A stretch of DNA of 64,000 nucleotides from positions 4,500 through 68,499 of the forward strand of contig JBEKCH010000006.1 of NCBI GenBank assembly GCA_050014975.1, in the 5' to 3' direction. Origin of the DNA: Candidatus Limnocylindrales bacterium (lineage in GTDB: Bacteria > Chloroflexota > Limnocylindria > Limnocylindrales > CSP1-4). Made by a program: the position numbers and the translations under genes. Each line of letters begins with the position of its first letter. Position 1 is the first letter of the stretch. Shown here piece after piece: positions 1 to 64,000 of the stretch. The notes under the pieces were generated by a model that saw only the letters and a program-made list of their open reading frames with translations, was not told the DNA's origin and searched no databases.

Positions 1-2246
1 AGGCGGACCTGATCTACCTGGCCACAGACCTGGACCGCGAGGGCGAGGCGATCGCCTGGCATGTCGCCGAGGCCGCGCACCTGGCGCCCAATAGGACCCG
101 GCGGGTCACCTTCTCGGAGATCACCGAGTCGGCGATCAAGCGCGCCTTCGCCTCCCCCCGGTCGATCGACCTCAACCTCGTGGACGCCCAGCAGGCCAGG
201 CGCGTCGTAGACCGCCTGGTGGGCTACACCCTGAGCCCGCTGTTGTGGCGCAAGGTCAGGGCCGGCCTCTCGGCCGGTCGGGTCCAATCGGTCGCCGTGC
301 GCCTGGTCGTGGATCGGGAGCGCGAGATCAGGGCCTTCGTCGCCCGTGAGTACTGGACCCTGAAGGCCACCCTGCTCTCGCCCGATGGCTCGCCATTCGA
401 GGCGGACCTCGTCCGGATCGACGCCAAGAAGCCCGAGATCGCCGACGGCGAAACCGCCGAGCGGCATGCCGCCGCCATCAGGGTCAGCCGCCCGGTCGTG
501 ACCGAGGTGGCGGTCAAGAGCGCGGGTCGCAGTCCGGCGCCGCCCTTCACCACTTCGAGCCTGCAGCAGGAAGCCAGCCGCAAGCTCGGTTTCTCGCCGA
601 AGCGGACGATGACCGCCGCCCAGCGTCTCTACGAAGGTGTCAAGACTGACGAAGGCCAGGTTGGGCTGATCACGTACATTCGGACGGACTCGGTGGCTCT
701 GTCCAGCCAGGCGATGGCCGAGGCGGCCCGCGTGATCGAAGCCCGCTTTGGCGAGACCTACACCACTCCCAGGGGCCGCGCCTTCAAGGCGAAGACCCGC
801 AACGCGCAGGAGGCGCACGAGGCCATTCGGCCCACCTCCTTCTTCCGCGATCCTGAAACCGCCGCAAGGTTCCTCAAGAGCGACGAGGCCCGGCTGTACC
901 GTCTGATCTGGCAGCGCGCCCTGGCCAGCCAGATGGCGGTCAAGGAGCAGGAGACGACCACGGTCGAGCTGACGGCCGACGGCTACGGCCTGCGGGCGAC
1001 GGCCACCCGCACCACGTTCGACGGCTTCTCCCGCGTTTACACGGAAGGCCACGACGATCTCGAGGAAGAGGCCGAGTGCCAGCTGCCGCCGCTGCGCGAG
1101 CGTGATGTCACCAGCGTGCGCGGCGTGGACTCGCAGCAGCACTTCACCGAGCCGCCCCCGCGATACACGGAGGCCAGCCTGATCAAGGCCCTCGAGGATC
1201 ACGGCATTGGCCGGCCGTCGACGTACGCGGCCACGGTGTCCACGATCCTTGATCGGGGCTACGTCAAGGTCGTGGAGCGCAGGCTCCAGCCCGAGCTGGT
1301 CGGCGAGGTCGTGACCGACCTGCTGGTGTGCCATTTCGGCGAGTTCGTGGACCTGGAGTTCACGGCCCGGATGGAGGAGGAGCTCGACGACGTCGCCAGC
1401 GGCAGGCGCGCCTGGGTGCCTGTGGTGCGCGACTTCTACACTCCCTTCCGGTCGCGCATAGAGGAGAAGACCAAGGAGCTGCGCCGGGCCGACTTCACCA
1501 CCCGACCTTCCGACGAGGTCTGCTCCCTCGGCCATCCGATGGTGATCCGGTTGGGCCGTTACGGCGAGTTCCTGGCTTGCTCGATGTACCCAGAGCACAA
1601 AGAGACTCGCGAGCTGCCCGGTGCCGACGGCCGATCCGCCCCAGCGCCCGATGTCGCGACAGACGGAGCTCCCACCGAGCCGGCGCCGGTGGAAGCCTGC
1701 CCCAAGTGCGGTGAGCGGGAGGGCGGCGTCCTCGTCCAGCGGCGCGGCCGCTTCGGGCCCTTCATGGGCTGCTCCCGCTACCCGGACTGCGATTACATCA
1801 AGAAGGACGGACCGCCTCCGCCACCGCCGCTGGCGTTCACCGTCACCTGCCCTGCGTGCCACGAGGGTCGGCTGGCCACCAGGCGCGCGCGACGCACGGG
1901 ATCGCTCTTCTGGGGCTGCTCGCGCTATCCGAAATGCCGCTACACGACCTCGCACGAGCCACTCGGCGCGGTCCATGACGCCGACGAGGGACCCGTCGCG
2001 CGCGCAAGCGACACGGGCATCTGCCTGGTCTGCGGGGCGGCGGTGGATCTGCCCGGCGGGGACGGCCTGGTGGGCAGGCGGCTGGCGGGTGGCCAGGCCA
2101 ATCCGGCGGCGCTGACCAGGCCCGCCTCGGGCGGACGGGCCCCGCGGCGGTCCCGGGCCCGGGGAGCGTCCGGTGACGGAGCAGGACCATTCTCCTCCCG
2201 CAAGAGCGTGGGGCCGCGACCCTCGGGCGCGCGCCGCGCCGGATGA
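1..2246 (+). CDS. topA: DNA topoisomerase I (type IA), 5'-truncated by the window edge
   Basis: Frame open from nt 3 ([26 protein letters not shown] acidic motif). Core motifs [10 protein letters not shown] and [15 protein letters not shown], active-site Tyr context ITYIRTDS. C-terminal C4 zinc ribbons CPKCG...CSRYPDC and CPACH...CSRYPKC. Confidence 0.95.
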
Positions 2247-3304
2247 GCTCCGGAGAGGCTCCGGGTGCCGGCCAGGCCGTCCCGGCGGTCGAGCGCTTCC
2301 TGCAGGCGCTCCGGGCGAAGGGCTCCTCGGCCAACACGCTCCGTTCCTACCGCACCGCCCTCGAGACGTACACGAGCTGGCTGGCCGCGCACGACCAGGA
2401 CTGGCGGTCGCCGTCGCGGGGCGCGCTGCGTGCTTTCCTGACGGCTCTGGCGGAGGGGCACGGCAGGCGCACCGTGGCGCAGCGCCTGGCGGCGCTGCGG
2501 TCGTTCTATCGATACGCCGCGCGTGAGCAGCTTGTGGCAGGCAACCCTCTCGCGGCCCTGCCGACGCCGCGGCAACCTCGCCGGCTGCCGGCGGTGCTTT
2601 CGATTGCGGACACCGAGCGCCTGATCGAGGCGGCGGGCGAGCAAGGAAGACACGCGCCTGCCGGAACCTCTCGCGCGGAGCTGGAACGGGCCCTTGCCCT
2701 GCGGGACGTCGCCATCGTTGAGACGGCATACGCCGCCGGCCTGCGCATCGGGGAGCTGGCGACGCTGACGATCGGCGCAGTCGACCTGCGCCGGGGCGAA
2801 GTCCGGGTGACTGGCAAGGGCCGCAAGGAGCGGATTTCGCTGCTGGGCCGGCCGGCCCGGGCGGCGTTGAGCGCGTACATCGATGGCGCGAGGCCGCTGC
2901 TCGTGAGGCGCGGGCCGGCTGCGGATTCGCCGGCCGCCGGCACCGGGGTGGCGGACTCGGGCACGCTGTTCCTCAATCATCGCGGAGCAGCGCTCGGCAC
3001 CCGTGGGATCCGCTGGCGCCTGGAACGCCTGCGTGTGGCCACGGGGCTGCCCGAGGGCGTCTCGCCCCATACGTTGCGCCACAGTTTCGCCACGCACCTC
3101 CTGGACGGCGGCGCCGACCTGAGAGTCGTCCAAGAGCTGCTCGGGCACGAGAGCCTCGCGACCACCCAGATCTACACCCACGTTTCGCCGGCTCGGTTGC
3201 GTGCCGCGTACACTGCGTCTCATCCGCGGGCGCATCCGCCAGCGAACGCACCACACGGCGCCGGCTCTTCGTCTGACGGCGCCGCGGACGAGCGACACGA
3301 GTAG
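2243..3304 (+). CDS. xerC: tyrosine site-specific recombinase, XerC/XerD family
   Basis: 353-aa ORF with ATGA overlap on the topA stop. Catalytic C-terminal motifs [19 protein letters not shown] and [39 protein letters not shown]. XerC and XerD cannot be distinguished by eye. Confidence 0.85.
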
Positions 3305-3346
3305 GCCAGGAAGCGGAGCGCCGCAACCGCCCGCGGACCTGCCACT

Positions 3347-4708
3347 GTGAGCGCGGCATCGGAGGCCTCGAATCCCGTAGAGGCGCAAGGCGCGCACGGA
3401 GGAAGCTGGATGGTCGAGCAGTTCATGACACCGGGAGCGCGGACGCCACGGGCGGGCGTCCCTGCCGCCTCAGTCGTGGACCTGGTTCCGGAGACGCCCA
3501 TCTGGGACGCCTTCGTTGCCCGCTCGAACCCGGGCTCCTACCTCCAGACCTCGGCCTGGGCTGAAGTGAAGGCTCCCAACGGCTGGCGGCCGGTGCGCCT
3601 CATGGGCTCCAGCATCGTCGGGGTCGCCGGACCGGCAACGCCCGAACCGCCGGTCTCGAGCGCGGGCGCCGCGACTGTCACGCCGCAAGCGACCGCGCTG
3701 CCCGACCCCGACGCCGTCGAGCACGAGGACGCGGCGGCCGAGGCGGGGATCGAGCGTGAAACGGCCTTCGGGGTCCAGCTGCTGCTCCGTCGGCCACGGC
3801 TCTTTCCGTGGGCATTCGCGTACGCGCCTCGTGGGCCAATCCTGGAAGAGTGGAACCCGGCCACGTTCGAGGCCTTCAGCGGCGCTTTGCAGCTGACCCT
3901 CGCCTCCGCCCCGGAACGTGTCTCGCACGTCCGCATCGAGCCGGAGGTCGAGCTGAATGGACCTTCGGACCAGGACGGCGAGCTGCGCCACGCCCTGCGC
4001 CGCAACGGCTGGCGCCCGGGGACTCCGATTCAACCGCCGCGCACCCGCAAGATCGACCTGCGCGCGGACGAAGAGGCGCTGTGGGGCGACCTTCGTAGCA
4101 AGTGGCGCCAGTACGTCAGCAAGGCCCGCAGGAACGGCATACGCGTCGTCGACGCCGGCGTCGAACGGCTGCCGGAGTTCTACTCGATCTACCAGGAGAC
4201 GGCCAGGCGAGCGGGCTTCATCATCCGGACCTACGACTCCTACATCGCCGTCTGGCAGGCCTTCGCGAAATTGGGCATGGCCCGGCTGCTGATGGCAGAG
4301 ACGTCTCAGGGCAAGGGAGTGGCCACGCTCTTCGTGCTGCGCGTCGGCAACCGCGTCATCGAGCCGTACGGCGGGATGACGGCCGAGGGCGCGGAGAGTC
4401 GCGCCAATTACCTCCTGAAGTGGGAGGCGATCCGCACGTCGCGGCAGCAGGGCGCGGTCAGCTACGACATGTGGGGCCTCTCTCACGAGGGAATCGAGCA
4501 ATTCAAGAGCGGCTTTGGCGGCCGCGAGATCCGCTACGTGGGGGCGTGGGATCTCGTGTTCGATCCGGTCGGTCGCCTGGCTTTCGACGGTGGCCAGTCC
4601 GTGCAGGACCGTATTGGAAGGCTTCGCCACGGCATTCGCCACGTTCGAGGCGGCCGGCGCGGCGCGGAGGGCCGGGACATGACCGGGGCCGCGGAGGGTG
4701 GAGTATGA
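3347..4708 (+). CDS. FemAB-family peptidoglycan branch peptidyl/aminoacyl transferase
   Basis: 453-aa ORF. FemAB/MurM-like blocks SYLQTSAWAEVK, KWRQYVSKARRNGIRV, RANYLLKWEAIR, YDMWG. Start uncertain (GTG 3347 or ATG 3410). Contains a Pro/Ala-rich insertion. Confidence 0.72.
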   Translation: MSAASEASNPVEAQGAHGGSWMVEQFMTPGARTPRAGVPAASVVDLVPETPIWDAFVARSNPGSYLQTSAWAEVKAPNGWRPVRLMGSSIVGVAGPATPEPPVSSAGAATVTPQATALPDPDAVEHEDAAAEAGIERETAFGVQLLLRRPRLFPWAFAYAPRGPILEEWNPATFEAFSGALQLTLASAPERVSHVRIEPEVELNGPSDQDGELRHALRRNGWRPGTPIQPPRTRKIDLRADEEALWGDLRSKWRQYVSKARRNGIRVVDAGVERLPEFYSIYQETARRAGFIIRTYDSYIAVWQAFAKLGMARLLMAETSQGKGVATLFVLRVGNRVIEPYGGMTAEGAESRANYLLKWEAIRTSRQQGAVSYDMWGLSHEGIEQFKSGFGGREIRYVGAWDLVFDPVGRLAFDGGQSVQDRIGRLRHGIRHVRGGRRGAEGRDMTGAAEGGV

Positions 4709-6393
4709 GCGTCGATGCAGCCGCGCAGCGTGCGCTGGCCGCGATGCTTGCCGCGGCCGAGCCCCAGGCGTCTCGACGCCTGGGCGAGCTCATCGAGCGG
4801 CTCGAGGCCGAAGGCCGGCTGCGCACCGTGCGCCCGCCGGAAGGTGCGCCATCCGACGGCGCCAGCTCGGCGACAGTCCGGTCCAGCGCCGTCGCGGTCG
4901 GCTCGATCCCGGTTCGCGGCGTCGCCTTCGATTCCCGAAGCGTCGAGGCGGACGGGGTCTTCGTGGCGATCCCGGGCGAGCACGTGGACGGCCACGACTA
5001 CGTGGCCGACGCCGTGGCGCGGGGCGCCGCCGCCACGATCGTGGAGAGGCCGCTGAGCGGCGTCGCGGTCCCGCAGATCGTGGTCGACCGGGGCCAGGCC
5101 GCGCTCGCGGCCGCCGCGGCCTGGTGGTACGGCGACCCCAGTCGGGAGCTCGGCATCGTTGGTGTCACCGGCACGGACGGCAAGACCACCACCTCGTTCC
5201 TGGCCTCGGCCGTGCTGGAGGCCGCGGGGATCTCCACCGGTCAGCTGACCACGGCCCAGATCAAGATCGGCGATCTCCGGGGCGCCAATCCGGAACACGT
5301 CACCACGCCCCAGGCGCCGCAGCTGCAGCGCGCTTTGAGGGCAATGGTGAAGGCGGGCAACAAGGCCGCCATCGTGGAGACGACGTCGCACGGCCTGGCC
5401 CTTGAGCGCGTCGGAGGGATCGCCTACGACGTCGCTATCTTCACCAACCTGACCCACGAGCACCTGGAGCTCCACGGCACCTTCGAGGCTTACCGTGACG
5501 CCAAGCTTGGCCTCTTCCGAAACCTCGGGGCCGACCTGAGCAGGAGAGAGAAGCCGGCACGCCGATGGCCGCGCGCGGCGATAGTCAACCACGACGATCC
5601 GTCCGCGTCGCTCTTCGAGGCGGCCGGAACCTCGGTCGGGACGAGTTTGCTGACTTACGGCTACTCAGCCGATGCGGACGTCCGTGCCGTTTCCGTCGAG
5701 GAGGACTCCCGCCGGCTAGGGTTCGGCGTGCGGACCGCCCGTTGGAGCGGCGAGGTGAGCCTGCAGCTGGCCGGCCGCTTCAACGTCTACAACGCCTTGG
5801 CGGCCGTCGCCCTCGGAGAGGCGCTGGAGCTTCCTCCGCAAGCGATCCGGACCGGCCTGGCCGGCGTTCGGGGGGTGCCCGGCCGAATGGAGCGCGTGGA
5901 CTGCGGCCAGCCGTTCGCCGTCATCGTGGACTACGCCCATTCACCCGCCTCGCTGCAGGTCGTGCTGGACCAGCTCGCGCCGGTAGCGGCCGGCGGCGAT
6001 GGGGCCCTGATCGTGGTCTTCGGATCGGCGGGTGAGCGCGACGTCCAGAAGCGGCCGCTGATGGGCCGCATCGCCGGGGAGCGTTGTCGGCTTGTGGTCG
6101 TGACCGACGAGGACCCGCGAGGCGAGGACCGCCAGGCGATCCTGGACGAGATAGCGGCCGGTGCCGAGTCCGCCGGCAAGCGCCGGGGCGAGGATGTGCT
6201 GTGCATTCCCGATCGCGCCGAGGCGATCGCCGCCGCCTTCGATCGGGCCGGACCGGGCGACGTCGTGGTCCTGGCCGGAAAGGGCCACGAACAATCGATA
6301 ATCATGAACGACGGGCCCCGGCCCTGGGACGAGCGGACCGAGGCCATTCGGGCCCTGGCGCACGTGGGCTACCGCAAAGAGGATGACGACTGA
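4705..6393 (+). CDS. murE: UDP-N-acetylmuramoyl-L-alanyl-D-glutamate--2,6-diaminopimelate (or L-Lys) ligase
   Basis: Start placed at ATG 4705 (ATGA overlap with the femAB stop). The longer ORF from 4102 is an Arg-rich alternative frame over femAB. Motifs GVAFDSRSVEADGVFVAIPGEHVDGHDY, GVTGTDGKTTT, ETTSHGLALERV, FTNLTHEHLELHG, DYAHSPASL, FGSAGERDVQKRP, VTDEDPRGED (DNPR-like). Confidence 0.93.
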   Translation: MSVDAAAQRALAAMLAAAEPQASRRLGELIERLEAEGRLRTVRPPEGAPSDGASSATVRSSAVAVGSIPVRGVAFDSRSVEADGVFVAIPGEHVDGHDYVADAVARGAAATIVERPLSGVAVPQIVVDRGQAALAAAAAWWYGDPSRELGIVGVTGTDGKTTTSFLASAVLEAAGISTGQLTTAQIKIGDLRGANPEHVTTPQAPQLQRALRAMVKAGNKAAIVETTSHGLALERVGGIAYDVAIFTNLTHEHLELHGTFEAYRDAKLGLFRNLGADLSRREKPARRWPRAAIVNHDDPSASLFEAAGTSVGTSLLTYGYSADADVRAVSVEEDSRRLGFGVRTARWSGEVSLQLAGRFNVYNALAAVALGEALELPPQAIRTGLAGVRGVPGRMERVDCGQPFAVIVDYAHSPASLQVVLDQLAPVAAGGDGALIVVFGSAGERDVQKRPLMGRIAGERCRLVVVTDEDPRGEDRQAILDEIAAGAESAGKRRGEDVLCIPDRAEAIAAAFDRAGPGDVVVLAGKGHEQSIIMNDGPRPWDERTEAIRALAHVGYRKEDDD

Positions 6394-6396
6394 CGG

Positions 6397-7137
6397 GTGC
6401 CGCGAGGCGCTCACGGAGGCCACGAACCGATGCGATCCTGCCTGATCCAGCTGGTCGTCCTGATCGTCGTGGCGTTCTGCCTGCTCTGGTTCGGCCTGCC
6501 CATCGGCGTCAGCGCCCTTGCGACCGGGGCGCTCAATGCCAGCGGCTTCAGCGGGACCGACACGAAGGTGCAAGTCTCGGCGAACCCGCCGCCTATGCTG
6601 CTCACGGGCCACGCCGACACGGTCCACATCACGTCTAGCCAGGCCAGCGTTGGCGACCTCCATGCGGCCGGCGTCGACGTCATCCTGGGCGACGTGGAGC
6701 TGCTCAGTCGCACAATCGGGACCGTCACCGGCACGCTCACCGGCGTGCAGGTGGCCGCCCCGGACGGCGAGCCGGTGACGCTCGACCAGGTGACCCTGAC
6801 GGGGGTCGCCACCGCCACGACCGCCACGGCCTCGATGAGCCTGGCGGCCGCCGAGTCGCTGGCCGAGTCGGAGCTGAAGTCCCAGACCGGCGTCGTGGCC
6901 AAGGTGGCCCTGAAAGGACCGGACAAGGTGACGGTGACGATCGACGGCAAATCGCAGGCGGGGCGGCTGGTGACCAGCAACGGCGCCCTGCTGATCGTCC
7001 CCAACAGCGACTCCCTGCCCACCGTAACCCTCATCGCCCCCGGGAATGGCAATCCGTTCCGCGTGATCTCGGTGCAGATCGGCCCGGCGGACGTGACCTT
7101 CGTGGGCACGATCGACATCGAGCAGCTGCTGAGCTGA
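6397..7137 (+). CDS. hypothetical membrane-anchored protein (possibly DUF2993/LmeA-like)
   Basis: 246-aa ORF. N-terminal TM helix LIQLVVLIVVAFCLLWFGL, then a Thr/Val/Gly-rich beta-type domain. Follows murE by 3 nt. Start GTG 6397 or ATG 6430. Family assignment is a guess. Confidence 0.6.
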   Translation: MPRGAHGGHEPMRSCLIQLVVLIVVAFCLLWFGLPIGVSALATGALNASGFSGTDTKVQVSANPPPMLLTGHADTVHITSSQASVGDLHAAGVDVILGDVELLSRTIGTVTGTLTGVQVAAPDGEPVTLDQVTLTGVATATTATASMSLAAAESLAESELKSQTGVVAKVALKGPDKVTVTIDGKSQAGRLVTSNGALLIVPNSDSLPTVTLIAPGNGNPFRVISVQIGPADVTFVGTIDIEQLLS

Positions 7138-7192
7138 GACTGGCCGCGGCCCGAGGCTGGCTCAGCGAGAGGGGCTGCTAGACTTCTGCCCG

Positions 7193-9472
7193 ATGTCGAT
7201 CGAACCGCCCGGCTCACAGGAGCGGGGTCAAGAGGCAGCACCTCCGGAAGCACCCCGCACCGCGTCCCGTCTGGCGCCTCCGAAGCTCTCGGTGGCGGAG
7301 CGACTGCGCGCCGGCCTGCCGGGAGGGCGCTCGCCCGAGTCCGCTTTCAGGCACCTGGCCGACTCCGTGGCACGCCACTACCCGCAGACTGACCAAAAGC
7401 CGCTGCGCGCGGCTTTCGAGTTCGCTCAGCAGGCGCACCGCGACCAGACCCGAGTCACCGGCGAGCCGTACATGATGCACCCGCTGGCGGCGGCGCAGAT
7501 CCTCGCCGACATCGGCATAGACCCCGTCGCCGTGGAGGCCGCGCTTCTCCACGACGTCCCGGAGGACACGGACTTCACCCTCAACGAGGTTGAGGAGCGC
7601 TTCGGCGCCGAGGTGGCGCAGCTGGTGGATGGCGTCACGAAGCTGTCCAAGTTCAGCACCCACAGCCACGAGGAGCAGCAGGCTGAGAACATCCGAAAGA
7701 TGTTCCTGGCCATGGCGGACGACATCCGGGTCGTCCTGATCAAGCTGGCCGATCGCCTGCACAACATGCGCACCCTGTATGCGCTGCCGCCCGACAAGCA
7801 GGCGCGCATCGCCCGCCAGACGCTCGAGATCTACGCGCCTCTAGCCGAGCGCCTCGGGATCTGGAGCGTCAAGTGGGAGCTCGAGGATCTGGCCTTCAAG
7901 ACGCTGGAGCCCCAGGCCTACCGCGAGCTGGCGCGGATGCTGGATACCCGCCGCAAGAGCCGCGAGGCGTTTATCCATCGGGCCATCGAGGTCCTTCGAC
8001 CGGAGCTCGCCAGTGCCGGCATCAAAGCCGACCTTTCGGGCCGTCCCAAGCACCTCTACAGCATCCGCCGCAAGATGCAGCGCAAGAGCGCCGATATCGG
8101 CGAGATCTACGACATCTACGCCATACGCATCCTGGTGGACGAGGTCAGGGACTGCTACGCCGCCCTGGGTGTCGTGCACTCGCTGTGGCGGCCGATCCCC
8201 GGCCAGTTCGACGACTACATCGCTGTCCCGAAGCCGAACCTGTACCAGAGCCTTCACACCGCCGTCATTGCCATGGACGGCAATCCGCTCGAGATCCAGA
8301 TACGCACCCACGCCATGCACCAGACGAGCGAGGTCGGCATCGCCGCCCACTGGCGCTACAAGGAGGGGTCGCGCTCGGACCGCGAGTACGACGCCAAGCT
8401 GGCCTGGCTGCGCCAGATCATGGACTGGCAACGCGATATCTCGGACGCGACCGAGTTCGTCGAGGGCATCAAACTCGACGTCTTCCAGGACCAGGTCTTC
8501 GTCTTCACTCCGAAGGGCGAGGTCAAGGACCTGCCCGCGGGCGCGACGCCCCTCGACTTCGCCTACCGCATCCACACCGATATTGGCCACCGTTGCATCG
8601 GGGCCAAGGTCAACAACCGCCTGGTGCCCCTGGACTACAGGCTCAAGAACGGCGACATCGTCGAGATCGTCACCACGAAGGGCGAACACGGCCCATCGCG
8701 GGACTGGATGAACCTGGTGCGAACCAGCCACGCTCGCGAGAAGATCCGGCAATGGTTCAAGCGCCAGGAACGTGACGAGAACATCGCCCACGGTCGCGAG
8801 TCGCTGGAGCGCGAGCTGCGCCGGTTGGCCCGCACGAGCCTCGGCGCGGTCGGCCAGGATCGGATCCTGGAGATCGCGCGAGCCTACAACTTCGACAACC
8901 TGGACGACTTCTACGCCGCCGTGGGGTACGGTGCCATCGGCTCCCAGCAGGTGGTCACGCGCCTGGGCGTGGTGGATGACGCGCAGCTGGCCCTGCCGCC
9001 CACCACGCCTCCGCCGGGCCCGTCGCGTCAGGGCGGAGTCCGGGTCAAGGGCGTTGGCGACCTGCTGGTCCGCTTCGGCAAGTGCTGTCACCCCATCCCG
9101 GGTGATCCGATCATCGGCTTCATCACCCGCGGCAAGGGCGTCACCGTTCACCTGCGCAACTGCCGGACCGTGCTCGGCGAGCGCGAAACGCCACGGCTGA
9201 TCGATGTCGAATGGGAGAGCCAGGTCCAGCAGACCTACCCGATCTCAATCCGGGTCGAAGCCTACGACCGAACTGGCCTGCTGTCGGACATCAGCCAGGT
9301 GGTGGCCGAGAACAAGGTCAACATCATGGCCGCCAACGTAGCCGTCAGCCCCGATCGAACGGCCACCGTCAAGGCCACCCTGGAAGTCGCCTCGGTCGCC
9401 GAGCTGGCGAGAGTGATGAGCCGCCTCGAGCAGCTCAAGGACATCATCTCGGTCCAGCGCGATCTGGGGTAG
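7193..9472 (+). CDS. relA: bifunctional (p)ppGpp synthetase/hydrolase, RelA/SpoT family
   Basis: 759 aa. HD hydrolase domain (HPLAAAQILADIGID, LLHDVPEDT), synthetase domain (HLYSIRRKM, YQSLHTAV, IQIRTHAMHQTSEVGIAAHWRYKEG), TGS (VFTPKGEVKDLPAGATPLDFAY) and a C-terminal ACT-like domain. Confidence 0.96.
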   Translation: MSIEPPGSQERGQEAAPPEAPRTASRLAPPKLSVAERLRAGLPGGRSPESAFRHLADSVARHYPQTDQKPLRAAFEFAQQAHRDQTRVTGEPYMMHPLAAAQILADIGIDPVAVEAALLHDVPEDTDFTLNEVEERFGAEVAQLVDGVTKLSKFSTHSHEEQQAENIRKMFLAMADDIRVVLIKLADRLHNMRTLYALPPDKQARIARQTLEIYAPLAERLGIWSVKWELEDLAFKTLEPQAYRELARMLDTRRKSREAFIHRAIEVLRPELASAGIKADLSGRPKHLYSIRRKMQRKSADIGEIYDIYAIRILVDEVRDCYAALGVVHSLWRPIPGQFDDYIAVPKPNLYQSLHTAVIAMDGNPLEIQIRTHAMHQTSEVGIAAHWRYKEGSRSDREYDAKLAWLRQIMDWQRDISDATEFVEGIKLDVFQDQVFVFTPKGEVKDLPAGATPLDFAYRIHTDIGHRCIGAKVNNRLVPLDYRLKNGDIVEIVTTKGEHGPSRDWMNLVRTSHAREKIRQWFKRQERDENIAHGRESLERELRRLARTSLGAVGQDRILEIARAYNFDNLDDFYAAVGYGAIGSQQVVTRLGVVDDAQLALPPTTPPPGPSRQGGVRVKGVGDLLVRFGKCCHPIPGDPIIGFITRGKGVTVHLRNCRTVLGERETPRLIDVEWESQVQQTYPISIRVEAYDRTGLLSDISQVVAENKVNIMAANVAVSPDRTATVKATLEVASVAELARVMSRLEQLKDIISVQRDLG

Positions 9473-9648
9473 TCGCTGCGCTGTGACGGCCCGGCCAAGG
9501 TCGGGTAAACTCCGCCGTCGGCCCGTGCGCAAGGTATGCTTGGCCGAATCCAGCCGCAGACCGATCGCATTCCCGGCCGTCGCGCTCCGGCGCCATCTCC
9601 CGGCCAGCCATGTGGCACCGTGCCGGAGCATAAGGAGAAGTCAAACCG

Positions 9649-9849
9649 ATGGGCGTTCCGAAGAGGAAAGTCTCGCACGCGCGGCAGGGCGACCGCCGCG
9701 CCCACCTCGCGGTTTCCGTGCCTCACCTCGAGCCGTGCTCGCACTGCCACCAGCCCAAGCAGGTCCATCACGCCTGTCCGAACTGCGGCTACTACGCCGG
9801 CCGGCCGACGGTCGAGATGAAGCAGGAAAAGCCCCAGCAGTCCGCCTGA
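9649..9849 (+). CDS. rpmF: 50S ribosomal protein L32
   Basis: 66 aa, MGVPKRKVSHARQGDRRAH, zinc-ribbon cysteines CSHC...CPNCG, AAGGAG Shine-Dalgarno upstream. Confidence 0.92.
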   Translation: MGVPKRKVSHARQGDRRAHLAVSVPHLEPCSHCHQPKQVHHACPNCGYYAGRPTVEMKQEKPQQSA

Positions 9850-9852
9850 GAG

Positions 9853-10896
9853 GTGGACCTGAGCACGGTCCGAACGGTTGACGGTGGCGCCGTCCGCGTC
9901 GTCGTGGATGCCATGGGCGGCGATCACGCGCCGCTGGAGGTTGTCGCCGGCACGCTCGCCTGGGCGCGCAAGCATCCCACGGACACGATCCTGCTGGTCG
10001 GGCTGCCGGAGGCGATCGAGAAGGCCGCCGGTGGGCTGCTGCCAGCCAACGTCGAGACCGTGCCGGCCAGCCAGGTCGTCGGGATGGACGAATCGCCCGC
10101 GCTCGCCCTCAAGACCAAGAAGGACTCCTCGATCATGGTCGCCATGGACCTGATCAAGCAGGGCAGGGGCGACGCGCTGGTAACGGCCGGGCATTCGGGC
10201 GCGGGCATGGCCGCCGCGGTTCTGCGGCTCGGTAGATTGCGAGGCGTGGATCGACCTGCGCTGGCCATCCAGATGATCACCGAAACCGGGCCGTTCGTGC
10301 TGCTGGACATCGGCGCCAACGTCGACGCGACGGGCCTCAACCTCTACCAGTTCGCTCACATGGGCTCTTTGTATGCGGAGCGGGTCCTCGGTGTCGAGAA
10401 TCCCCGTGTCGCGATGCTCTCGATCGGCGAAGAGAAGGGCAAGGGAAACCTGGCGATCCAGCAGGCGACACAGATGCTGGACGAAGAAGGCAGCCTGAAC
10501 TTCGTGGGCAACGTCGAGGGCCGGGACCTGGTCAAGCACAAGGCGGACGTGGCCGTCTGCGACGCCGTCGTCGGCAACGTCACCATGAAGTTCTTCGAGG
10601 GCCTGGCGACCTTCATCTTCGATCTGTGGGCCAGGGAGTTCAGGCGCGGTATCCGAGGTCGGATCGGCTACCTCTTCATGCGCTCCGGGGTCGGCCGCAT
10701 TCGCCGGACGTTCGACTACGAGAAGATGGGCGCCTCGCCGCTGCTCGGCGTCCAGGGCATGGTTCTCATCACGCACGGCAGCGCCAAGAGGCGCATGATC
10801 GAGTTCGCGGTTGAGGCCGGCGCGACCGCGGCCCGAGCGCACATCCCGGAATTGATCGCCGACGCGTTCAGGGGCGAGGCCCGGACGAAGGCTTAG
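9853..10896 (+). CDS. plsX: phosphate acyltransferase PlsX
   Basis: 347 aa. VVDAMGGDHAP, VTAGHSGAGMAA, LLDIGANVD. Conserved rpmF-plsX adjacency. Confidence 0.93.
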   Translation: MDLSTVRTVDGGAVRVVVDAMGGDHAPLEVVAGTLAWARKHPTDTILLVGLPEAIEKAAGGLLPANVETVPASQVVGMDESPALALKTKKDSSIMVAMDLIKQGRGDALVTAGHSGAGMAAAVLRLGRLRGVDRPALAIQMITETGPFVLLDIGANVDATGLNLYQFAHMGSLYAERVLGVENPRVAMLSIGEEKGKGNLAIQQATQMLDEEGSLNFVGNVEGRDLVKHKADVAVCDAVVGNVTMKFFEGLATFIFDLWAREFRRGIRGRIGYLFMRSGVGRIRRTFDYEKMGASPLLGVQGMVLITHGSAKRRMIEFAVEAGATAARAHIPELIADAFRGEARTKA

Positions 10897-10907
10897 TCGG
10901 AGGCGAG

Positions 10908-11285
10908 ATGGACGACCGACAGGCTCACACCGAACCGCAGGCTGCCGCGGCCGACGGGTCGCTGCGCCAGGGCGGCGACCCGCTCACCGTCAGCCACGGC
11001 GTGATCGTCGAGATGGTCCGCGTCGCGGCGCTGGAGGTACCCGGGGTGCTCAAGGTGACGCGAGCCGGACCGCTGCGCTGGCTGGCCGGCTCGCCAGTGC
11101 GAGCCCGCATCGTGGACGGGCGCGCTTCCGTGCGCGTGTGGATCGTGGCCCGGCCCGGTCATCCGCTCGCGCCGCTGGCCGCCCAGGTACGTCAGGCGGT
11201 CGGCGCGACGATCGTGCGCCTGCTCGGCCTCGAGCTCGGCGAGGTGACGGTGGTCGTCGACGGGGTGGGGGGCTGGGGCTCGTGA
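10908..11285 (+). CDS. Asp23/Gls24-family envelope stress protein
   Basis: 125 aa. VIVEMVRVAALEVPGVLKV and GEVTVVVDGV are typical of the Asp23 family. The position upstream of nusB matches the yqhY-nusB arrangement of Firmicutes. Confidence 0.72.
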   Translation: MDDRQAHTEPQAAAADGSLRQGGDPLTVSHGVIVEMVRVAALEVPGVLKVTRAGPLRWLAGSPVRARIVDGRASVRVWIVARPGHPLAPLAAQVRQAVGATIVRLLGLELGEVTVVVDGVGGWGS

Positions 11286-11788
11286 CCTGCTCCGCGGGCG
11301 ACGCGGGGCCTGGCAGCGGCTCGAGGGGCGGCTGGAAGCCGGCCGACGAGGTCGCCTCGCGCCGGCTCGCACGCCGGCTTGCGCTGGTGTCCCTGTTCGA
11401 GGCCGAGTTCGGGCAGCGAACCGCCGCGTCCATCCTGGAACGGCATCTGGCCGAGACCGAGGCCGACGAGCCTGCCGCCGAATTCGCCCGACGGCTCGTC
11501 GTGATCGTCGTCGAGAACCGCGACCGGATAGACGCGTTGATCGAGCAGGTCGCGCCTCAGTATCCGGTCGTGCAGCTGGCCCGCATGGACCGAACTCTGC
11601 TGCGTAGCGGCATCGGCGAGGTGCTACACTCCGGCACGCCGTCCCGGGTGGCGATTGCCGAATGGGTCGAGCTGGCTCGCACCTACAGTGGCGAACCGGC
11701 CCGCCGTCTTGTCAACGGCGTACTCGGGAGGATCGCTCGCGACTCCGTCGCCGGTGCGCACCGCGCCCCGGAGCCGGGGCAGCGGTAA
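11282..11788 (+). CDS. nusB: transcription antitermination factor NusB
   Basis: Start placed at GTG 11282 (GTGA overlap with the asp23 stop). RRLALVSLFEAEF, RMDRTLLRSGIGEVL, EWVELARTYSGEPARRLVNGVLGRI. Confidence 0.85.
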   Translation: MTCSAGDAGPGSGSRGGWKPADEVASRRLARRLALVSLFEAEFGQRTAASILERHLAETEADEPAAEFARRLVVIVVENRDRIDALIEQVAPQYPVVQLARMDRTLLRSGIGEVLHSGTPSRVAIAEWVELARTYSGEPARRLVNGVLGRIARDSVAGAHRAPEPGQR

Positions 11789-11827
11789 CCGTCAATCGCA
11801 AGCCCAAGGAACCCGAGGAGGGCGTCA

Positions 11828-12064
11828 GTGGCCACAACCTACGAGCGACTCAAGAAGATCGTCGTCGAGCAGCTGGGCGTCGACGAGGACGAGGTGAAGC
11901 CGGAAGCTTCGTTCGTCGACGATCTGAATGCCGATTCGCTCGACCTCGTCGAGCTGATCATGAGCCTCGAGGAAGAATTCGGAACCGAGATCTCCGACGA
12001 AGACGCCGAGAAGATCCGGACCGTGCAGGATGCCGTCGACTACATCGACGAGCACGCGGCCTAG
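11828..12064 (+). CDS. acpP: acyl carrier protein
   Basis: 78 aa. Phosphopantetheine attachment motif [24 protein letters not shown]. Confidence 0.96.
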
Positions 12065-12079
12065 CCCGCTCCTCGACTG

Positions 12080-12997
12080 ATGCGCCCCGCGGCCGCCCTC
12101 GCCGAGCGGCTGGGGCTGCCGGTTCGTGACCTCGACCTGCTGCAACAGGCTCTGATCCACAGCAGCTACCTGCACGAACATCGTGACCTGGCCGTCGGCC
12201 ACAACGAGCGCCTCGAGTTTCTCGGCGACTCCGTCGTGAGCCTGGCGATTTCGGACGCCCTCTACCGTGGCCATCCTGACGACGACGAGGGCGTTCTCTC
12301 CGCTCGGCGAGCCTCGATCGTCAGCACCGCCGGCCTGGCTCGTCTCGCCGGCCGCCTCTCGCTCGGCGACTACCTGCTCCTTGGCGAGGGCGAGTCCCAG
12401 CGTGGCGGGCGGCGCAGGCCGGCTCTGCTGGCCTCAGCCTTCGAAGCCGTCGTCGGGGCCCTGTATCTGGATCTCGGGTACGAGGCGGCCGGCGGCTTCG
12501 TGGTTTCGCTGGCCACTCCGGAGTTGACCTCCGATCGGCCCCTGGGCGCCCTCAAGAGTCCCAAGAGCCGGCTCCAGGAGTTCACCCAGCGGCTTTCCCG
12601 CGAGCGCCCGCAGTATCGCCTGGTGGATGCCGTCGGGCCGGACCACGACAAGGTGTTCCGCGTGGAGGTCGCGGTGGGCGGCCGCGTCATAGGGGTGGGG
12701 GAGGGACACTCGCGGCGGCTGGCCGAGACGGCCGCAGCGGCGCGGGCCATAGAGGCCCTGCGCGAGTCCCCCGGCGAACTGGCCGGTCAGACGGAGGGGG
12801 CCCCCGAGCTGCTTGCCTTCGGGCCGGCTGAGGGCGAGCCCGGAGCCGAAGACGGTCACGAGTGGGAGGCCTTTGGCAAGCCGGTGTATCCCGGCCGCGA
12901 GCCCTGGGTCGAGTTCGATTTCGAGTTGCCCGGATTGGCTGCCCCGGAGAAGCGGCCGGACGACCCCGAAAGTGGCGCGCCCGGTGACCGCCGGTGA
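12080..12997 (+). CDS. rnc: ribonuclease III with an acidic C-terminal extension
   Basis: 305 aa. RNase III signature NERLEFLGDSV, second catalytic block AFEAVVGALYLD, dsRBD (KSRLQEFTQ...GEGHSRRLAETAAA). About 75 extra acidic residues follow the dsRBD. Confidence 0.93.
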   Translation: MRPAAALAERLGLPVRDLDLLQQALIHSSYLHEHRDLAVGHNERLEFLGDSVVSLAISDALYRGHPDDDEGVLSARRASIVSTAGLARLAGRLSLGDYLLLGEGESQRGGRRRPALLASAFEAVVGALYLDLGYEAAGGFVVSLATPELTSDRPLGALKSPKSRLQEFTQRLSRERPQYRLVDAVGPDHDKVFRVEVAVGGRVIGVGEGHSRRLAETAAAARAIEALRESPGELAGQTEGAPELLAFGPAEGEPGAEDGHEWEAFGKPVYPGREPWVEFDFELPGLAAPEKRPDDPESGAPGDRR

Positions 12998-13064
12998 TGC
13001 TGAGGTTCCGGGGCCTCCGCCCAAGGGCTGTCGCTGACGACCGCGGCGGAGGGACGCGATCCCG

Positions 13065-16000
13065 ATGACCGCGCCTGCCCGCCTGCTGGCGCTCCGCCTG
13101 CAGGGTTTCAAGTCTTTCGGGGAGAGAACCGTTGTCGAGTTCGGGCCCGGCATCAGCGCCGTGGTGGGACCCAACGGCTCGGGTAAGAGCAATCTCGCCG
13201 ACGCTTTGCGCTGGGCGCTGGGCGAGCAGGGCAAAGCCCTGCGCCTGCGGAAGTCCGAAGATGTCATCTTCGTCGGGTCCGAGAAGCGGTCCGCCCTGGG
13301 CATGGCCGATGTCACGCTCGTCCTGGGCAACGCCGACAGGCTGCTGCCGATCGACTACGCGACGGTGGAGCTGGGCCGGCGGCTCTTCCGCTCCGGCGAG
13401 AACGACTACCTGCTGAACAGGCAGCGCGTCCGGCTCAAGGACCTCGTCGATCTGCTCGACGCCGCCCACCTGGCCGACAACGCCTTCCTGTTCATCGGCC
13501 AGGGGATGGTCGATCAAGCGCTCGCCCTGCGCCCCGAAGAGCGGCGGCCGCTGTTCGAGGAGGTTGCCGGGGTGCGACGCCACGAGCGGCGCAAGGCCCG
13601 GGCCGAAGGCCAGCTGGCCGAGGCGGAGGCCAACCTGGCGCGGGTCGAGGACGTGCTGGCCGAACTGCGGCCCCAGGCGCGCCGGCTGGCGGCCCAGGCC
13701 GAACAGCAGGCTTCGCGGCAGACGGCCGGACTGGAGTACGGCCGAGCGATCATCGCCGTCGCTCGGGCGCGATGGGTCGAGGCGGCCGGGCGGTCGAAAG
13801 AGGCCGATCGGCGGCTGCGCACCGCTCGGACCGAGGCGGACGCGTCGCTGACGGCCCTGCGCGAGGCTGAGGCTCGGGCGGCCACGGTCGCGCGCGATCT
13901 AGCGTCCAGGTCCGAGACGGAGGCCGAAAGGCGGGCGGCGCATGAAGCGGCCCGTGATGTACTCACGGAGCTGCAGCTGCGGGACGCGCGCGCGGCCGGC
14001 AACGCGGCCGGGGTCCTGCGCGACCGGGGCCGCCTGGAGAGCGAGCTGGCCTCTGCCGAGGCGGATCTGGCCATCCAGCGGCGCGAGCTGGCAGGTCCGG
14101 TTCTTACCCGCGATCTGGCGCTGTCTGAGGCTCTGGCCGAAGCCGACCGTGCGCTGGCCGAGGCGCTCGAAGAGCTGGGCGCGATACGTGCCGCGAGGCA
14201 AGCCGAAGGCGACGCTCTCGCGGCGCTGCGGCGCGTGGAAACGGCCCGGGCGGCAGAGCTGGAGACGGCACGGCGGCGGCTGGGCGAGGCCTCGCGGGCG
14301 GCTGCAGCTGAGCGGGCCGAAGCCGAGCTGGCGGCCCGCCGGCTGGCGGAAACCGAGGCCGCCTGCGCGGGCCCGCGAGCGGCGGCGCTGGCCGCGACCG
14401 AGGCTGAGAAGGAGGCGGTGGCCGCGCGCGAGAAGGCGCGGGCGGAACTGGAGGCGCTCGAGGGAGCGCGACAGGCGGCAGCCGACCGAGCCGGCTCGAC
14501 GGCCAGCAAGGTGGCCAGCCTGCAAGGGCGCCTCGAGGCGGTCCAGGCGCAGCTGGCCGGTGAAGCGGCTCGCGGCATCGCCAGAGCTGCGAGGCGTCTC
14601 GGCGGGAAGCCGCTGGCGGAGGGGCTGGAGGTGGAGGCCGGGTTCCGGGTTGCCGTGGAGGCTGCCCTGGGCGAGGCGCTGCGCGGCTACGTCATCGGCC
14701 GGGAAGGCGTGCTGGGTCTCGAAGGCCAGCGCGGAACCGTGGTCCTGGAGAGTGGCGATGGGGGAGCGGCGAGCGCGGCAAGTGGCACGGCCGCCGTGGC
14801 AAGTGGTGCGGTCGGCGCGCACGACGGCGGGCGTGCTGCCGAAAGGGCGGCCGGACGCGCGGCCGCGGAGGCCACCGAGGCGGCGGTTGCGGCTGCCTCG
14901 AGCCACGGCGGCGGCAAGCTTGTGGACGCCATCCGCGTCGACACGAACGGCGCGGCGCTGCGGCTCCTCGCCCGCACCATCTGGCTGCCGGACCTGAACG
15001 CGGCGCTGGCCGTTCAGCCACGGCTGCCTGCGGGCTGGATCGCGGTCACGCGCGACGGAGCGGTGGTGACGGCGGCGGGCGTGGTGACGATGGGACGCTC
15101 GGAGTCGCTGCTCGATCGACGCGCGGAGGTGGAGCGCCTCGGTGAAGAAGCCGCGCGCATGGTGGTTGACGCTCGGGCGGCGGCGACCGAGGCAGACAGC
15201 GCCACGTGGAGCGCCGCGGCCGCGCGCGCCGCGCTGGACGCTGCTCGCGATGCGGAGCGCCGGGCTGGAGCGGCTCGACGGGAGGCCGAGGAAGCGGAGA
15301 GGCGCGCGGCGCGCGAGCTGGAGAGCGTGGCCCGGGAGGCGGCCTGGCTATCGGCCCAGGCGGCGCGCGCGGAGGCGGAGCAGGACCGCCTGGCCGCCGC
15401 GGCACGCCAGGCGGAGGCGGGGATCGCGGAGGCGGCGGGCACGGGGGCGGCGGGCACGGGGGCGGCGGAGGGCGCCTCTTCCCTCGATTCCGAACAGGCC
15501 AGCGCCTTGCGGCAGTGGGAAGCCCGGGCAGCTGCCTTGCGCTCACGCCGCGACCGGCTTGCCGGCGAGGAGGCCACCTTCGAGGCCACTCGCCGCGAGG
15601 CGGAGAACCGGCGTGCCCGCGCGGCCGCGGCCGCCGAGCTCGATCAGGCTCGCATGGCCCAGCTGGAGCGCCAGATGGCCGAGCTCGTCGTGCGTGAGCG
15701 GAGCCTCGCGGCGGAGCGCGAGGGGCTCGGCGAGGAGCTGGCCGCAGCCACCCTGCGCGATGCCGCCGCCCGGGCCGAGCTGGACGAGATCCGCAGTGCC
15801 GGGGCGGTGGCCCGAGCGCAACTGGCCGACGCGGAAGCCGCCGCCGCGCAGTCGCGCGAGCGCTTGCGGGTCTGTCAGGATCGGGTGCGCAGCGCCGAGG
15901 TGGCAGAGCTGGAGGCGCGCCTCGTGCTCGATGCCATTCGGGAGCAGGTTCTGGTGGAGCTTGCCGGTCTCGGCGATCTCGGTCTGCGCCTGCTCGCCGG

Positions 16001-16865
16001 CGAAGGCCACCCGGACGACGAGGACGGCAAGACCGCCCCGGCAGACGGCACTCCCCGCGAGACGGCCGAGGAAGGCGTTGACGAATCCGCGGCCGACTCG
16101 CTCGAAGAAGCCCTCGCATCGGCCGCGGAGCGCTGGGCCCGAGGTCCCGCCATCGAGCCGCCGGCGCCTACTCGCCTGGCCGTCCTGCGACGCCGCTTCC
16201 ACGAGCTCGGCGCTCCGAACCCGTTCGCGGCCGAGGAGCACCAGACCGTCAAGGCCCGCCTGGATGGCCTCGAGAGGCAGCGCGCCGATCTCACCGCTGC
16301 GATCGCCAGGACGCGAGCCCTGATCGAGCAGTTGAACACGATGATCTCCAGCCAGTTCCGGTCGACATTCCAGGCGTTGGAGATGGCCTTTGGCTCGCGC
16401 TTCCGCCAGCTCTTCGGCGGCGGCTTTGCCCGCCTCAGCCTGACCGACCCGGAGGATCTGGCCGCTACCGGGATCGAGATCGTGGCCCGGCCGCCCGGCA
16501 AGAAGGCCCAGCCGCTGAGCATGCTCTCGGGTGGTGAGCGGGCGCTGACGGCCGTGGCCCTGCTGTTCGCCATGCTCGAGGTCCACCCAGTTCCGTTCTG
16601 CGTGCTGGACGAGGTCGACGCGGCCCTGGACGAGGCCAACATCGGCAGGTTTGCGGAGGCTCTCCGAGGACTCGCGGATCGCACGCAGTTCATCGTGATC
16701 ACTCACAATCGCGGCACGATCGAGAGCGCCGACGCTCTCTACGGCGTGACCGTCAGCGACGACGCCGTGAGTCGGGTCATCAGCCTGCGCCTTGAGGAGG
16801 CCCGCGAGATGGCGGATCGGGTGTCGCGCGAGAACGACGCGGCGACCGCCGCCCCGGGGAGCTGA
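13065..16865 (+). CDS. smc: chromosome segregation ATPase SMC
   Basis: 1266 aa. Walker A GPNGSGKSN, long Ala/Arg/Glu coiled coils, central hinge, signature LSGGERALTAVALLFAM, Walker B FCVLDEVDAALD. Confidence 0.96.
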   Translation: MTAPARLLALRLQGFKSFGERTVVEFGPGISAVVGPNGSGKSNLADALRWALGEQGKALRLRKSEDVIFVGSEKRSALGMADVTLVLGNADRLLPIDYATVELGRRLFRSGENDYLLNRQRVRLKDLVDLLDAAHLADNAFLFIGQGMVDQALALRPEERRPLFEEVAGVRRHERRKARAEGQLAEAEANLARVEDVLAELRPQARRLAAQAEQQASRQTAGLEYGRAIIAVARARWVEAAGRSKEADRRLRTARTEADASLTALREAEARAATVARDLASRSETEAERRAAHEAARDVLTELQLRDARAAGNAAGVLRDRGRLESELASAEADLAIQRRELAGPVLTRDLALSEALAEADRALAEALEELGAIRAARQAEGDALAALRRVETARAAELETARRRLGEASRAAAAERAEAELAARRLAETEAACAGPRAAALAATEAEKEAVAAREKARAELEALEGARQAAADRAGSTASKVASLQGRLEAVQAQLAGEAARGIARAARRLGGKPLAEGLEVEAGFRVAVEAALGEALRGYVIGREGVLGLEGQRGTVVLESGDGGAASAASGTAAVASGAVGAHDGGRAAERAAGRAAAEATEAAVAAASSHGGGKLVDAIRVDTNGAALRLLARTIWLPDLNAALAVQPRLPAGWIAVTRDGAVVTAAGVVTMGRSESLLDRRAEVERLGEEAARMVVDARAAATEADSATWSAAAARAALDAARDAERRAGAARREAEEAERRAARELESVAREAAWLSAQAARAEAEQDRLAAAARQAEAGIAEAAGTGAAGTGAAEGASSLDSEQASALRQWEARAAALRSRRDRLAGEEATFEATRREAENRRARAAAAAELDQARMAQLERQMAELVVRERSLAAEREGLGEELAAATLRDAAARAELDEIRSAGAVARAQLADAEAAAAQSRERLRVCQDRVRSAEVAELEARLVLDAIREQVLVELAGLGDLGLRLLAGEGHPDDEDGKTAPADGTPRETAEEGVDESAADSLEEALASAAERWARGPAIEPPAPTRLAVLRRRFHELGAPNPFAAEEHQTVKARLDGLERQRADLTAAIARTRALIEQLNTMISSQFRSTFQALEMAFGSRFRQLFGGGFARLSLTDPEDLAATGIEIVARPPGKKAQPLSMLSGGERALTAVALLFAMLEVHPVPFCVLDEVDAALDEANIGRFAEALRGLADRTQFIVITHNRGTIESADALYGVTVSDDAVSRVISLRLEEAREMADRVSRENDAATAAPGS
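15435..15464 (+). repeat. perfect 15-nt tandem duplication inside smc
   Basis: GCGGGCACGGGGGCG x2, encoding AGTGA-AGTGA in the coiled-coil region. Confidence 0.9.
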
Positions 16866-16868
16866 CCG

Positions 16869-17960
16869 GTGTTCCATTTCCGGAAGCCGAGCCAGCCCAA
16901 GGAGGAACCCGGGGTCGAGCAGGCTCCCGACTCGGCCGCGCTGGAACCGCTGGTCCACCCGCCGGCCGGGCCGGCAAGCGGAGCTGCCGCGATTGAACCT
17001 GTCGCCGACCTCTCGGCCGTCGTACCATCGGCCGACCTGGCGGTGTCCGCGCCGGCAGGGCCGGAAGAGGCCCCGGGTGACCTGACCGAAGGGCTGCAGA
17101 AGAGCCGGGGCGGCTTCATGTCGCGCCTGCGCGGCCTGCTCCGGAGCGGTCCCGCAGCGGCGGACTGGGATTCAGTCGAGGAGCAGCTCATTGCCGGTGA
17201 CGTGGGCGGCGCGCTTGCCGCCGAGGTGGTCGAGCGAGCCCGCACCCGCAAGGACGCCCCCACCGCCGAAGCCGCCGTCCGCGAGGAGCTGGCCGGCCTT
17301 CTCATCGCGAGCGATCCGGCCTGGCGCCCATCTCGGGCCACCGCCGCTCAACCGGCCGTTCTGCTGATCGTAGGCGTTAACGGCACGGGCAAGACCACGA
17401 CCATCGGCAAGCTCGCCCACCGCTACCGCGCCGAGGGAAGCTCCGTCCTGCTCGCCGCCGCCGACACGTTCCGCGCCGCCGCGATCGACCAGCTGCGCAT
17501 CTGGTCCGATCGGTCGGGCTGCCAGTTCGTGGCGCACGCCCCCGGCGCCGACCCTGCGGCCGTGGTCTACGACGCTATCGACGCCGCCGTCGCCCGGCAC
17601 GTAGACATAGTCATCGCCGACACGGCCGGCCGCCTCCATACCAAGTCGAACCTGATGGACGAGCTGGCGAAGATGCGCCGCGTTATCGACCGCCGGCTGC
17701 CCGGCGCCAGGCCCGAAGTGCTATTCATCCTCGACGCCACCACCGGCCAGAACGGCCTGGCCCAGGCGAAGGTCTTCCACGAGACGGTGGGTCTCACCGG
17801 CATCGTCCTCACCAAGCTCGATTCGACCGCCAAGGGCGGCATCGTCTTCGCCATCGAGGACGCGCTCAAGGTCCCTGTTCGGTTCGTCGGGGTGGGGGAG
17901 AAGCTGGGCGACCTGCTGCCCTTTGATTCAGAGGCGTTCGTGGGCGCCCTCTTCGCCTGA
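16869..17960 (+). CDS. ftsY: signal recognition particle receptor FtsY
   Basis: 363 aa. Acidic/Pro-rich N-terminus, NG domain [32 protein letters not shown]. Confidence 0.95.
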
Positions 17961-17963
17961 GGA

Positions 17964-17988
17964 GCCGGGCCGCCGCGGTCGGCCCGGC
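17964..17988 (+). terminator. GC-rich hairpin immediately after ftsY (no U-tract)
   Basis: GCCGGGCCG (17964-17972) pairs with CGGCCCGGC (17980-17988), 7-nt loop, 4 nt after the ftsY stop. Followed by CAGACG, so at best a non-canonical terminator. Confidence 0.3.
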
Positions 17989-18080
17989 CAGACGATCGGA
18001 CCAACGTCGCGCTGTCGGGCGAAAGGTCGCCGTTGGGGTCGTACGCGCGCCTGAGCCCAGCCGTCTTGCGCCGTGTTACT

Positions 18081-18150
18081 GCTCATCGTTGCCCGGGCTG
18101 CCACCAGGCTCCATTTGCGTCGATTTATCCGCTCATCTCCACCCGGGCTG
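18081..18150 (+). repeat. two 20-nt direct repeats with 50-nt period in the ftsY-ffh gap
   Basis: GCTCATCgttgCCCGGGCTG (18081-18100) and GCTCATCtccaCCCGGGCTG (18131-18150). A third GCTCATC lies at 18212-18218. CCACCCGG (18139-18146) is complementary to CCGGGTGG (18218-18225). Confidence 0.8.
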
Positions 18151-18506
18151 GCATCTTGAGAGAAACGACTGCCTCTAGGGCGGTAATCCCGGCCCCGTCC
18201 GACAAGTCGACGCTCATCCGGGTGGCGGTCTGGGGCAATGTGGCCTTGTTCGGGGTCCGCTGATCGCGTTGTGTCACGGCTGGTGGCATTGAGCAAGTCC
18301 TCGCCGGGCATGGCGCCGGTGCATGAAGGGCCGCACGACGCTCGCGTGTCGGCCGACAACGCGGCCGGCCCTGTGCCGGACCCACCCCTGTCCGCCCTGC
18401 CCGCGATGCGGTAGACTGCGCGAGCTTTCGGTGCCGCCAGAATCCGCGGCCCAACGCCGGTCCAGCCACCTCGGGCCGGCGAGATGGATCAGGAGTCCAG
18501 TCCACC

Positions 18507-19838
18507 ATGTTCGACGCGCTGAGCGAGCGGCTGCGCAAGACCCTCGGTGCCCTGACGGGCCGCGGGCGTGTCAGCGAGGCCGACGTCGACGCGGCCATGC
18601 GCGAAGTGCGCCTGGCGCTGCTCGAGGCGGACGTCAACTTCAAGGTCGTCAAGGACTTCGTGGCCCGCGTGCGCGAGCGCGCGACCGGCGCCGACATCCT
18701 GGAGAGCCTCACCGCCGGCCAGCAGGTCGTGAAGATCGTCAACGAGGAGCTGGTCGCGCTGCTGTCCGCCGGCGATCGGACCTTCCACCTGACGGGCTCG
18801 CCGGCAGTGGTCGTGCTCGTGGGTCTGCAGGGCTCGGGCAAGACGACCAGCGCCGCCAAGCTGGCGCGCCACATCGTCAAACAGGGCCGCCGGCCGATCC
18901 TCGTCGCCGCCGACCCGTATCGGCCGGCCGCCGCGGACCAGCTCGTGACCCTCGGCAAGTCGCTGGACGTGCCCGTCTACCGTGCCACCACCAGCGCGAC
19001 CGTCCTCGCGATCGCCAGGGGCGGCATGGAGGCCGCCCGCAAGCAGGTCCGCGACACCGTCATCCTGGATACGGCCGGCCGTCTCACCGTCGACGCTCCG
19101 TTGATGGCGGAGATCGCCGAGCTGACCGCCGCGCTCAAGCCCGCCGAGACGCTCCTCGTCGTCGACGCGATGACCGGCCAGGAAGCCGTCCACGTGGCGG
19201 AGGCGTTCGCGGCCGCCGTCCCGGTGACCGGTCTGGTCCTGACCAAGATCGACGGCGACGCGCGTGGCGGCGCTGCTCTCTCCATCAGCGCCGTGACCGG
19301 CCTGCCGGTCAAGTTCCTGGGCACCGGCGAGAAGACCGATGCCCTCGAGCCGTTCTACCCCGATCGTCTGGCCGGCCGGATCCTGGGCATGGGCGATGTC
19401 CTGACGCTCATCGAACGGGCCAAGGAAACCTACGACGAGAAGCAAGCGGCCCGCATGACCGAGAAGCTGCGCAAGAACAGCTTCACCCTGGAGGACATGC
19501 TCGAGCAGATGGAGCAGGTCCAGAAGATGGGGCCGATGGGTCAGCTGATCGAGATGATCCCGGGCCTGGGAGGGATGGCCAAGCAGGCCCAGGCCGCCGT
19601 GGACCGGGGCGACCTAAAGCACGTCCAGGCGATCATCCGGTCGATGACGCCCGAAGAACGGCGCGACCCGAACGTCCTGAACGGCTCGCGCCGGCGCCGC
19701 ATAGCGCAGGGATCCGGCACGCGCCTCCAGGACGTCAACCAACTCGTCAAGCAATTCTCCGAGCTTCAGAAGATGATGAAGCAGATGTCCGGCGGGCGGT
19801 TACCGCGACGCATTCCCGGCATGCCGGGGCAGGGTTGA
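18507..19838 (+). CDS. ffh: signal recognition particle protein Ffh
   Basis: 443 aa. GLQGSGKTTSAAKLA, DTAGRL, TKIDGDARGGAALS, Met-rich M domain (MEQVQKMGPMGQLIEMIPGLGGM). Confidence 0.97.
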   Translation: MFDALSERLRKTLGALTGRGRVSEADVDAAMREVRLALLEADVNFKVVKDFVARVRERATGADILESLTAGQQVVKIVNEELVALLSAGDRTFHLTGSPAVVVLVGLQGSGKTTSAAKLARHIVKQGRRPILVAADPYRPAAADQLVTLGKSLDVPVYRATTSATVLAIARGGMEAARKQVRDTVILDTAGRLTVDAPLMAEIAELTAALKPAETLLVVDAMTGQEAVHVAEAFAAAVPVTGLVLTKIDGDARGGAALSISAVTGLPVKFLGTGEKTDALEPFYPDRLAGRILGMGDVLTLIERAKETYDEKQAARMTEKLRKNSFTLEDMLEQMEQVQKMGPMGQLIEMIPGLGGMAKQAQAAVDRGDLKHVQAIIRSMTPEERRDPNVLNGSRRRRIAQGSGTRLQDVNQLVKQFSELQKMMKQMSGGRLPRRIPGMPGQG

Positions 19839-19852
19839 GAGGGAGGTCTCAC

Positions 19853-21703
19853 ATGGATCAACAGCAGTACCCCACGGGCTCTCCTGAGCCCCTGACCGGC
19901 AGCGCATCACCGCAGGGCGCGCCGCCGGCTCGCCTGGAGCCGATCGGCGAGACCTGGGCGGCCGGCGTTTCCCCGGCCAGGCTGGGGACCAGGTCCGGCC
20001 GGTTTCGCTGGGCCATCGCCCTGGGCGTCGTCCTCATCGTCGCGCTGGTCACGGTCGGCGGGGCGTTCGTGCTCTCCGGCGCGGGCGGGACGGCCAAGTC
20101 GCTCACCGCCGGCAACGCGCCCAAGGACACGATCATGTTCGTGGACCTGCGCACCGACCTGCCCGGCGACCAGCACGAGAACCTGGCCGACTTCCTGAGC
20201 CACTTCCCCGGCTTCGCGGATCGGGCCCAGTTCGACAACGCTTACGACGAGATCCTCAACGAGATCACCAGCGCGATCTCGCCGGACCTGACCTACACCT
20301 CGGCGTTCCAGAGCTGGACGACCGGCGAGCTCTCGCTGGCCGTGACGAGCCTGGGCAGCTACGACCTGCCGGAAGGCGTCATCAGCCAGGGTGTCGCGGC
20401 CCTTCCGACCGACGCGGCGGGCCTGCCCGTCTTCCCGGACGCCACGTCCACGCCCCCCAGCGGGGTCGTCATCGTCGCTCTCAAGGATCGTTCCGCGGGC
20501 GAGACGTGGGTGAGCTCCGAGATCGCCAGGACCGGCGTCGCGTTCTCACCGCAGAACTACGCCGGCACGACTCTCTACGTGGCCAAGACGGCCACCGACG
20601 GTCTGACGGCCGCCTACGCCTTCACCGACAAGGTCCTGGTGGCGGGCGACGTGACCGCCGTGAAGGCCGCCCTGGATGCCCCGGCCAAGGGCTCCCTGGC
20701 CGACAGTGCCAACTACCAGGCGGCCATGAACTCGTTCTCGGGTGACAGCGTTGCCACCTTCTACGCCGACACGCAGGCGCTCATGCAGCAGCTGATGTCG
20801 TCGCTGACGTCGTCGATCTACGGCATGGCCGGGCTGTCGATGTCGGGTGTGAGCCTCACCGGTGCGGGCATGCCGGCGTGGATTGGCGGGTCGGTGCGCG
20901 CCGAGTCGGATCACATGACCGTCGAGATGACCATGCCCAAGGCCAGGGGAGCGCTCAATCCGGGCAACGGCGCGTCCGTCCTGGCCCAGGACGTGCCGGG
21001 TTCGACCGTGGCCGTGCTCGAGGTCCACTCGGTCGGGCAGCTCTTCGACAGCGAGCTGACCGCGCTGGCCTCGACGCCCTCCATGGCGCCGGACGTGAAG
21101 CAGGTTCAGGACGTCCTGGAGACGATCGGAGGCATCGATTGGATCGGCGACGCCGACATGGTCCTGACCAGGGACGGCTCGTCGTACGGCGGTGGGCTCG
21201 TCATCAGGACCCCAGATAGCGCCACCGCAACCACCAAAGAGGAGATGATCACCAACCTGATCACGCTCGCCGGCGGGAGCAGCCGGATGGGCATCACGAA
21301 CTCCGACGAGACGTACAAGGGCACGACGATCACGCTGGTCAGCGTGCCGAGCGGCGATTCGGGCGCGCCGGTTCGTTTCGGGATCGCGGCCAAGGGTGAC
21401 CTGATCGTGGCCGGCTACGAAGACTCGTTCGTCAAGGCCGTCCTCGACACGACGGCCTCGAGTTCTCTCGCATCGCAGGCCAACTACCAGGCGGTCATGG
21501 CGGCCGCGGGATCGTCCAACTACGCATACGGGTATTTCGACATCTCGGCCGTGGCCGATCAGATCGGACAGGCGATGTTCCCGGACGATCCCGGCTACTA
21601 CAACCTCAACTACAAACCCTATCTCGATCACGTCGGAGGCGCGGCCTTCGCCTCCATCGACGGCAGCACGGTTACGTTGCGCTTCGTCGTCACGGCCCGC
21701 TAG
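19853..21703 (+). CDS. hypothetical membrane-anchored extracytoplasmic protein (possibly DUF3352-like)
   Basis: Start placed at ATG 19853 behind a GAGGGAGG SD; the ORF-track start 18323 is an alternative frame over ffh. 616 aa. Single TM WAIALGVVLIVALVTVGGAFVL, then a large Ala/Ser/Thr/Asp-rich domain. Family guess unverified. Confidence 0.7.
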   Translation: MDQQQYPTGSPEPLTGSASPQGAPPARLEPIGETWAAGVSPARLGTRSGRFRWAIALGVVLIVALVTVGGAFVLSGAGGTAKSLTAGNAPKDTIMFVDLRTDLPGDQHENLADFLSHFPGFADRAQFDNAYDEILNEITSAISPDLTYTSAFQSWTTGELSLAVTSLGSYDLPEGVISQGVAALPTDAAGLPVFPDATSTPPSGVVIVALKDRSAGETWVSSEIARTGVAFSPQNYAGTTLYVAKTATDGLTAAYAFTDKVLVAGDVTAVKAALDAPAKGSLADSANYQAAMNSFSGDSVATFYADTQALMQQLMSSLTSSIYGMAGLSMSGVSLTGAGMPAWIGGSVRAESDHMTVEMTMPKARGALNPGNGASVLAQDVPGSTVAVLEVHSVGQLFDSELTALASTPSMAPDVKQVQDVLETIGGIDWIGDADMVLTRDGSSYGGGLVIRTPDSATATTKEEMITNLITLAGGSSRMGITNSDETYKGTTITLVSVPSGDSGAPVRFGIAAKGDLIVAGYEDSFVKAVLDTTASSSLASQANYQAVMAAAGSSNYAYGYFDISAVADQIGQAMFPDDPGYYNLNYKPYLDHVGGAAFASIDGSTVTLRFVVTAR

Positions 21704-21747
21704 GGTCGCCGACAGACTCGCCAGCATCAGGAGGAGCAACCTCGCAC

Positions 21748-22026
21748 ATGGCAGTTCGAATCCGCCTCACCCGCGTCGGGGCCACCAAGCAACCCGCCTA
21801 TCGCGTTGTCGTGACCGACAGCCGAAGCGCCCGGGACAGCCGCGCGATCGAGACCATCGGCCACTACAACCCTCGGAGCGAGCCGGTCGAATTCGTGGTC
21901 GATGCCGACAAGGTAAAGGGCTGGCTGGCGAAGGGCGCCAAGCCCTCCGACACCGTGGCCCGCCTCCTCCAGGGAGCCGGCGTGCTGCCGAAGACGGAGC
22001 GCAAGGTAGCACCCTCCGCTAAGTAG
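21748..22026 (+). CDS. rpsP: 30S ribosomal protein S16
   Basis: 92 aa. MAVRIRLTRVGATKQPAYRVVVTDSRSARDSRAIETIGHYNP. Confidence 0.96.
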   Translation: MAVRIRLTRVGATKQPAYRVVVTDSRSARDSRAIETIGHYNPRSEPVEFVVDADKVKGWLAKGAKPSDTVARLLQGAGVLPKTERKVAPSAK

Positions 22027-22100
22027 CCGGACCCGGGGAACGGCCGCTGCCGCCCTGGGCCCGCTTCACGCGGCCAGGACACGCAAACAAGAGGTAGCCA

Positions 22101-22334
22101 ATGGCAGCCCAGGATCTCGTCGAGTACGTCGCGCGCAACCTCGTGGACAATCCCGACGCCGTTCAGGTTGAGGTCCATACCGGTCCCGAAGGAACGGTCA
22201 TCGAGCTCCACGTCGCCGAAGACGACATGGGCAAGGTGATCGGCCGCAACGGCAGCGTCGCCAAGGCGCTGCGGACGCTGCTCAAGGTCATGTCCGCGCG
22301 CGACGGCGAAACCGTGTCGCTGGAGATCAGCTGA
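22101..22334 (+). CDS. KH-domain RNA-binding protein (YlqC/UPF0109 family)
   Basis: 77 aa. LVEYVARNLVDNPDAV, KH GXXG loop MGKVIGRNGSVAKALRTLL. Conserved position between rpsP and rimM. Confidence 0.88.
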   Translation: MAAQDLVEYVARNLVDNPDAVQVEVHTGPEGTVIELHVAEDDMGKVIGRNGSVAKALRTLLKVMSARDGETVSLEIS

Positions 22335-22344
22335 GCCTCCGGCC

Positions 22345-22920
22345 ATGAGCGTCGGTGACAGGCTCGTCGTGGCCCGGGTCCGGGGCTTCCACGGGCTGCG
22401 CGGGACGATGCGACTGGAGTCGCTCACGGATCGGGCCGAGAAACGCTTTGCCGTCGGCCAGTCGCTCTTCCCGGAGGGCAGTGACAGCCCGCTGACGGTG
22501 GTCGAGTCGCAGCCGGACTCGCTCGGCTGGCGCGTGCGTTTCGCCGAGATCGCGGACCGCCGCGCTGCGGAAGCTCTGCGCGACGCGTACCTGGAAGCGG
22601 TGGTGGCCCCAGGCGAGGAGCTGCCTCGCGGCGAGTTCTACTGGCACCAGGTCATCGGGGCGAGCGTCGCCGACCTCGAAGGCGGTGTGCTCGGCGAGGT
22701 CGTGGACATCTACCGCGCCGGCGGCGCCGAGGTGCTGGTGGTCTCGGGACCGGCCGGGGAGCTGGACGTGCCGGTTGTCCGGTCCGTGATCCGGATCTTC
22801 GCACCCGGCCGCGGAAAGATCGTGGTCGACGCTGACGCGCTCGGCGTGAGCGGGGAAGACGCGGACGAGCTCGAACCACCGGCGGGATCGGCCGAGGCAG
22901 GTCGGGAGCCTCAGCCGTGA
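22345..22920 (+). CDS. rimM: 16S rRNA processing protein RimM
   Basis: 191 aa. VARVRGFHGLRGTMRLESLTD, PRC-barrel block EFYWHQVIGASV. Confidence 0.87.
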   Translation: MSVGDRLVVARVRGFHGLRGTMRLESLTDRAEKRFAVGQSLFPEGSDSPLTVVESQPDSLGWRVRFAEIADRRAAEALRDAYLEAVVAPGEELPRGEFYWHQVIGASVADLEGGVLGEVVDIYRAGGAEVLVVSGPAGELDVPVVRSVIRIFAPGRGKIVVDADALGVSGEDADELEPPAGSAEAGREPQP

Positions 22921-23789
22921 CGACCGAGCCATCGGCTACCGACGGCGGCGGCGAGGTCGCCGGCAAGCCGGTCCGGCCGTCGCTCGAGGTCGAGCTGCTG
23001 ACGCTCTTCCCGGCGATGTTGCAGGGGCCGCTGGCGGAGAGCATCCCCGGCCGCGTCCAGGCTCGCGGCCTGGTCAGGCTTCGCGTGCACGACCTGCGCC
23101 ACTGGGGTCTGGGCCGCCACAAGTCCGTCGACGATTACACCTACGGCGGGGGAGCGGGCATGGTCCTGCGCCCGGAGCCGGTGGCAGCGGCGCTGGATGA
23201 GCTGCGTCGCGCCGACAGCACCGTGATCCTGCTGGACCCGGGTGGAGAGGTCTTCGGGCAGGCTCGCGCCCACGACCTGGCCGGGCGATCGCACCTGATC
23301 TTCCTCTGCCCGCGATACGAAGGCGTGGACGAGCGGGTCCGGTCGCTGGTGGACCTGGAGCTGTCGATCGGGGACTATGTGCTCTCCGGCGGTGAGATCC
23401 CGGCGCTGGTGGTCGTTGACGCGGTCATTCGGCTGCTGCCCGGCGCGATCGACGCCGAGTCCACGGCCGAGGAGTCCTTCACCGCCGGCCTGCTCGAGTA
23501 CCCGCAGTACACCCGACCCCCCGTGTTTCGAGATCTGGCCGTGCCGGCGGTGCTGACCAGCGGCCACCACGAGGCCGTCCGCGAGTGGCGGCTGAAGGAG
23601 TCCCTGCGCCGGACATGGCGCCGGCGCCCGGACCTGCTCGAGGACCGGCCCATGACGCGGGAGGAGGCGAAGCTCCTGGCGGAGGTCAGCCACGAGGAGA
23701 GCGTCGCCGCGGCAGATGCGGCGGAGGCCAAAGGTCGCGCCCTGAAGGCCGATCCCGAGGCGCGGGTTGCCGGGGAATCAGGGGAGTAG
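22917..23789 (+). CDS. trmD: tRNA (guanine37-N1)-methyltransferase TrmD
   Basis: 290 aa. LTLFPAML, YTYGGGAGMVL, FLCPRYEGVDERV, SIGDYVLSGGEIPA, YPQYTRP. About 45 extra residues at the C-terminus. Confidence 0.94.
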   Translation: MTTEPSATDGGGEVAGKPVRPSLEVELLTLFPAMLQGPLAESIPGRVQARGLVRLRVHDLRHWGLGRHKSVDDYTYGGGAGMVLRPEPVAAALDELRRADSTVILLDPGGEVFGQARAHDLAGRSHLIFLCPRYEGVDERVRSLVDLELSIGDYVLSGGEIPALVVVDAVIRLLPGAIDAESTAEESFTAGLLEYPQYTRPPVFRDLAVPAVLTSGHHEAVREWRLKESLRRTWRRRPDLLEDRPMTREEAKLLAEVSHEESVAAADAAEAKGRALKADPEARVAGESGE

Positions 23790-23816
23790 CCTCTCTGCGT
23801 CGGGTCCACCATTGAC

Positions 23817-24437
23817 ATGTTCCGGCGGCCTCATTCGTCGACCTTGATGAGAGAGGTCCGAATGACGATCCTTTGCCTGTCAGGGGCCAATGGCCTGGTT
23901 GGGGAGAGCAGCCTGGTGATCGAGGTGGAGCGTCCGTTCGAGCGGCGCGAATTCCAGCGCATCTACCGCGAAACGTGGCCGGACGTCTTCCGTTACGCCT
24001 GGTTGCTGCTGCGCCACCGCGAGGACGCCGAAGACGTTTCGGCCGAGGCGTTCCGGCGGGCGATGGAGTCATGGATCGACGGCCGTGGCCCGCGCGGTGA
24101 CGTCCTGCCGTGGCTGCTCCTCATCACCAGTCGAGTTGCGATCGACCGGCACCGCCGGCGACGCCTGATCGGCTGGCTGCCGCTCGAGCGGGCGCCCGAA
24201 CCCGAGGACGCCAGCGAGGAAGCTGCCTTCCGCCGGTCGGAGGTCTGGATCTGGTTCGACCAGCTCTGCCGCGTTCTGCCGGCCCAACAACGCGATGCGC
24301 TGCTGCTTCGCTTCCAGTTCGATCTGTGCGATGCCGACGCGGCCACGGTGCTTGGCACCTCGGTCGCCAACGTGCGGACGAGAGTCTCCCGAGGCCTGGC
24401 GACGCTTCGGGAGCGGCCGGAGGTGATGGACCGGTGA
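23817..24437 (+). CDS. ECF-type RNA polymerase sigma-70 factor
   Basis: Region 2 (FQRIYRETWPDVFRYAWLLLRHREDAEDVSAEAFRRA, LLLITSRVAIDRHRRRR) and region 4 (LPAQQRDALLLRFQFDLCDADAATVLGTSVANVRTRVSRGLATLR). The true start may be GTG 23916, which has a GGGGAGAG SD. Confidence 0.85.
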   Translation: MFRRPHSSTLMREVRMTILCLSGANGLVGESSLVIEVERPFERREFQRIYRETWPDVFRYAWLLLRHREDAEDVSAEAFRRAMESWIDGRGPRGDVLPWLLLITSRVAIDRHRRRRLIGWLPLERAPEPEDASEEAAFRRSEVWIWFDQLCRVLPAQQRDALLLRFQFDLCDADAATVLGTSVANVRTRVSRGLATLRERPEVMDR

Positions 24438-25870
24438 ACGACCGAACGACTCAGCCCGTGCGCGATCAGCAGGCGGTGGCCAGGCAGTTCAAGGATCGAT
24501 TGCGGGGGCTCGATCCGTACATTCCGGCTGCGCCCTCGTTCGAGCAGATCGAGGGCGCAGCTGAGGCGCGGCGCGGCGACTCTGCGCGACCGGCAAAGGT
24601 GCGACTGCGGCCCGGGGCCGGCGTCCCTGTGGCATTCGTCGGCGTCGCCGTCGTGGCGGTGCTGGTCCTGAGTTCGGGCGTGTGGCGGCAGAAGCCGGGG
24701 CCGGCGGCCTCGGTGAGATCCTCGCCAACGGCGACCGAGAGATCCGTGCCGGCGGCGAGCGCCTTGCCGAGCCCGAGCCCAATGCCCACGCCTACGCCAC
24801 CGGCAGCCGATGAGCCGTGGGGCGGTCTGGTCTGGTCGGAGCCGGTCGAGGCTGTCACGCCGTGGGGCCAACCGCCCGATCAGCTGGTGAGCTGGCATGG
24901 TCTGTACGTGGGCCTGGGAGTGGTCGCCACATGGCCGGCCAGCGTGACGGGTGAGGTCGTGGTGGCGAGCTCTACGGACCTCGTCCACTGGACCGTTCTG
25001 GCCCGGGGTGCCGACGCCCCATTTCCGGGCGGACCGGTAGGCAACCTCCTCGTCGGGCCGGCCGGGCTGGTGGCGATCGGACCCACGCACGGGTCGACCA
25101 CCACGTGCGCGGACCCGTGCCCGGTCTGGACCTCCCCCGATGGGTCGACGTGGACGCGCCATGACCAGACTCCGTTTGGCGACTCCATCGTCGATGCGGC
25201 CGCGGGTCCGGATGGAGTCGTGGCTCTTGGATCGAAGGGCTGGCAGAAGCCGCTGATGTGGTACTCGGCGACGGGATCCACATGGCAGCCGGCAGACATG
25301 ACGGGCCCGCAGTTCAAGGCTGCCAATATCGAGGGCGTCTACGCGGTCCCGGGCGGGTTCGTCGCGACCGGTAGCGTCGGGGGAAGTCTGCCGCCTGCCA
25401 ACGTGATCGGCGACATCAACAGCGCCGCGGCAGCCTGGTGGTCGACGGATGGATCGACCTGGGCTCGGGCGCAGGTGGGAGACTCGCAACTGGCCACGGA
25501 GCTGAGCCTCGTCCACGTCATTCCCGGCGGGCTCCTTGCCGACGGTGTGCAAGCTGGCGAATGGAGCTCGACCGACGCCCGGTCCTGGACGGCAGTGCCA
25601 GCGAGCGACATCAGGTCGAGGGGCGAGATCTTCTGGAGCGACGCCAGCCACGCTGTTGTGGTCAGATATGGCAGCCCGGACCTGGGGCACGGCGCCGACC
25701 AGTTCTGGGGGTCGGTGGATGGGGCGGCATGGCGGCAGCTGACGATGAGCGGCTACCCGGCCCCCGACGAGTGGTACTACGTTTTCGTCACTTCCGACGG
25801 CCTGATCGCACTCGCCGAACTCGAGGTTTCGCAGCAGGTCGTGGTGCTGCAGGCCGCCGCCACGCCCTGA
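24434..25870 (+). CDS. membrane-anchored putative anti-sigma factor with an extracytoplasmic Asp-box (BNR-like) beta-propeller
   Basis: Start placed at GTG 24434 (GTGA overlap with the sigma stop). 478 aa. Short cytoplasmic segment, TM VAFVGVAVVAVLVLSSGVW, Pro/Ser/Thr linker. Six spaced Asp-box-like repeats: SSTDLVHWT, TSPDGSTWT, YSATGSTWQ, WSTDGSTWA, SSTDARSWT, GSVDGAAWR. The anti-sigma role is inferred from position only. Confidence 0.7.
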   Translation: MNDRTTQPVRDQQAVARQFKDRLRGLDPYIPAAPSFEQIEGAAEARRGDSARPAKVRLRPGAGVPVAFVGVAVVAVLVLSSGVWRQKPGPAASVRSSPTATERSVPAASALPSPSPMPTPTPPAADEPWGGLVWSEPVEAVTPWGQPPDQLVSWHGLYVGLGVVATWPASVTGEVVVASSTDLVHWTVLARGADAPFPGGPVGNLLVGPAGLVAIGPTHGSTTTCADPCPVWTSPDGSTWTRHDQTPFGDSIVDAAAGPDGVVALGSKGWQKPLMWYSATGSTWQPADMTGPQFKAANIEGVYAVPGGFVATGSVGGSLPPANVIGDINSAAAAWWSTDGSTWARAQVGDSQLATELSLVHVIPGGLLADGVQAGEWSSTDARSWTAVPASDIRSRGEIFWSDASHAVVVRYGSPDLGHGADQFWGSVDGAAWRQLTMSGYPAPDEWYYVFVTSDGLIALAELEVSQQVVVLQAAATP

Positions 25871-25911
25871 CGGCCACGCCGACCGAGACGACGCGAGCCG
25901 CGACAACCCGA

Positions 25912-25946
25912 CCCGAGCCGCGAGCGGCTCGGGTTGTGGTATTCTT
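25912..25946 (+). terminator. intrinsic-terminator-like hairpin after the anti-sigma gene
   Basis: CCCGAGCCG (25912-25920), loop CGAG, CGGCTCGGG (25925-25933), then TTGTGGTATTCTT. An alternative extension pairs ACAACCCGA (25903-25911) with TCGGGTTGT (25929-25937). Confidence 0.5.
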
Positions 25947-26103
25947 CGCCGTCGGCCGCTCTGCGGCCGCATTTTACGTGTCTTAGCCGATCGCCCAGCG
26001 GTTTGCGAGGCCGCGATCGGCCTTCATCGCAGCCGGGCTGGGGGCAACATCAGCCATTGAGCGCAGCCGCGCCGCTCGCGCCGCTGGAAGAGTAGGAAAC
26101 GCC

Positions 26104-26457
26104 GTGAACGTGCTCGACGAGATCACCAGGGACCAGATCCGGGCCGACATCCCGGAGCTGAGCGCGGGCGATACCGTCCGCGTCGCCGCGCGTGTCGTCG
26201 AGGGCAACCGCGAGCGCATCCAGGTCTTCGAGGGAACCGTGATGCGGCTACGCGGCGGCGGCATCCAGCGCTCGATCACGGTCCGCCGGATCGCCAGCGG
26301 AGTCGGCGTGGAGCGAACCTTCAAGGTGAACAGCCCGCGTATCGACAAGATCGAAGTGGTCCGCCACGGTCAGGCGCGCCGCGCTCAGCTGTACTTCCTG
26401 CGCAACCGCGTCGGCAAGGCGGCTACCCTCCGCGAGCGCCGGAACACCAACAGCTAG
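26104..26457 (+). CDS. rplS: 50S ribosomal protein L19
   Basis: 117 aa. [58 protein letters not shown]. Confidence 0.96.
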
Positions 26458-26474
26458 CGGCGCGCGGGAGCCAT

Positions 26475-27353
26475 ATGCCCGGCGCCCGACGCTCGAGACT
26501 CCCGGTCGAGGACCCCGGCCGCTCGCCTCTGGCGGTGCGACGGGGTCCCACTGTTTTCGCGCCCGGAGCGCCGGGCGGCCGCTTCGAGGTCGCGGCCTGG
26601 CACAACGAACGCCTCGACCCGGACTTCGCCGAGGAGCGGATCCTCTGGTCGCGCGGGTATCGGCATGTCGCCGGGATCGACGAGGTCGGCCGGGGCTGCC
26701 TGGCCGGTCCCGTAACCGCGGCTGCGGTAATCCTCCCACCCAACTGGAAGCCGCGGGGCCTGAGAGACTCCAAGCTGCTCAAGCCGGAGGATCGCCGCCG
26801 GCTCGACGTTGAGATCCGCGCCCGGGCAGTCGCCTGGTCGATCGCCTTCGTCGGCCCCGAGCTGATCGATCGCATCAACATCCTGCAGGCCACGCTGCTC
26901 GCCAGCCAGCTTGCCGCAGCCCGCCTTCCCATCCGCCCCGACGCCTTGCTCCTGGATGCCGTCACGCTGCCGGAGTTGCGCGTCCACCAGCGAGTCCTCG
27001 TCTCGGCGGATCGACTGTGCGCCTCGGTGGCGGCGGCCTCGGTGATCGCCAAGGTGGCCCGCGACCGCCTGATGGAGGAGATGGACGAGCGCTATCCCGG
27101 CTATGACCTGGCGCGCAACAAGGGCTACGCCGCGCCCGAGCATCTGGCCGGCCTGGCCGCGCTGGGCCTGAGCCCGATTCACCGCCTCTCATTCGAGCCC
27201 TGCCGTGAGCGCGAGCAAATGGGCTTGTGGGACGATGTCGCCGGCGACGAGGCCGCGGCCGTGGACGGCGCTGGCGACGACGCCACGGGCCGGGCCGCCA
27301 CGTTTGCGGACGAGCCGGGCCCGAACGCGGCCGCCGAAGAAACGGCCGACTGA
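26475..27353 (+). CDS. rnhB: ribonuclease HII
   Basis: 292 aa. VAGIDEVGRGCLAGPV, DSKLLKPEDR, ASVIAKVARDRLM, GYAAPEH. N- and C-terminal extensions; start uncertain. Confidence 0.9.
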   Translation: MPGARRSRLPVEDPGRSPLAVRRGPTVFAPGAPGGRFEVAAWHNERLDPDFAEERILWSRGYRHVAGIDEVGRGCLAGPVTAAAVILPPNWKPRGLRDSKLLKPEDRRRLDVEIRARAVAWSIAFVGPELIDRINILQATLLASQLAAARLPIRPDALLLDAVTLPELRVHQRVLVSADRLCASVAAASVIAKVARDRLMEEMDERYPGYDLARNKGYAAPEHLAGLAALGLSPIHRLSFEPCREREQMGLWDDVAGDEAAAVDGAGDDATGRAATFADEPGPNAAAEETAD

Positions 27354-27374
27354 GCGTGAGAGGCAGGCGACTCG

Positions 27375-27794
27375 ATGGACGAGACGGCTCGAGACGGCGG
27401 CCGTCGAACTGCCAGCCAGGCGGCAGGCGACGCGGCCGAACGGCTGGTTGCCGAGCGCCTCGCCACCCGGGGCTGGCGGATCCTCGGCAGAAATGTCCAT
27501 GCTGGTCGCAGCGAGCTTGACATCGTGGCCGTAGACCCGGGACCGCCGGAGAGACTCGTCGTCGTGGAGGTTCGCTGGCGCCGGTCTCGGGAGTTCGGCC
27601 TGGCTGAGGAGTCGTTCGACCGTCGCAAGCGGTCTCATCTGCGCTCCGGTCTGGCCCGCCTTCTCGAGGCCGGCAGCCTGCCCAACGGCGTCGCCCTGCC
27701 GCGGCTGCCCGTGGCACTTGACCTGGCCGTCGTCGAGCCGGGGGACAGGGGCCGGCCTGCCGTCCGGCTGTACCGCGATGCCCTGACTGGCTGA
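27375..27794 (+). CDS. yraN: YraN-family (UPF0102) endonuclease-like protein
   Basis: 139 aa. AERLVAERLATRGWRILGRNVHAGRSELDIVAVD...LVVVEVRWRR. Conserved position after rnhB. Confidence 0.82.
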   Translation: MDETARDGGRRTASQAAGDAAERLVAERLATRGWRILGRNVHAGRSELDIVAVDPGPPERLVVVEVRWRRSREFGLAEESFDRRKRSHLRSGLARLLEAGSLPNGVALPRLPVALDLAVVEPGDRGRPAVRLYRDALTG

Positions 27795-27925
27795 CCGGGG
27801 CTCAGCCGGGCACGGCTCAGGGCTGGGCCTGGTGCAGGTAGGCGACCGACGCCTCGCGGCTCCGATTACCGGAATCGCTCGGCCGGCGGCCCGCCTTTCC
27901 GTTCGGGGGCGGGCATGGGCCGATG

Positions 27926-27934
27926 TGCTACACT
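27926..27934 (+). promoter_or_regulatory. possible extended -10 promoter element upstream of rpsB
   Basis: TGcTACACT, about 170 nt upstream of the rpsB start, inside a 308-nt non-coding leader. No convincing -35. Confidence 0.25.
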
Positions 27935-28102
27935 CCCGCGCGGTCATGGCGCCGCCACGGCCCCCGCATCGTGCCTGCCACCAGGCGGCCGGAGCGGAGA
28001 TCACACGCAGGGCCGCCGTTTCGGGGCGGTGCCGGAGCAGCGAGCGGCAGCCCGGTTCCCGACAGGAGCCCTGCGGAGGAAGCAACCGCAGGAGGTCAGT
28101 TC

Positions 28103-29005
28103 ATGCCGTCCGTTTCGATGCGGCAGCTGCTGGAGGCCGGCGTCCATTTCGGCCACCAGACCCGCCGCTGGAATCCCAAGATGCGCCCGTTCATCTTCGC
28201 GGAGCGCAACGGGATCCACATCATCGATCTCGCCCAGACCCGCGATCGCCTGGACCTTGCCCTGGACGCCGCCCGGGAGACCGTCGCCCGCGGCGACGCC
28301 GTTCTCTTCATCGGCACCAAGAAGCAGGCCCAGGAGCCGATCGCCCAGGAGGCGGCCCGCGCCGGCCAGCCCTACGTCAACCGACGCTGGCTCGGTGGCA
28401 TGCTCACCAACTTCGTGACCATCAAGAAGCGCATCGCCCTGCTCGACCAGCTCGAGGCGCGCCAGGCAAGCGGCGATTTCGAGCGCCTCACGAAGAAAGA
28501 GACCGCCAAGCTCGTCGAGGAGACGGAGCACCTGCAGGCCTCCTTCGGCGGCATCCGCAAGATGAAGCGTCTACCGGGCATGGTCTTCATCGTCGATCCG
28601 CATCGTGAGCGCATCGCCGTCACCGAAGCCCGCAAGCTCGAGATCCCGATCATCGGCACCGGTGACACCAACGTCGACCCGGACGAGCTCGATTACATCA
28701 TCCCGGCCAACGACGATGCGATCCGCGCCATCCGGCTGCTTTGCCAGCTCGTGGCCGACGCCTGCGTCGATGGCCAGCGCGAGCGCGGTGCTCGCGCCAC
28801 TGCCGAGGTCGAGGCGCCCGAGGCCGCACCCGAGCCCGAGATCGAGGAGGCCGCCTCCGACGAGCTGGTTGCAGCCCTGGCAGGCGGCGGGGCCCTCACC
28901 TTCGAGCCCGACGTGGACGAAGAGGAGGCGCTCCTGCCCGGCGCGCGAGTCGTCCCGTCCCACCCGCGCGACCACGAGGGCGAGGAGACGCCGCGCGCTC
29001 ACTGA
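28103..29005 (+). CDS. rpsB: 30S ribosomal protein S2
   Basis: Start placed at ATG 28103 behind a GGAGG SD; the ORF-track start 27923 adds a non-homologous extension. [31 protein letters not shown], acidic C-terminal tail. Confidence 0.95.
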
Positions 29006-29090
29006 GCCAACCGCCAACATCGCTCGCTCCGGCCGGGGCGACGAGCCGACCGGCCGTACGGGTGCAGACGACAGGAGCAACGAGAAAACG

Positions 29091-29690
29091 ATGGCGACCA
29101 TCACTGCCGAGACCGTCAAGGCCCTCCGCGAGCGAAGCGGCGCCGGCGTCATGGATTGCAAGCGTGCCCTCGAGGAGGCCAGCGGCGACCTCGAGAAGGC
29201 CGCAGCGCTGCTCAACGAGCGTGGTCAGGCGGCTGCCGCCAAGCGCGCCGGCCGGGAGGCCAGGGAAGGTCAGATCGGGAGCTACATCCACACCGGCGGC
29301 AAGATCGGCGTCCTGATCGAAGTCAACTGCGAGACCGATTTCGTGGCTCGCACCGACGAGTTCCAACGGCTCGTCCGCGACCTGGCCATCCAGGTCGCCG
29401 GCCTGCGGCCGCTGTGGGCGACGATCGAGGCCATTCCCGCGGCCGCGCTCGAGGCCAAGCGGGCCGAGCTGCTGGCATCGGACACAGTCGCGCGCAAGCC
29501 CGAGGCCGTGCGCGCCCAGATAGTCGAGGGCCAGCTGAAGAAGTGGTTCGCCGAGGTCGTCCTGGTGGAACAGCCGTTCCGCGACCAGGACAAGACCGTC
29601 GGCCAGCTGATCACTGAGGCGATTGCCAGGACCGGCGAGAATATCAAAGTCAGGCGGTTCGTCCGGTTCGAGCTGGGGGAGGAGATGTGA
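29091..29690 (+). CDS. tsf: elongation factor Ts (short form)
   Basis: Start placed at ATG 29091. 199 aa. [49 protein letters not shown]. Confidence 0.94.
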
Positions 29691-30484
29691 AAGAGGCCGA
29701 GGCGACCAAAGTCGGGACCGCGGGCGTCGCCGCCGCCGAGTCGATCGCGGGCGAGGCCAAGCGGCCGCGCTATCGTCGGATTCTGCTGAAGCTGTCCGGA
29801 GAGGCCCTGCTCGGAACTCGCCAGTACGGCGTGGATCCGGACTTCTGCGCTTTCATCGCGGCTCAGGTTGCCGAGGTCCACGGGCTCGGCGTGGAAATCG
29901 GCATCGTCGTGGGCGGGGGCAACATCTTCCGCGGGCTTGCCGCGGCGGCCAAGGGCATGGATCGCGCCACCGGCGACTATATCGGGATGCTGGCGACCGT
30001 CATGAACGCCCTTGCCCTCCAGGACGCCATCGAGAGGGCCGGCGTTCCCACCCGGGTCATGAGCGCCATTGGCATGAACGAGGTGGCCGAGCCGTACATC
30101 CGTCGCCGGGCCGTCCGCCACCTCGAGAAGGGCCGGGTCATAATCCTGGCCGCCGGAACCGGCAATCCCTACTTCACCACCGACACGGCTGCCGCGCTGC
30201 GCGCCGTCGAGATCGGGGCCGAGATCATCCTCAAGGCGACCAGGGTCGATGGCGTGTACGACTCCGATCCCCTCACGAACCCGGCCGCCAGGCGCTACGA
30301 GCGTCTAACGTACTCCCAGGTGCTGGCCAAGCGGCTGCGCGTCCTCGATGCCACGGCCGTGTCGCTGTGCATGGAGAATGACACTCCGATTGTCGTCTTC
30401 GATCTCAACCGACCCCAGAACATCACGCGGGTGGCCGCGGGTGAGACCGTCGGCACCCTGATCACCGGAGGCAGCCCCGCATGA
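29687..30484 (+). CDS. pyrH: UMP kinase
   Basis: 265 aa. [34 protein letters not shown]. Confidence 0.95.
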
Positions 30485-31038
30485 CCAGCGAGACGTTGAC
30501 CGCCACCGAACACAAGATGCTGCGCGCGGTGGAGGTTCTCGAGCGCGACCTGCAAGGCGTTCGCACGGGTCGCGCCTCGACGTCGATCGTCGAGCACATC
30601 CTGGTGGAGTACTACGGCGCGCCCACGGCGCTCGTCCAGCTCGCCGGGATCAGCGTCCCGGAGTCGCACCAGATCGTCATCCAGCCCTGGGATCGCAGTT
30701 TCATCGGGGCGGTCGAGAAGGCGATTCTGAAGAGCGACATCGGCCTCGTCCCCAACGTCGACGGTACGCTGATCCGGCTCAACATCCCGCCCCTCACCGA
30801 GGAGCGACGGCGAGACCTGGTGAAGCAGGTCCATAAGCGCATGGAAGAGGCGCGCGTCGAGATTCGAAACTTGCGTCGCGACGCGGCCGACGAGCTCAAG
30901 AAGGAAGAGCACGAAGGCGTGATCGGGGCTGACGAAAGCCGGCGCGAGCACGAGAGCCTGCAGCGCATCACCGACAAGCACACCGCGGACGTGGATGGCG
31001 TCGGCGCGGCGAAGGAGCAGGAGATCCTGGAGGTCTAG
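30481..31038 (+). CDS. frr: ribosome recycling factor
   Basis: 185 aa. [37 protein letters not shown]. Confidence 0.96.
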
Positions 31039-31871
31039 TGGCCCGTCCGATCGACCGACCGACCGACTCTCCGTCGATCGTGCACCGGGAACGCTCGGCT
31101 TCGACCGAACCGGCCTGCACGGAGCCAGCGGCTGAGGCTGTGGCAGCGCCCGTGGCGGAGGCCGAGGCGGCGTTCGCCGTCCCGCCCGAGGAGATACCGC
31201 GCCACGTCGCCATAATCATGGACGGCAACCGCCGCTGGGCGAGGGCTCGCGGCCTGACGGAGATGGAGGGCCACGCGGCCGGTGTCGAGGGGATTCGCGA
31301 GATCATCCGCCACGCCGTTCGGCGGGGGATCCCGGTGCTGTCGCTATATGCGTTTAGTCGCGAGAACTGGGCCCGGTCCGATGAAGAGGTAGGGGGCCTC
31401 TTCGTACTGCTCGAGAGGGTCATCCGCAACGAGACTGCCGAGCTGGTCGCGCAGGGCGCGCGTGTCCGGATTCTCGGCCGTGCCGAGGAGCTGCCGCCGG
31501 AGACACGGGCATCGATCCAGAAGGCGATCGATGCCACGTCCGGCGGGCAGCGGCTGCAGCTCAACATCGCCTTCAACTACTCGGGCCGGACGGAGCTCGT
31601 GGATGCCGCCCGCAAGCTCGTGGCGCGGGGGCTGGCGCCCGAGGAGATCGACGAGGACGTGATGGCCGGGGCCATGTACACGGCCGGCCTGCCAGACCCC
31701 GACATGGTGATCCGTACAGGCGGCGACGAGAGGCTCTCCAACTTCCTGATCTGGCAGTCTGCCTACGCCGAGATCCTGTTCTACCCGACACTGTGGCCCG
31801 ATTTCGGCCCGGCCGATCTGGACGCGGCCCTGGCCGAGTTCGCCAGCCGGCAGCGCCGGTTCGGACGCTAG
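31038..31871 (+). CDS. uppS: undecaprenyl (isoprenyl) diphosphate synthase
   Basis: 277 aa. HVAIIMDGNRRWA, LYAFSRENWARS, ERLSNFLIWQSAYAE. N-terminal extension of about 50 aa. Confidence 0.95.
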   Translation: MARPIDRPTDSPSIVHRERSASTEPACTEPAAEAVAAPVAEAEAAFAVPPEEIPRHVAIIMDGNRRWARARGLTEMEGHAAGVEGIREIIRHAVRRGIPVLSLYAFSRENWARSDEEVGGLFVLLERVIRNETAELVAQGARVRILGRAEELPPETRASIQKAIDATSGGQRLQLNIAFNYSGRTELVDAARKLVARGLAPEEIDEDVMAGAMYTAGLPDPDMVIRTGGDERLSNFLIWQSAYAEILFYPTLWPDFGPADLDAALAEFASRQRRFGR

Positions 31872-31884
31872 GGCGGGCGAGGGG

Positions 31885-32715
31885 ATGCTCCGCCAGCGGG
31901 CGCTGAGCGCGCTCGTCTTCGTGCCGCCGCTCCTGGTCGTGCTCGCCCTGGGCGAACCCTGGTTCGGGGCGTTGATAGCGGTCTTCGTCGCGATCGCGGC
32001 CTGGGAGGCTAGCAGGCTGATGCGCGGGGCCGGCTATTCGGCGGCGCCGTGGCTGGTCGTGGCGGGAGCGCTTGCGGTAGCCGTGGACGTGGCAGGTCCC
32101 TCATGGCTGGCCGGCTACGAGGTCCTGCCGCTGGCAGCGGTGGTCGTTGCGGCCGGCGTCGCGGCCCTCCGGGAGAAGGACACGAAGGTCGGCTTCGCGA
32201 CCTGGATGGGGACGGTCTTCGGGTCCGTGTACGTGGGCCTGCTGGCTGCGCTGGTTCGGCTGGGCTCGATACCGCCGGCCGTTCCCGCTGCCGCGCCGGC
32301 CGCTCAGCTCGGGAGCGAGCGGGGCTGGATCCTGCTCGTCATCCTGCTCGTCTGGTCCTTCGACACCGGGGCGTACCTCGTGGGTATCGCGCTGGGGAAG
32401 CGGAAGTTCCTGGTCCACATCTCGCCCTCCAAGAGCTATTGGGGCCTCTTCGGCGGGCTCGTGGCCTGCACCGCGGTGGCGGTGGCCGGCTTCTGGGCCC
32501 TCGGCCAGCCCGCGGTGCTGGGCCTCGCCCTGGGGCCGTTGATCGGCCTCACGGCCCAGGCCGGCGATCTGGCCGAGTCGATGCTCAAGAGAGCGGCCGG
32601 CGCGAAGGACTCGGGTGGGCTGATTCCGGGCCACGGCGGGATACTCGACCGCGTGGATTCGTTCATCTTCGCGGCGCCGGTCGCCGCGCTGTATGTCGCC
32701 GCGCTGGTCCGCTGA
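31885..32715 (+). CDS. cdsA: phosphatidate cytidylyltransferase
   Basis: 276 aa polytopic membrane protein. CTP-transferase signature SMLKRAAGAKDSGGLIPGHGGILDRVDS. Confidence 0.92.
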   Translation: MLRQRALSALVFVPPLLVVLALGEPWFGALIAVFVAIAAWEASRLMRGAGYSAAPWLVVAGALAVAVDVAGPSWLAGYEVLPLAAVVVAAGVAALREKDTKVGFATWMGTVFGSVYVGLLAALVRLGSIPPAVPAAAPAAQLGSERGWILLVILLVWSFDTGAYLVGIALGKRKFLVHISPSKSYWGLFGGLVACTAVAVAGFWALGQPAVLGLALGPLIGLTAQAGDLAESMLKRAAGAKDSGGLIPGHGGILDRVDSFIFAAPVAALYVAALVR

Positions 32716-32716
32716 C

Positions 32717-33967
32717 ATGGTGGCGGGGCCACCCGTGCGCGTCGCCGTGCTCGGCTCGGGCGGTTCTATCGGGCGCCAGGCCATCGCTGTGTTGGGCGAG
32801 ATGCCCGACGCCTTTCGCGTCGTGGCCATCGCCACCGGCTCGCAGGCCGAGCTGATCGAAGAGCAGGCGCGCCGGTTCCGGCCGGCGGTCGTCGCCCTCG
32901 CGGACGAAGGCGCCGTCACGCGGCTCGATCTCCCTTCCGGCGTCGCCCGCGTCGGCGGCGCCGGTGCCCTGGAGGCGATCGCGGCGCGGCCCGACGTCGA
33001 TCTGGTCCTGGTGGCGACCGGTGGCCTGGTCGCGCTGCGTTCCGTGCTCGCGGCGCTCATGGCCGGCAAGGTCGTGGCCACGGCCAACAAGGAGACGCTG
33101 GTCGCGGGCGGACACCTGGTGATGCCGCTCGCTCGCGCGCTTGCCGCAGGGAATCGCGCCGGGCCGCCTCCCGGCTGGGCGACAGAGGGAGCGCGGGCCG
33201 CCGACGGGGCCCCGAGTCATCCCCTTGCCACCCCGCTCGGCTGGCTCCGACCGATCGACTCGGAGCATTCGGCGATCTGGCAGTGTCTGGCCGGCGAGGA
33301 ACAGGGCGCCATCGCTCGGTTGCTGCTCACCGCTTCCGGAGGGCCGTTCCTCGAAACCGCCGTCGCGGACCTCGCGACGGTCACGCCCGAACAGGCTCTC
33401 CGCCACCCCACCTGGCGGATGGGCGCGAAGATCAGCATCGACTCTGCGACTCTTGCCAATAAGGGCCTCGAAATCATCGAAGCACGCTGGCTGTACGATG
33501 TGCCCCTCTCGGCCATCTCGGTCGTGATCCATCCTCAAAGCATTGTCCACTCTGCGGTGCAGTTCGTGGACGGTTCGATCAAGGCCCAGCTCGGGACCCC
33601 GGACATGCGACTGCCGATCCAATACGCGCTCACGTACCCGGCCCGACGGCCGTCGCACGCGGCGGCGGCTGATCTCATCGCTGCCGGCCGGTTGGACTTT
33701 CGCGCCCCCGACGAGGGCCGGTTCCCCGCGCTGCGCATCGCCCGGGAGGCCGGTCTGGCCGGCCCGCGCGCGAGCACCGCCCTGATATCGGCCGACGAAG
33801 TCGCGGTGGCCCGCTTCCTGGACGGCCGCCTGGATTTCGAGGGGATCCCGCGCGTGCTTGGAGCGGCGGTGGAGAGGTTCGGATCGGGCGAGCCTCGTAA
33901 GCCCGACCTGGAGGAGCTCTTCGCGCTCGACGCGCAGGTTCGCGAGTTCGCGGAGGTTGCCCGATGA
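32717..33967 (+). CDS. dxr: 1-deoxy-D-xylulose-5-phosphate reductoisomerase
   Basis: Start placed at ATG 32717, just after the cdsA stop (the ORF track offers 32693). [66 protein letters not shown]. Confidence 0.95.
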
Positions 33968-35070
33968 CGATCGCCGGCATCGCGTTCTGGACCGTCGCCA
34001 TCCCGCTCGTGCTGGTGGTCCTCGTGCCGCTGGTGCTGGTCCACGAGCTGGGGCACTTCGTGGTGGCACGTTTGTCCGGGATCCGCGTCCTGGAGTTCGG
34101 GATCGGCTTTCCGCCGCGGGCCAAGGTGATCGGGCACGATCACGAAACCACGTACACGCTCAACTACCTGCCCATCGGCGGCTTCGTGCTGCTCGAGGGC
34201 GAGGAGGCGGATTCCGACGATCCGCGAGGCTTCGGCAACGCCACGCTTCCCAAGCAGCTGATCGTCTTGCTGGGCGGCGTCGCCATGAACGTCGTGACGG
34301 CCGTGGTGCTGCTCTTCATCGTGGCGTGGGCCTTCAACCCCGTGGTCCAGCCGGTGATCTTGGGGGCACCCGTCGCCGGCTCGCCCGCCGATCTGGCCGG
34401 GTTGAAGTCGGGCGAGACGCTGGTCTCGGTCGATGGCCAGACCCAGTCCCTGCTCGCGTTCAGCAGCGATCCGGCGGCGGCCTGGAGGCAGGATCTGATC
34501 GCTCACGCCGGCCAGACCGTTACCCTGGTCGTCGCCGACGTCAACGGCGTACAGCGCTCCGTCCAGGTGAAACTGAACGTTCCGACCGCGAAGGAGAACT
34601 GGTCGCTGGGCATCCAATTCGGCAGCCTCGCGGTTGTCAACACGTCGGGGAACCCGGTGAGCGCGGCCGGACTGGCCCTCGATGGCACCGGTCGGGCCAT
34701 GGGCCTGATACTCCAGGCTCTCGGGAATATCGTCGGCAACCTGGCGACCCATCCCACGCAGGCTCCCTCGGGCGTTCAGGGGCCGGTCGGTATCGCCGCG
34801 GACATCGGCCACGTGGCCTCTCAACCGAATGCCTTGATGCTGCTGCTGCTGATTGCGGGGATCATCTCGGCGAACCTTGCCCTCGTGAACTTCCTGCCCT
34901 TCCCACCGCTCGATGGCGGCAAGATGGTCATCATGGTCGTCAAGCGCGTCTTTGGGGCTCGCGGCGTCAGCGCCGTGGAGGCGGCGGCGTATGTTGCCGG
35001 GTTCGCCTTCCTGCTCGCTTTCATCGCCTGGATCAGCTACTTCGACATCATCCGGGGCGGCGCCCCGTAG
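33964..35070 (+). CDS. rseP: site-2 (RIP) zinc metalloprotease RseP/RasP
   Basis: 368 aa. [10 protein letters not shown] zinc motif in TM1, central PDZ-like segment, C-terminal [11 protein letters not shown] motif. Confidence 0.92.
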
Positions 35071-35072
35071 AG

Positions 35073-36314
35073 ATGGAAAGCCCGGGTTTCGGAGCGCGCC
35101 GGCGTTCCGCTGCCGTAGACGTCGAGGGCGTGATCGTCGGAGGCGGCCATCCGATCGTCGTCCAGTCGATGACGAATACGGACACGGCCGATGCGGACGC
35201 GACCGCGATACAGGTCGCGCGTCTGGCTCACGCCGGGTCGGAGCTGGTCCGGATCACCGTCAACACCGCGGCCGCGGCCGCGGCCGTTCCGGAGATCGTG
35301 CGCAAGGTTCGAGGCCTGGGAGCGGCGGTCCCGATCGTCGGCGATTTCCACTACAACGGCCACAAGCTGCTGCGCGACTACCCCGGGGCCGGCCGTGCCC
35401 TCGCTAAGTACCGCATCAATCCCGGAAACGTGGGCCCCGGCCGCCACCACGACGACAACTTCTCGGCGATCGTTCGGGTGGCGGTCGAGAACGGCAAGCC
35501 GGTCAGGATCGGCGTCAACTGGGGCTCCCTGGACCAGGAGATCCTGGCCGGGATGATGGACGCCAATGCGCGCCTGGCGGAGCCCAGGGATGCTCGAGAA
35601 GTCATGATCGAGGCGATGGTCGAAAGCGCCCTCCGGTCGGCCGAGCTGGCGGAGGCGACAGGCCTCGCCCACGACCGAATCATCCTTTCGGCCAAGGTCT
35701 CCGGCGTTCGCGACCTCGTGGAGGTCTACCGGCGGCTGGCCGCACGCGGCGACTACGCCCTGCATCTGGGCCTGACCGAGGCGGGCATGGGCATGAAGGG
35801 GATCGTGGCCTCGACCGCGGGGCTCTCGCTGCTCCTGGCCGAGGGCATCGGCGACACGATCCGCGTCTCGATCACGCCTGAGCCGGGCGGGGACCGAACG
35901 GAGGAAGTGGCCGTCGCCCAACAGGTGCTGCAGTCGCTCGGGCTGCGGTCGTTCGTGCCGCAGGTCTCGTCGTGCCCGGGCTGCGGCCGAACCACGAGCA
36001 CCTACTTCCAGGAGCTCGCCCGAGACATCCAGTCCCATGTGCGCGACCAGATGCCGCTGTGGCGGGAGGGGCACCCCGGCGTGGAGGACATGCGCGTCGC
36101 GGTCATGGGCTGCGTGGTCAACGGCCCCGGAGAGTCCAAACACGCCGACATCGGAATCAGCTTGCCGGGCACGTTCGAGGACCCGGTGGCGCCGGTCTTC
36201 ATCGACGGGGCGCTGGACCGGACCCTTCGAGGCGACCACATCGCGGACGAGTTCAAGGCGATGCTGGACTCGTACGTCGAACGGCGCTTCCCGGCCCCGG
36301 GAAGAAGCCGCTAG
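35073..36314 (+). CDS. ispG: 4-hydroxy-3-methylbut-2-enyl diphosphate synthase
   Basis: Start placed at ATG 35073; the ORF-track start 33858 is an alternative frame over rse[17 protein letters not shown], Fe-S cysteines SCPGCGRT and [10 protein letters not shown]. Confidence 0.95.
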
Positions 36315-36426
36315 CCCATCCGGGGACGGGACCCGGGGACCTCGGGTCTACGCGTCCACTTGGGCTGCCTGGCCTGGCAAAGCACTCGAAGGGCACGCGG
36401 CCAGGCCAGCGTGGCCGCACCAAGAA

Positions 36427-36454
36427 GGAACGGCGCCCTTGCGGGCGCCGTTCC
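36427..36454 (-). terminator. strong hairpin between convergent ispG and the minus-strand surface-protein gene
   Basis: Perfect 12-bp stem GGAACGGCGCCC / GGGCGCCGTTCC with loop TTGC. Read on the minus strand it is followed by TTCTTGG, 25 nt after the minus-gene stop. On the plus strand there is no U-tract. Confidence 0.6.
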
Positions 36455-36479
36455 GGATGGCCGTGGTTGGGGCGTCGGG

Positions 36480-37118
36480 CTAACGACGGCCGAGGCCGTA
36501 GCGACGCATGGTCATAAAGGCCGCGGCCGCGGCGAGACCCGCAAAGACCAGGAGGATCCCCGGAGCGCCCCCGGCATTATTGGCGGGAACGGTGCCAGTC
36601 GGCGGAGGCGTGGAACTCACGGTCGGAGACGGCGTGGGCGCCGTCGACGTCTCGACGTACGTGTTGAACGCGAAGTCGAAGGCGCCCAGGTTCGCGCTGT
36701 CCCAGGCCGAGTAGATGTTCCTGTCGTAGGCAGCGCCGGCCGGGGAGAGGTCGTTGGTGGCTCCGTCGAACGTGTAGGCGCTCGACCAGGGCATCATCAG
36801 GGCGTAGACCGTCCCTGCCGTCACCGAGTAGGGCGAGCTGAACACGAAGTCGTTGAACCCGCCCGAGGTCGAGCATGTCGCCGTCGTCTGGGTGAGGATG
36901 TCCATCGGCATCTTCGTATTCGAGTTCGTGTCGGTGAGGTAGACGGTGATGGAGGCGTTCGACGTGCTGGTGCAGACGAGCTGGACGCGGTCCAGCGGAC
37001 CGCTCAGGCCGGCGGTGAAAGTCTGGGCCCAGTAGGTGCGGCCGTTGTCGACGTTGTTCGCGGGGTCCGGCACGGCGATGTTGGCGACGGTCTGCGACTG
37101 GTCGAGCGTGTCGGGCAC
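36480..37118 (-). CDS. secreted/cell-surface protein (mature part) with a C-terminal sorting-signal-like tail; apparently frameshifted from its signal peptide
   Basis: 212-aa ORF, Thr/Ser/Asn/Asp-rich beta-type domain. Pro/Thr linker TAPTPSPTVSSTPPPTG, then hydrophobic helix GILLVFAGLAAAAAF and basic tail MRRYGLGRR. No signal peptide in this frame (see 37119..37194). One of only two minus-strand genes, the other being pncB at the right edge. Confidence 0.7.
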   Translation of the reverse strand: MPDTLDQSQTVANIAVPDPANNVDNGRTYWAQTFTAGLSGPLDRVQLVCTSTSNASITVYLTDTNSNTKMPMDILTQTTATCSTSGGFNDFVFSSPYSVTAGTVYALMMPWSSAYTFDGATNDLSPAGAAYDRNIYSAWDSANLGAFDFAFNTYVETSTAPTPSPTVSSTPPPTGTVPANNAGGAPGILLVFAGLAAAAAFMTMRRYGLGRR

Positions 37119-37194
37119 CGCGGCGGCCCGCGGCGGTGCCCGACAGAAATGCGAGCAGCAGGACGGGTACGACGAATACCACCGAGCGTCTCAT
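37119..37194 (-). pseudogene. orphan start codon plus signal peptide, out of frame with the downstream surface-protein ORF
   Basis: On the minus strand AGGAGGG-N3-ATG (ATG = 37194..37192) opens MRRSVVFVVPVLLLAFLSGTAAG, then runs into Arg-rich nonsense. Removing one G from the GGG run at 37127..37129 would read [16 protein letters not shown]... and join it in frame to the 36480..37118 ORF. Confidence 0.6.
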
Positions 37195-37399
37195 GAGCCC
37201 TCCTACAGGCCGAGACACGAAGGGACCGACAGGCGCCCCGGCCGCATGAATGAGTGATCGCGGTAGTCCCACAGCGGGACCGGGGGCCTGTCAATCAGTT
37301 CGCAGACGTTCTGTGCGCCGGGCCGCGTAACGTCGTCGGCCGCAGCAGTTAGGATTCGGGGCCATAGCAGCGCCAGCCAGATCCCGGAGGAGGAGCAGC

Positions 37400-38857
37400 G
37401 TGCCCACGGAGGGTTTCGTCACCAGCATCACCCGCCAGTCCGAGAACTTTCCGGACTGGTACAACGACGTGGTCCTGAAGGCGGAGCTGGCCGACTATTC
37501 CCCGGTTCGCGGCTGCATGATCATCCGGCCGTACGGCTACGCGATTTGGGAATCGATGCAGGGTGAGCTGGACCGCCATATCAAGGCGACCGGCCACAGC
37601 AACGTCTACTTCCCGCTGTTCGTCCCGCGCTCGCTCCTGGAGAAAGAGGCCGAGCACGTCGAGGGCTTCAACCCCCAGGTTGCCTGGGTGACCCACGCCG
37701 GCGGCAAGGCCCTGGACGAGTGGCTGGCCATCCGGCCCACCAGCGAGGCGATCATCGCCGACAGCGTGAAGGACTGGATCCAGTCCTATCGCGACCTGCC
37801 GCTGCTGATGAACATCTGGAACAACGTCGTCCGCTGGGAGCTGCGGACGCGCCTCTTCCTGCGCACCGCCGAGTTCCTCTGGCAGGAGGCTCACACCTTC
37901 CACGCCACCGAGGCGGAGGCGGCCGAGGAGGTTGCCACGGGCCTGGAGTGCTACCGGATCGTGGCCGAGGACTGGCTCGCCATCCCGGTGATCAAGGGTC
38001 GAAAGACCGACAGCGAGAAGTTCCCCGGGGCCGACTGGACCTGGTGCGTCGAAGCGATGATGCGCGACAAGAAGGCCCTCCAGGCCGGCACGAGCCACAT
38101 GCTCGGCCAGAACTTCGCCCGGGCCGCCGGGATCGAGTTCCTGGACCGGGACAACGTCCGCAAGAACCCGTATGGAACGTCGTGGGGCTTCTCCACGCGG
38201 ATGGTCGGGGCGACGGTCATGGCCCACGGCGACGACTACGGCCTGGTGCTGCCGCCCAACGTCGCGCCGGTGCAGGCAGTCATCGTGCCGATCTTCCGCA
38301 AGGAGGACGAGCGCGCCGCGGTTGCCGAGGCGATCGATCGACTGCAGGCGGCGCTGGCCGCGACGCCCGAGGGAAAGGCCGTTCGGGTCAAGGTCGACTG
38401 GCGCGACGACTCCCCCGGGTTCAAGTACAACCACTGGGAGCTGCGCGGCGTTCCGTTCCGCCTCGAGATCGGGCCCCGCGACGTGGCAGCCGGCCAGGCC
38501 GTGCTCGTCAAGCGCGTCGATCGCTCGAAGGAGGCGATCCCGCTCGATCGACTGGCGGCCGAGCTGCCGGCTCGACTGCGCGCCTGCCAGGCCGAGTTGC
38601 TGCAGCGGGCCCGCGCCTTCCGCGACGCCAACACGCATCGCGTGGATACCTACGGGCAGCTCAAGGATGGGCTGGACGGCGAGGGGGGCTTCTTCCTGGC
38701 TCCCTGGTGCGGCGACGCCAGGTGCGAAACCCAGGTCAACGAGGAAACCGGTGCCACGATACGCTGCATCCCGTTCGATTCGCCGGCCGAAGCCGGCAGG
38801 TGCCTCGTGTGCGGCGGCACGTCCGAGAGGCGTGTCCTCTTCGCTCGAGCCTACTGA
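37400..38857 (+). CDS. proS: prolyl-tRNA synthetase, archaeal/eukaryote-like type
   Basis: 485 aa. No bacterial-type editing insertion. FPDWYNDVVLKAELADYSPVRGCMIIRPYGYAIWE, class II motifs, C-terminal Zn-type domain CGDARCE...CLVCG ending in Tyr (RVLFARAY). Confidence 0.95.
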   Translation: MPTEGFVTSITRQSENFPDWYNDVVLKAELADYSPVRGCMIIRPYGYAIWESMQGELDRHIKATGHSNVYFPLFVPRSLLEKEAEHVEGFNPQVAWVTHAGGKALDEWLAIRPTSEAIIADSVKDWIQSYRDLPLLMNIWNNVVRWELRTRLFLRTAEFLWQEAHTFHATEAEAAEEVATGLECYRIVAEDWLAIPVIKGRKTDSEKFPGADWTWCVEAMMRDKKALQAGTSHMLGQNFARAAGIEFLDRDNVRKNPYGTSWGFSTRMVGATVMAHGDDYGLVLPPNVAPVQAVIVPIFRKEDERAAVAEAIDRLQAALAATPEGKAVRVKVDWRDDSPGFKYNHWELRGVPFRLEIGPRDVAAGQAVLVKRVDRSKEAIPLDRLAAELPARLRACQAELLQRARAFRDANTHRVDTYGQLKDGLDGEGGFFLAPWCGDARCETQVNEETGATIRCIPFDSPAEAGRCLVCGGTSERRVLFARAY

Positions 38858-38902
38858 TCGGGCCGCTGCCGCCGGTCCCGGTCGCTCACTGGAGGGACTC
38901 GC

Positions 38903-39415
38903 GTGACCTCTGCTTCGGCAAACCCACCCGGCAAGCCGCGCCATCCGTGGGGCTTGCCGCAGCGCGAGACGCCGCAGCCCGAGGCACCGGAGCCCGCCTG
39001 GCCACTGCCGTCGGGGCCGCAGCCGAGATTGCCGCCCCCGGGATCGGGATCCGAGCCGGATCGGCCGCCCCTGTTCTCGCACCGGAATGGCTGCCTGCTG
39101 GTCTCCCTGATCATGCTCGGCCTGATCTCCCTCCTGTTCGTGAGCTGCATCGCCGTCCTTCACCCGCTGCTCCAGGTGGAGGACAAGCTGAAGTCGGACC
39201 TGGGGACTCGCGCCACGAACGTCGACGTCGTCTCGGTGAATGGGGCGAGCACATTCGTGGTGCATCTGGCACCCGGGCATGACTCGGAAGGGCCGGATGT
39301 AGCCTGCCGCATAGTCGAGCCCGACCTGCAGGCGAACGGGTTGGCGGCCGCGCATTTCGAGGTGGTCGACAGCGCCGGCCACGTGGTCGCAGACAACTCC
39401 ACGCCGTGTGGCTGA
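38903..39415 (+). CDS. hypothetical Pro-rich single-pass membrane protein
   Basis: 170 aa. GTG start behind a GGAGGG SD. Pro-rich N-terminus, TM CLLVSLIMLGLISLLFVSCIAVL, about 85-aa C-terminal domain with two Cys. No recognisable family. Confidence 0.62.
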   Translation: MTSASANPPGKPRHPWGLPQRETPQPEAPEPAWPLPSGPQPRLPPPGSGSEPDRPPLFSHRNGCLLVSLIMLGLISLLFVSCIAVLHPLLQVEDKLKSDLGTRATNVDVVSVNGASTFVVHLAPGHDSEGPDVACRIVEPDLQANGLAAAHFEVVDSAGHVVADNSTPCG

Positions 39416-39460
39416 GGCCGGCGAAGGGCCCGCCCGCGGGCTGAGCCGACCCCGCTGACC

Positions 39461-39489
39461 TTGGAGGGCTCGGGGGTGCCGTGTATACT
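39461..39489 (+). promoter_or_regulatory. sigma-70-like promoter candidate upstream of nusA
   Basis: TTGGAG (39461-39466), 17-nt spacer, TATACT (39484-39489). Confidence 0.4.
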
Positions 39490-39502
39490 CCGGATAACTG
39501 TA

Positions 39503-39552
39503 CCGGCCGCTCGTGACGTGGGTGACCCCCACGTCTTTTGTTGAGCGGCTGG
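39503..39552 (+). terminator. nested hairpin with U-tract in the nusA leader (attenuator or processing-site candidate)
   Basis: Inner stem GACGTGGG (39515-39522) / CCCACGTC (39528-39535), loop TGACC, then TTTTGTT. Outer 10-bp helix CCGGCCGCTC (39503-39512) / GAGCGGCTGG (39543-39552) with one G-U pair. nusA GTG at 39581. Confidence 0.5.
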
Positions 39553-39580
39553 CGGGCCGGTCGAGAACGGGAGGCGCGAG

Positions 39581-40861
39581 GTGAGTCGGGATTTCGTCGG
39601 CGCCCTCCTGCAGCTGAACGCTGAAAAGGGGGTCTCGCGAGAGCAGCTGATTCGGACCGTCGAGGAGGCGATCCAGTCGGCGTATCGACGCACTCCCGGC
39701 GACGAAGACGTGCACGTCCGGATCGACGGCGACTCCGGCAAGGTCCGGGTCTTCCGCGCCCGCCTGGTGGTCGAGGAGATCGAGGATCCGGCGACCCAGA
39801 TGAGCGTGGCCGACGCGCAGGCCCTCCAGCCCGGCGCGGAGCCGGGCGACCTGGTGGAGACGGAGCAGCTCGACCAGGAGGCCTTCGGCCGGATCCACGC
39901 CCAGACGGCCAAGCAGGTCGTCCTGCAGCGCCTGCACGAGGCCGAGCGCAACGTCGTCTTCGACCAGTACGCCAGCCGGGAAGGCGAGCTGATCACGGGG
40001 ACCGTCTCTCGCGTGGAGCCGCGGGCGATCGTTCTGGACGTGGGCAAGGCGGAGGCGATCCTCGCGACGACCGAGCAGTCGCCGCTCGAGCACTATCGCA
40101 TCGGCCAGAACGTCAAGGCCTTTGTCCTGGAAGTCCGTCGCACCGCCAAGGGGCCCCAGATCTACGTCAGCCGGACGCACAAGGGCTTCCTGCGCCGCCT
40201 CTTCGAGCTCGAGGTGCCCGAGATTCACGCCGGCACGGTGGAGATCAAGGCGATTGCCAGAGAGGCGGGGAGCCGCTCCAAGGTCGCCGTGGCTTCGCGC
40301 CAGCAGGGCCTGGACCCGGTGGGGGCGACGGTCGGCCAGCGTGGCGCGCGCGTCCAGGCCGTCGTGGCGGAGCTGGGCGGCGAGAAGATCGACGTCATCG
40401 AATGGTCCGAAGACGCCTCGACATTCGTGGCCAAGGCGCTGAGCCCGGCCCAGGTCATCGAGGTTCGGATAGACGAAGAACACCGCATCGCCAACGTCGT
40501 GGTGCCGGAACGGATGCTGTCGCTCGCGATCGGCCGGGAAGGCCAGAACGCTCGCCTGGCGGCCAAGCTGACCGGCTGGCGGATCGACATCCGTAGCGAC
40601 GTCTCGGTGGCCGAAGCGGCTCGAGCCGAGGCGGCTCTCGCGGCTGCGGCGGAGGCCGAGGCCAAAGTGCCTGCCGAGCCCGCGGCACCGTCAGAACCGG
40701 CCGCGCTCGTGTCCGCCGAGGCGGCCGCCGCAACCGAGCCGGCAGACGCGACCGACCCAGAAATCGCAGCCAAACCCAGGCGGCACAAGGCAGCCGTCGG
40801 GCCAGAGAAGATCGAGTCCGCCGTCGAATCGACGCCAATCACCGAGGAGGTGCCCTCGTAG
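39581..40861 (+). CDS. nusA: transcription termination/antitermination factor NusA
   Basis: 426 aa. N-terminal domain ([27 protein letters not shown]), S1 ([21 protein letters not shown]), KH1/KH2 ([46 protein letters not shown]), Ala/Glu-rich tail. Confidence 0.96.
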
Positions 40862-40902
40862 CCCGGGGCGCGCCGCCGCGGCGCTATCCGACCCGGTCGT
40901 GC

Positions 40903-41163
40903 GTGGTCTGCCGCTCTGCGCGGCAGAAGCGTGATTTGACGCGCGTCGTGCGGACGCCGGACGGACGGGTCGTCGTCGACCCGACGGGCAAGCTGCCCGG
41001 CCGCGGGGCATACGTATGTGAGTCGCAGGAGTGCCGCAGGGCGGCGCTGGACAAAGGATCACTCCAGCGAGCGCTGGATGTGCCGATCCCGGTGGAGCTC
41101 CGGGCCAAGCTGACAGGGGAGGCGAGCAGGATCGAAGGAGGAGTGAGTCGTGGCCAAGAGTAG
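40903..41163 (+). CDS. ylxR: YlxR-family (DUF448) RNA-binding protein; annotated start probably too far downstream
   Basis: [30 protein letters not shown] is typical of YlxR. The conserved R-x-C-x-x-C N-terminal motif (RSCVVCR) begins upstream of GTG 40903, in an open frame that has no ATG/GTG/TTG. Confidence 0.8.
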
Positions 41164-43057
41164 GAGCGGCACGCGGGGTCGTCGCGGTCCCCGCAAGCCG
41201 GTGCGCCGCGACGCGGGCGTACAGGTCGCGGCAGCCGTCGCCGATCCGCGAGAGCGGGGCGCCATCGAGCTGCCGGCGAGCATCACCGTCAAGGACCTGG
41301 CCGACCTCCTGGGCGTCAACCCCGCGGATGTGATCCGCGAGCTCATCAAAAGCGGCATCTTCGCCAACATAAACCAGGGCATCGATCGCGAGACGGCGTC
41401 GCTTGTGGCCGAGGAGCTCGGCTACGAAGTCGCGGAGGTGGCGGCGCCTCGTGCGGCGGCCAACGCCGACGGCTCGGTGCTCGAGGCCGCGCCCGTGAGC
41501 GCGGCCGCCAAGGAACAGCTGTACGTGGAGGACGAGGAGTCTCTCCTGCAGCCGCGCGCCCCGATCGTGACCGTAATGGGCCATGTAGACCACGGCAAGA
41601 CGTCGCTCCTGGACGCCATCCGGACCACGAAGGTCGCGGCCGGCGAGCGCGGCGGCATCACCCAGCACATCGGCGCCAGCGAAGTGGTCAAGGACGGCCG
41701 GCGCATCGTCTTCCTGGACACGCCGGGCCACGAGGCGTTCACGGCCATGCGCGCCCGTGGCGCCAAGGTCACCGACATCGCCGTCGTCGTGGTGGCCGCG
41801 GACGACGGCGTCATGCCCCAGACCCTCGAGGCGATCGATCACGCCCGCGCGGCCAGGGTGCCGATCGTCATCGCCCTCAACAAGATGGACAAGCCGGACG
41901 CCAATCCCGACCGCGTCAAGAACGGCCTGGCGGAAGCGGGCGTCGTGGTCGAGGAGTACGGCGGCGACGTACCGATGGTGCCGGTTTCGGCCAAGGCTCG
42001 CACGGGCCTGGACGAGCTGCTGGAGATGATCAACCTGGTCGCCGATCTGCAGGAGCTCAAGGCCAACCCGAAACGCCCCGCCGTCGGCACAATCGTCGAG
42101 GCGGAGCTGGACAAGGGACGCGGCCCGGTGGCGACGGCCCTGGTCCAGACGGGCACCCTGCGAGTCGGCGACGTCATCGTCGTCGGCGAGACCTACGGCA
42201 AGGTCCGCGCTCTCGAGAACGCTCTCGGCAAGCGCATTACCAAGGCCGGTCCTTCGAGCCCGGCGGTGGTGCTGGGCCTCGCCGACGTGCCTCAGGCCGG
42301 CGACATCCTACGCGTGGTGGCCGACGAGAAGACGGCACGGACCATGGTCGAGGAGCGCAAAGCCGCCTCTGCGGCCCGCTCGGAGGGAAGCGGCCGCGCC
42401 ACGCTGGAGGACCTGTACGCCCAGATCCAGGCCGGTCAGACGAAGGAGCTGCGGATCATCCTGAAGACCGACGTCTCGGGTTCCCTGGGCGCGATCACCC
42501 ACGCCCTGCAGCAGCTCTCCACGGACGAGGTCCGTATCAACGTCCTGCACGAAGCCGCGGGCGACGTGACCGACAACGACATCATGCTCGCCGCGGCGTC
42601 CGACGCGATCGTGGTGGCCTTCAACACGAAGGTAACCGACACCGCCAGGCGGGCGGCCGAGTCCGAGAAGGTCGACGTCCGCCTGTACGACATCATCTAC
42701 AAGCTCACCGACGATATTTCGGCGGCGCTCCGCGGCATGCTAGAGCCGGAGCAGGTGGAGAGCGTCGAAGGTCGAGCGGAAGTCCGGCAGATCTTCAGGG
42801 TCGGCAAGGTCGCGGTCATCGCGGGCTGTTACGTCACCGACGGACGGATCGTCCGCGGCGGCGGGGCTCGCGTCTGGCGTGGCGGCAAGGTGATCGTCAC
42901 CGACAAGATCGAGTCGCTGCGGCGCTTCCGCGACGATGTCCGAGAGGTCGCCATGAACTTCGAGTGCGGCATCGGCCTGGCCGGATCGAACGACCTGGTG
43001 GAAGGTGACGTCATCGAGTGCTTCACCCAGCAGATGGTGAGCCGGGCGGCGGGTTGA
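41150..43057 (+). CDS. infB: translation initiation factor IF-2
   Basis: 635 aa. G domain [28 protein letters not shown]. Conserved C-terminal domains. Short N-terminal region. Confidence 0.97.
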
Positions 43058-43100
43058 TCTGCCGCCGCAACTCCTGCCGGAGTGGGAGTAGCCGAGCCCG

Positions 43101-43637
43101 ATGAGCCAGCGAACCGAACGCATCGACGAGCTTCTCCGCCAGGAGATCGGCCGAGCGCTGGAGCGTGAGCTGGCGGATCCGGGAATCGGCTTCGTCACCG
43201 TGACCGATGTCGAGACGAGCGCGGATCTTGCGCACGCGCGCGTCTGGGTCAGCGTCATCGGGTCCGAGGAGCAGCGCCGGGAAACGCTGGCAGCCCTGCG
43301 TCGGGCAATGCCCTACGTGCGGCACAGCCTCAACTCCAAGATTCGGTTGCGCCGCATCCCCGAGCTGGACGTCCGGCTCGACGATTCGGTCGAGCGCGGG
43401 ACGCGCGTGCTCCACCTGCTCAACGAGCTGGAGGCCGGGCGCGACCCGGACGCTGCCGCGGCCCCGCTGGAGTCGCTGCCGACGCCGGTTCCACGTCTGC
43501 CGCACGAGGGAGACGCGCCCGATCTGGAGGTCCCGCGGCCGCCGTCGCCCGGCGGAAGGCCACGGCCGAGGAAGCGGACGGGCTCGAAGCCCGGCGCGAA
43601 GACGGCCCGAGGCAGCGCCCGCCGGAGCTCACGATGA
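43101..43637 (+). CDS. rbfA: ribosome-binding factor A
   Basis: 178 aa. RTERIDELLRQEIGRAL, VTVTDVETSADLAHARVWVS. Pro/Arg-rich C-terminal extension of about 60 aa. Confidence 0.9.
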   Translation: MSQRTERIDELLRQEIGRALERELADPGIGFVTVTDVETSADLAHARVWVSVIGSEEQRRETLAALRRAMPYVRHSLNSKIRLRRIPELDVRLDDSVERGTRVLHLLNELEAGRDPDAAAAPLESLPTPVPRLPHEGDAPDLEVPRPPSPGGRPRPRKRTGSKPGAKTARGSARRSSR

Positions 43638-44671
43638 ACCCCGATCCGAGGGTCGATCTCTCCGCTTACGCGGCTGCGGTCCCGGACGAGGTCATCGGGC
43701 GACTGAGGGCGGGGCGGCGGGTTCTCACGATCTGCCACGAGAATCCGGAGGCGGACGCGCTGGGCTCGGCGCTGGCCATCGCCCTCCTTGTCGAAGCGGG
43801 TGGGGGAGTGGCCACGCCTGTGTGCGCGGATCCGATGCCGGCGATGTACGACTTCCTGCCGGGCATGGACCGATTCCGCCAGGGGCCGGCTCCGGAGATC
43901 GCCTACGACCTGCTGGTCGTGGGGGATTGCGGCGAGCTGGAGCGGATCGGGCCGGTGCTTGATTCGCACCGCGACCTGTTCGAGCGCGTGCCCATACTCG
44001 ACATCGATCACCACGTGTCCAACCGGCATTTTGGTGCCTTCGACTGGGTGGACCCGCACAGCTCCGCCACGTGCGAGATGGTGACACTGCTGGCCTGGCG
44101 AATGGGCGTTCCCCTCACGGCCGCCGACGGGATGCTGGCCACGGCTCTGGCAGCGGGCGTGGTCATGGACACCGGCAACTTCCAGCACCCCAACACGACG
44201 CCGCGGACTCTGGTCGTGGCCGCGGCGTTGCGCGAGGCGGGGGCGCCGCTCAGCGAGATCGCCCGCCGGGTGTACCGCACCAAGCCCAATAGCCAGCTCA
44301 TTCTCTTCGGCCGCGTGCTCTCGCGTCTCGAGTCGGACTGCGACGGCCGGCTCGTCTGGTCCACGCTGGAACAGGCCGATCTGGCCGCGGCCGGTGCCAG
44401 CTCGGCGGAGTCCGAGGGCCTGATCGACATGCTCGCCCAGGCTCGGGACGCCCAAGTGGCGGTGCTCTTCAAGGGGGAGGGCGAGGTCACACGGATCAGC
44501 GTTCGCACGCGCGAGGGCGTGGACGCGACGGTCCTGACGCGTACGTTCGGTGGGGGTGGTCACGCTCGCGCCGCGGGAGCCAGCGTCTATCTACCGCGGT
44601 GGGAGGCACGCCGCATGGTGCTGGCCCGAGCCGCGGAGCTCATCGAGGCGAACGGACCGATCCCGGGATGA
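43634..44671 (+). CDS. nrnA: DHH/DHHA1 phosphoesterase (NrnA/CnpB-like nanoRNase / pAp phosphatase)
   Basis: 345 aa. DHH motifs ICHENPEADALGSALA, LLVVGDCG, LDIDHHVSN. DHHA1 motif GGGGHARAAG. Same slot as the DHH gene after rbfA in actinobacteria. Confidence 0.86.
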   Translation: MNPDPRVDLSAYAAAVPDEVIGRLRAGRRVLTICHENPEADALGSALAIALLVEAGGGVATPVCADPMPAMYDFLPGMDRFRQGPAPEIAYDLLVVGDCGELERIGPVLDSHRDLFERVPILDIDHHVSNRHFGAFDWVDPHSSATCEMVTLLAWRMGVPLTAADGMLATALAAGVVMDTGNFQHPNTTPRTLVVAAALREAGAPLSEIARRVYRTKPNSQLILFGRVLSRLESDCDGRLVWSTLEQADLAAAGASSAESEGLIDMLAQARDAQVAVLFKGEGEVTRISVRTREGVDATVLTRTFGGGGHARAAGASVYLPRWEARRMVLARAAELIEANGPIPG

Positions 44672-46509
44672 GTGCCTCGGGCCGCGCCACCGAGCGGGGC
44701 ATCGACGGCATCCTGGTACTGTCGAAGCCGTCCGGGCCCACGTCGCACGATATGGTGGGTCTGGTCCGGCGACTCAGCGGCACACGACGAGTCGGGCACG
44801 GTGGGACGCTCGATCCGTTCGCCGCGGGTGTGCTGCCGGTCTTCCTCGGTCTGGCGACGCGTGTGGTCGAGTACCACATGGGCGACGACAAGGCCTACCG
44901 CGCCACGGTCTGCTTCGGCGCAAGGTCCGCCACCGATGATCGCGACGGCGAGCTCGTTCCGAGCGGCCGTCCGGGGCCCACGCGCGAGCTCGTCGAGCAG
45001 GCGCTGGCCGCCTTCTGCGGCTCGATCGAGCAACGGCCGCCGGCGTTCAGCGCCATCAAGGTCGGTGGCCGGCGCGCCTACCAGCTCGCCCGCCAGGGGG
45101 TGGCGCCGGAGCTCGCTCCCCGCACCGTGAAGATCAACCGGCTCGAGCTCGTGGAGTGGGACGGCTCATACCCGGAGCGGCCTGCGGCCGTGCTGGAGGT
45201 GGAGTGCGGCGCCGGCACCTACATTCGCTCGCTTGCCCGCGACCTCGGTGAGCAGCTGGGGTGCGGCGCCTACCTGGGCGCGCTGACTCGCACCCGAAGC
45301 GGCCCCTTCCCACTGGAGACCGCCCACGATCTCGATGCCGTGCGCGCCGCGGCCGCCGCCGGGCCGTCGTTCCTGGCGGCCCTGACGCTCCCCATCGATG
45401 CGGGCCTGGAGGGGCTGCCCATCGCCCCTCTGACAAGCGATGAAGTCATCGCCGCCGCCCGCGGCCAGCAGGTTCGGCCGGCGCAGCGCCCTCACCTGGA
45501 GCAGGGCGCCACGGTCAGGCTCACCGACCCGGGCGAAAGCCTCGTGGGCATCGGGTCGTGGCGAGCGGGCCGGATCGTGCCCCAGAAGATGTTCGTGCCG
45601 CCCCTGCCCGCTCAGGGAGGCGGCGCAGGCGAGGCCGTCGCGGCGGTGGAGGGCGGCGAGCACGTGGAGCCGCCGCTCTGGTACGCCCGCGCCGGCGTTC
45701 CACACGAGGTCGTGCCCGGGGTGGACGCGCTGCGTCGCGAGACGGGCCGGCTGTACGTTGCCATCGGCGTCTTCGACGGTCTGCATCGCGGGCACCTGTA
45801 CTTGCTTCGGGAACTGCGCCACGCTGCGGCGCGGGCGGCCGCCCGGCCGGCCGTCATCACATTCGACGCCCACCCCGAGGAGGTCGTCGCCGGCCTGGCT
45901 CCGGCGTTGCTGTGCGATCCAGACGAGCGGCTGGTGCGACTGGCGGCCGCGGGGGCGGAGGTGACCGTGGTCCAGCACTTCGATCACTCGCTCCGTATGA
46001 CCAGCTACGGGGACTTCGTGGAACGTATTCGAAGCCACGTGGAGCTGGCCGGATTCGTCATGACCCCGGATGCCGCCTTCGGCCGCGACCGCCGGGGCAC
46101 GCCGGAGGCCCTGACGCAGCTGGGGAAGGAGGCCGGCTTCGAGGTCACGGTCGTTCACTCGCTGCTGCTCGACGGCGAACAGGTTCGCAGCTCGGAGATC
46201 CGAAGGCGGATCGTGGCCGGGGATCTGGCAGCGGCACGGCGGATGCTCGGCCGGCCGCTGTCGGTCACCGGTACTGTCGTGGCCGAGCCGCGCCCTCTCC
46301 AGGCGGCGCAGCTTCGCTTCGAGGTTCCAGTCGTCCTTCCGCCACCGGGTCGCTACGCGGTCATGATCGGGCCGCCGTGGCAGACCGGTTCACCGGCTGC
46401 CCGTGCCGATCGAGCCAGCGCCGCGGTCGTGGACGAGGGGGGTCTGTGGTTGGAGGACATCCTCGGCGGCGAGCAGCCGGATCGCCTGAGGGTCGTTTTC
46501 GTCGATTGA
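44668..46509 (+). CDS. truB: tRNA pseudouridine-55 synthase TruB fused in frame to a RibF-like FAD synthetase
   Basis: Start at ATG 44668 (ATGA overlap with nrnA). 613 aa with no stop between halves. TruB half: GILVLSKPSGPTSHD, GHGGTLDPFAAGVLPV, PPAFSAIKVGGRRAY, PUA-like end. RibF half: VAIGVFDGLHRGHLYL, VITFDAHPEE. The last 110 aa or so lack the riboflavin-kinase G-x-x-x-GR-x-LGFPTAN block. Confidence 0.88.
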   Translation: MSASGRATERGIDGILVLSKPSGPTSHDMVGLVRRLSGTRRVGHGGTLDPFAAGVLPVFLGLATRVVEYHMGDDKAYRATVCFGARSATDDRDGELVPSGRPGPTRELVEQALAAFCGSIEQRPPAFSAIKVGGRRAYQLARQGVAPELAPRTVKINRLELVEWDGSYPERPAAVLEVECGAGTYIRSLARDLGEQLGCGAYLGALTRTRSGPFPLETAHDLDAVRAAAAAGPSFLAALTLPIDAGLEGLPIAPLTSDEVIAAARGQQVRPAQRPHLEQGATVRLTDPGESLVGIGSWRAGRIVPQKMFVPPLPAQGGGAGEAVAAVEGGEHVEPPLWYARAGVPHEVVPGVDALRRETGRLYVAIGVFDGLHRGHLYLLRELRHAAARAAARPAVITFDAHPEEVVAGLAPALLCDPDERLVRLAAAGAEVTVVQHFDHSLRMTSYGDFVERIRSHVELAGFVMTPDAAFGRDRRGTPEALTQLGKEAGFEVTVVHSLLLDGEQVRSSEIRRRIVAGDLAAARRMLGRPLSVTGTVVAEPRPLQAAQLRFEVPVVLPPPGRYAVMIGPPWQTGSPAARADRASAAVVDEGGLWLEDILGGEQPDRLRVVFVD

Positions 46510-46575
46510 CCCGTGGCCCGGGCTCGGATCCGGCTGGCACTACCCACCGAACCCTGCTACCATCCGCCAGGCATT

Positions 46576-46610
46576 TAGAGAGATAGGAAACCCACGTTCT
46601 AGAGAGCTAG
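46576..46610 (+). repeat. 11-nt direct repeat pair in an AT-richer island upstream of rpsO
   Basis: TAGAGAGATAG (46576-46586) and TAGAGAGCTAG (46600-46610), just upstream of the rpsO SD GGAGG (46613-46617). Confidence 0.75.
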
Positions 46611-46622
46611 TCGGAGGATCGT

Positions 46623-46892
46623 GTGCCGCTCGCGCGGGAAGCGAAGGAACAGGTGATCTCGGATTACGCCGTACACGACGGCGACACTGGCTCCGCAGAG
46701 GTGCAGATCGCGCTCCTCACCGAAAGGATCAAGGAGCTCACGGAGCACCTGCGAAGCTTTCCGAAGGACAACCAGTCCCGCCGCGGCCTCCTCAAGCTCG
46801 TCGGACAGCGGCGGCGCCTTCTTGCCTACCTGATCAAGAAGGACAACGCTCGCTATCGCGCCGTCATCGCACGGCTCGGACTGCGCCGCTAA
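46623..46892 (+). CDS. rpsO: 30S ribosomal protein S15
   Basis: 89 aa. [50 protein letters not shown] upstream. Confidence 0.96.
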
Positions 46893-46981
46893 GCGCTGCA
46901 ACCCTGGCGCAGGGCAGAGACCTCGCGCCGGCGCACCCTTGGCGCGGAGCACGTCCAGGCGAGTTACGGAACACCATCCGG

Positions 46982-46998
46982 CCTCCTGGCTCAGGAGG
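46982..46998 (+). promoter_or_regulatory. Shine-Dalgarno-sequestering hairpin in the pnp leader
   Basis: CCTCCTG (46982-46988), loop GCT, CAGGAGG (46992-46998). The 3' arm is the only SD-like sequence before the pnp GTG at 47010. Confidence 0.4.
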
Positions 46999-47009
46999 AA
47001 TACAAACCC

Positions 47010-49598
47010 GTGTCTCAGACATTCGAGACGCAGTTCGCAGGACGCACACTCAGCATCGAAACCGGCAAGATGGCCATGCTCGCGGGCGGTGCCGTCACGG
47101 TCCGCTTCGGCGACACCATGGTGCTGGGCACCGCAAACCGGGCCGATCCGCGGCCCGGCCTCGACTTCTTCCCGCTCACGGTCGAATTCGAGGAGCGCAT
47201 GTACGCCGCCGGCAAGATCCCGGGCGGCTTCATCAAGCGCGAATCCCGACCTTCGGAGCAGGCCATTCTGGCCTGCCGCCTGACCGACCGGCCGATCCGG
47301 CCGCTCTTCCCGGAGGGCTACAAGGATGACGTCCAGATCGTGATCACGGTCCTATCCACGGACCAGGAGAATCAGCCCGACGTCCTTGGCACGTTCGCCG
47401 CTTCATGCGCGCTGACCATCAGCGAGATCCCATTCCTCGGCCCGATCGGCGCCGTTCGGATAGGCCGCATCGACGGCGAGTTCGTGGTCAACCCCACCAT
47501 CGGCGATCTCGAGCGCTCGGATCTGGACCTCGTCGTCTCGGGTACGCGCGACGCGATCATGATGGTCGAGGCCGGCGCTTCGATCCTTCCCGAGGACGTG
47601 ATGGCCGAGGCCATTCTCTTCGGTCACCGCGCGCTCCAGCCTCTCATCGACATCCAGGAGGAGATGCGCGCCGCCGTCGGCAAGCCCAAGACGATCGGCT
47701 ACCTCGAGCCGGGGACGAGCTCCGTACTCGAATTCGTGAAGAAGGTTCGGGAGCGTGGCTCCGAGTTCGTGGTCGTCGACGTCGAGACGACCGGCCGCGA
47801 GCCGAAGATGGCCGACCTGATCGAGATCGGCGCCGTTCGCGTTCGCGACGGCGAGATCGTCGATCGCTTCTCCACCTTCGTGAACCCAGGGCGCGCGATC
47901 TTGGGCGCCCAGATGCACGGCATCAGCGATGCGGACGTGGCCGGCGCCCCGGCCCCGCGCGACGCTGCCCTGCGCTTCCTGGAGTTCGCCGGGACGACCA
48001 GCCTAGTCGGCCACAACGTCGGCTTCGACCTGGGGTTCATCGAGCACGCGCTCGGTGAGCCGGGCAGGTTCGCCGAGGCCAGCTACTTCGACACCCTCGC
48101 CATCGCCCGGGAAGGCTACCCGGACCTGGAGTCGTTCAAGCTCGGCGACGTGGCCCGGTTCTTCGGCTTGACGATCGAGACGGCTCATCGCGGCCTGGCC
48201 GATGCCGAGACCACGGCCGCCGTGCTAGCTCAATTCGCGCGGGACCTGCCGCCGCGAATCGAGCTGCTGGAAGATGCCATCGCCGTGTCCATCAGGGCAA
48301 ATCGCCAGGACGGCCAGGACCCGGCGGCGCTCCTGGACGCCGCGCGCCGCCAGGCCCGCATCAGCAAGAGCCTCTTCGGGCTCGTCCAGAAGAACACCGT
48401 CCGCAAGCTGATCCTCGACGAAGGCATCCGCATGGACGGCCGGGGCGTCGACGAGATCCGCCCGATCTCGGTCGAGGTCGGCGTACTGCCGCGGGCCCAC
48501 GGATCCGGCCTGTTCACCCGCGGCCAGACCCAGGCCCTCACGGTGGCAACGCTGGGCCCGGCCTCGGATGTCCAGCGCATCGACACGATCAGCCCCGAGA
48601 CCGAGAAGCGGTTCCTCCACCACTACAACATGCCGCCCTATAGCACCGGCGAGAACAAGCCGATGCGCGGGCCCGGCCGGCGCGAGATCGGCCACGGCCA
48701 CCTCGCCGAGCGGGCCCTCCTGCCGGTCCTGCCGTCGGAGGAAGAGTTCCCCTACGTGATCCGACTCGTGAGCGAGTGCGTGACCTCGAACGGCTCCACC
48801 TCGATGGCCTCGACCTGTGGCTCGAGCCTGGCGCTGATGGATGCCGGCGTGCCGATCAAGGCCGCCGTCGCCGGTGCCGCGATGGGCCTGATCAGCGAGC
48901 CGGACGGCCGCTTCGTCGTCCTGACCGACATCCTGGGCAAGGAAGATGCCTTCGGCGACATGGACTTCAAGGTCACCGGCACCCGTGAAGGCGTCACGGC
49001 CCTGCAGATGGACATCAAGGTCATGGGCATCAGCGAGGCGATCATTCGCCAGGGCCTGCAGAAGGCCCATGCGGCTCGGATGGCCATCCTGGACAAGATG
49101 GATGCCGTCATCCCGTCCAGCCGCACGGAGATGAGCAGCTTCGCGCCGCGCATCATCACCATCAAGATCAACCCCGAGAAGATCCGCGACATCATCGGCA
49201 AGGGTGGCTCCGTCATCCGCAAGATCCAGGAGGAAACCAGCACCGAGATCAACGTCGAGGACGACGGCACCGTGCAGATCGCCGCCGTGTCGGGCGAGAG
49301 CTCGCGCAAGGCCGTCCAGTGGATCGAGTCGCTGACACGCGACGTGGAAGTCGGCGGCCTGTACCTGGGCAAGGTCACCCGGATCATGGGCTTCGGGTGC
49401 TTCGTCGAGATCCTGCCCGGCAAGGAAGGGCTGGTTCGGATCGGCGAACTGGCCGACTATCACGTGCCCACGGTGGAAGACGTGGTTTCGGTCGGTGACG
49501 AGGTAATGGTGGTCGTGACCGAGATCGACCGCCAGGGCCGAATCAATCTCTCCCGCAAGGCGGCCATGCAGCGGCACCTGGCCAAGACGCAGGTCTGA
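47010..49598 (+). CDS. pnp: polynucleotide phosphorylase carrying an internal DEDDh exonuclease domain
   Basis: 862 aa. PH core 1 (GRTLSIETGKMAMLAGGAV, PLTVEFEERMYAAGKIPGGFIKRE), PH core 2 (IRMDGRGVDEIRPI, GSGLFTRGQTQAL, DILGKEDAFGDMDFKVTGT), KH (GKGGSVIRKIQEET), S1 (GGLYLGKVTRIMGFGCFVEILPGKEGLV). About 160 extra residues sit between the cores. Confidence 0.97.
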   Translation: MSQTFETQFAGRTLSIETGKMAMLAGGAVTVRFGDTMVLGTANRADPRPGLDFFPLTVEFEERMYAAGKIPGGFIKRESRPSEQAILACRLTDRPIRPLFPEGYKDDVQIVITVLSTDQENQPDVLGTFAASCALTISEIPFLGPIGAVRIGRIDGEFVVNPTIGDLERSDLDLVVSGTRDAIMMVEAGASILPEDVMAEAILFGHRALQPLIDIQEEMRAAVGKPKTIGYLEPGTSSVLEFVKKVRERGSEFVVVDVETTGREPKMADLIEIGAVRVRDGEIVDRFSTFVNPGRAILGAQMHGISDADVAGAPAPRDAALRFLEFAGTTSLVGHNVGFDLGFIEHALGEPGRFAEASYFDTLAIAREGYPDLESFKLGDVARFFGLTIETAHRGLADAETTAAVLAQFARDLPPRIELLEDAIAVSIRANRQDGQDPAALLDAARRQARISKSLFGLVQKNTVRKLILDEGIRMDGRGVDEIRPISVEVGVLPRAHGSGLFTRGQTQALTVATLGPASDVQRIDTISPETEKRFLHHYNMPPYSTGENKPMRGPGRREIGHGHLAERALLPVLPSEEEFPYVIRLVSECVTSNGSTSMASTCGSSLALMDAGVPIKAAVAGAAMGLISEPDGRFVVLTDILGKEDAFGDMDFKVTGTREGVTALQMDIKVMGISEAIIRQGLQKAHAARMAILDKMDAVIPSSRTEMSSFAPRIITIKINPEKIRDIIGKGGSVIRKIQEETSTEINVEDDGTVQIAAVSGESSRKAVQWIESLTRDVEVGGLYLGKVTRIMGFGCFVEILPGKEGLVRIGELADYHVPTVEDVVSVGDEVMVVVTEIDRQGRINLSRKAAMQRHLAKTQV
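47766..48248 (+). other. DnaQ/PolC-like DEDDh 3'-5' exonuclease domain inserted in the alpha-helical linker of PNPase
   Basis: aa 253-413 of pnp. Exo I FVVVDVETTG (D257, E259), Exo II GHNVGFDLGFI (D340), Exo III HRGLADAE (H393-x4-D398). The flanking sequence is PNPase on both sides and in the same frame. Confidence 0.85.
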
Positions 49599-49666
49599 CC
49601 CGGGCAGCCCGTGGGGCTATCGCGGGCACGTCGCAGGCCGGCTCACGGGCGGTGGCTTATCCAGCC

Positions 49667-49706
49667 GCGTGCATGATGATACGCAGTAGTCGATCTATAT
49701 GCACGC
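49667..49706 (+). promoter_or_regulatory. 8-bp inverted repeat flanking an AT-rich 24-nt spacer between pnp and asd
   Basis: GCGTGCAT (49667-49674) and ATGCACGC (49699-49706), immediately upstream of the asd promoter candidate. Either an operator or the pnp terminator hairpin. Confidence 0.4.
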
Positions 49707-49711
49707 GCGAT

Positions 49712-49739
49712 CTGGCATCCGGCGGTCCGCTGGTATAAT
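49712..49739 (+). promoter_or_regulatory. extended -10 promoter candidate for asd
   Basis: CTGGCA (49712-49717), 16-nt spacer, TGgTATAAT (49731-49739). 38 nt upstream of the asd ATG. Confidence 0.5.
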
Positions 49740-49776
49740 CCTGCCGTGCCCGCCAGCCCAGTAGAGTAGTGGAGCC

Positions 49777-50850
49777 ATGTCCCGAGAAGCCCAATTACTG
49801 ACCGTCGCAGTCGTTGGAGCCACGGGCGTCGTTGGACGCACGATGATCCAGGTCCTGTCCGAGCGAAGGTTCCCGGTCGGCGAGCTGCGGCTGCTGGCTT
49901 CCGGCCGATCCGCCGGCACGACGGTCAGCGCCGATGGGCGGACTCTCACCGTGGAGGAGGCGACTCCCGACGCTTTCGAGGGCGTAGACATAGCGCTCTT
50001 CTCGGCCGGGACGGACGTCTCCAGGCAGCTGGTTCCCGCAGCCGCGGCCCGCGGAGCCACGGTCATCGACAACTCCAATGCCTGGCGAATGGACCCCGCA
50101 GTGCCCCTCATCGTCAGCCAGGTCAACCCGGGCGACGGGGAGTGGCACGAGGGGATCGTCGCCAACCCGAACTGCTCGACGATGCAGCTCATGCCCGTGC
50201 TGATGGCCCTGCGCGACACCGTCGGGCTGGAGCGTGTCATCGTAGACACGTATCAGTCCGTGTCCGGCACGGGAGCGGAGGCGCTCGCCGAGCTGGAGAA
50301 TCAGATCCGCGCTCATGTCGCGGGCGAGGCCAAGGTGGCGTCGGTGTATCCGCACCCGATCGCCTTCAACGCGCTTCCGGAGATCGACGTCTTCCTGGAC
50401 AACGGCTACACCCGCGAGGAGTGGAAGGTCGTGACGGAGAGCCGCAAGATCCTTCACCTGCCGGAACTGCGCATCTCCTGCACTGCCGTCCGCGTGCCGG
50501 TCTTCGTCGGCCACTCGGAGGCGGTGCACGTGGAGACGACCAGGCCGATGACGCCGCAAGAGGCTCGCAATGCCTTTGCCGCCGTCCCCGGCGTCGTGGT
50601 CGTCGACGATCCCGAAAACCACGTCTATCCGATCGCAACTCAGGCCGCCGGCTCGGACGAGGTCTACGTCGGGCGGGTGCGAACCGATCCATCGGTCGAG
50701 CGCGGGCTCGCCTTCTGGGTCGTCAGCGACAACCTGCGCAAGGGCGCGGCCACAAACGCCGTCCAGATCGCGGAGGCGCTGCTCGAGCGCGGTTGGGTCG
50801 AGGCCCGCTCACGGCGGGCGGTCCCCAGCGGGACCGGGGAAGCCTCGTGA
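49777..50850 (+). CDS. asd: aspartate-semialdehyde dehydrogenase
   Basis: 357 aa. VAVVGATGVVGRTM, active-site NPNCSTMQL, SVSGTG, VSDNLRKGAATNAVQIAE. Confidence 0.96.
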   Translation: MSREAQLLTVAVVGATGVVGRTMIQVLSERRFPVGELRLLASGRSAGTTVSADGRTLTVEEATPDAFEGVDIALFSAGTDVSRQLVPAAAARGATVIDNSNAWRMDPAVPLIVSQVNPGDGEWHEGIVANPNCSTMQLMPVLMALRDTVGLERVIVDTYQSVSGTGAEALAELENQIRAHVAGEAKVASVYPHPIAFNALPEIDVFLDNGYTREEWKVVTESRKILHLPELRISCTAVRVPVFVGHSEAVHVETTRPMTPQEARNAFAAVPGVVVVDDPENHVYPIATQAAGSDEVYVGRVRTDPSVERGLAFWVVSDNLRKGAATNAVQIAEALLERGWVEARSRRAVPSGTGEAS

Positions 50851-51677
50851 CGGACGCCGAGCGCCAGGCGGCGCTCGATGCCATAGCGGCGGAGGTGGCG
50901 GCGTGCACGCGCTGCCGCCTGCACCAGGGTCGGACACGGGCGGTGCCGGGGGAGGGGACCGCCGGCACGGAGGTCATCTTCGTGGGCGAAGGGCCCGGGT
51001 TCAATGAAGACCGGCAGGGCCGGCCGTTCGTGGGTCAGGCTGGCTCGCTCCTGGACGAGTTGCTCGCCTCGGTCCTCTGGTCGCGCGGTGAGGTCTTCAT
51101 CACCAACGTGGTCAAATGCCGCCCGCCGGGCAACCGCGATCCCGAGCCGGACGAGATCACGGCCTGCGCGCTGTATCTGACGCGCCAGCTGGAGGCGCTC
51201 GACCCGGCGCTCGTCGTGACGCTGGGCCGCTTCTCCATGGCCCGCTTCAGCCCCGGGGCACGTATCGGGCAGGTTCATGGAACCTTCCAGCCCGCCAGCG
51301 CCGCATCCGGAGCCCCACGGGCGCTCACGTTCGCGATGTATCACCCCGCCGCCGCGCTGCACCAGGGTTCGCTCAAGCAGGCCCTCTTCGACGACATGCA
51401 GGGCGTCCCGAGGGCTCTCACGCAGGCGCGAGCCCTGCGAGCAGCCGCCGGACCGGCCCCCGTGCCGCCGGCCGGGCAGCCGACCGTCCCGTTTGCCCCC
51501 GCTCCGCCGGCGAACGAAGCATCGGCCGAGGCCGGCTCGTCACAGGTCGCAGCCGCTGCCGAGGGCGAGCTACCTCAGGCTGCCGAGAACGTGCTCCCGG
51601 CACCTTCGGGGCCAGCCGAGACGGCCGCCCCAGCCGGCGCCGAATTCGACCCTGCGGCTCAGCTCGGCCTCTTCTAG
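50847..51677 (+). CDS. uracil-DNA glycosylase, family 4 (Fe-S type)
   Basis: Start placed at GTG 50847 (GTGA overlap with the asd stop). CTRCRLHQGRT, VIFVGEGPGFNEDRQGRPFVGQAG, ITNVVKCRPPGNRDP, HPAAAL. Ala/Pro-rich tail of about 75 aa. Confidence 0.9.
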   Translation: MTDAERQAALDAIAAEVAACTRCRLHQGRTRAVPGEGTAGTEVIFVGEGPGFNEDRQGRPFVGQAGSLLDELLASVLWSRGEVFITNVVKCRPPGNRDPEPDEITACALYLTRQLEALDPALVVTLGRFSMARFSPGARIGQVHGTFQPASAASGAPRALTFAMYHPAAALHQGSLKQALFDDMQGVPRALTQARALRAAAGPAPVPPAGQPTVPFAPAPPANEASAEAGSSQVAAAAEGELPQAAENVLPAPSGPAETAAPAGAEFDPAAQLGLF

Positions 51678-51715
51678 GATGAGCAGATCCGCCAAGTCCC
51701 GTCACGCGAGTCCAG

Positions 51716-53383
51716 ATGCCTGACCCAGAGACACCGCTCCGCATCATCCCCCTCGGAGGCGTCGGGGAGATCGGCAAGAACATGTACGTCTTCGAGTACG
51801 GCGACGACATCGTCGTCGTCGACTGCGGGCTCATGTTCCCCGACGAGGAGATGTTCGGGATCGACCTGGTCATTCCCGACGTCACCTACCTGCGGGAGAA
51901 CCGCGAGAAGGTCCGAGCCTTCCTGATTACCCATGCCCACGAGGATCACATCGGTGGCCTGCCGTACGTGCTGCCGTACTTCCCGGGCGTGCCGGTCTAT
52001 GCCTCCACGCTGGCCAGGGGCCTGCTCGGCATCAAGATCAAGGAGCACAAGCTCCACAAGAACCCGCTCCTGCCGCTGGACCCTGGCGACAATCTCGAGA
52101 TCGGGCCGTTCCGGATCGAGCCGTTCCGTATTAGCCACTCGATCCCCGACGCCATGGGGATGGCGCTCCACACGCCGGTCGGCACGGTCGTCACCACGGG
52201 TGACTTCAAGTTCGATCACACGCCCGTGGACGGCCGCCGATCCGATTTCGCGATGCTCTCCAGGCTCGGCGAGGAGGGCGTGATCTGCCTGCTGTCGGAC
52301 TCGACCCGCGCGGAGAGTCCCGGCTACACGCTCTCCGAGCGGACCGTGGGGGAGACCTTCCGCGAGATCATGGAGCCGCTGACCGGCCGGGTCATCGTGG
52401 CCACCTTCGCCAGCAACATCGCGCGGATCCAGCAGGTCATCGACGCCGCGACGACCTTCGACCGGCGCGTCGCGGTCGTCGGGCGATCGATGGAGCAGAA
52501 CTTCAGGATCGCCACAGATCTCGGCTACCTGACCTTCGCCCCCGGCCAGGTGGTGGCCAAGGACCAGATCGGCACCATCGCCGCGGATCGAATAGTCATC
52601 GCCACGACGGGGGCGCAGGGTGAACCGATGGCCGGTCTGGCTCGCATGGCCAACCGGGATCACCGTTTCGTGGAGATCCAGCCGGGCGACACGGTCATCG
52701 TCAGCGCCAGCCCCATCCCGGGCAACGAGGAGTATGTGGCGCGGACGATCGACAATCTCTTCAAGGCCGGCGCCAACGTCTTCTACCACACCGTCAAGCA
52801 CGCCCACGTCTCGGGCCATGCCAGCCAGGAAGAGCTGAAGTTGATGCTCGGCTTGACCCGCCCCAAGTACTTCATCCCGATCCACGGCGAATTCCGGATG
52901 CTGGTCCAGCACGGTCGCCTGGCCGTCGAGACGGGCGTGGCACCGGAAAACGTCTTCATCATCGAGAACGGCCAAGCCATCGAGTTCTACGCGGACGGCA
53001 GCGCACGTCGCGCGGCGCCCGTCACCTCCGGGTACGTGCTCGTGGACGGGCTCTCGGTCGGCGACGTGGGGGAAGTGGTTCTGCGCGACCGGCGGGCTCT
53101 TGCCAGCGACGGCATGTTCATCGTCGTGGTCACGGTAGACAAGCAGACCGGCAAGTTGGTGACACGGCCGGAGATCGTCACGCGTGGCTTCGTTCACGGC
53201 AACGAGCGCGACCCCCTCATGGAGGCCACAGTCGAGCACATCATGAGTGCTATCGAGAGTCCCGGCGATCGAACGAGCGAAGTGGGCCTGCTCAAGAGCC
53301 AGATCAAGGACGAGGTGTCGCGCTACCTGTACGAGCAGACGCGGCGCCGGCCGCTGGTCTTCCCGGTCGTGGTGGAGGTCTGA
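51716..53383 (+). CDS. rnj: ribonuclease J
   Basis: 555 aa. Metallo-beta-lactamase/beta-CASP: IIPLGGVGEIGKNMYVFEY, ITHAHEDHIGGLPY, SDSTRAESPG, HVSGHASQEEL. Confidence 0.96.
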   Translation: MPDPETPLRIIPLGGVGEIGKNMYVFEYGDDIVVVDCGLMFPDEEMFGIDLVIPDVTYLRENREKVRAFLITHAHEDHIGGLPYVLPYFPGVPVYASTLARGLLGIKIKEHKLHKNPLLPLDPGDNLEIGPFRIEPFRISHSIPDAMGMALHTPVGTVVTTGDFKFDHTPVDGRRSDFAMLSRLGEEGVICLLSDSTRAESPGYTLSERTVGETFREIMEPLTGRVIVATFASNIARIQQVIDAATTFDRRVAVVGRSMEQNFRIATDLGYLTFAPGQVVAKDQIGTIAADRIVIATTGAQGEPMAGLARMANRDHRFVEIQPGDTVIVSASPIPGNEEYVARTIDNLFKAGANVFYHTVKHAHVSGHASQEELKLMLGLTRPKYFIPIHGEFRMLVQHGRLAVETGVAPENVFIIENGQAIEFYADGSARRAAPVTSGYVLVDGLSVGDVGEVVLRDRRALASDGMFIVVVTVDKQTGKLVTRPEIVTRGFVHGNERDPLMEATVEHIMSAIESPGDRTSEVGLLKSQIKDEVSRYLYEQTRRRPLVFPVVVEV

Positions 53384-55743
53384 TGGCAGCCCGGGGCAGA
53401 CCCACGTCTACACGCAACCGCGCGGCCGCGGCGCGCCGGCGCGCCGGGTCGGTTCATATCGCGCCCGACGCAGGCCGCCAGGTTTTCGGCTACTCGCTGA
53501 TGCTGATCGGAGCGGCGACGCTCGTTGCTCTTATGGTTCCCGGCGAGGGCAAGCTGACCGACTGGTGGCGCGATTCGATTTCGCCATGGGTCGGCTTCGG
53601 CCGCCGGATACTGCCCTTCGTCCTGCTGGCGATCGGCTGGTGGGTCGCCAACCGCGCCAGGGGAGTCCGTGGCGACTGGCAGCTGACGATCCTGGGCGCG
53701 GCGGCCGGGTTCTCGGCGGCGCTGGGTCTCGTCGAGCTGATGGATCCGACACACGGCGGCGTCATCGGCAAGGCCCTGGCTCACAACCTGCCCGGGTTGA
53801 TCACGCTGCCCGGGACCGCGATCCTGCTGACGGTGGTCATGGTCGCGGGCGTGCTGCTGGCGATCGACCTATCTCTGCCGGCCGCGGTTGTGCCGATCGC
53901 AAGCCTGGCATCGGAGGCGGCTAACAAGCTGTTCCGACCGGCCCCCGCGAGGTCGCAGGATGGATCGCCGCCCTCGGCCGTCAGGGCGGAGAAGATGGGC
54001 CGGGATGCGATCTCGCTCGGGCCGCGCGGCAGGGCCCCGGAAGAGCACGTTCCTTTGGTGCCCGTGGCCATCCCGAACCCGGGCCCAACCTCGCTCACCT
54101 TCGCTCCGCCTGCGGCGCCGGACTCGGCCACACGCGATGGGGGCCCCCTGCGCGACACCGCCGCGGATGGGGATGCGGGGCGGTTGGGACGATCGATTCG
54201 CGAAGGCGCTCCGGTGCGCGGCCAGCGAGATCTCGCCTCGCCTGATGGAGGCATCGGCGCCTTCGAAGGCAGCGCCGCCGCCGGGGCCGCCAGACCGCGC
54301 CCCGAATACCGTCTCCCGCCGCTCGCCCTCCTCGAGGATGTCACTCCGCGGAACGGCGACAGCACCATGGACCACGAGCGCAACGCCGCGATCATCGCCG
54401 CCAAGCTGGCGAGCTTCAACATCCCGTCCCGCGTGGTCGCCTGGAACGCCGGGCCGGTGGTCACCCAGTACGAGGTGGAGCCCTCGCCGGAGATCAAGGT
54501 CAGCAGGATTGAGGCGCTCTCGGACGACCTGGCCATGGCCCTGGCGGCGCGCACGATTCGCATCGAGGCGCCGATCCCGGGCAAGAGCGTCGTCGGCATC
54601 GAGATCCCCAACAAGGACTTCAACATCGTCGCGCTGCGCCGGATCCTCGAAGAGGTCGACTTTCGGGCGTCCTCCAAGCTGACCTTCGCCCTGGGTCGCG
54701 ACGTGGCCGGCCATGCCCGTGCCACCGACCTGGCGAAGATGCCGCACCTGCTGATCGCCGGTGCCACCGGCTCCGGCAAGAGCGTCATGGTCAACGCCCT
54801 GATAACGAGCCTCTTGTGCAACGCCACGCCGGACGAAGTGCGCATGATCCTGGTGGACCTGAAGCGCGTCGAGCTGTCGGCCTATAACGGCCTGCCGCAC
54901 CTGCTGGTGCCGGTGATCACCGAGCCCGAGCGAGCCAAGGCCGCCCTCAAGTGGGCCGTGGCGGAGATGGAGAACCGCTACCGGCGCTTCGCCGGGGCGA
55001 CCGCTCGTAACATCACCGGGTTCAACGAGACGCGGGCCGACCCGGCTGATCGGCTGCCCTTCATCGTGATCATCGTCGACGAGCTGGCGGACCTGATGAT
55101 GCGCGAGGGCCGGGACGTCGAGGATCCGGTCGTCCGGCTGGCGCAGAAGGCCCGCGCCACGGGTATCCACCTCGTGCTGGCCACGCAGCGACCGTCGGTG
55201 AACGTTGTGACAGGTCTCATCAAGGCCAACTTCCCGAGCCGCATAGCCTTCGCCATGGCGTCGCAGATCGACTCGCGGACGATCCTGGACATGCCCGGCG
55301 CCGAGGATCTGATCGGCCGGGGCGACATGCTCTTCCAGCCGTCCGATCTGCCTCATCCGATCCGCCTGCAGGGCGTCTTCGTCTCCGACAAGGAGATCGG
55401 CAACATCACGGAGCACTGGCGGGCAGAGGCCGAGACGCACTACGACATGGCTATCGTCGAGACGGGCGACGAGTCGGAGGGACCCGCGGAGGCCCCCGAC
55501 GAGGACGCGGACCGCCTCTTCTCCGATGCCCTAAGTGTCATCCAGGAGTACGATCGAGCTTCGGCGTCGCTCCTCCAGCGACGCTTGAAGGTCGGCTACG
55601 CACGAGCCGCCAGGATCATGGATCAGCTGGAGGCACGCGGTTACATCGGGCCGTTCGATGGGTCCAATGCCCGGCAGGTGCTGCGCCGAGACGGAGCGGC
55701 GCCCGCGCGTCCGTTCATCGCGCACGGCGAGGACGAGGTATGA
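53383..55743 (+). CDS. ftsK: DNA translocase FtsK/SpoIIIE
   Basis: 786 aa. N-terminal TM helices, Pro/Ala linker, motor domain HLLIAGATGSGKSV, IVIIVDELADLM, LATQRPSV. Gamma winged helix SASLLQRRLKVGYARAARIMDQLEARG. Confidence 0.96.
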   Translation: MAARGRPTSTRNRAAAARRRAGSVHIAPDAGRQVFGYSLMLIGAATLVALMVPGEGKLTDWWRDSISPWVGFGRRILPFVLLAIGWWVANRARGVRGDWQLTILGAAAGFSAALGLVELMDPTHGGVIGKALAHNLPGLITLPGTAILLTVVMVAGVLLAIDLSLPAAVVPIASLASEAANKLFRPAPARSQDGSPPSAVRAEKMGRDAISLGPRGRAPEEHVPLVPVAIPNPGPTSLTFAPPAAPDSATRDGGPLRDTAADGDAGRLGRSIREGAPVRGQRDLASPDGGIGAFEGSAAAGAARPRPEYRLPPLALLEDVTPRNGDSTMDHERNAAIIAAKLASFNIPSRVVAWNAGPVVTQYEVEPSPEIKVSRIEALSDDLAMALAARTIRIEAPIPGKSVVGIEIPNKDFNIVALRRILEEVDFRASSKLTFALGRDVAGHARATDLAKMPHLLIAGATGSGKSVMVNALITSLLCNATPDEVRMILVDLKRVELSAYNGLPHLLVPVITEPERAKAALKWAVAEMENRYRRFAGATARNITGFNETRADPADRLPFIVIIVDELADLMMREGRDVEDPVVRLAQKARATGIHLVLATQRPSVNVVTGLIKANFPSRIAFAMASQIDSRTILDMPGAEDLIGRGDMLFQPSDLPHPIRLQGVFVSDKEIGNITEHWRAEAETHYDMAIVETGDESEGPAEAPDEDADRLFSDALSVIQEYDRASASLLQRRLKVGYARAARIMDQLEARGYIGPFDGSNARQVLRRDGAAPARPFIAHGEDEV

Positions 55744-57590
55744 CGCCAAGAGAAGAACCGCGCCACATGCGGCGCCATTCGGGGGAGGCGAATGGGTCCA
55801 ATGGCGGTTCCGCAGGCCCGATGTCGATCTCCGCGCGACTCAGGGCCGCTCGCGAGGCGCGCGGCATAGACCTGTACCGCGTGGAACGCGACACCAAGAT
55901 ACGCGTCAAGTTCCTTGCCGCCCTCGAGGAAGGACAGTACTCGGAGCTGCCGGCGGAAGTGTACGCGCGCGGCTTCCTGCGCAACTACGCCAGCTACCTC
56001 GGCCTGGATCCGGACGAGGCCTGGGAGGAGTGGCGGCGCGAGAGCGCGGCCCCGCGTCCGAGCGCGCCCGTCGTCGTTGATTCGGCCGAGGCCGCGCAGC
56101 CGGCGGTGCAGTTCCCGCCCCGGAGCGGCGGCCGCGCGCGGGCCAGGTCGTCGAGCGGGACGCCCTCGAGCGGGACGCCCCCGAGCGCTGATTCCGCACC
56201 CGAGGCCGCCGCCGGGGGGGCTTTCGCCCTTAAGCTGCCCGAGCTCAAGTTGCCGCAGCTGAAGCTGCCGGCCCTTCAGCGTGCGGCAAAGGTTCCGCCC
56301 GCGGAGCTGGCTCAGTCGCGCCCGCCCAAGCCGGAGCCGTCGATCCTGAAGTCTCCGCCTCCCAGGGCGCGGCTATCAAGTATCTCGGAGCGGCTGCCAT
56401 GGCGGCGCACCAAAGCGCCGAAGGAGTCACCGATCGGAGGGCCGCAGCCGATAGCAATGCCCAGGCGCGCTCTCCACGTCGGGCCGACCCACGTGGTGGT
56501 GCTCCTGCTGCTCGTCATCATCGCCGGCGTGGGGCTCTTCTTCGGCATGCAGGCGACGCTGGTCCTCCAGGACCCGACGCTGACGGTGACCTCTCCGGGG
56601 CAGGCCGTGATCACCGTTGCGAGCGGCACGACCAGCTACCCGCTGCAGGGCACGGCCACCAAGAGCGCCGAGATAAGCATCTCCTGGGACCAGCGTGACC
56701 CGATGCACACGCAGGCCAACGCGTCGGGCAACTGGAATTACAAGGCGGCGCTGCACAACGGCATCAACGAGTTCGACATCTACTCGACGGACCTTGACAC
56801 CGGCCACGACTCGGCCGTGGTTACGCGGCTCATCAATGTCGAGACGCCGACCGCATCGCCAGTCGCCCCATTTCTGGCGGTGGACTCGCCCACGAACGGC
56901 CAGTCGTTCGTCAGCGGCAGCATCACCGTCTACGGCACCACCGTGGCGATAACGTCGGTGACGGTCACGGCCACGTACGTCGGCACAGCGCCGCCCGCCC
57001 CCCCGAGCGGGAAGGCCACCAACGCCCCGACGCGGACCCCCGCGCCGACTCAACAGCCGACGATGATGCCCATGGCCACGTCCACGCCATTCGCGACGGC
57101 CAGCCCGACACCAAGTCGGGCAGCCACGCCGAACCCGTCGGCCGGCCCGACACCGATAACCGTCATCCCCGACATCAACGGCAGGTTCAGCACACCGCTG
57201 CGGCTCTATTCGGGGCGCTGGCTGCTGACCGTGGTCGGGACGAACAAGGATGGCGTGAGCACAACTCCGGTCCAGCTCACCGTCATCGTCACGGCCGGCT
57301 CCCTGGTCGTCGTTATAAACGTCAAGGGTGGTCCGGCGGACCTGAAGATATGGAAAGACGGAAAGATCCTGGCGGGGTACGACGGGCCGCCATACAAACG
57401 CGTCGCGTCCGGCTCCCAGATCAAGGTCGTGGCCAACCAGTCGGTCTGGATCTTCACGGGATCGCCCAACACGACATACGTGACGGTCAACGGAACCTCG
57501 TATGGACGACTGGGCACGGGCAGCACAAACAGCCCGGCAAGCTGGCGCATAACCGCGTACGGCCCGCCGGTGCCGTCCAACGACCGGTGA
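55740..57590 (+). CDS. rodZ: RodZ-like HTH membrane protein with an expanded extracytoplasmic region
   Basis: 616 aa. XRE-type HTH ISARLRAAREARGIDLYRVERDTKIRVKFLAALEEGQY, ARGFLRNYASYLGLD, Pro-rich linker, TM VVVLLLLVIIAGVGLFFGM. Three Ig-like beta modules. DUF4115-like end (IWKDGKILAGYDG...YVTVNGTSYG). Confidence 0.78.
   Translation: MTPREEPRHMRRHSGEANGSNGGSAGPMSISARLRAAREARGIDLYRVERDTKIRVKFLAALEEGQYSELPAEVYARGFLRNYASYLGLDPDEAWEEWRRESAAPRPSAPVVVDSAEAAQPAVQFPPRSGGRARARSSSGTPSSGTPPSADSAPEAAAGGAFALKLPELKLPQLKLPALQRAAKVPPAELAQSRPPKPEPSILKSPPPRARLSSISERLPWRRTKAPKESPIGGPQPIAMPRRALHVGPTHVVVLLLLVIIAGVGLFFGMQATLVLQDPTLTVTSPGQAVITVASGTTSYPLQGTATKSAEISISWDQRDPMHTQANASGNWNYKAALHNGINEFDIYSTDLDTGHDSAVVTRLINVETPTASPVAPFLAVDSPTNGQSFVSGSITVYGTTVAITSVTVTATYVGTAPPAPPSGKATNAPTRTPAPTQQPTMMPMATSTPFATASPTPSRAATPNPSAGPTPITVIPDINGRFSTPLRLYSGRWLLTVVGTNKDGVSTTPVQLTVIVTAGSLVVVINVKGGPADLKIWKDGKILAGYDGPPYKRVASGSQIKVVANQSVWIFTGSPNTTYVTVNGTSYGRLGTGSTNSPASWRITAYGPPVPSNDR
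56232..56276 (+). repeat. three 15-nt tandem units inside the rodZ-like gene
   Basis: AAGCTGCCCGAGCTC / AAGTTGCCGCAGCTG / AAGCTGCCGGCCCTT, encoding (KLPxL)x3 in the cytoplasmic linker. Confidence 0.85.
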
Positions 57591-57596
57591 CCTGCC

Positions 57597-58157
57597 GTGG
57601 CAGAGGAACCGCCGCGAATCCTCGCCGAGCGACTGCAGGACCTGTGTCTGCGACGGCACCTGACGGTAGCGTCCGCCGAGTCCTGCACGGGCGGCCTGGT
57701 GGCGAGCGTCATCACGGACGTCGGCGGCTCGAGCGGCTACTTCCGGGGCGGGGTGGTGGTGTACTCGAACGAGGCCAAGGCGAGCCTTCTGGGGGTGCCT
57801 GAGGCGCTCCTGGAGGCCCATGGAGCCGTCAGCGCCCAGGTCGCGCGGTCGATGGCCGTTGCGGCACGGGCGCGTCTCGCGGCCGACCTGGCTGTCTCCG
57901 TTACGGGAGTGGCTGGACCCGGCGGTGGAACTGCGGCCAAGCCGGTCGGCCTGAGCTACGTCGCCGTGGCGGACGCGGCCGGGGTCGAGGTGCGTCGGTT
58001 CGTCTGGGGCGGAGAGCGGCTGGCCAACAAAGAATCGAGCGTTCGCGCGGCGCTCGAGATGCTGATCGCCCATGTCGAGGGCCTGGGCGCGGTCGGGGCT
58101 AAGGAGGGGATTGACGAAGGCGGCTCTGAGCCGGACACAGGCGAAAGCGAAGCGTGA
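57597..58157 (+). CDS. pncC: CinA C-terminal domain protein (PncC-type nicotinamide-nucleotide amidohydrolase)
   Basis: 186 aa. LTVASAESCTGGLVASVITDVGGSSGYFRGGVVVYSNEAK, SVTGVAGPGGGTAAKPVGL. No MoCF-binding N-terminal domain. Confidence 0.88.
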   Translation: MAEEPPRILAERLQDLCLRRHLTVASAESCTGGLVASVITDVGGSSGYFRGGVVVYSNEAKASLLGVPEALLEAHGAVSAQVARSMAVAARARLAADLAVSVTGVAGPGGGTAAKPVGLSYVAVADAAGVEVRRFVWGGERLANKESSVRAALEMLIAHVEGLGAVGAKEGIDEGGSEPDTGESEA

Positions 58158-59695
58158 GCAGGGTGAGGGGAGCGGGCTCGGTCGGGATGGGCCTCTCGGC
58201 CGCTCGGGACGCCCGGCCGATCCGGGCCGGGGAGCGGATCCACGTGCTGGGCGCGGCCGGTGCCGGCGCGAGCGCGGCGGTGCTGCTGGCTCACTACGCC
58301 GGCGCCGCGGTCAGTGGCTGTGATCCGGGCGGGCACTCGCCCTACACGCCGCCGATGGAGACGCTCGGCATCTCTCTGGCGGGTGGCCACGATCCACGCC
58401 ACGTGACCGGCGTCCCGCCGCCCGACCGGCTGGCCGTTACGAAGGCCCTGACCGCGATCGACCCGAACAACGCGGAGCTGGAGGCGGCTCGCGCCGCCGG
58501 CATCCCCATCGAGCCGTGGCAGCAGGTCGTCGCCGATGCGGCATTCGGGCGCACGCTGGTGGGCGTAGCCGGGACACACGGCAAGAGCACCACCGCCGGC
58601 TGGCTGGTGCACGTGCTCGTGCAGGCGGGTCTCGACCCGGCGGCGTTCGTCGGGGCCCTGCTGCCGGGCTCGATCACCGGCGGTCTGCCGTCGACCGCTC
58701 GGCCGGGCAGGGGCCGTCCGTTCGTGGTCGAGGCCGACGAATACGCCGGCAACTTCGATCCGTTCCGGCCGGAGGTGGCGGTGCTGACGTCGGCGGAGTG
58801 GGACCACCCGGACGTCTTCGCCGACGGGGCCGCCGTGGTGGACTGTTTCGTGGCCTGGCTGGAGAGGGCCGCCGGCTCGGTGGCGGGGCCGATCCTGGTG
58901 GCGAACCTGGCCGACACGGGTGTCCGCGCTGTCGTGGATCGCTTGCGCGGCTGGTCGGGGCGGTTCGTCGCGACGTCACTCGTGCAGGCTGGTTCAACCG
59001 TAGGCGCGGCCCCGGCTCCGGCAGTCGGGGAAGGGGAGTGGCTGCTGGGGCGGATCGTTTCGGCGGACGCGGCTGGGACGGTGGTGGCGCTGGAGGGATC
59101 TTCGATCTCGAGGCCGGTGAAGACGAGGCTGCGGTTGGCGGGACGGCACAACGCGGCCAATGCCCTGGGCGTGGCCGGCGCGGCGCTGGCGCTGGGCGTA
59201 TCGCCGGACGGCGTGGCCTCTGGTCTGGCGAGCTTCGAGGGCGTGGGGCGGCGCCTTGAACGGAAAGGGGAGGGCAGAGGCGTCGTGGTCTACGACGACT
59301 ACGGCCATCACCCCACGGCGATCAGGGAGACTCTCGCGGCCATCCGCCAGAGAGAGCCCGGCAAGCGCATCTGGGCCGTCTACGAGCCCCTGACCTACCA
59401 CCGCACGGCCGCGATGCTCGAGCGGTTCGCCGAGGTGCTGGCGCAGGCGGATGGCGTGGCAATAGCCGACATCTGGGCCAGCCGCGATCCCGACACCACG
59501 ATCACCTCGGCGGCGGCACTGGCAGAGGCGGTGGCGCGGCGTAACCCGGACATCGTCGCGGCCGCCCCCGGCCCGGTCGAGGCCACCGCAGCCTGGCTGG
59601 CGGCGCAGGTCCGATCGGGGGATGCCGTGCTGGTCATGGGTGGCGGCAGGAGCTACCGGATCGCGGAACTGCTCGTCGAGGCACTCTCGAAGTAG
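58154..59695 (+). CDS. murC: Mur ligase, MurC/Mpl family (UDP-N-acetylmuramate--L-alanine ligase-like)
   Basis: 513 aa. IHVLGAAGAGASAAVLLA, VGVAGTHGKSTTAGWL, VVEADEYAGNF, GRHNAANALGVAGAAL, DDYGHHPTAI. MurC versus Mpl is not resolvable by eye. Confidence 0.82.
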   Translation: MSRVRGAGSVGMGLSAARDARPIRAGERIHVLGAAGAGASAAVLLAHYAGAAVSGCDPGGHSPYTPPMETLGISLAGGHDPRHVTGVPPPDRLAVTKALTAIDPNNAELEAARAAGIPIEPWQQVVADAAFGRTLVGVAGTHGKSTTAGWLVHVLVQAGLDPAAFVGALLPGSITGGLPSTARPGRGRPFVVEADEYAGNFDPFRPEVAVLTSAEWDHPDVFADGAAVVDCFVAWLERAAGSVAGPILVANLADTGVRAVVDRLRGWSGRFVATSLVQAGSTVGAAPAPAVGEGEWLLGRIVSADAAGTVVALEGSSISRPVKTRLRLAGRHNAANALGVAGAALALGVSPDGVASGLASFEGVGRRLERKGEGRGVVVYDDYGHHPTAIRETLAAIRQREPGKRIWAVYEPLTYHRTAAMLERFAEVLAQADGVAIADIWASRDPDTTITSAAALAEAVARRNPDIVAAAPGPVEATAAWLAAQVRSGDAVLVMGGGRSYRIAELLVEALSK

Positions 59696-59845
59696 CGGCC
59701 CGGGGAACGGCTTGCGCGCAAGCAAGGCTGCCTGGTGGTCCCGAGGAGTCGCGTTGGAGCCTCGGCGGCACGGCCAGCGGGGCGTTGCGGCGCGCGGGGA
59801 GTAACCTTGCCAGGCGGCGTCAAGCGCCGGGCAACGGCCGAACGG

Positions 59846-59877
59846 TGCGCAGCGAGCAGATTGCGCAGCGAGCAGAT
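59846..59877 (+). repeat. perfect 16-nt tandem duplication abutting the yajQ ribosome-binding site
   Basis: TGCGCAGCGAGCAGAT x2 (59846-59861, 59862-59877), followed by CAGGAGGTCGG-ATG. Confidence 0.9.
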
Positions 59878-59888
59878 CAGGAGGTCGG

Positions 59889-60380
59889 ATGGCAGGCGAG
59901 TCATCGTTCGACGTGGTCAGCGACTTCGATGACCAGGAGATGCGCAACGCCCTCGACCAGGTGAGGCGCGAGGTGCAGCAGCGCTACGACTTCAAGGGCT
60001 CAACCTTCGAGCTGACCCAGGCGAAGACGGAGCTCGCGCTCATCACCGACGACGAGTTTCGGGCGAAGGCCATCCGTGACCTGATCGAAAGCAAGGCCGT
60101 TCGTCGGGGTCTGTCGCTCAAGATCTTCGATTGGGGCAAGATCGAGCCTGCCGGCGGCGACAAGGTACGCCAGCACATCGGGCTCCGTCGCGGCCTCAAC
60201 GAGGATCTGGCCAGGAAGCTGAGCAAGCTCGTCCGCGACGAGTTCCCGAAAGTAAAGCCGCAGGTTCAGGGCGACGCCCTGCGCGTCTTCGGCAAGAACA
60301 AGGACGACCTTCAGCGGGTGATCGCTCGGCTGAGGGAGCTGGATGAACCGGTGCCACTGCAATTCACGAACTACCGATGA
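59889..60380 (+). CDS. yajQ: YajQ-family (UPF0234) nucleotide-binding protein
   Basis: 163 aa. SSFDVVSDFDDQEMRNALDQVRREVQQRYDFKGS, QVQGDALRVFGKNKDDLQ. Confidence 0.9.
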   Translation: MAGESSFDVVSDFDDQEMRNALDQVRREVQQRYDFKGSTFELTQAKTELALITDDEFRAKAIRDLIESKAVRRGLSLKIFDWGKIEPAGGDKVRQHIGLRRGLNEDLARKLSKLVRDEFPKVKPQVQGDALRVFGKNKDDLQRVIARLRELDEPVPLQFTNYR

Positions 60381-60426
60381 GACCCGCCCGGCTCAGTCCG
60401 GCGCGGCGATCTGAAGGAGAGCGGCA

Positions 60427-62355
60427 ATGTCAATGAATGAAGGCCAGAGCGCCGCCGTCACGGTCGGCGCGGCCCTGGCCGAAGTCCTTGCCCGAGCCGG
60501 CGTGAAGATCGCCTTCACCGTTCCAGGCGAGAGTTTCCTGGGACTGTTGGACGGCCTTGCTGCGAGCAAGATCAGGATCGTAGCCACTCGCCACGAGGGC
60601 GCCGCCGCGTTCATGGCCGAAGCGGTCGCTCAGCTGACCGGCCGCCCCACCCTGGTTCTGGCCGGGCGAGCGCCGGGCGCCACCAATCTCGCGATCGGCC
60701 TGCACGCCGCGCAATCGGACTCGGCGCCGGTGATCGCCGTCGTGGGCCAGGTCAGGCGCTCCGTCCGCGGGCTCGAAGCCTTCCAGGAGATGGAGCTGGT
60801 ACGAACCTTCGAACCGCTCGTCAAGTGGGCGGCCGAGGCGCGTGAGCCGGCGGACGTGCCGCTGTTCGCCGAGCGGGCGGTGGCGGCGGCGACAAAGGGC
60901 CGGCCCGGGCCGGCACTGCTCTCGGTGCCGGAAGATGTGCTGGACATGGAGCTGACCGGCGGGCATCAGCCTCGGGCTACCGGACCGGCCGAGCATGCGC
61001 CGGAGCCGGACCCGGCGCTGGTTCGGAAGGCTCTGCACCTCCTCCTGGACGCACGGCGGCCCTTGGTCCTCGCCGGGGCGGGGGTTCTGCGGGCGCGCAG
61101 CACGGACGCCCTCGTTCGATTTGCGAGCACGGCCCAGGTCCCGGTCGTCTCGTCCTGGCGACGGGGCGACGTCTTTCCCAACGACGATCCGCTCTACCTG
61201 GGCATGACGGGCTTCGGCTCGCCTGCCACGGTCAGGGCCAGGATCGAAGAGGCGGACGCGCTGCTGGTCCTGGGCTGCCGGCTGGGCGAGATCACGACGT
61301 ACGGATACTCGGTTCCGGGCCCCGAAACGCGCTGGGCGCAGGTCGACCTGGAGCCACGCGGCGCCGCGGCGGCGCATCGCGCGGAGATCGTCATGGCCGC
61401 CGACGTGGCCGCGTTCCTGCGCGTCGCACAGCGGCTGCTGGGGCACGCGGCGCTAGAGTCGGCGAGCTTCGAGACCAGGCGCCTTGCGAACGCCGCGGAT
61501 CGGGCCGCCTTCGAAGCGGCCTCCACCGTCGACGAGGAGCCGTGGGACGGTCCGGGCGTGCATCCCGGCCGCGTGGTGGCGACACTGGGACGAGTGCTGC
61601 CCCCCGAGGCAATCCTGGCGACCGACGCCGGCGACTTCGGGACGTGGTTGGCGCGAGGTTTTCGCTTCCGCCGGCCGGGCACCTTCCTGGGCCCCACTTC
61701 GGGCGCGATGGGTTACGGCCTGCCGGCCGCAATCGCGGCAGTGCTTGCCAGGCCGGGACGCCTGGGCATTGCGCTCGCGGGGGACGGGGGCTTCGCGATG
61801 ACGATGGCCGAGCTGGAGACCGCGGTTCGCGAGCGAGCGCACGTGATCGCGATCGTCTTCGACAACTGCCGCTACGGCACCATCTGGCGGCACCAGGTGG
61901 AGCGCGGCGGCCCCGGCGGTCTCGCCACGCACCTGGGCCCGGTGGACTTCGCGGCGATCGCCGAGGCGTGCGGAGCGCTGGGACTCAAGGTCGACTCCGA
62001 CGAGGATTTCGAGCCGGCGCTGCGCCAGGCCCTGGAGGCCGGACGCCCCGCCGTGCTGCACCTGGCCCTCGACGCGCGCTGGACCACTCCCGACGCGGGC
62101 AGGGTCAAGGTAGACCGCGAGGTGCAGGCATCCGGGCTCGGGGCCGACGTCGGTCCGAGCGAGGCATTGCCCGAGGTGGATTTCGCGGAGGCGTCCGCCG
62201 CGGTCGAGATGGCGCCGGAGGTCGAGGCCATCCCAGAGGTCCAGATAGCGCCGGAGGTCGAGACGGCGCCGGAGGTCGAGACGGCGCCGGAGGTCGACAC
62301 CGTGGTTGTCGCGGCCGAGGCTCTCACCGAGGATCCCCCGGCGACCGAACGCTAG
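60427..62355 (+). CDS. thiamine-diphosphate-dependent enzyme (acetolactate synthase large-subunit-like) with an acidic repeat tail
   Basis: 642 aa. Pyr domain TVPGESFLGLLDGL, RHEGAAAFMAEA, GATNLAIGLHAAQSDSAPVIAVVGQV, AFQE. PP domain LAGDGGFAMTMAELETAV...FDNCRYG. About 85-aa C-terminal tail with (A/I)PEV(E/Q/D)x repeats. No ilvN/ilvC neighbours. Confidence 0.85.
   Translation: MSMNEGQSAAVTVGAALAEVLARAGVKIAFTVPGESFLGLLDGLAASKIRIVATRHEGAAAFMAEAVAQLTGRPTLVLAGRAPGATNLAIGLHAAQSDSAPVIAVVGQVRRSVRGLEAFQEMELVRTFEPLVKWAAEAREPADVPLFAERAVAAATKGRPGPALLSVPEDVLDMELTGGHQPRATGPAEHAPEPDPALVRKALHLLLDARRPLVLAGAGVLRARSTDALVRFASTAQVPVVSSWRRGDVFPNDDPLYLGMTGFGSPATVRARIEEADALLVLGCRLGEITTYGYSVPGPETRWAQVDLEPRGAAAAHRAEIVMAADVAAFLRVAQRLLGHAALESASFETRRLANAADRAAFEAASTVDEEPWDGPGVHPGRVVATLGRVLPPEAILATDAGDFGTWLARGFRFRRPGTFLGPTSGAMGYGLPAAIAAVLARPGRLGIALAGDGGFAMTMAELETAVRERAHVIAIVFDNCRYGTIWRHQVERGGPGGLATHLGPVDFAAIAEACGALGLKVDSDEDFEPALRQALEAGRPAVLHLALDARWTTPDAGRVKVDREVQASGLGADVGPSEALPEVDFAEASAAVEMAPEVEAIPEVQIAPEVETAPEVETAPEVDTVVVAAEALTEDPPATER
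62212..62301 (+). repeat. five 18-nt tandem units at the 3' end of the ThDP-enzyme gene
   Basis: GCGCCGGAGGTCGAGACG-type units. Units 3 and 4 are identical; units 1, 2 and 5 are diverged. They encode APEVEA-IPEVQI-APEVET-APEVET-APEVDT. Confidence 0.9.
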
Positions 62356-62393
62356 CCGGACCTGGCCTCCGTTCGACGCCTACTCGACGCTTC

Positions 62394-63878
62394 TCAGGAT
62401 GAGGCGTGCGTCCTTCGCTGCTCCAGGACCTGGGCCGTGCGCCGCTCGTGGAGGCCCATCTCCAGGCCGACCGGGTATACGTGAGGATTCAGAAGCCTCC
62501 TGATCGCCGGATGGAGGGCCTCAACCTGGGACCGCGCCCGGGCGCGCACGTCATCGAGCGCGGGCGCGGGTGCAACGCGACGCCCGTTGCGGAGGGCGGG
62601 GAGGACCAGCTCTTCGGGCGTCCAGGCCGGATCGATCGTTCGCATGTGCAGCACGTCGGTGGGATCGACGATTTCCCCGCCCGTGTCCGCCGGCGGCATC
62701 GATTCGTCGTAGATCATGTCGGCGCGGAAGCGGCCACCCGAGTCGCGGAAGCGTCGCACGCCCAGGATCCCGGGCGTAGAGATCTTCGCCGTCTGTTCGG
62801 ACAGCTTGACGGGGAAACGCCATGAGCCGTCGAGCTCGCTAACGGCGGTCAGCTTGTATACGGCGCCCAAAGCGGGCTGGTCGAAGGCAGTGTCCAGCTT
62901 CGTCCCCACGCCCCAGATGTCTATGCGAGCGCCCTGCTCGCGCAGCGACTCGATGGTGTGCTCGTCCAGGTCATTTGAGGCGACGATCTTCGTCTCGGCG
63001 AAGCCGGCGTCATCGAGCAGGCGCCGGGCCTCGATCGAGAGGTAGGCCAGGTCGCCGGAGTCGAGGCGGATGGCGTCCAGAGTCCGACCGCGGGCACGCA
63101 GTCGCCGGCCCGTCTCGATTGCATGAGCCACGCCCGTGAGCGAGTCGTACGTATCCACGAGGAGCGTGATGTTGTCCGGCTGGGCGTCGGCGTAGGCATC
63201 GAAGGCCGTCTGCTCGTCGGCAAAGACCTGGACCCACGAGTGAGCATGCGTACCTCGCACCGGTATGCCGTGGAGACGTCCCGCCATCACGTTCGATGTG
63301 GCAAATACGCCGCCGATGTACGCGGCGCGCGCGGCCGAGAGGGCACCGTCGGGACCCTGGGCGCGTCGCAGCCCGAACTCCAGGATGGAGCCGCCGCCAG
63401 CGGCCTCCACGACGCGCGCCGCCTTGGTGGCCACGAGTGTCTGGAAGCCGATGACCGTGAGCAGCACGCTCTCCACGAGCTGGGCCTGGAGAAGCGGCCC
63501 GCTGACCCGCACCAGCGGCTCGTTGGCGAACACGACCGTGCCCTCGGCGATCGCGTCGACGTCGCAGGCAAAGCGAAACGAGGCCAGCAGGCGCAGGAAC
63601 TCGCGCCGGAAGAGCGGCTTGCCCGTGGCGCCGCACAGGCTGCGCAGGTAATCGATATCCGTCGTCTCGAATCGGAGCTGCTCCAGGATTTCCAGGGCAT
63701 CGTCCAGCCCGGCCGCAACCGCGTAGCCCCCTCCGAAGGGCAGGCCGCGGAAGCTCAGGGCGAAGACGGCGCGACGGTCGGCCAGCCCTGTCGCCAGGTA
63801 GCCGGAACCCATCGTCAGCTCGTAGAGATCGGTCAGGGTGGCAAAGCTGGGCCGATACAGTTCTCGGATCGCGGACAT
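62394..63878 (-). CDS. pncB: nicotinate phosphoribosyltransferase
   Basis: Start placed at ATG 63878 (MSAIRELY, GGGGAA SD); the ORF track extends to 63914. TLTDLYELTMGSGY, GLRRAQGPDGA, GTHAHSWVQVF, LLVDTYDS, IRLDSGDL. Confidence 0.92.
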   Translation of the reverse strand: MSAIRELYRPSFATLTDLYELTMGSGYLATGLADRRAVFALSFRGLPFGGGYAVAAGLDDALEILEQLRFETTDIDYLRSLCGATGKPLFRREFLRLLASFRFACDVDAIAEGTVVFANEPLVRVSGPLLQAQLVESVLLTVIGFQTLVATKAARVVEAAGGGSILEFGLRRAQGPDGALSAARAAYIGGVFATSNVMAGRLHGIPVRGTHAHSWVQVFADEQTAFDAYADAQPDNITLLVDTYDSLTGVAHAIETGRRLRARGRTLDAIRLDSGDLAYLSIEARRLLDDAGFAETKIVASNDLDEHTIESLREQGARIDIWGVGTKLDTAFDQPALGAVYKLTAVSELDGSWRFPVKLSEQTAKISTPGILGVRRFRDSGGRFRADMIYDESMPPADTGGEIVDPTDVLHMRTIDPAWTPEELVLPALRNGRRVAPAPALDDVRARARSQVEALHPAIRRLLNPHVYPVGLEMGLHERRTAQVLEQRRTHASS

Positions 63879-64000
63879 CTGCGCTCGTTCCCCGGCTGCG
63901 GTGATTCCTCTCAACGGTACCCGGTTTCACGCGATCCGGACGTGGCGCCGAGCGCCATTGTCTGCGGGCAGGGGCTCCGAAACGCCCCGATGGCCCGCCA

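Follow-up and report, generated by a model that had tools for sequence, protein, structure and literature searches.

A DEDDh exonuclease domain nested in the polynucleotide phosphorylase of Candidatus Limnocylindria: a candidate dual phosphorolytic and hydrolytic enzyme

To our knowledge, polynucleotide phosphorylase (PNPase) is among the best-studied ribonucleases, with a five-domain plan regarded as universal, from the bacterial to the human mitochondrial enzyme. The pnp gene in the 64,000-nt stretch of Limnocylindrales DNA analysed here (the window) raises the question of what a further nuclease domain, set into the middle of this plan, could be and do. The open reading frame starts with GTG and runs through 862 codons without a stop or frameshift (Table 1), as the first-pass annotation had read it. 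We consider it on balance probable that the product is a housekeeping PNPase carrying an ancient nested exonuclease and acting as a dual phosphorolytic/hydrolytic enzyme; the parts of this proposal differ in strength and are graded below.

Table 1. Features of the pnp gene, its product and two upstream genes (positions in the window, residues of the 862-aa protein)
Feature	Position	Strand	Residues	Basis and remarks
DHH/DHHA1 phosphoesterase, NrnA-like	43634..44671	+		DHH and DHHA1 domains; four genes upstream of pnp
rpsO (ribosomal protein S15)	46623..46892	+		89-aa ORF; Ribosomal_S15 in the L081 gene call
pnp CDS, PNPase with nested DEDDh exonuclease	47010..49598	+	862 aa	Stop codon included in end; TIGR03591 949.6 bits
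PH1 and RNase_PH_C, first RNase PH core	47010..47636	+	1-209	Pfam RNase_PH_C at aa 144-208
RLTDRPIRP RNA-binding motif, first RNase PH core		+	90-98	Conserved in 239 sequences
Alpha-helical linker, pre-insert part	47637..47765	+	210-252	Helices 210-223 and 237-247 (AlphaFold2 secondary structure)
Nested DEDDh 3'-5' exonuclease domain	47766..48248	+	253-413	PF00929, PolC 2p1j match, fold model
Exo I motif D-V-E	47778..47786	+	catalytic D257, E259	Invariant in 239/239 homologues
Exo II catalytic Asp, motif GHNVGFD	48027..48029	+	D340	Invariant in 239/239
Exo III H-x4-D	48186..48203	+	H393, D398	Both invariant in 239/239
Alpha-helical linker, post-insert part	48249..48452	+	414-481	Predicted helices 395-430 (run-on of the Exo III helix), then 438-449 and 453-471
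Second RNase PH core PH2, phosphorolytic site	48453..49124	+	482-705	Pfam and motifs
KH domain	49155..49328	+	716-773	PF00013, E 3.8e-11
S1 domain	49347..49559	+	780-850	PF00575, E 2.4e-16

The PNPase part is complete by several independent measures. Pfam finds two RNase_PH, two RNase_PH_C, one KH_1 and one S1 domain in the whole protein, plus RNase_T (PF00929), which confirms the nested architecture proposed in the first-pass annotation. The PNPase order of PH1, alpha-helical linker, PH2, KH and S1 is kept, with the linker interrupted: the Pfam PNPase domain PF03726 is restricted to aa 449-478, which correspond to its last 30 positions (51-80 of 81). The PNPase equivalog TIGR03591 scores far above its cut-off of 525 bits, its match being split in two by the insert (second stretch, aa 446-851 on profile positions 283-688), and NF008805 (PRK11824) reaches 945.9 bits versus a cut-off of 471. 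The active-site and RNA-path motifs RLTDRPIRP, GRREIGHG (position 556), NGSTSMAS (594) and DAFGDMDFK (646) are all present, the last three with little or no variation across 239 sequences; their roles in phosphate, metal and RNA binding we take to be those assigned from established PNPase structures. When the whole model was compared with known structures by Foldseek, it retrieved PNPases exclusively, down to E 4e-54. In the alignment with Anabaena PNPase (8zaw), aa 8-241 correspond to chain residues 22-254 and aa 394-851 to 258-714, so that about 152 residues of the insert fill a three-residue gap; removal of the 161 aa leaves 701 aa, the ordinary PNPase length that had been anticipated. The canonical enzymes of E. 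coli, C. crescentus, S. antibioticus and Anabaena (3gcm, 4am3, 1e3p and 8zaw) share the domain order, the motifs and the rpsO-pnp operon; in contrast, they have a short linker loop where the Limnocylindria protein has some 152-161 extra residues forming a complete second nuclease, and none of the solved PNPase structures matched by Foldseek or in the 8zaw alignment carries an extra nuclease. The adjacency of rpsO and pnp is found in 20 of 20 related loci, and since rpsO is the canonical upstream partner, this is a housekeeping pnp locus. Judged by its sequence, the 862-aa protein is the housekeeping PNPase with both active sites intact, predicted to be phosphorolytic and trimeric.

The insert itself is a complete exonuclease domain. 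The RNase_T family PF00929 (gathering score 24) matches aa 254-406 of the whole protein with 98 bits (E 1e-27), and the significant match sought for aa 253-413 was obtained with the insert alone (103 bits, E 3.3e-29). The segment 47766-48248 named by the first-pass annotation translates exactly into these residues, and the motif strings quoted there are all present: FVVVDVETTG at aa 253-262, GHNVGFDLGFI at aa 334-344 and HRGLADAETTA at aa 393-403. Because Exo III has His and not Tyr, the domain belongs to the DEDDh and not the DEDDy type; N336 of Exo II is replaced by Ser in 32 of 239 homologues. A predicted RNase H-like alpha/beta fold is seen in the AlphaFold2 model of the insert with its flanks (pLDDT 90.1, pTM 0.87), which has an unbroken helix 395-432; the full-length model is of moderate confidence (pLDDT 72.6, pTM 0.68) and has the helix at 395-430. 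Since the Exo III helix runs straight on into the linker helix, the prediction is of a single rigid module that comprises the exonuclease together with the linker helices. The closest folds are the exonuclease domains of DinG (8zef, top match; E 6e-12), PolC (2.6 A over 167 columns, 33% identity) and epsilon, with Cas2-DEDDh and Exo X also among the best matches; target-normalised TM-scores lie between 0.75 and 0.82 for epsilon, the DnaQ domain and the PolC exonuclease, with values of about 0.8 for the free-standing DnaQ and epsilon domains. Thus the reading of a complete DEDDh domain in an intact PNPase is borne out by HMM matches, motif order, predicted fold, 239 homologues and independent assemblies alike.

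The kinship of the domain to DnaQ and PolC suggested earlier holds, as the best PDB sequence matches are the PolC exonuclease structures 9qpc and 2p1j (E 8e-23 and 1.5e-21); by sequence, DinG-type and PRK07883-type exonucleases are at least as close. The top NCBIfam models for the insert are those of PRK07883 (DEDD exonuclease domain proteins), DinG and PolC, with NF005906 first, and the closest free-standing relatives among the matches listed are DinG-type and PRK07883-type exonucleases at 45-49% identity (Alicyclobacillus DinG, 47%). A single donor was considered, and none can be named because identity to the insert is 38-49% for DinG-type, PRK07883-type and PolC exonucleases alike. A lost neighbouring polC as the source found no support. 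The first-pass annotation had remarked on the lack of polC before nusA; this is literally true (the upstream order is rseP, ispG, an unknown ORF, proS, a 185-aa ORF and nusA) and carries no evidential weight, since polC before nusA is a feature of Firmicutes.

The domain also does not stand for any of the full-length proteins whose names it attracts. DnaQ proper, the DNA polymerase III epsilon subunit of the JGI name, was rejected: the insert is internal to PNPase, lacks the epsilon C-terminal tail and misses the epsilon equivalog cut-offs (TIGR01406, 70.6-74.8 versus 222.7 bits; NF004316, 62-67 versus 196), just reaching that of the generic domain model TIGR00573 (71.9-75.1 versus 71.5 bits). 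PolC likewise carries a DEDDh domain of the same clade nested in a host enzyme, there inside PHP, but its host is a DNA polymerase and not an RNase, and the PolC model is far below its cut-off (123.9 versus 873 bits), as is the DinG model (126 versus 789). Pfam finds no polymerase, PHP, OB or helicase domain in the 862-aa protein. DinG (S. aureus and B. subtilis; 8zef) and the PRK07883-type proteins have the exonuclease at the N-terminus, alongside a helicase or a GIY-YIG nuclease, whereas the Limnocylindria protein has it internally and combines it with a phosphorolytic RNase. Oligoribonuclease (Orn) and RNase T share the superfamily and the catalytic motif, but are RNA-specialised free-standing dimers that seem not to be close to the insert: RNase T structures rank 17th and below in the Foldseek search (E ~5e-7), and models of both are absent from the best 25 of 30 NCBIfam matches, which is not informative on substrate. 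The characterised nearest relatives (PolC, DinG, epsilon, Exo X and Cas2-DEDDh) are mainly DNA exonucleases.

We propose that a DEDDh domain of the DnaQ/PolC/DinG type entered the linker loop between the RNase PH cores long ago and has been retained since. The helical domain of E. coli PNPase is on the other face of the ring from S1/KH, lines the pore to the active site and influences activity (PMC2723993). If this placement is transferred to the Limnocylindria trimer, three hydrolytic DEDDh sites would crown the side of the ring that faces away from KH/S1, where RNA enters, and would adjoin the side pores through which the phosphorolytic sites are reached. Phosphorolysis through the channel would release NDPs and metal-dependent hydrolysis at the DEDDh sites NMPs; three such sites on a phosphorolytic ring would make the protein a dual-mode 3' exonuclease. 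As to its role, we tentatively favour phosphate-independent hydrolysis of single-stranded 3' ends. The main targets would be short limit oligonucleotides and RNAs with short tails, which the channel-fed phosphorolytic site would be unable to finish. According to the abstract of PMC11572968, PNPase leaves a short oligonucleotide as end product, and according to that of PMC9779919, Orn finishes the short oligonucleotides left by PNPase. The finishing of nanoRNAs, already suggested by the first-pass annotation, is retained as a possible task and weakened by the NrnA-like DHH/DHHA1 gene of the same operon, which may already cover this clean-up; its position is conserved in related loci, and its match to the NrnA model is weak (76 bits versus a cut-off of 350).

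Alternatively, the nested domain may act on DNA or RNA-DNA hybrids rather than on free RNA, trimming 3' DNA ends in repair or removing R-loops like DinG, which we regard as unlikely. The kinship described above speaks for this reading, the best sequence and fold matches being the DNA-acting PolC, DinG, Cas2-DEDDh, epsilon and Exo X, with PRK07883, DinG and PolC as top family models and a DinG from Alicyclobacillus nearly half identical. A link between PNPase and DNA repair is, besides, known from B. subtilis and mycobacteria. However, the PNPase host, its KH and S1 domains and the operon are all devoted to RNA, and the neighbours offer no specific repair link: a UDG gene lies two genes downstream of pnp and is missing there in most related loci. 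Moreover, we know of no way to read the sugar specificity of DEDDh enzymes from sequence, which also counts against the DNA reading. The biochemistry of DinG points both ways. The B. subtilis enzyme degrades ssDNA and, in hybrids, the RNA strand; it does not cleave ssRNA with Mg2+ and requires Mn2+ to do so (PMC12525004). The S. aureus exonuclease, as cited in the same source, also degrades ssRNA, so that this DEDDh clade is not strictly DNA-specific.

Whether the domain is catalytic at all is best judged from its pattern of conservation. D257, E259, D340, H393 and D398 belong to only 20 invariant columns among the 161 of the insert (hypergeometric P 1.8e-5 for all five falling there), and T260, G262, Q301, H303, F339, F343 and D361 are invariant as well. 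The remainder changes rapidly. Distant members are about 54% identical in the insert versus 75-82% in the PH cores; invariant columns make up 12% versus 46-53% (46% in the first core); and dN between the window and locus L001 is 0.23 versus 0.014-0.034, relative dN alone being used because dS is saturated (about 0.6-0.8 at any divergence, with GC3 near 0.89) and absolute omega is unusable. By identity and dN the insert keeps the fast pace of the surrounding linker, with almost no indels, and its function is thus less constrained than core catalysis. This rate, the predicted rigid fusion to the linker helices and the effect of the E. coli helical domain, which lines the pore, on PNPase activity (PMC2723993) would suit a catalytically silent structural or regulatory module, for example a gate for NDPs and phosphate at the pore or a dock for a partner. 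Some DEDD-like domains have indeed become scaffolds. Yet the five metal- and water-activating residues and the seven further ones stay fixed while 88% of the insert columns vary, a pattern that selection on catalysis produces and that a role as scaffold would not call for, and we hold a silent domain to be very improbable. Overall, the nested DEDDh domain is likely to be a working exonuclease.

The same architecture recurs far beyond the window. At least 240 protein clusters of 858-871 aa, drawn from ENA, JGI, NCBI and Logan contigs, carry PF00929 within PNPase (residue counts above are over 239 homologues), the exceptions in length being partial sequences of 729 and 842 aa. Twenty GTDB species-representative genomes match over both junctions, 19 of them intact, and an independent ENA contig (L081) encodes the identical protein. 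The insert is found in every homologue listed and in all 20 genomes, without patchiness, and among the sampled branches those from freshwater and those from soil both have it. The gene order nusA-infB-rbfA-DHH-truB-ribF-rpsO-pnp-asd-RNase J is kept among related loci. All matches probably belong to Candidatus Limnocylindria (Chloroflexota), a few contigs being labelled otherwise. Contigs labelled Patescibacteria, Verrucomicrobiia and Polarisedimenticolia (L012, L015 and L018) were considered as occurrences in other phyla and set aside as probably mis-binned, because their genes are ordered as in Limnocylindrales and their identities are similar; L009 and L016 show the same order under Anaerolineaceae/Anaerolinea labels, that is, another class of the same phylum. 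Among the best 150 matches listed, no independent combination of PNPase and DEDDh exonuclease emerged, the mid-protein exonuclease matches of 675-830 aa being PolC fragments, a FAN1/VRR-NUC fusion and a BRCT fusion.

Candidates for a decaying insert were also examined. The sequences P0145, P0155, P0196, P0235 and P0122, with partial RNase_T matches, are explained by error-ridden reads, because their out-of-frame Arg/Pro-rich stretches span the whole gene, and in the similar case of the frameshifted L019, from a long-read MAG, sequencing error fits better than decay. An Rfam scan of the window gave no matches. That the insert is an artefact of chimeric assembly or gene calling, or a recent mobile, selfish or horizontal insertion such as an intein-like element, is a negligible prospect: the uncultured source and these six frameshifted relatives might suggest it, but the frameshifts break the whole frame of an essential gene, as sequencing errors rather than decay would, chimerism is rejected by recurrence in hundreds of independent contigs, the 19 intact genomes and the identical independent contig, the insert shows no break in GC content, no meaningful junction repeats and no Hint/intein, splicing or homing endonuclease family (Pfam), and it has diverged in step with its host protein in freshwater and soil clades. 

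The nearest functional parallel is the eukaryotic exosome, which likewise joins a PH-like ring to hydrolytic 3'-5' exonucleases; the principle is shared, and the parallel is an analogy without homology of the assembly. Unlike the exosome, whose ring is catalytically dead and whose nucleases Rrp44 and Rrp6 are separate subunits, the Limnocylindria enzyme would keep an active ring and has the DEDDh domain in the same polypeptide. The first-pass annotation had compared the insert with Rrp6. The pairing of a PH ring with a hydrolytic exonuclease stands; the choice of subunit does not, as Rrp6 is of the DEDDy type and located on the side of the S1/KH cap. The insert is part of the helical domain, which E. 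coli PNPase has opposite S1/KH (PMC2723993), and its position would therefore be closer to that of Rrp44. Rrp44 itself is of the RNase II type. The boldest version of our proposal is a self-contained 'bacterial exosome', in which an active ring would supply its phosphorolytic sites through the channel and the DEDDh crown at the pore face would finish or bypass phosphorolysis. Decay of RNA from the 3' end would then no longer depend on phosphate, and the enzyme might take over from RNase II/R and Orn. This version is speculative, and we put it forward with more doubt than conviction.

The first-pass annotation had left open whether this architecture was already catalogued. It is widespread within one bacterial class, so that any claim of uniqueness to one genome is dropped, and a full-text literature search found no description of a PNPase with a built-in exonuclease; the combination is recurrent and apparently undescribed, although automated pipelines find both of its parts. 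NCBI names the protein a plain PNPase and JGI mostly a 'DNA polymerase III epsilon subunit family exonuclease', each name hiding half of it. A whole class of uncultured bacteria, abundant in soil and freshwater, has, as it appears, built a chemically different second 3' exonuclease into PNPase. The poorly understood helical linker thus tolerates a complete additional enzyme and, by analogy with E. coli, may be able to position it near the active-site pore. If active, the protein would be a natural single-chain model of coupled phosphorolytic and hydrolytic decay, for which the exosome uses separate subunits. Should the 'bacterial exosome' prove true, one polypeptide would switch between energy-conserving decay to NDPs and irreversible decay to NMPs in small-genome oligotrophs.

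The pnp gene of the window is a single unbroken open reading frame with a GTG start, and its product, polynucleotide phosphorylase (PNPase), carries a nested DEDDh exonuclease domain between its two RNase PH cores, PH1 and PH2. Two RNase_PH, two RNase_PH_C, one KH_1 and one S1 domain were identified by Pfam in the 862-aa protein; between the PH halves lies a match to RNase_T (PF00929) of 98 bits (E 1e-27; gathering score 24), and the excised insert alone scores 103 bits (E 3.3e-29). The nesting proposed in the first-pass annotation is borne out in full by the latter match and by TIGR03591, the NCBIfam equivalog model of PNPase, which reaches 949.6 bits (cut-off 525) in a match split into two stretches; the coordinates and all peptide strings quoted there are present in the reading frame. 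In the phmmer alignment with Anabaena PNPase (8zaw), residues 8-241 correspond to chain positions 22-254 and residues 394-851 to positions 258-714, so that about 152 residues replace a three-residue connection of the ordinary enzyme, and the Exo III helix pairs with a native linker helix. The GC content is unbroken across the insert, and no repeats above chance matches were found at its borders. Every testable criterion places the protein in the PNPase family, and its insert belongs to the DEDDh superfamily.

The same architecture recurs in a large number of independent assemblies. Among 5.8 billion proteins searched with the window PNPase, at least 120 clusters with 87-100% identity were found (859-864 aa, with one exception of 842 aa), derived from ENA, JGI, NCBI and Logan assemblies and often located on contigs of 0.1-2 Mb; all those listed contain PF00929 together with the PNPase domains, and several are labelled 'Candidatus Limnocylindrales bacterium' by NCBI. 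When the insert and both junctions were run exhaustively with HMMER against 1.84 billion representatives, 43 matches reached E <= 1e-30; the best are pieces of this nested PNPase, and one is a divergent full-length member, P0125 (864 aa, 51% identical over the insert and junctions). With P0125 as query, at least 120 further clusters were retrieved, all those listed having the nested domain; they include the freshwater group 'Candidatus Limnocylindrus sp.', whose overall identity with the window protein is about 69%. Finally, a junction-only alignment was scanned against GTDB, each species being represented by one genome, and at least 20 loci cover the query at 49-70% identity; 18 of the 20 span it fully, and the other two contigs stop inside the gene. 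Below these loci identity falls abruptly to 33-45%, in exonuclease-centred matches to unrelated proteins of other phyla, none of which, among those listed, reaches the 3' junction.

The gene is intact, with all three Exo motifs, in 19 of the 20 loci, and the rpsO-pnp pairing is present in all of them; where the flanks are long enough, the common order is nusA-infB-rbfA-DHH-truB-ribF-rpsO-pnp-asd-RNase J-FtsK. The nested gene at this locus is probably the housekeeping pnp of the entire lineage rather than an odd paralogue. A chimeric assembly is ruled out by the recurrence across assemblies and by an identical protein on an independent ENA contig (L081); artefact and mobile-element readings are likewise excluded. 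The architecture is widespread within the Limnocylindria and not unique to the window genome. NCBI taxonomy places the Limnocylindrales in the class Candidatus Limnocylindria of the phylum Chloroflexota, and as far as the searches reach, among the matches listed (best 150 representatives; at least 20 GTDB loci), the architecture is confined to this one class.

A Limnocylindrales-type operon with nested pnp was also observed on short contigs labelled Patescibacteria, Verrucomicrobiia and Polarisedimenticolia (L012, L015, L018) and on contigs labelled Anaerolineaceae and Anaerolinea (L009, L016). Their identities are typical of the family, and the labels probably reflect mis-binning or mislabelling of MAG contigs; the other-phylum labels of the first three are doubtful because the rpsO-pnp pairing and gene order are shared. 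Frameshifted pnp occurs in five database 'representatives' (P0122, P0145, P0155, P0196, P0235) and in the remaining GTDB locus (L019, positions 8001-8770), where the species-representative genome is a long-read MAG and the frameshift would break the entire gene; because of their Arg/Pro-rich out-of-frame stretches, such entries can be mistaken in searches for divergent or decayed variants.

Several neighbouring genes deserve mention. The truB-ribF fusion of the window is shared only with the closest genome (L001) and the contig L081, whereas 11 other Limnocylindrales loci have truB and ribF as two genes that differ in frame; its RibF part comprises the FAD-synthetase half only, with no riboflavin-kinase domain detected. 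The order dxr-rseP-ispG-...-proS-...-nusA is a conserved Terrabacteria string without polC. The absence of polC before nusA had been pointed out earlier and is literally true of the window, but the hint drawn from it is without support beyond the fact that PolC shares the broad clade of the insert. Two reading frames with good coding statistics flank proS, the second in the usual place of rimP before nusA, and neither matched a Pfam or NCBIfam family. The maximal frame of a family-4 uracil-DNA glycosylase overlaps asd and ends in an Ala/Pro-rich low-complexity tail of about 100 aa; its Arg-rich N-terminal part is probably untranslated, since the gene call on L081 starts much later, with a 4-nt asd overlap. 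No Rfam family was found at gathering score in positions 1..64000, including the rpsO-pnp leader, the vicinity of ffh and ftsY, and other translation genes.

Within the DEDDh superfamily, the insert is neither an epsilon subunit, PolC nor DinG, and probably neither Orn nor RNase T. The top NCBIfam models are the PRK07883-type 'DEDD exonuclease domain-containing protein' (148 bits), DinG (129) and PolC (123), all far under their whole-protein cut-offs; the scores also stay below the epsilon-subunit equivalog cut-offs, and the generic domain model TIGR00573 alone is barely reached. By sequence, the best PDB matches are PolC 9qpc (E 8e-23), the PolC exonuclease domain from Thermotoga, 2p1j (E 1.5e-21), and S. 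aureus DinG (8zef, E 2e-15), along with Cas2-DEDDh and epsilon. Foldseek, run on a confident AlphaFold2 prediction for the insert plus flanks (pLDDT 90.1, pTM 0.87), gives as neighbours DinG (E 6e-12), PolC (33% identity and 2.6 A over 167 columns), Exo X, and the DnaQ and epsilon domains in free-standing form (TMt about 0.8); RNase T ranks 17 and lower. The nearest free-standing relatives among the best 150 representatives are DinG-type proteins of 935-967 aa (47% for Alicyclobacillus DinG) and 560-590-aa proteins named 'epsilon family exonuclease', and no donor is identifiable among those listed. A precedent for this clade inside another enzyme is PolC, whose exonuclease is nested in the PHP domain.

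Both active sites are conserved. Across 239 aligned full-length homologues, which share 68-100% identity with the window protein, each of the catalytic residues D257, E259, D340, H393 and D398 is invariant, and the PNPase motifs RLTDRPIRP, GRREIGHG, NGSTSMAS and DAFGDMDFK are invariant or nearly so. At the same time the insert, almost free of indels, evolves faster than most of the protein: in pairs below 75% overall identity its mean identity is 54%, compared with 51-54% for the flanking linker helices and 75-84% for PH1, PH2 and S1, and only 20 of its 161 columns (12%) are invariant, versus 46-53% in the PH cores. By chance, the five catalytic residues would all lie within these 20 columns with a probability of 1.8e-5; T260, G262, Q301, H303, F339, F343 and D361, also invariant, are typical motif neighbours in the superfamily. 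Between the window and L001, Nei-Gojobori dN is 0.23 in the insert and 0.014-0.034 in the PH cores; dS is about 0.6-0.8 regardless of divergence and GC3 is near 0.89, so dS is saturated and omega unreliable. We take this pattern to reflect selection for catalysis in a domain that is otherwise under loose constraint, and both enzymes appear functional.

Coordinates of the features discussed (strand in brackets; helices, turn and strand from the predicted full-length model)
Feature	Window position	Residues	Remark
pnp ORF	47010..49598 (+)		862 aa
Insert	47766..48248 (+)	253-413	exact correspondence
RNase_T match		254-406	whole protein, Pfam
Linker helices		210-223 and 237-247	
Four-residue turn			between helix 237-247 and strand 252-260
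First exonuclease strand		252-260	rest of alpha/beta domain follows
Continuous helix		395-430	begins at Exo III motif, extends directly into linker
Helices before PH2		438-449 and 453-471	
ORF between ispG and proS	36360..37196 (+)		278 aa
ORF before nusA	38858..39415 (+)		185 aa
DHH/DHHA1 phosphoesterase	43634..44671 (+)		between rbfA and truB
truB-ribF fusion	44599..46509 (+)	57-270 (TruB_N + TruB_C_2); 382-532 (FAD_syn)	636 aa
Uracil-DNA glycosylase, maximal ORF	50142..51677 (+)	269-414 (family-4 domain)	511 aa

In the full-length AlphaFold model (pLDDT 72.6, pTM 0.68), confidence is high (85-95) for residues 240 to 480 and low in S1 and some of the PH loops. Because the connections are short at both ends and the excised module has a pTM of 0.87, the exonuclease and linker helices should move as a single rigid body. 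In the E. coli PNPase torus, S1/KH occupy one face and the helical domain the other, where it contributes to a pore that offers a second way to the active site, presumably for the passage of NDP and phosphate (PMC2723993). By analogy, the three DEDDh domains of the trimer would crown the face distal to the RNA-entry portal, beside the pores.

We infer a dual-mode 3' exonuclease, in which RNA captured by KH/S1 would pass along the channel and be broken down by phosphorolysis to NDPs, while the DEDDh sites would hydrolyse single-stranded 3' ends independently of phosphate. PNPase is reported to leave behind a short oligonucleotide (PMC11572968). As a specific role we tentatively favour, at somewhat less than even chances, the clean-up of such limit oligonucleotides and of short-tailed RNAs unable to reach the phosphorolytic site, which would link decay that is reversible and depends on phosphate to hydrolysis, which is irreversible. 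Against it stand a DHH/DHHA1 NrnA-like gene four genes upstream, kept in position in related loci, and the preference of the closest characterised relatives for DNA. The match of that gene to the NrnA (oligoribonuclease/pAp phosphatase) model is weak (76 bits, cut-off 350), and its possible status as the nanoRNase of the cell bears on the role of the insert. The DinG of B. subtilis digests ssDNA as well as the RNA strand in hybrids but requires Mn2+ for ssRNA, whereas ssRNA is also degraded by S. aureus DinG, as cited in the same paper (PMC12525004). Since these points weigh against clean-up, the main rival is action of the insert on DNA 3' ends or R-loops, which we regard as unlikely. A purely structural insert would be consistent with its fast evolution but is at odds with the invariant catalytic residues, and is very improbable.

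The first-pass annotation compared the protein with the eukaryotic exosome, and the architecture of the latter is well established. The likeness holds in principle, both combining a PH ring with hydrolytic 3' exonuclease activity; in contrast to the exosome, however, the PNPase ring is active and the nuclease belongs to the same chain. The likeness to Rrp6 in particular is limited: the insert is of the DEDDh and Rrp6 of the DEDDy subgroup, and a position opposite the S1/KH face would be nearer to that of Rrp44. No description of a PNPase with a nested exonuclease was found in full-text searches of the literature. Automated annotation recognises the parts of the protein. In the databases, the homologues P0004-P0120 and P0289-P0389 are mostly named 'DNA polymerase III epsilon subunit family exonuclease' by JGI and plain 'polyribonucleotide nucleotidyltransferase' by NCBI, so that each name conceals one enzymatic part. 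Overall, this is a real and conserved domain architecture built from two well-known parts and apparently undescribed. It would surprise specialists in RNA decay, although the underlying chemistry is familiar, and it is directly testable with one recombinant protein.
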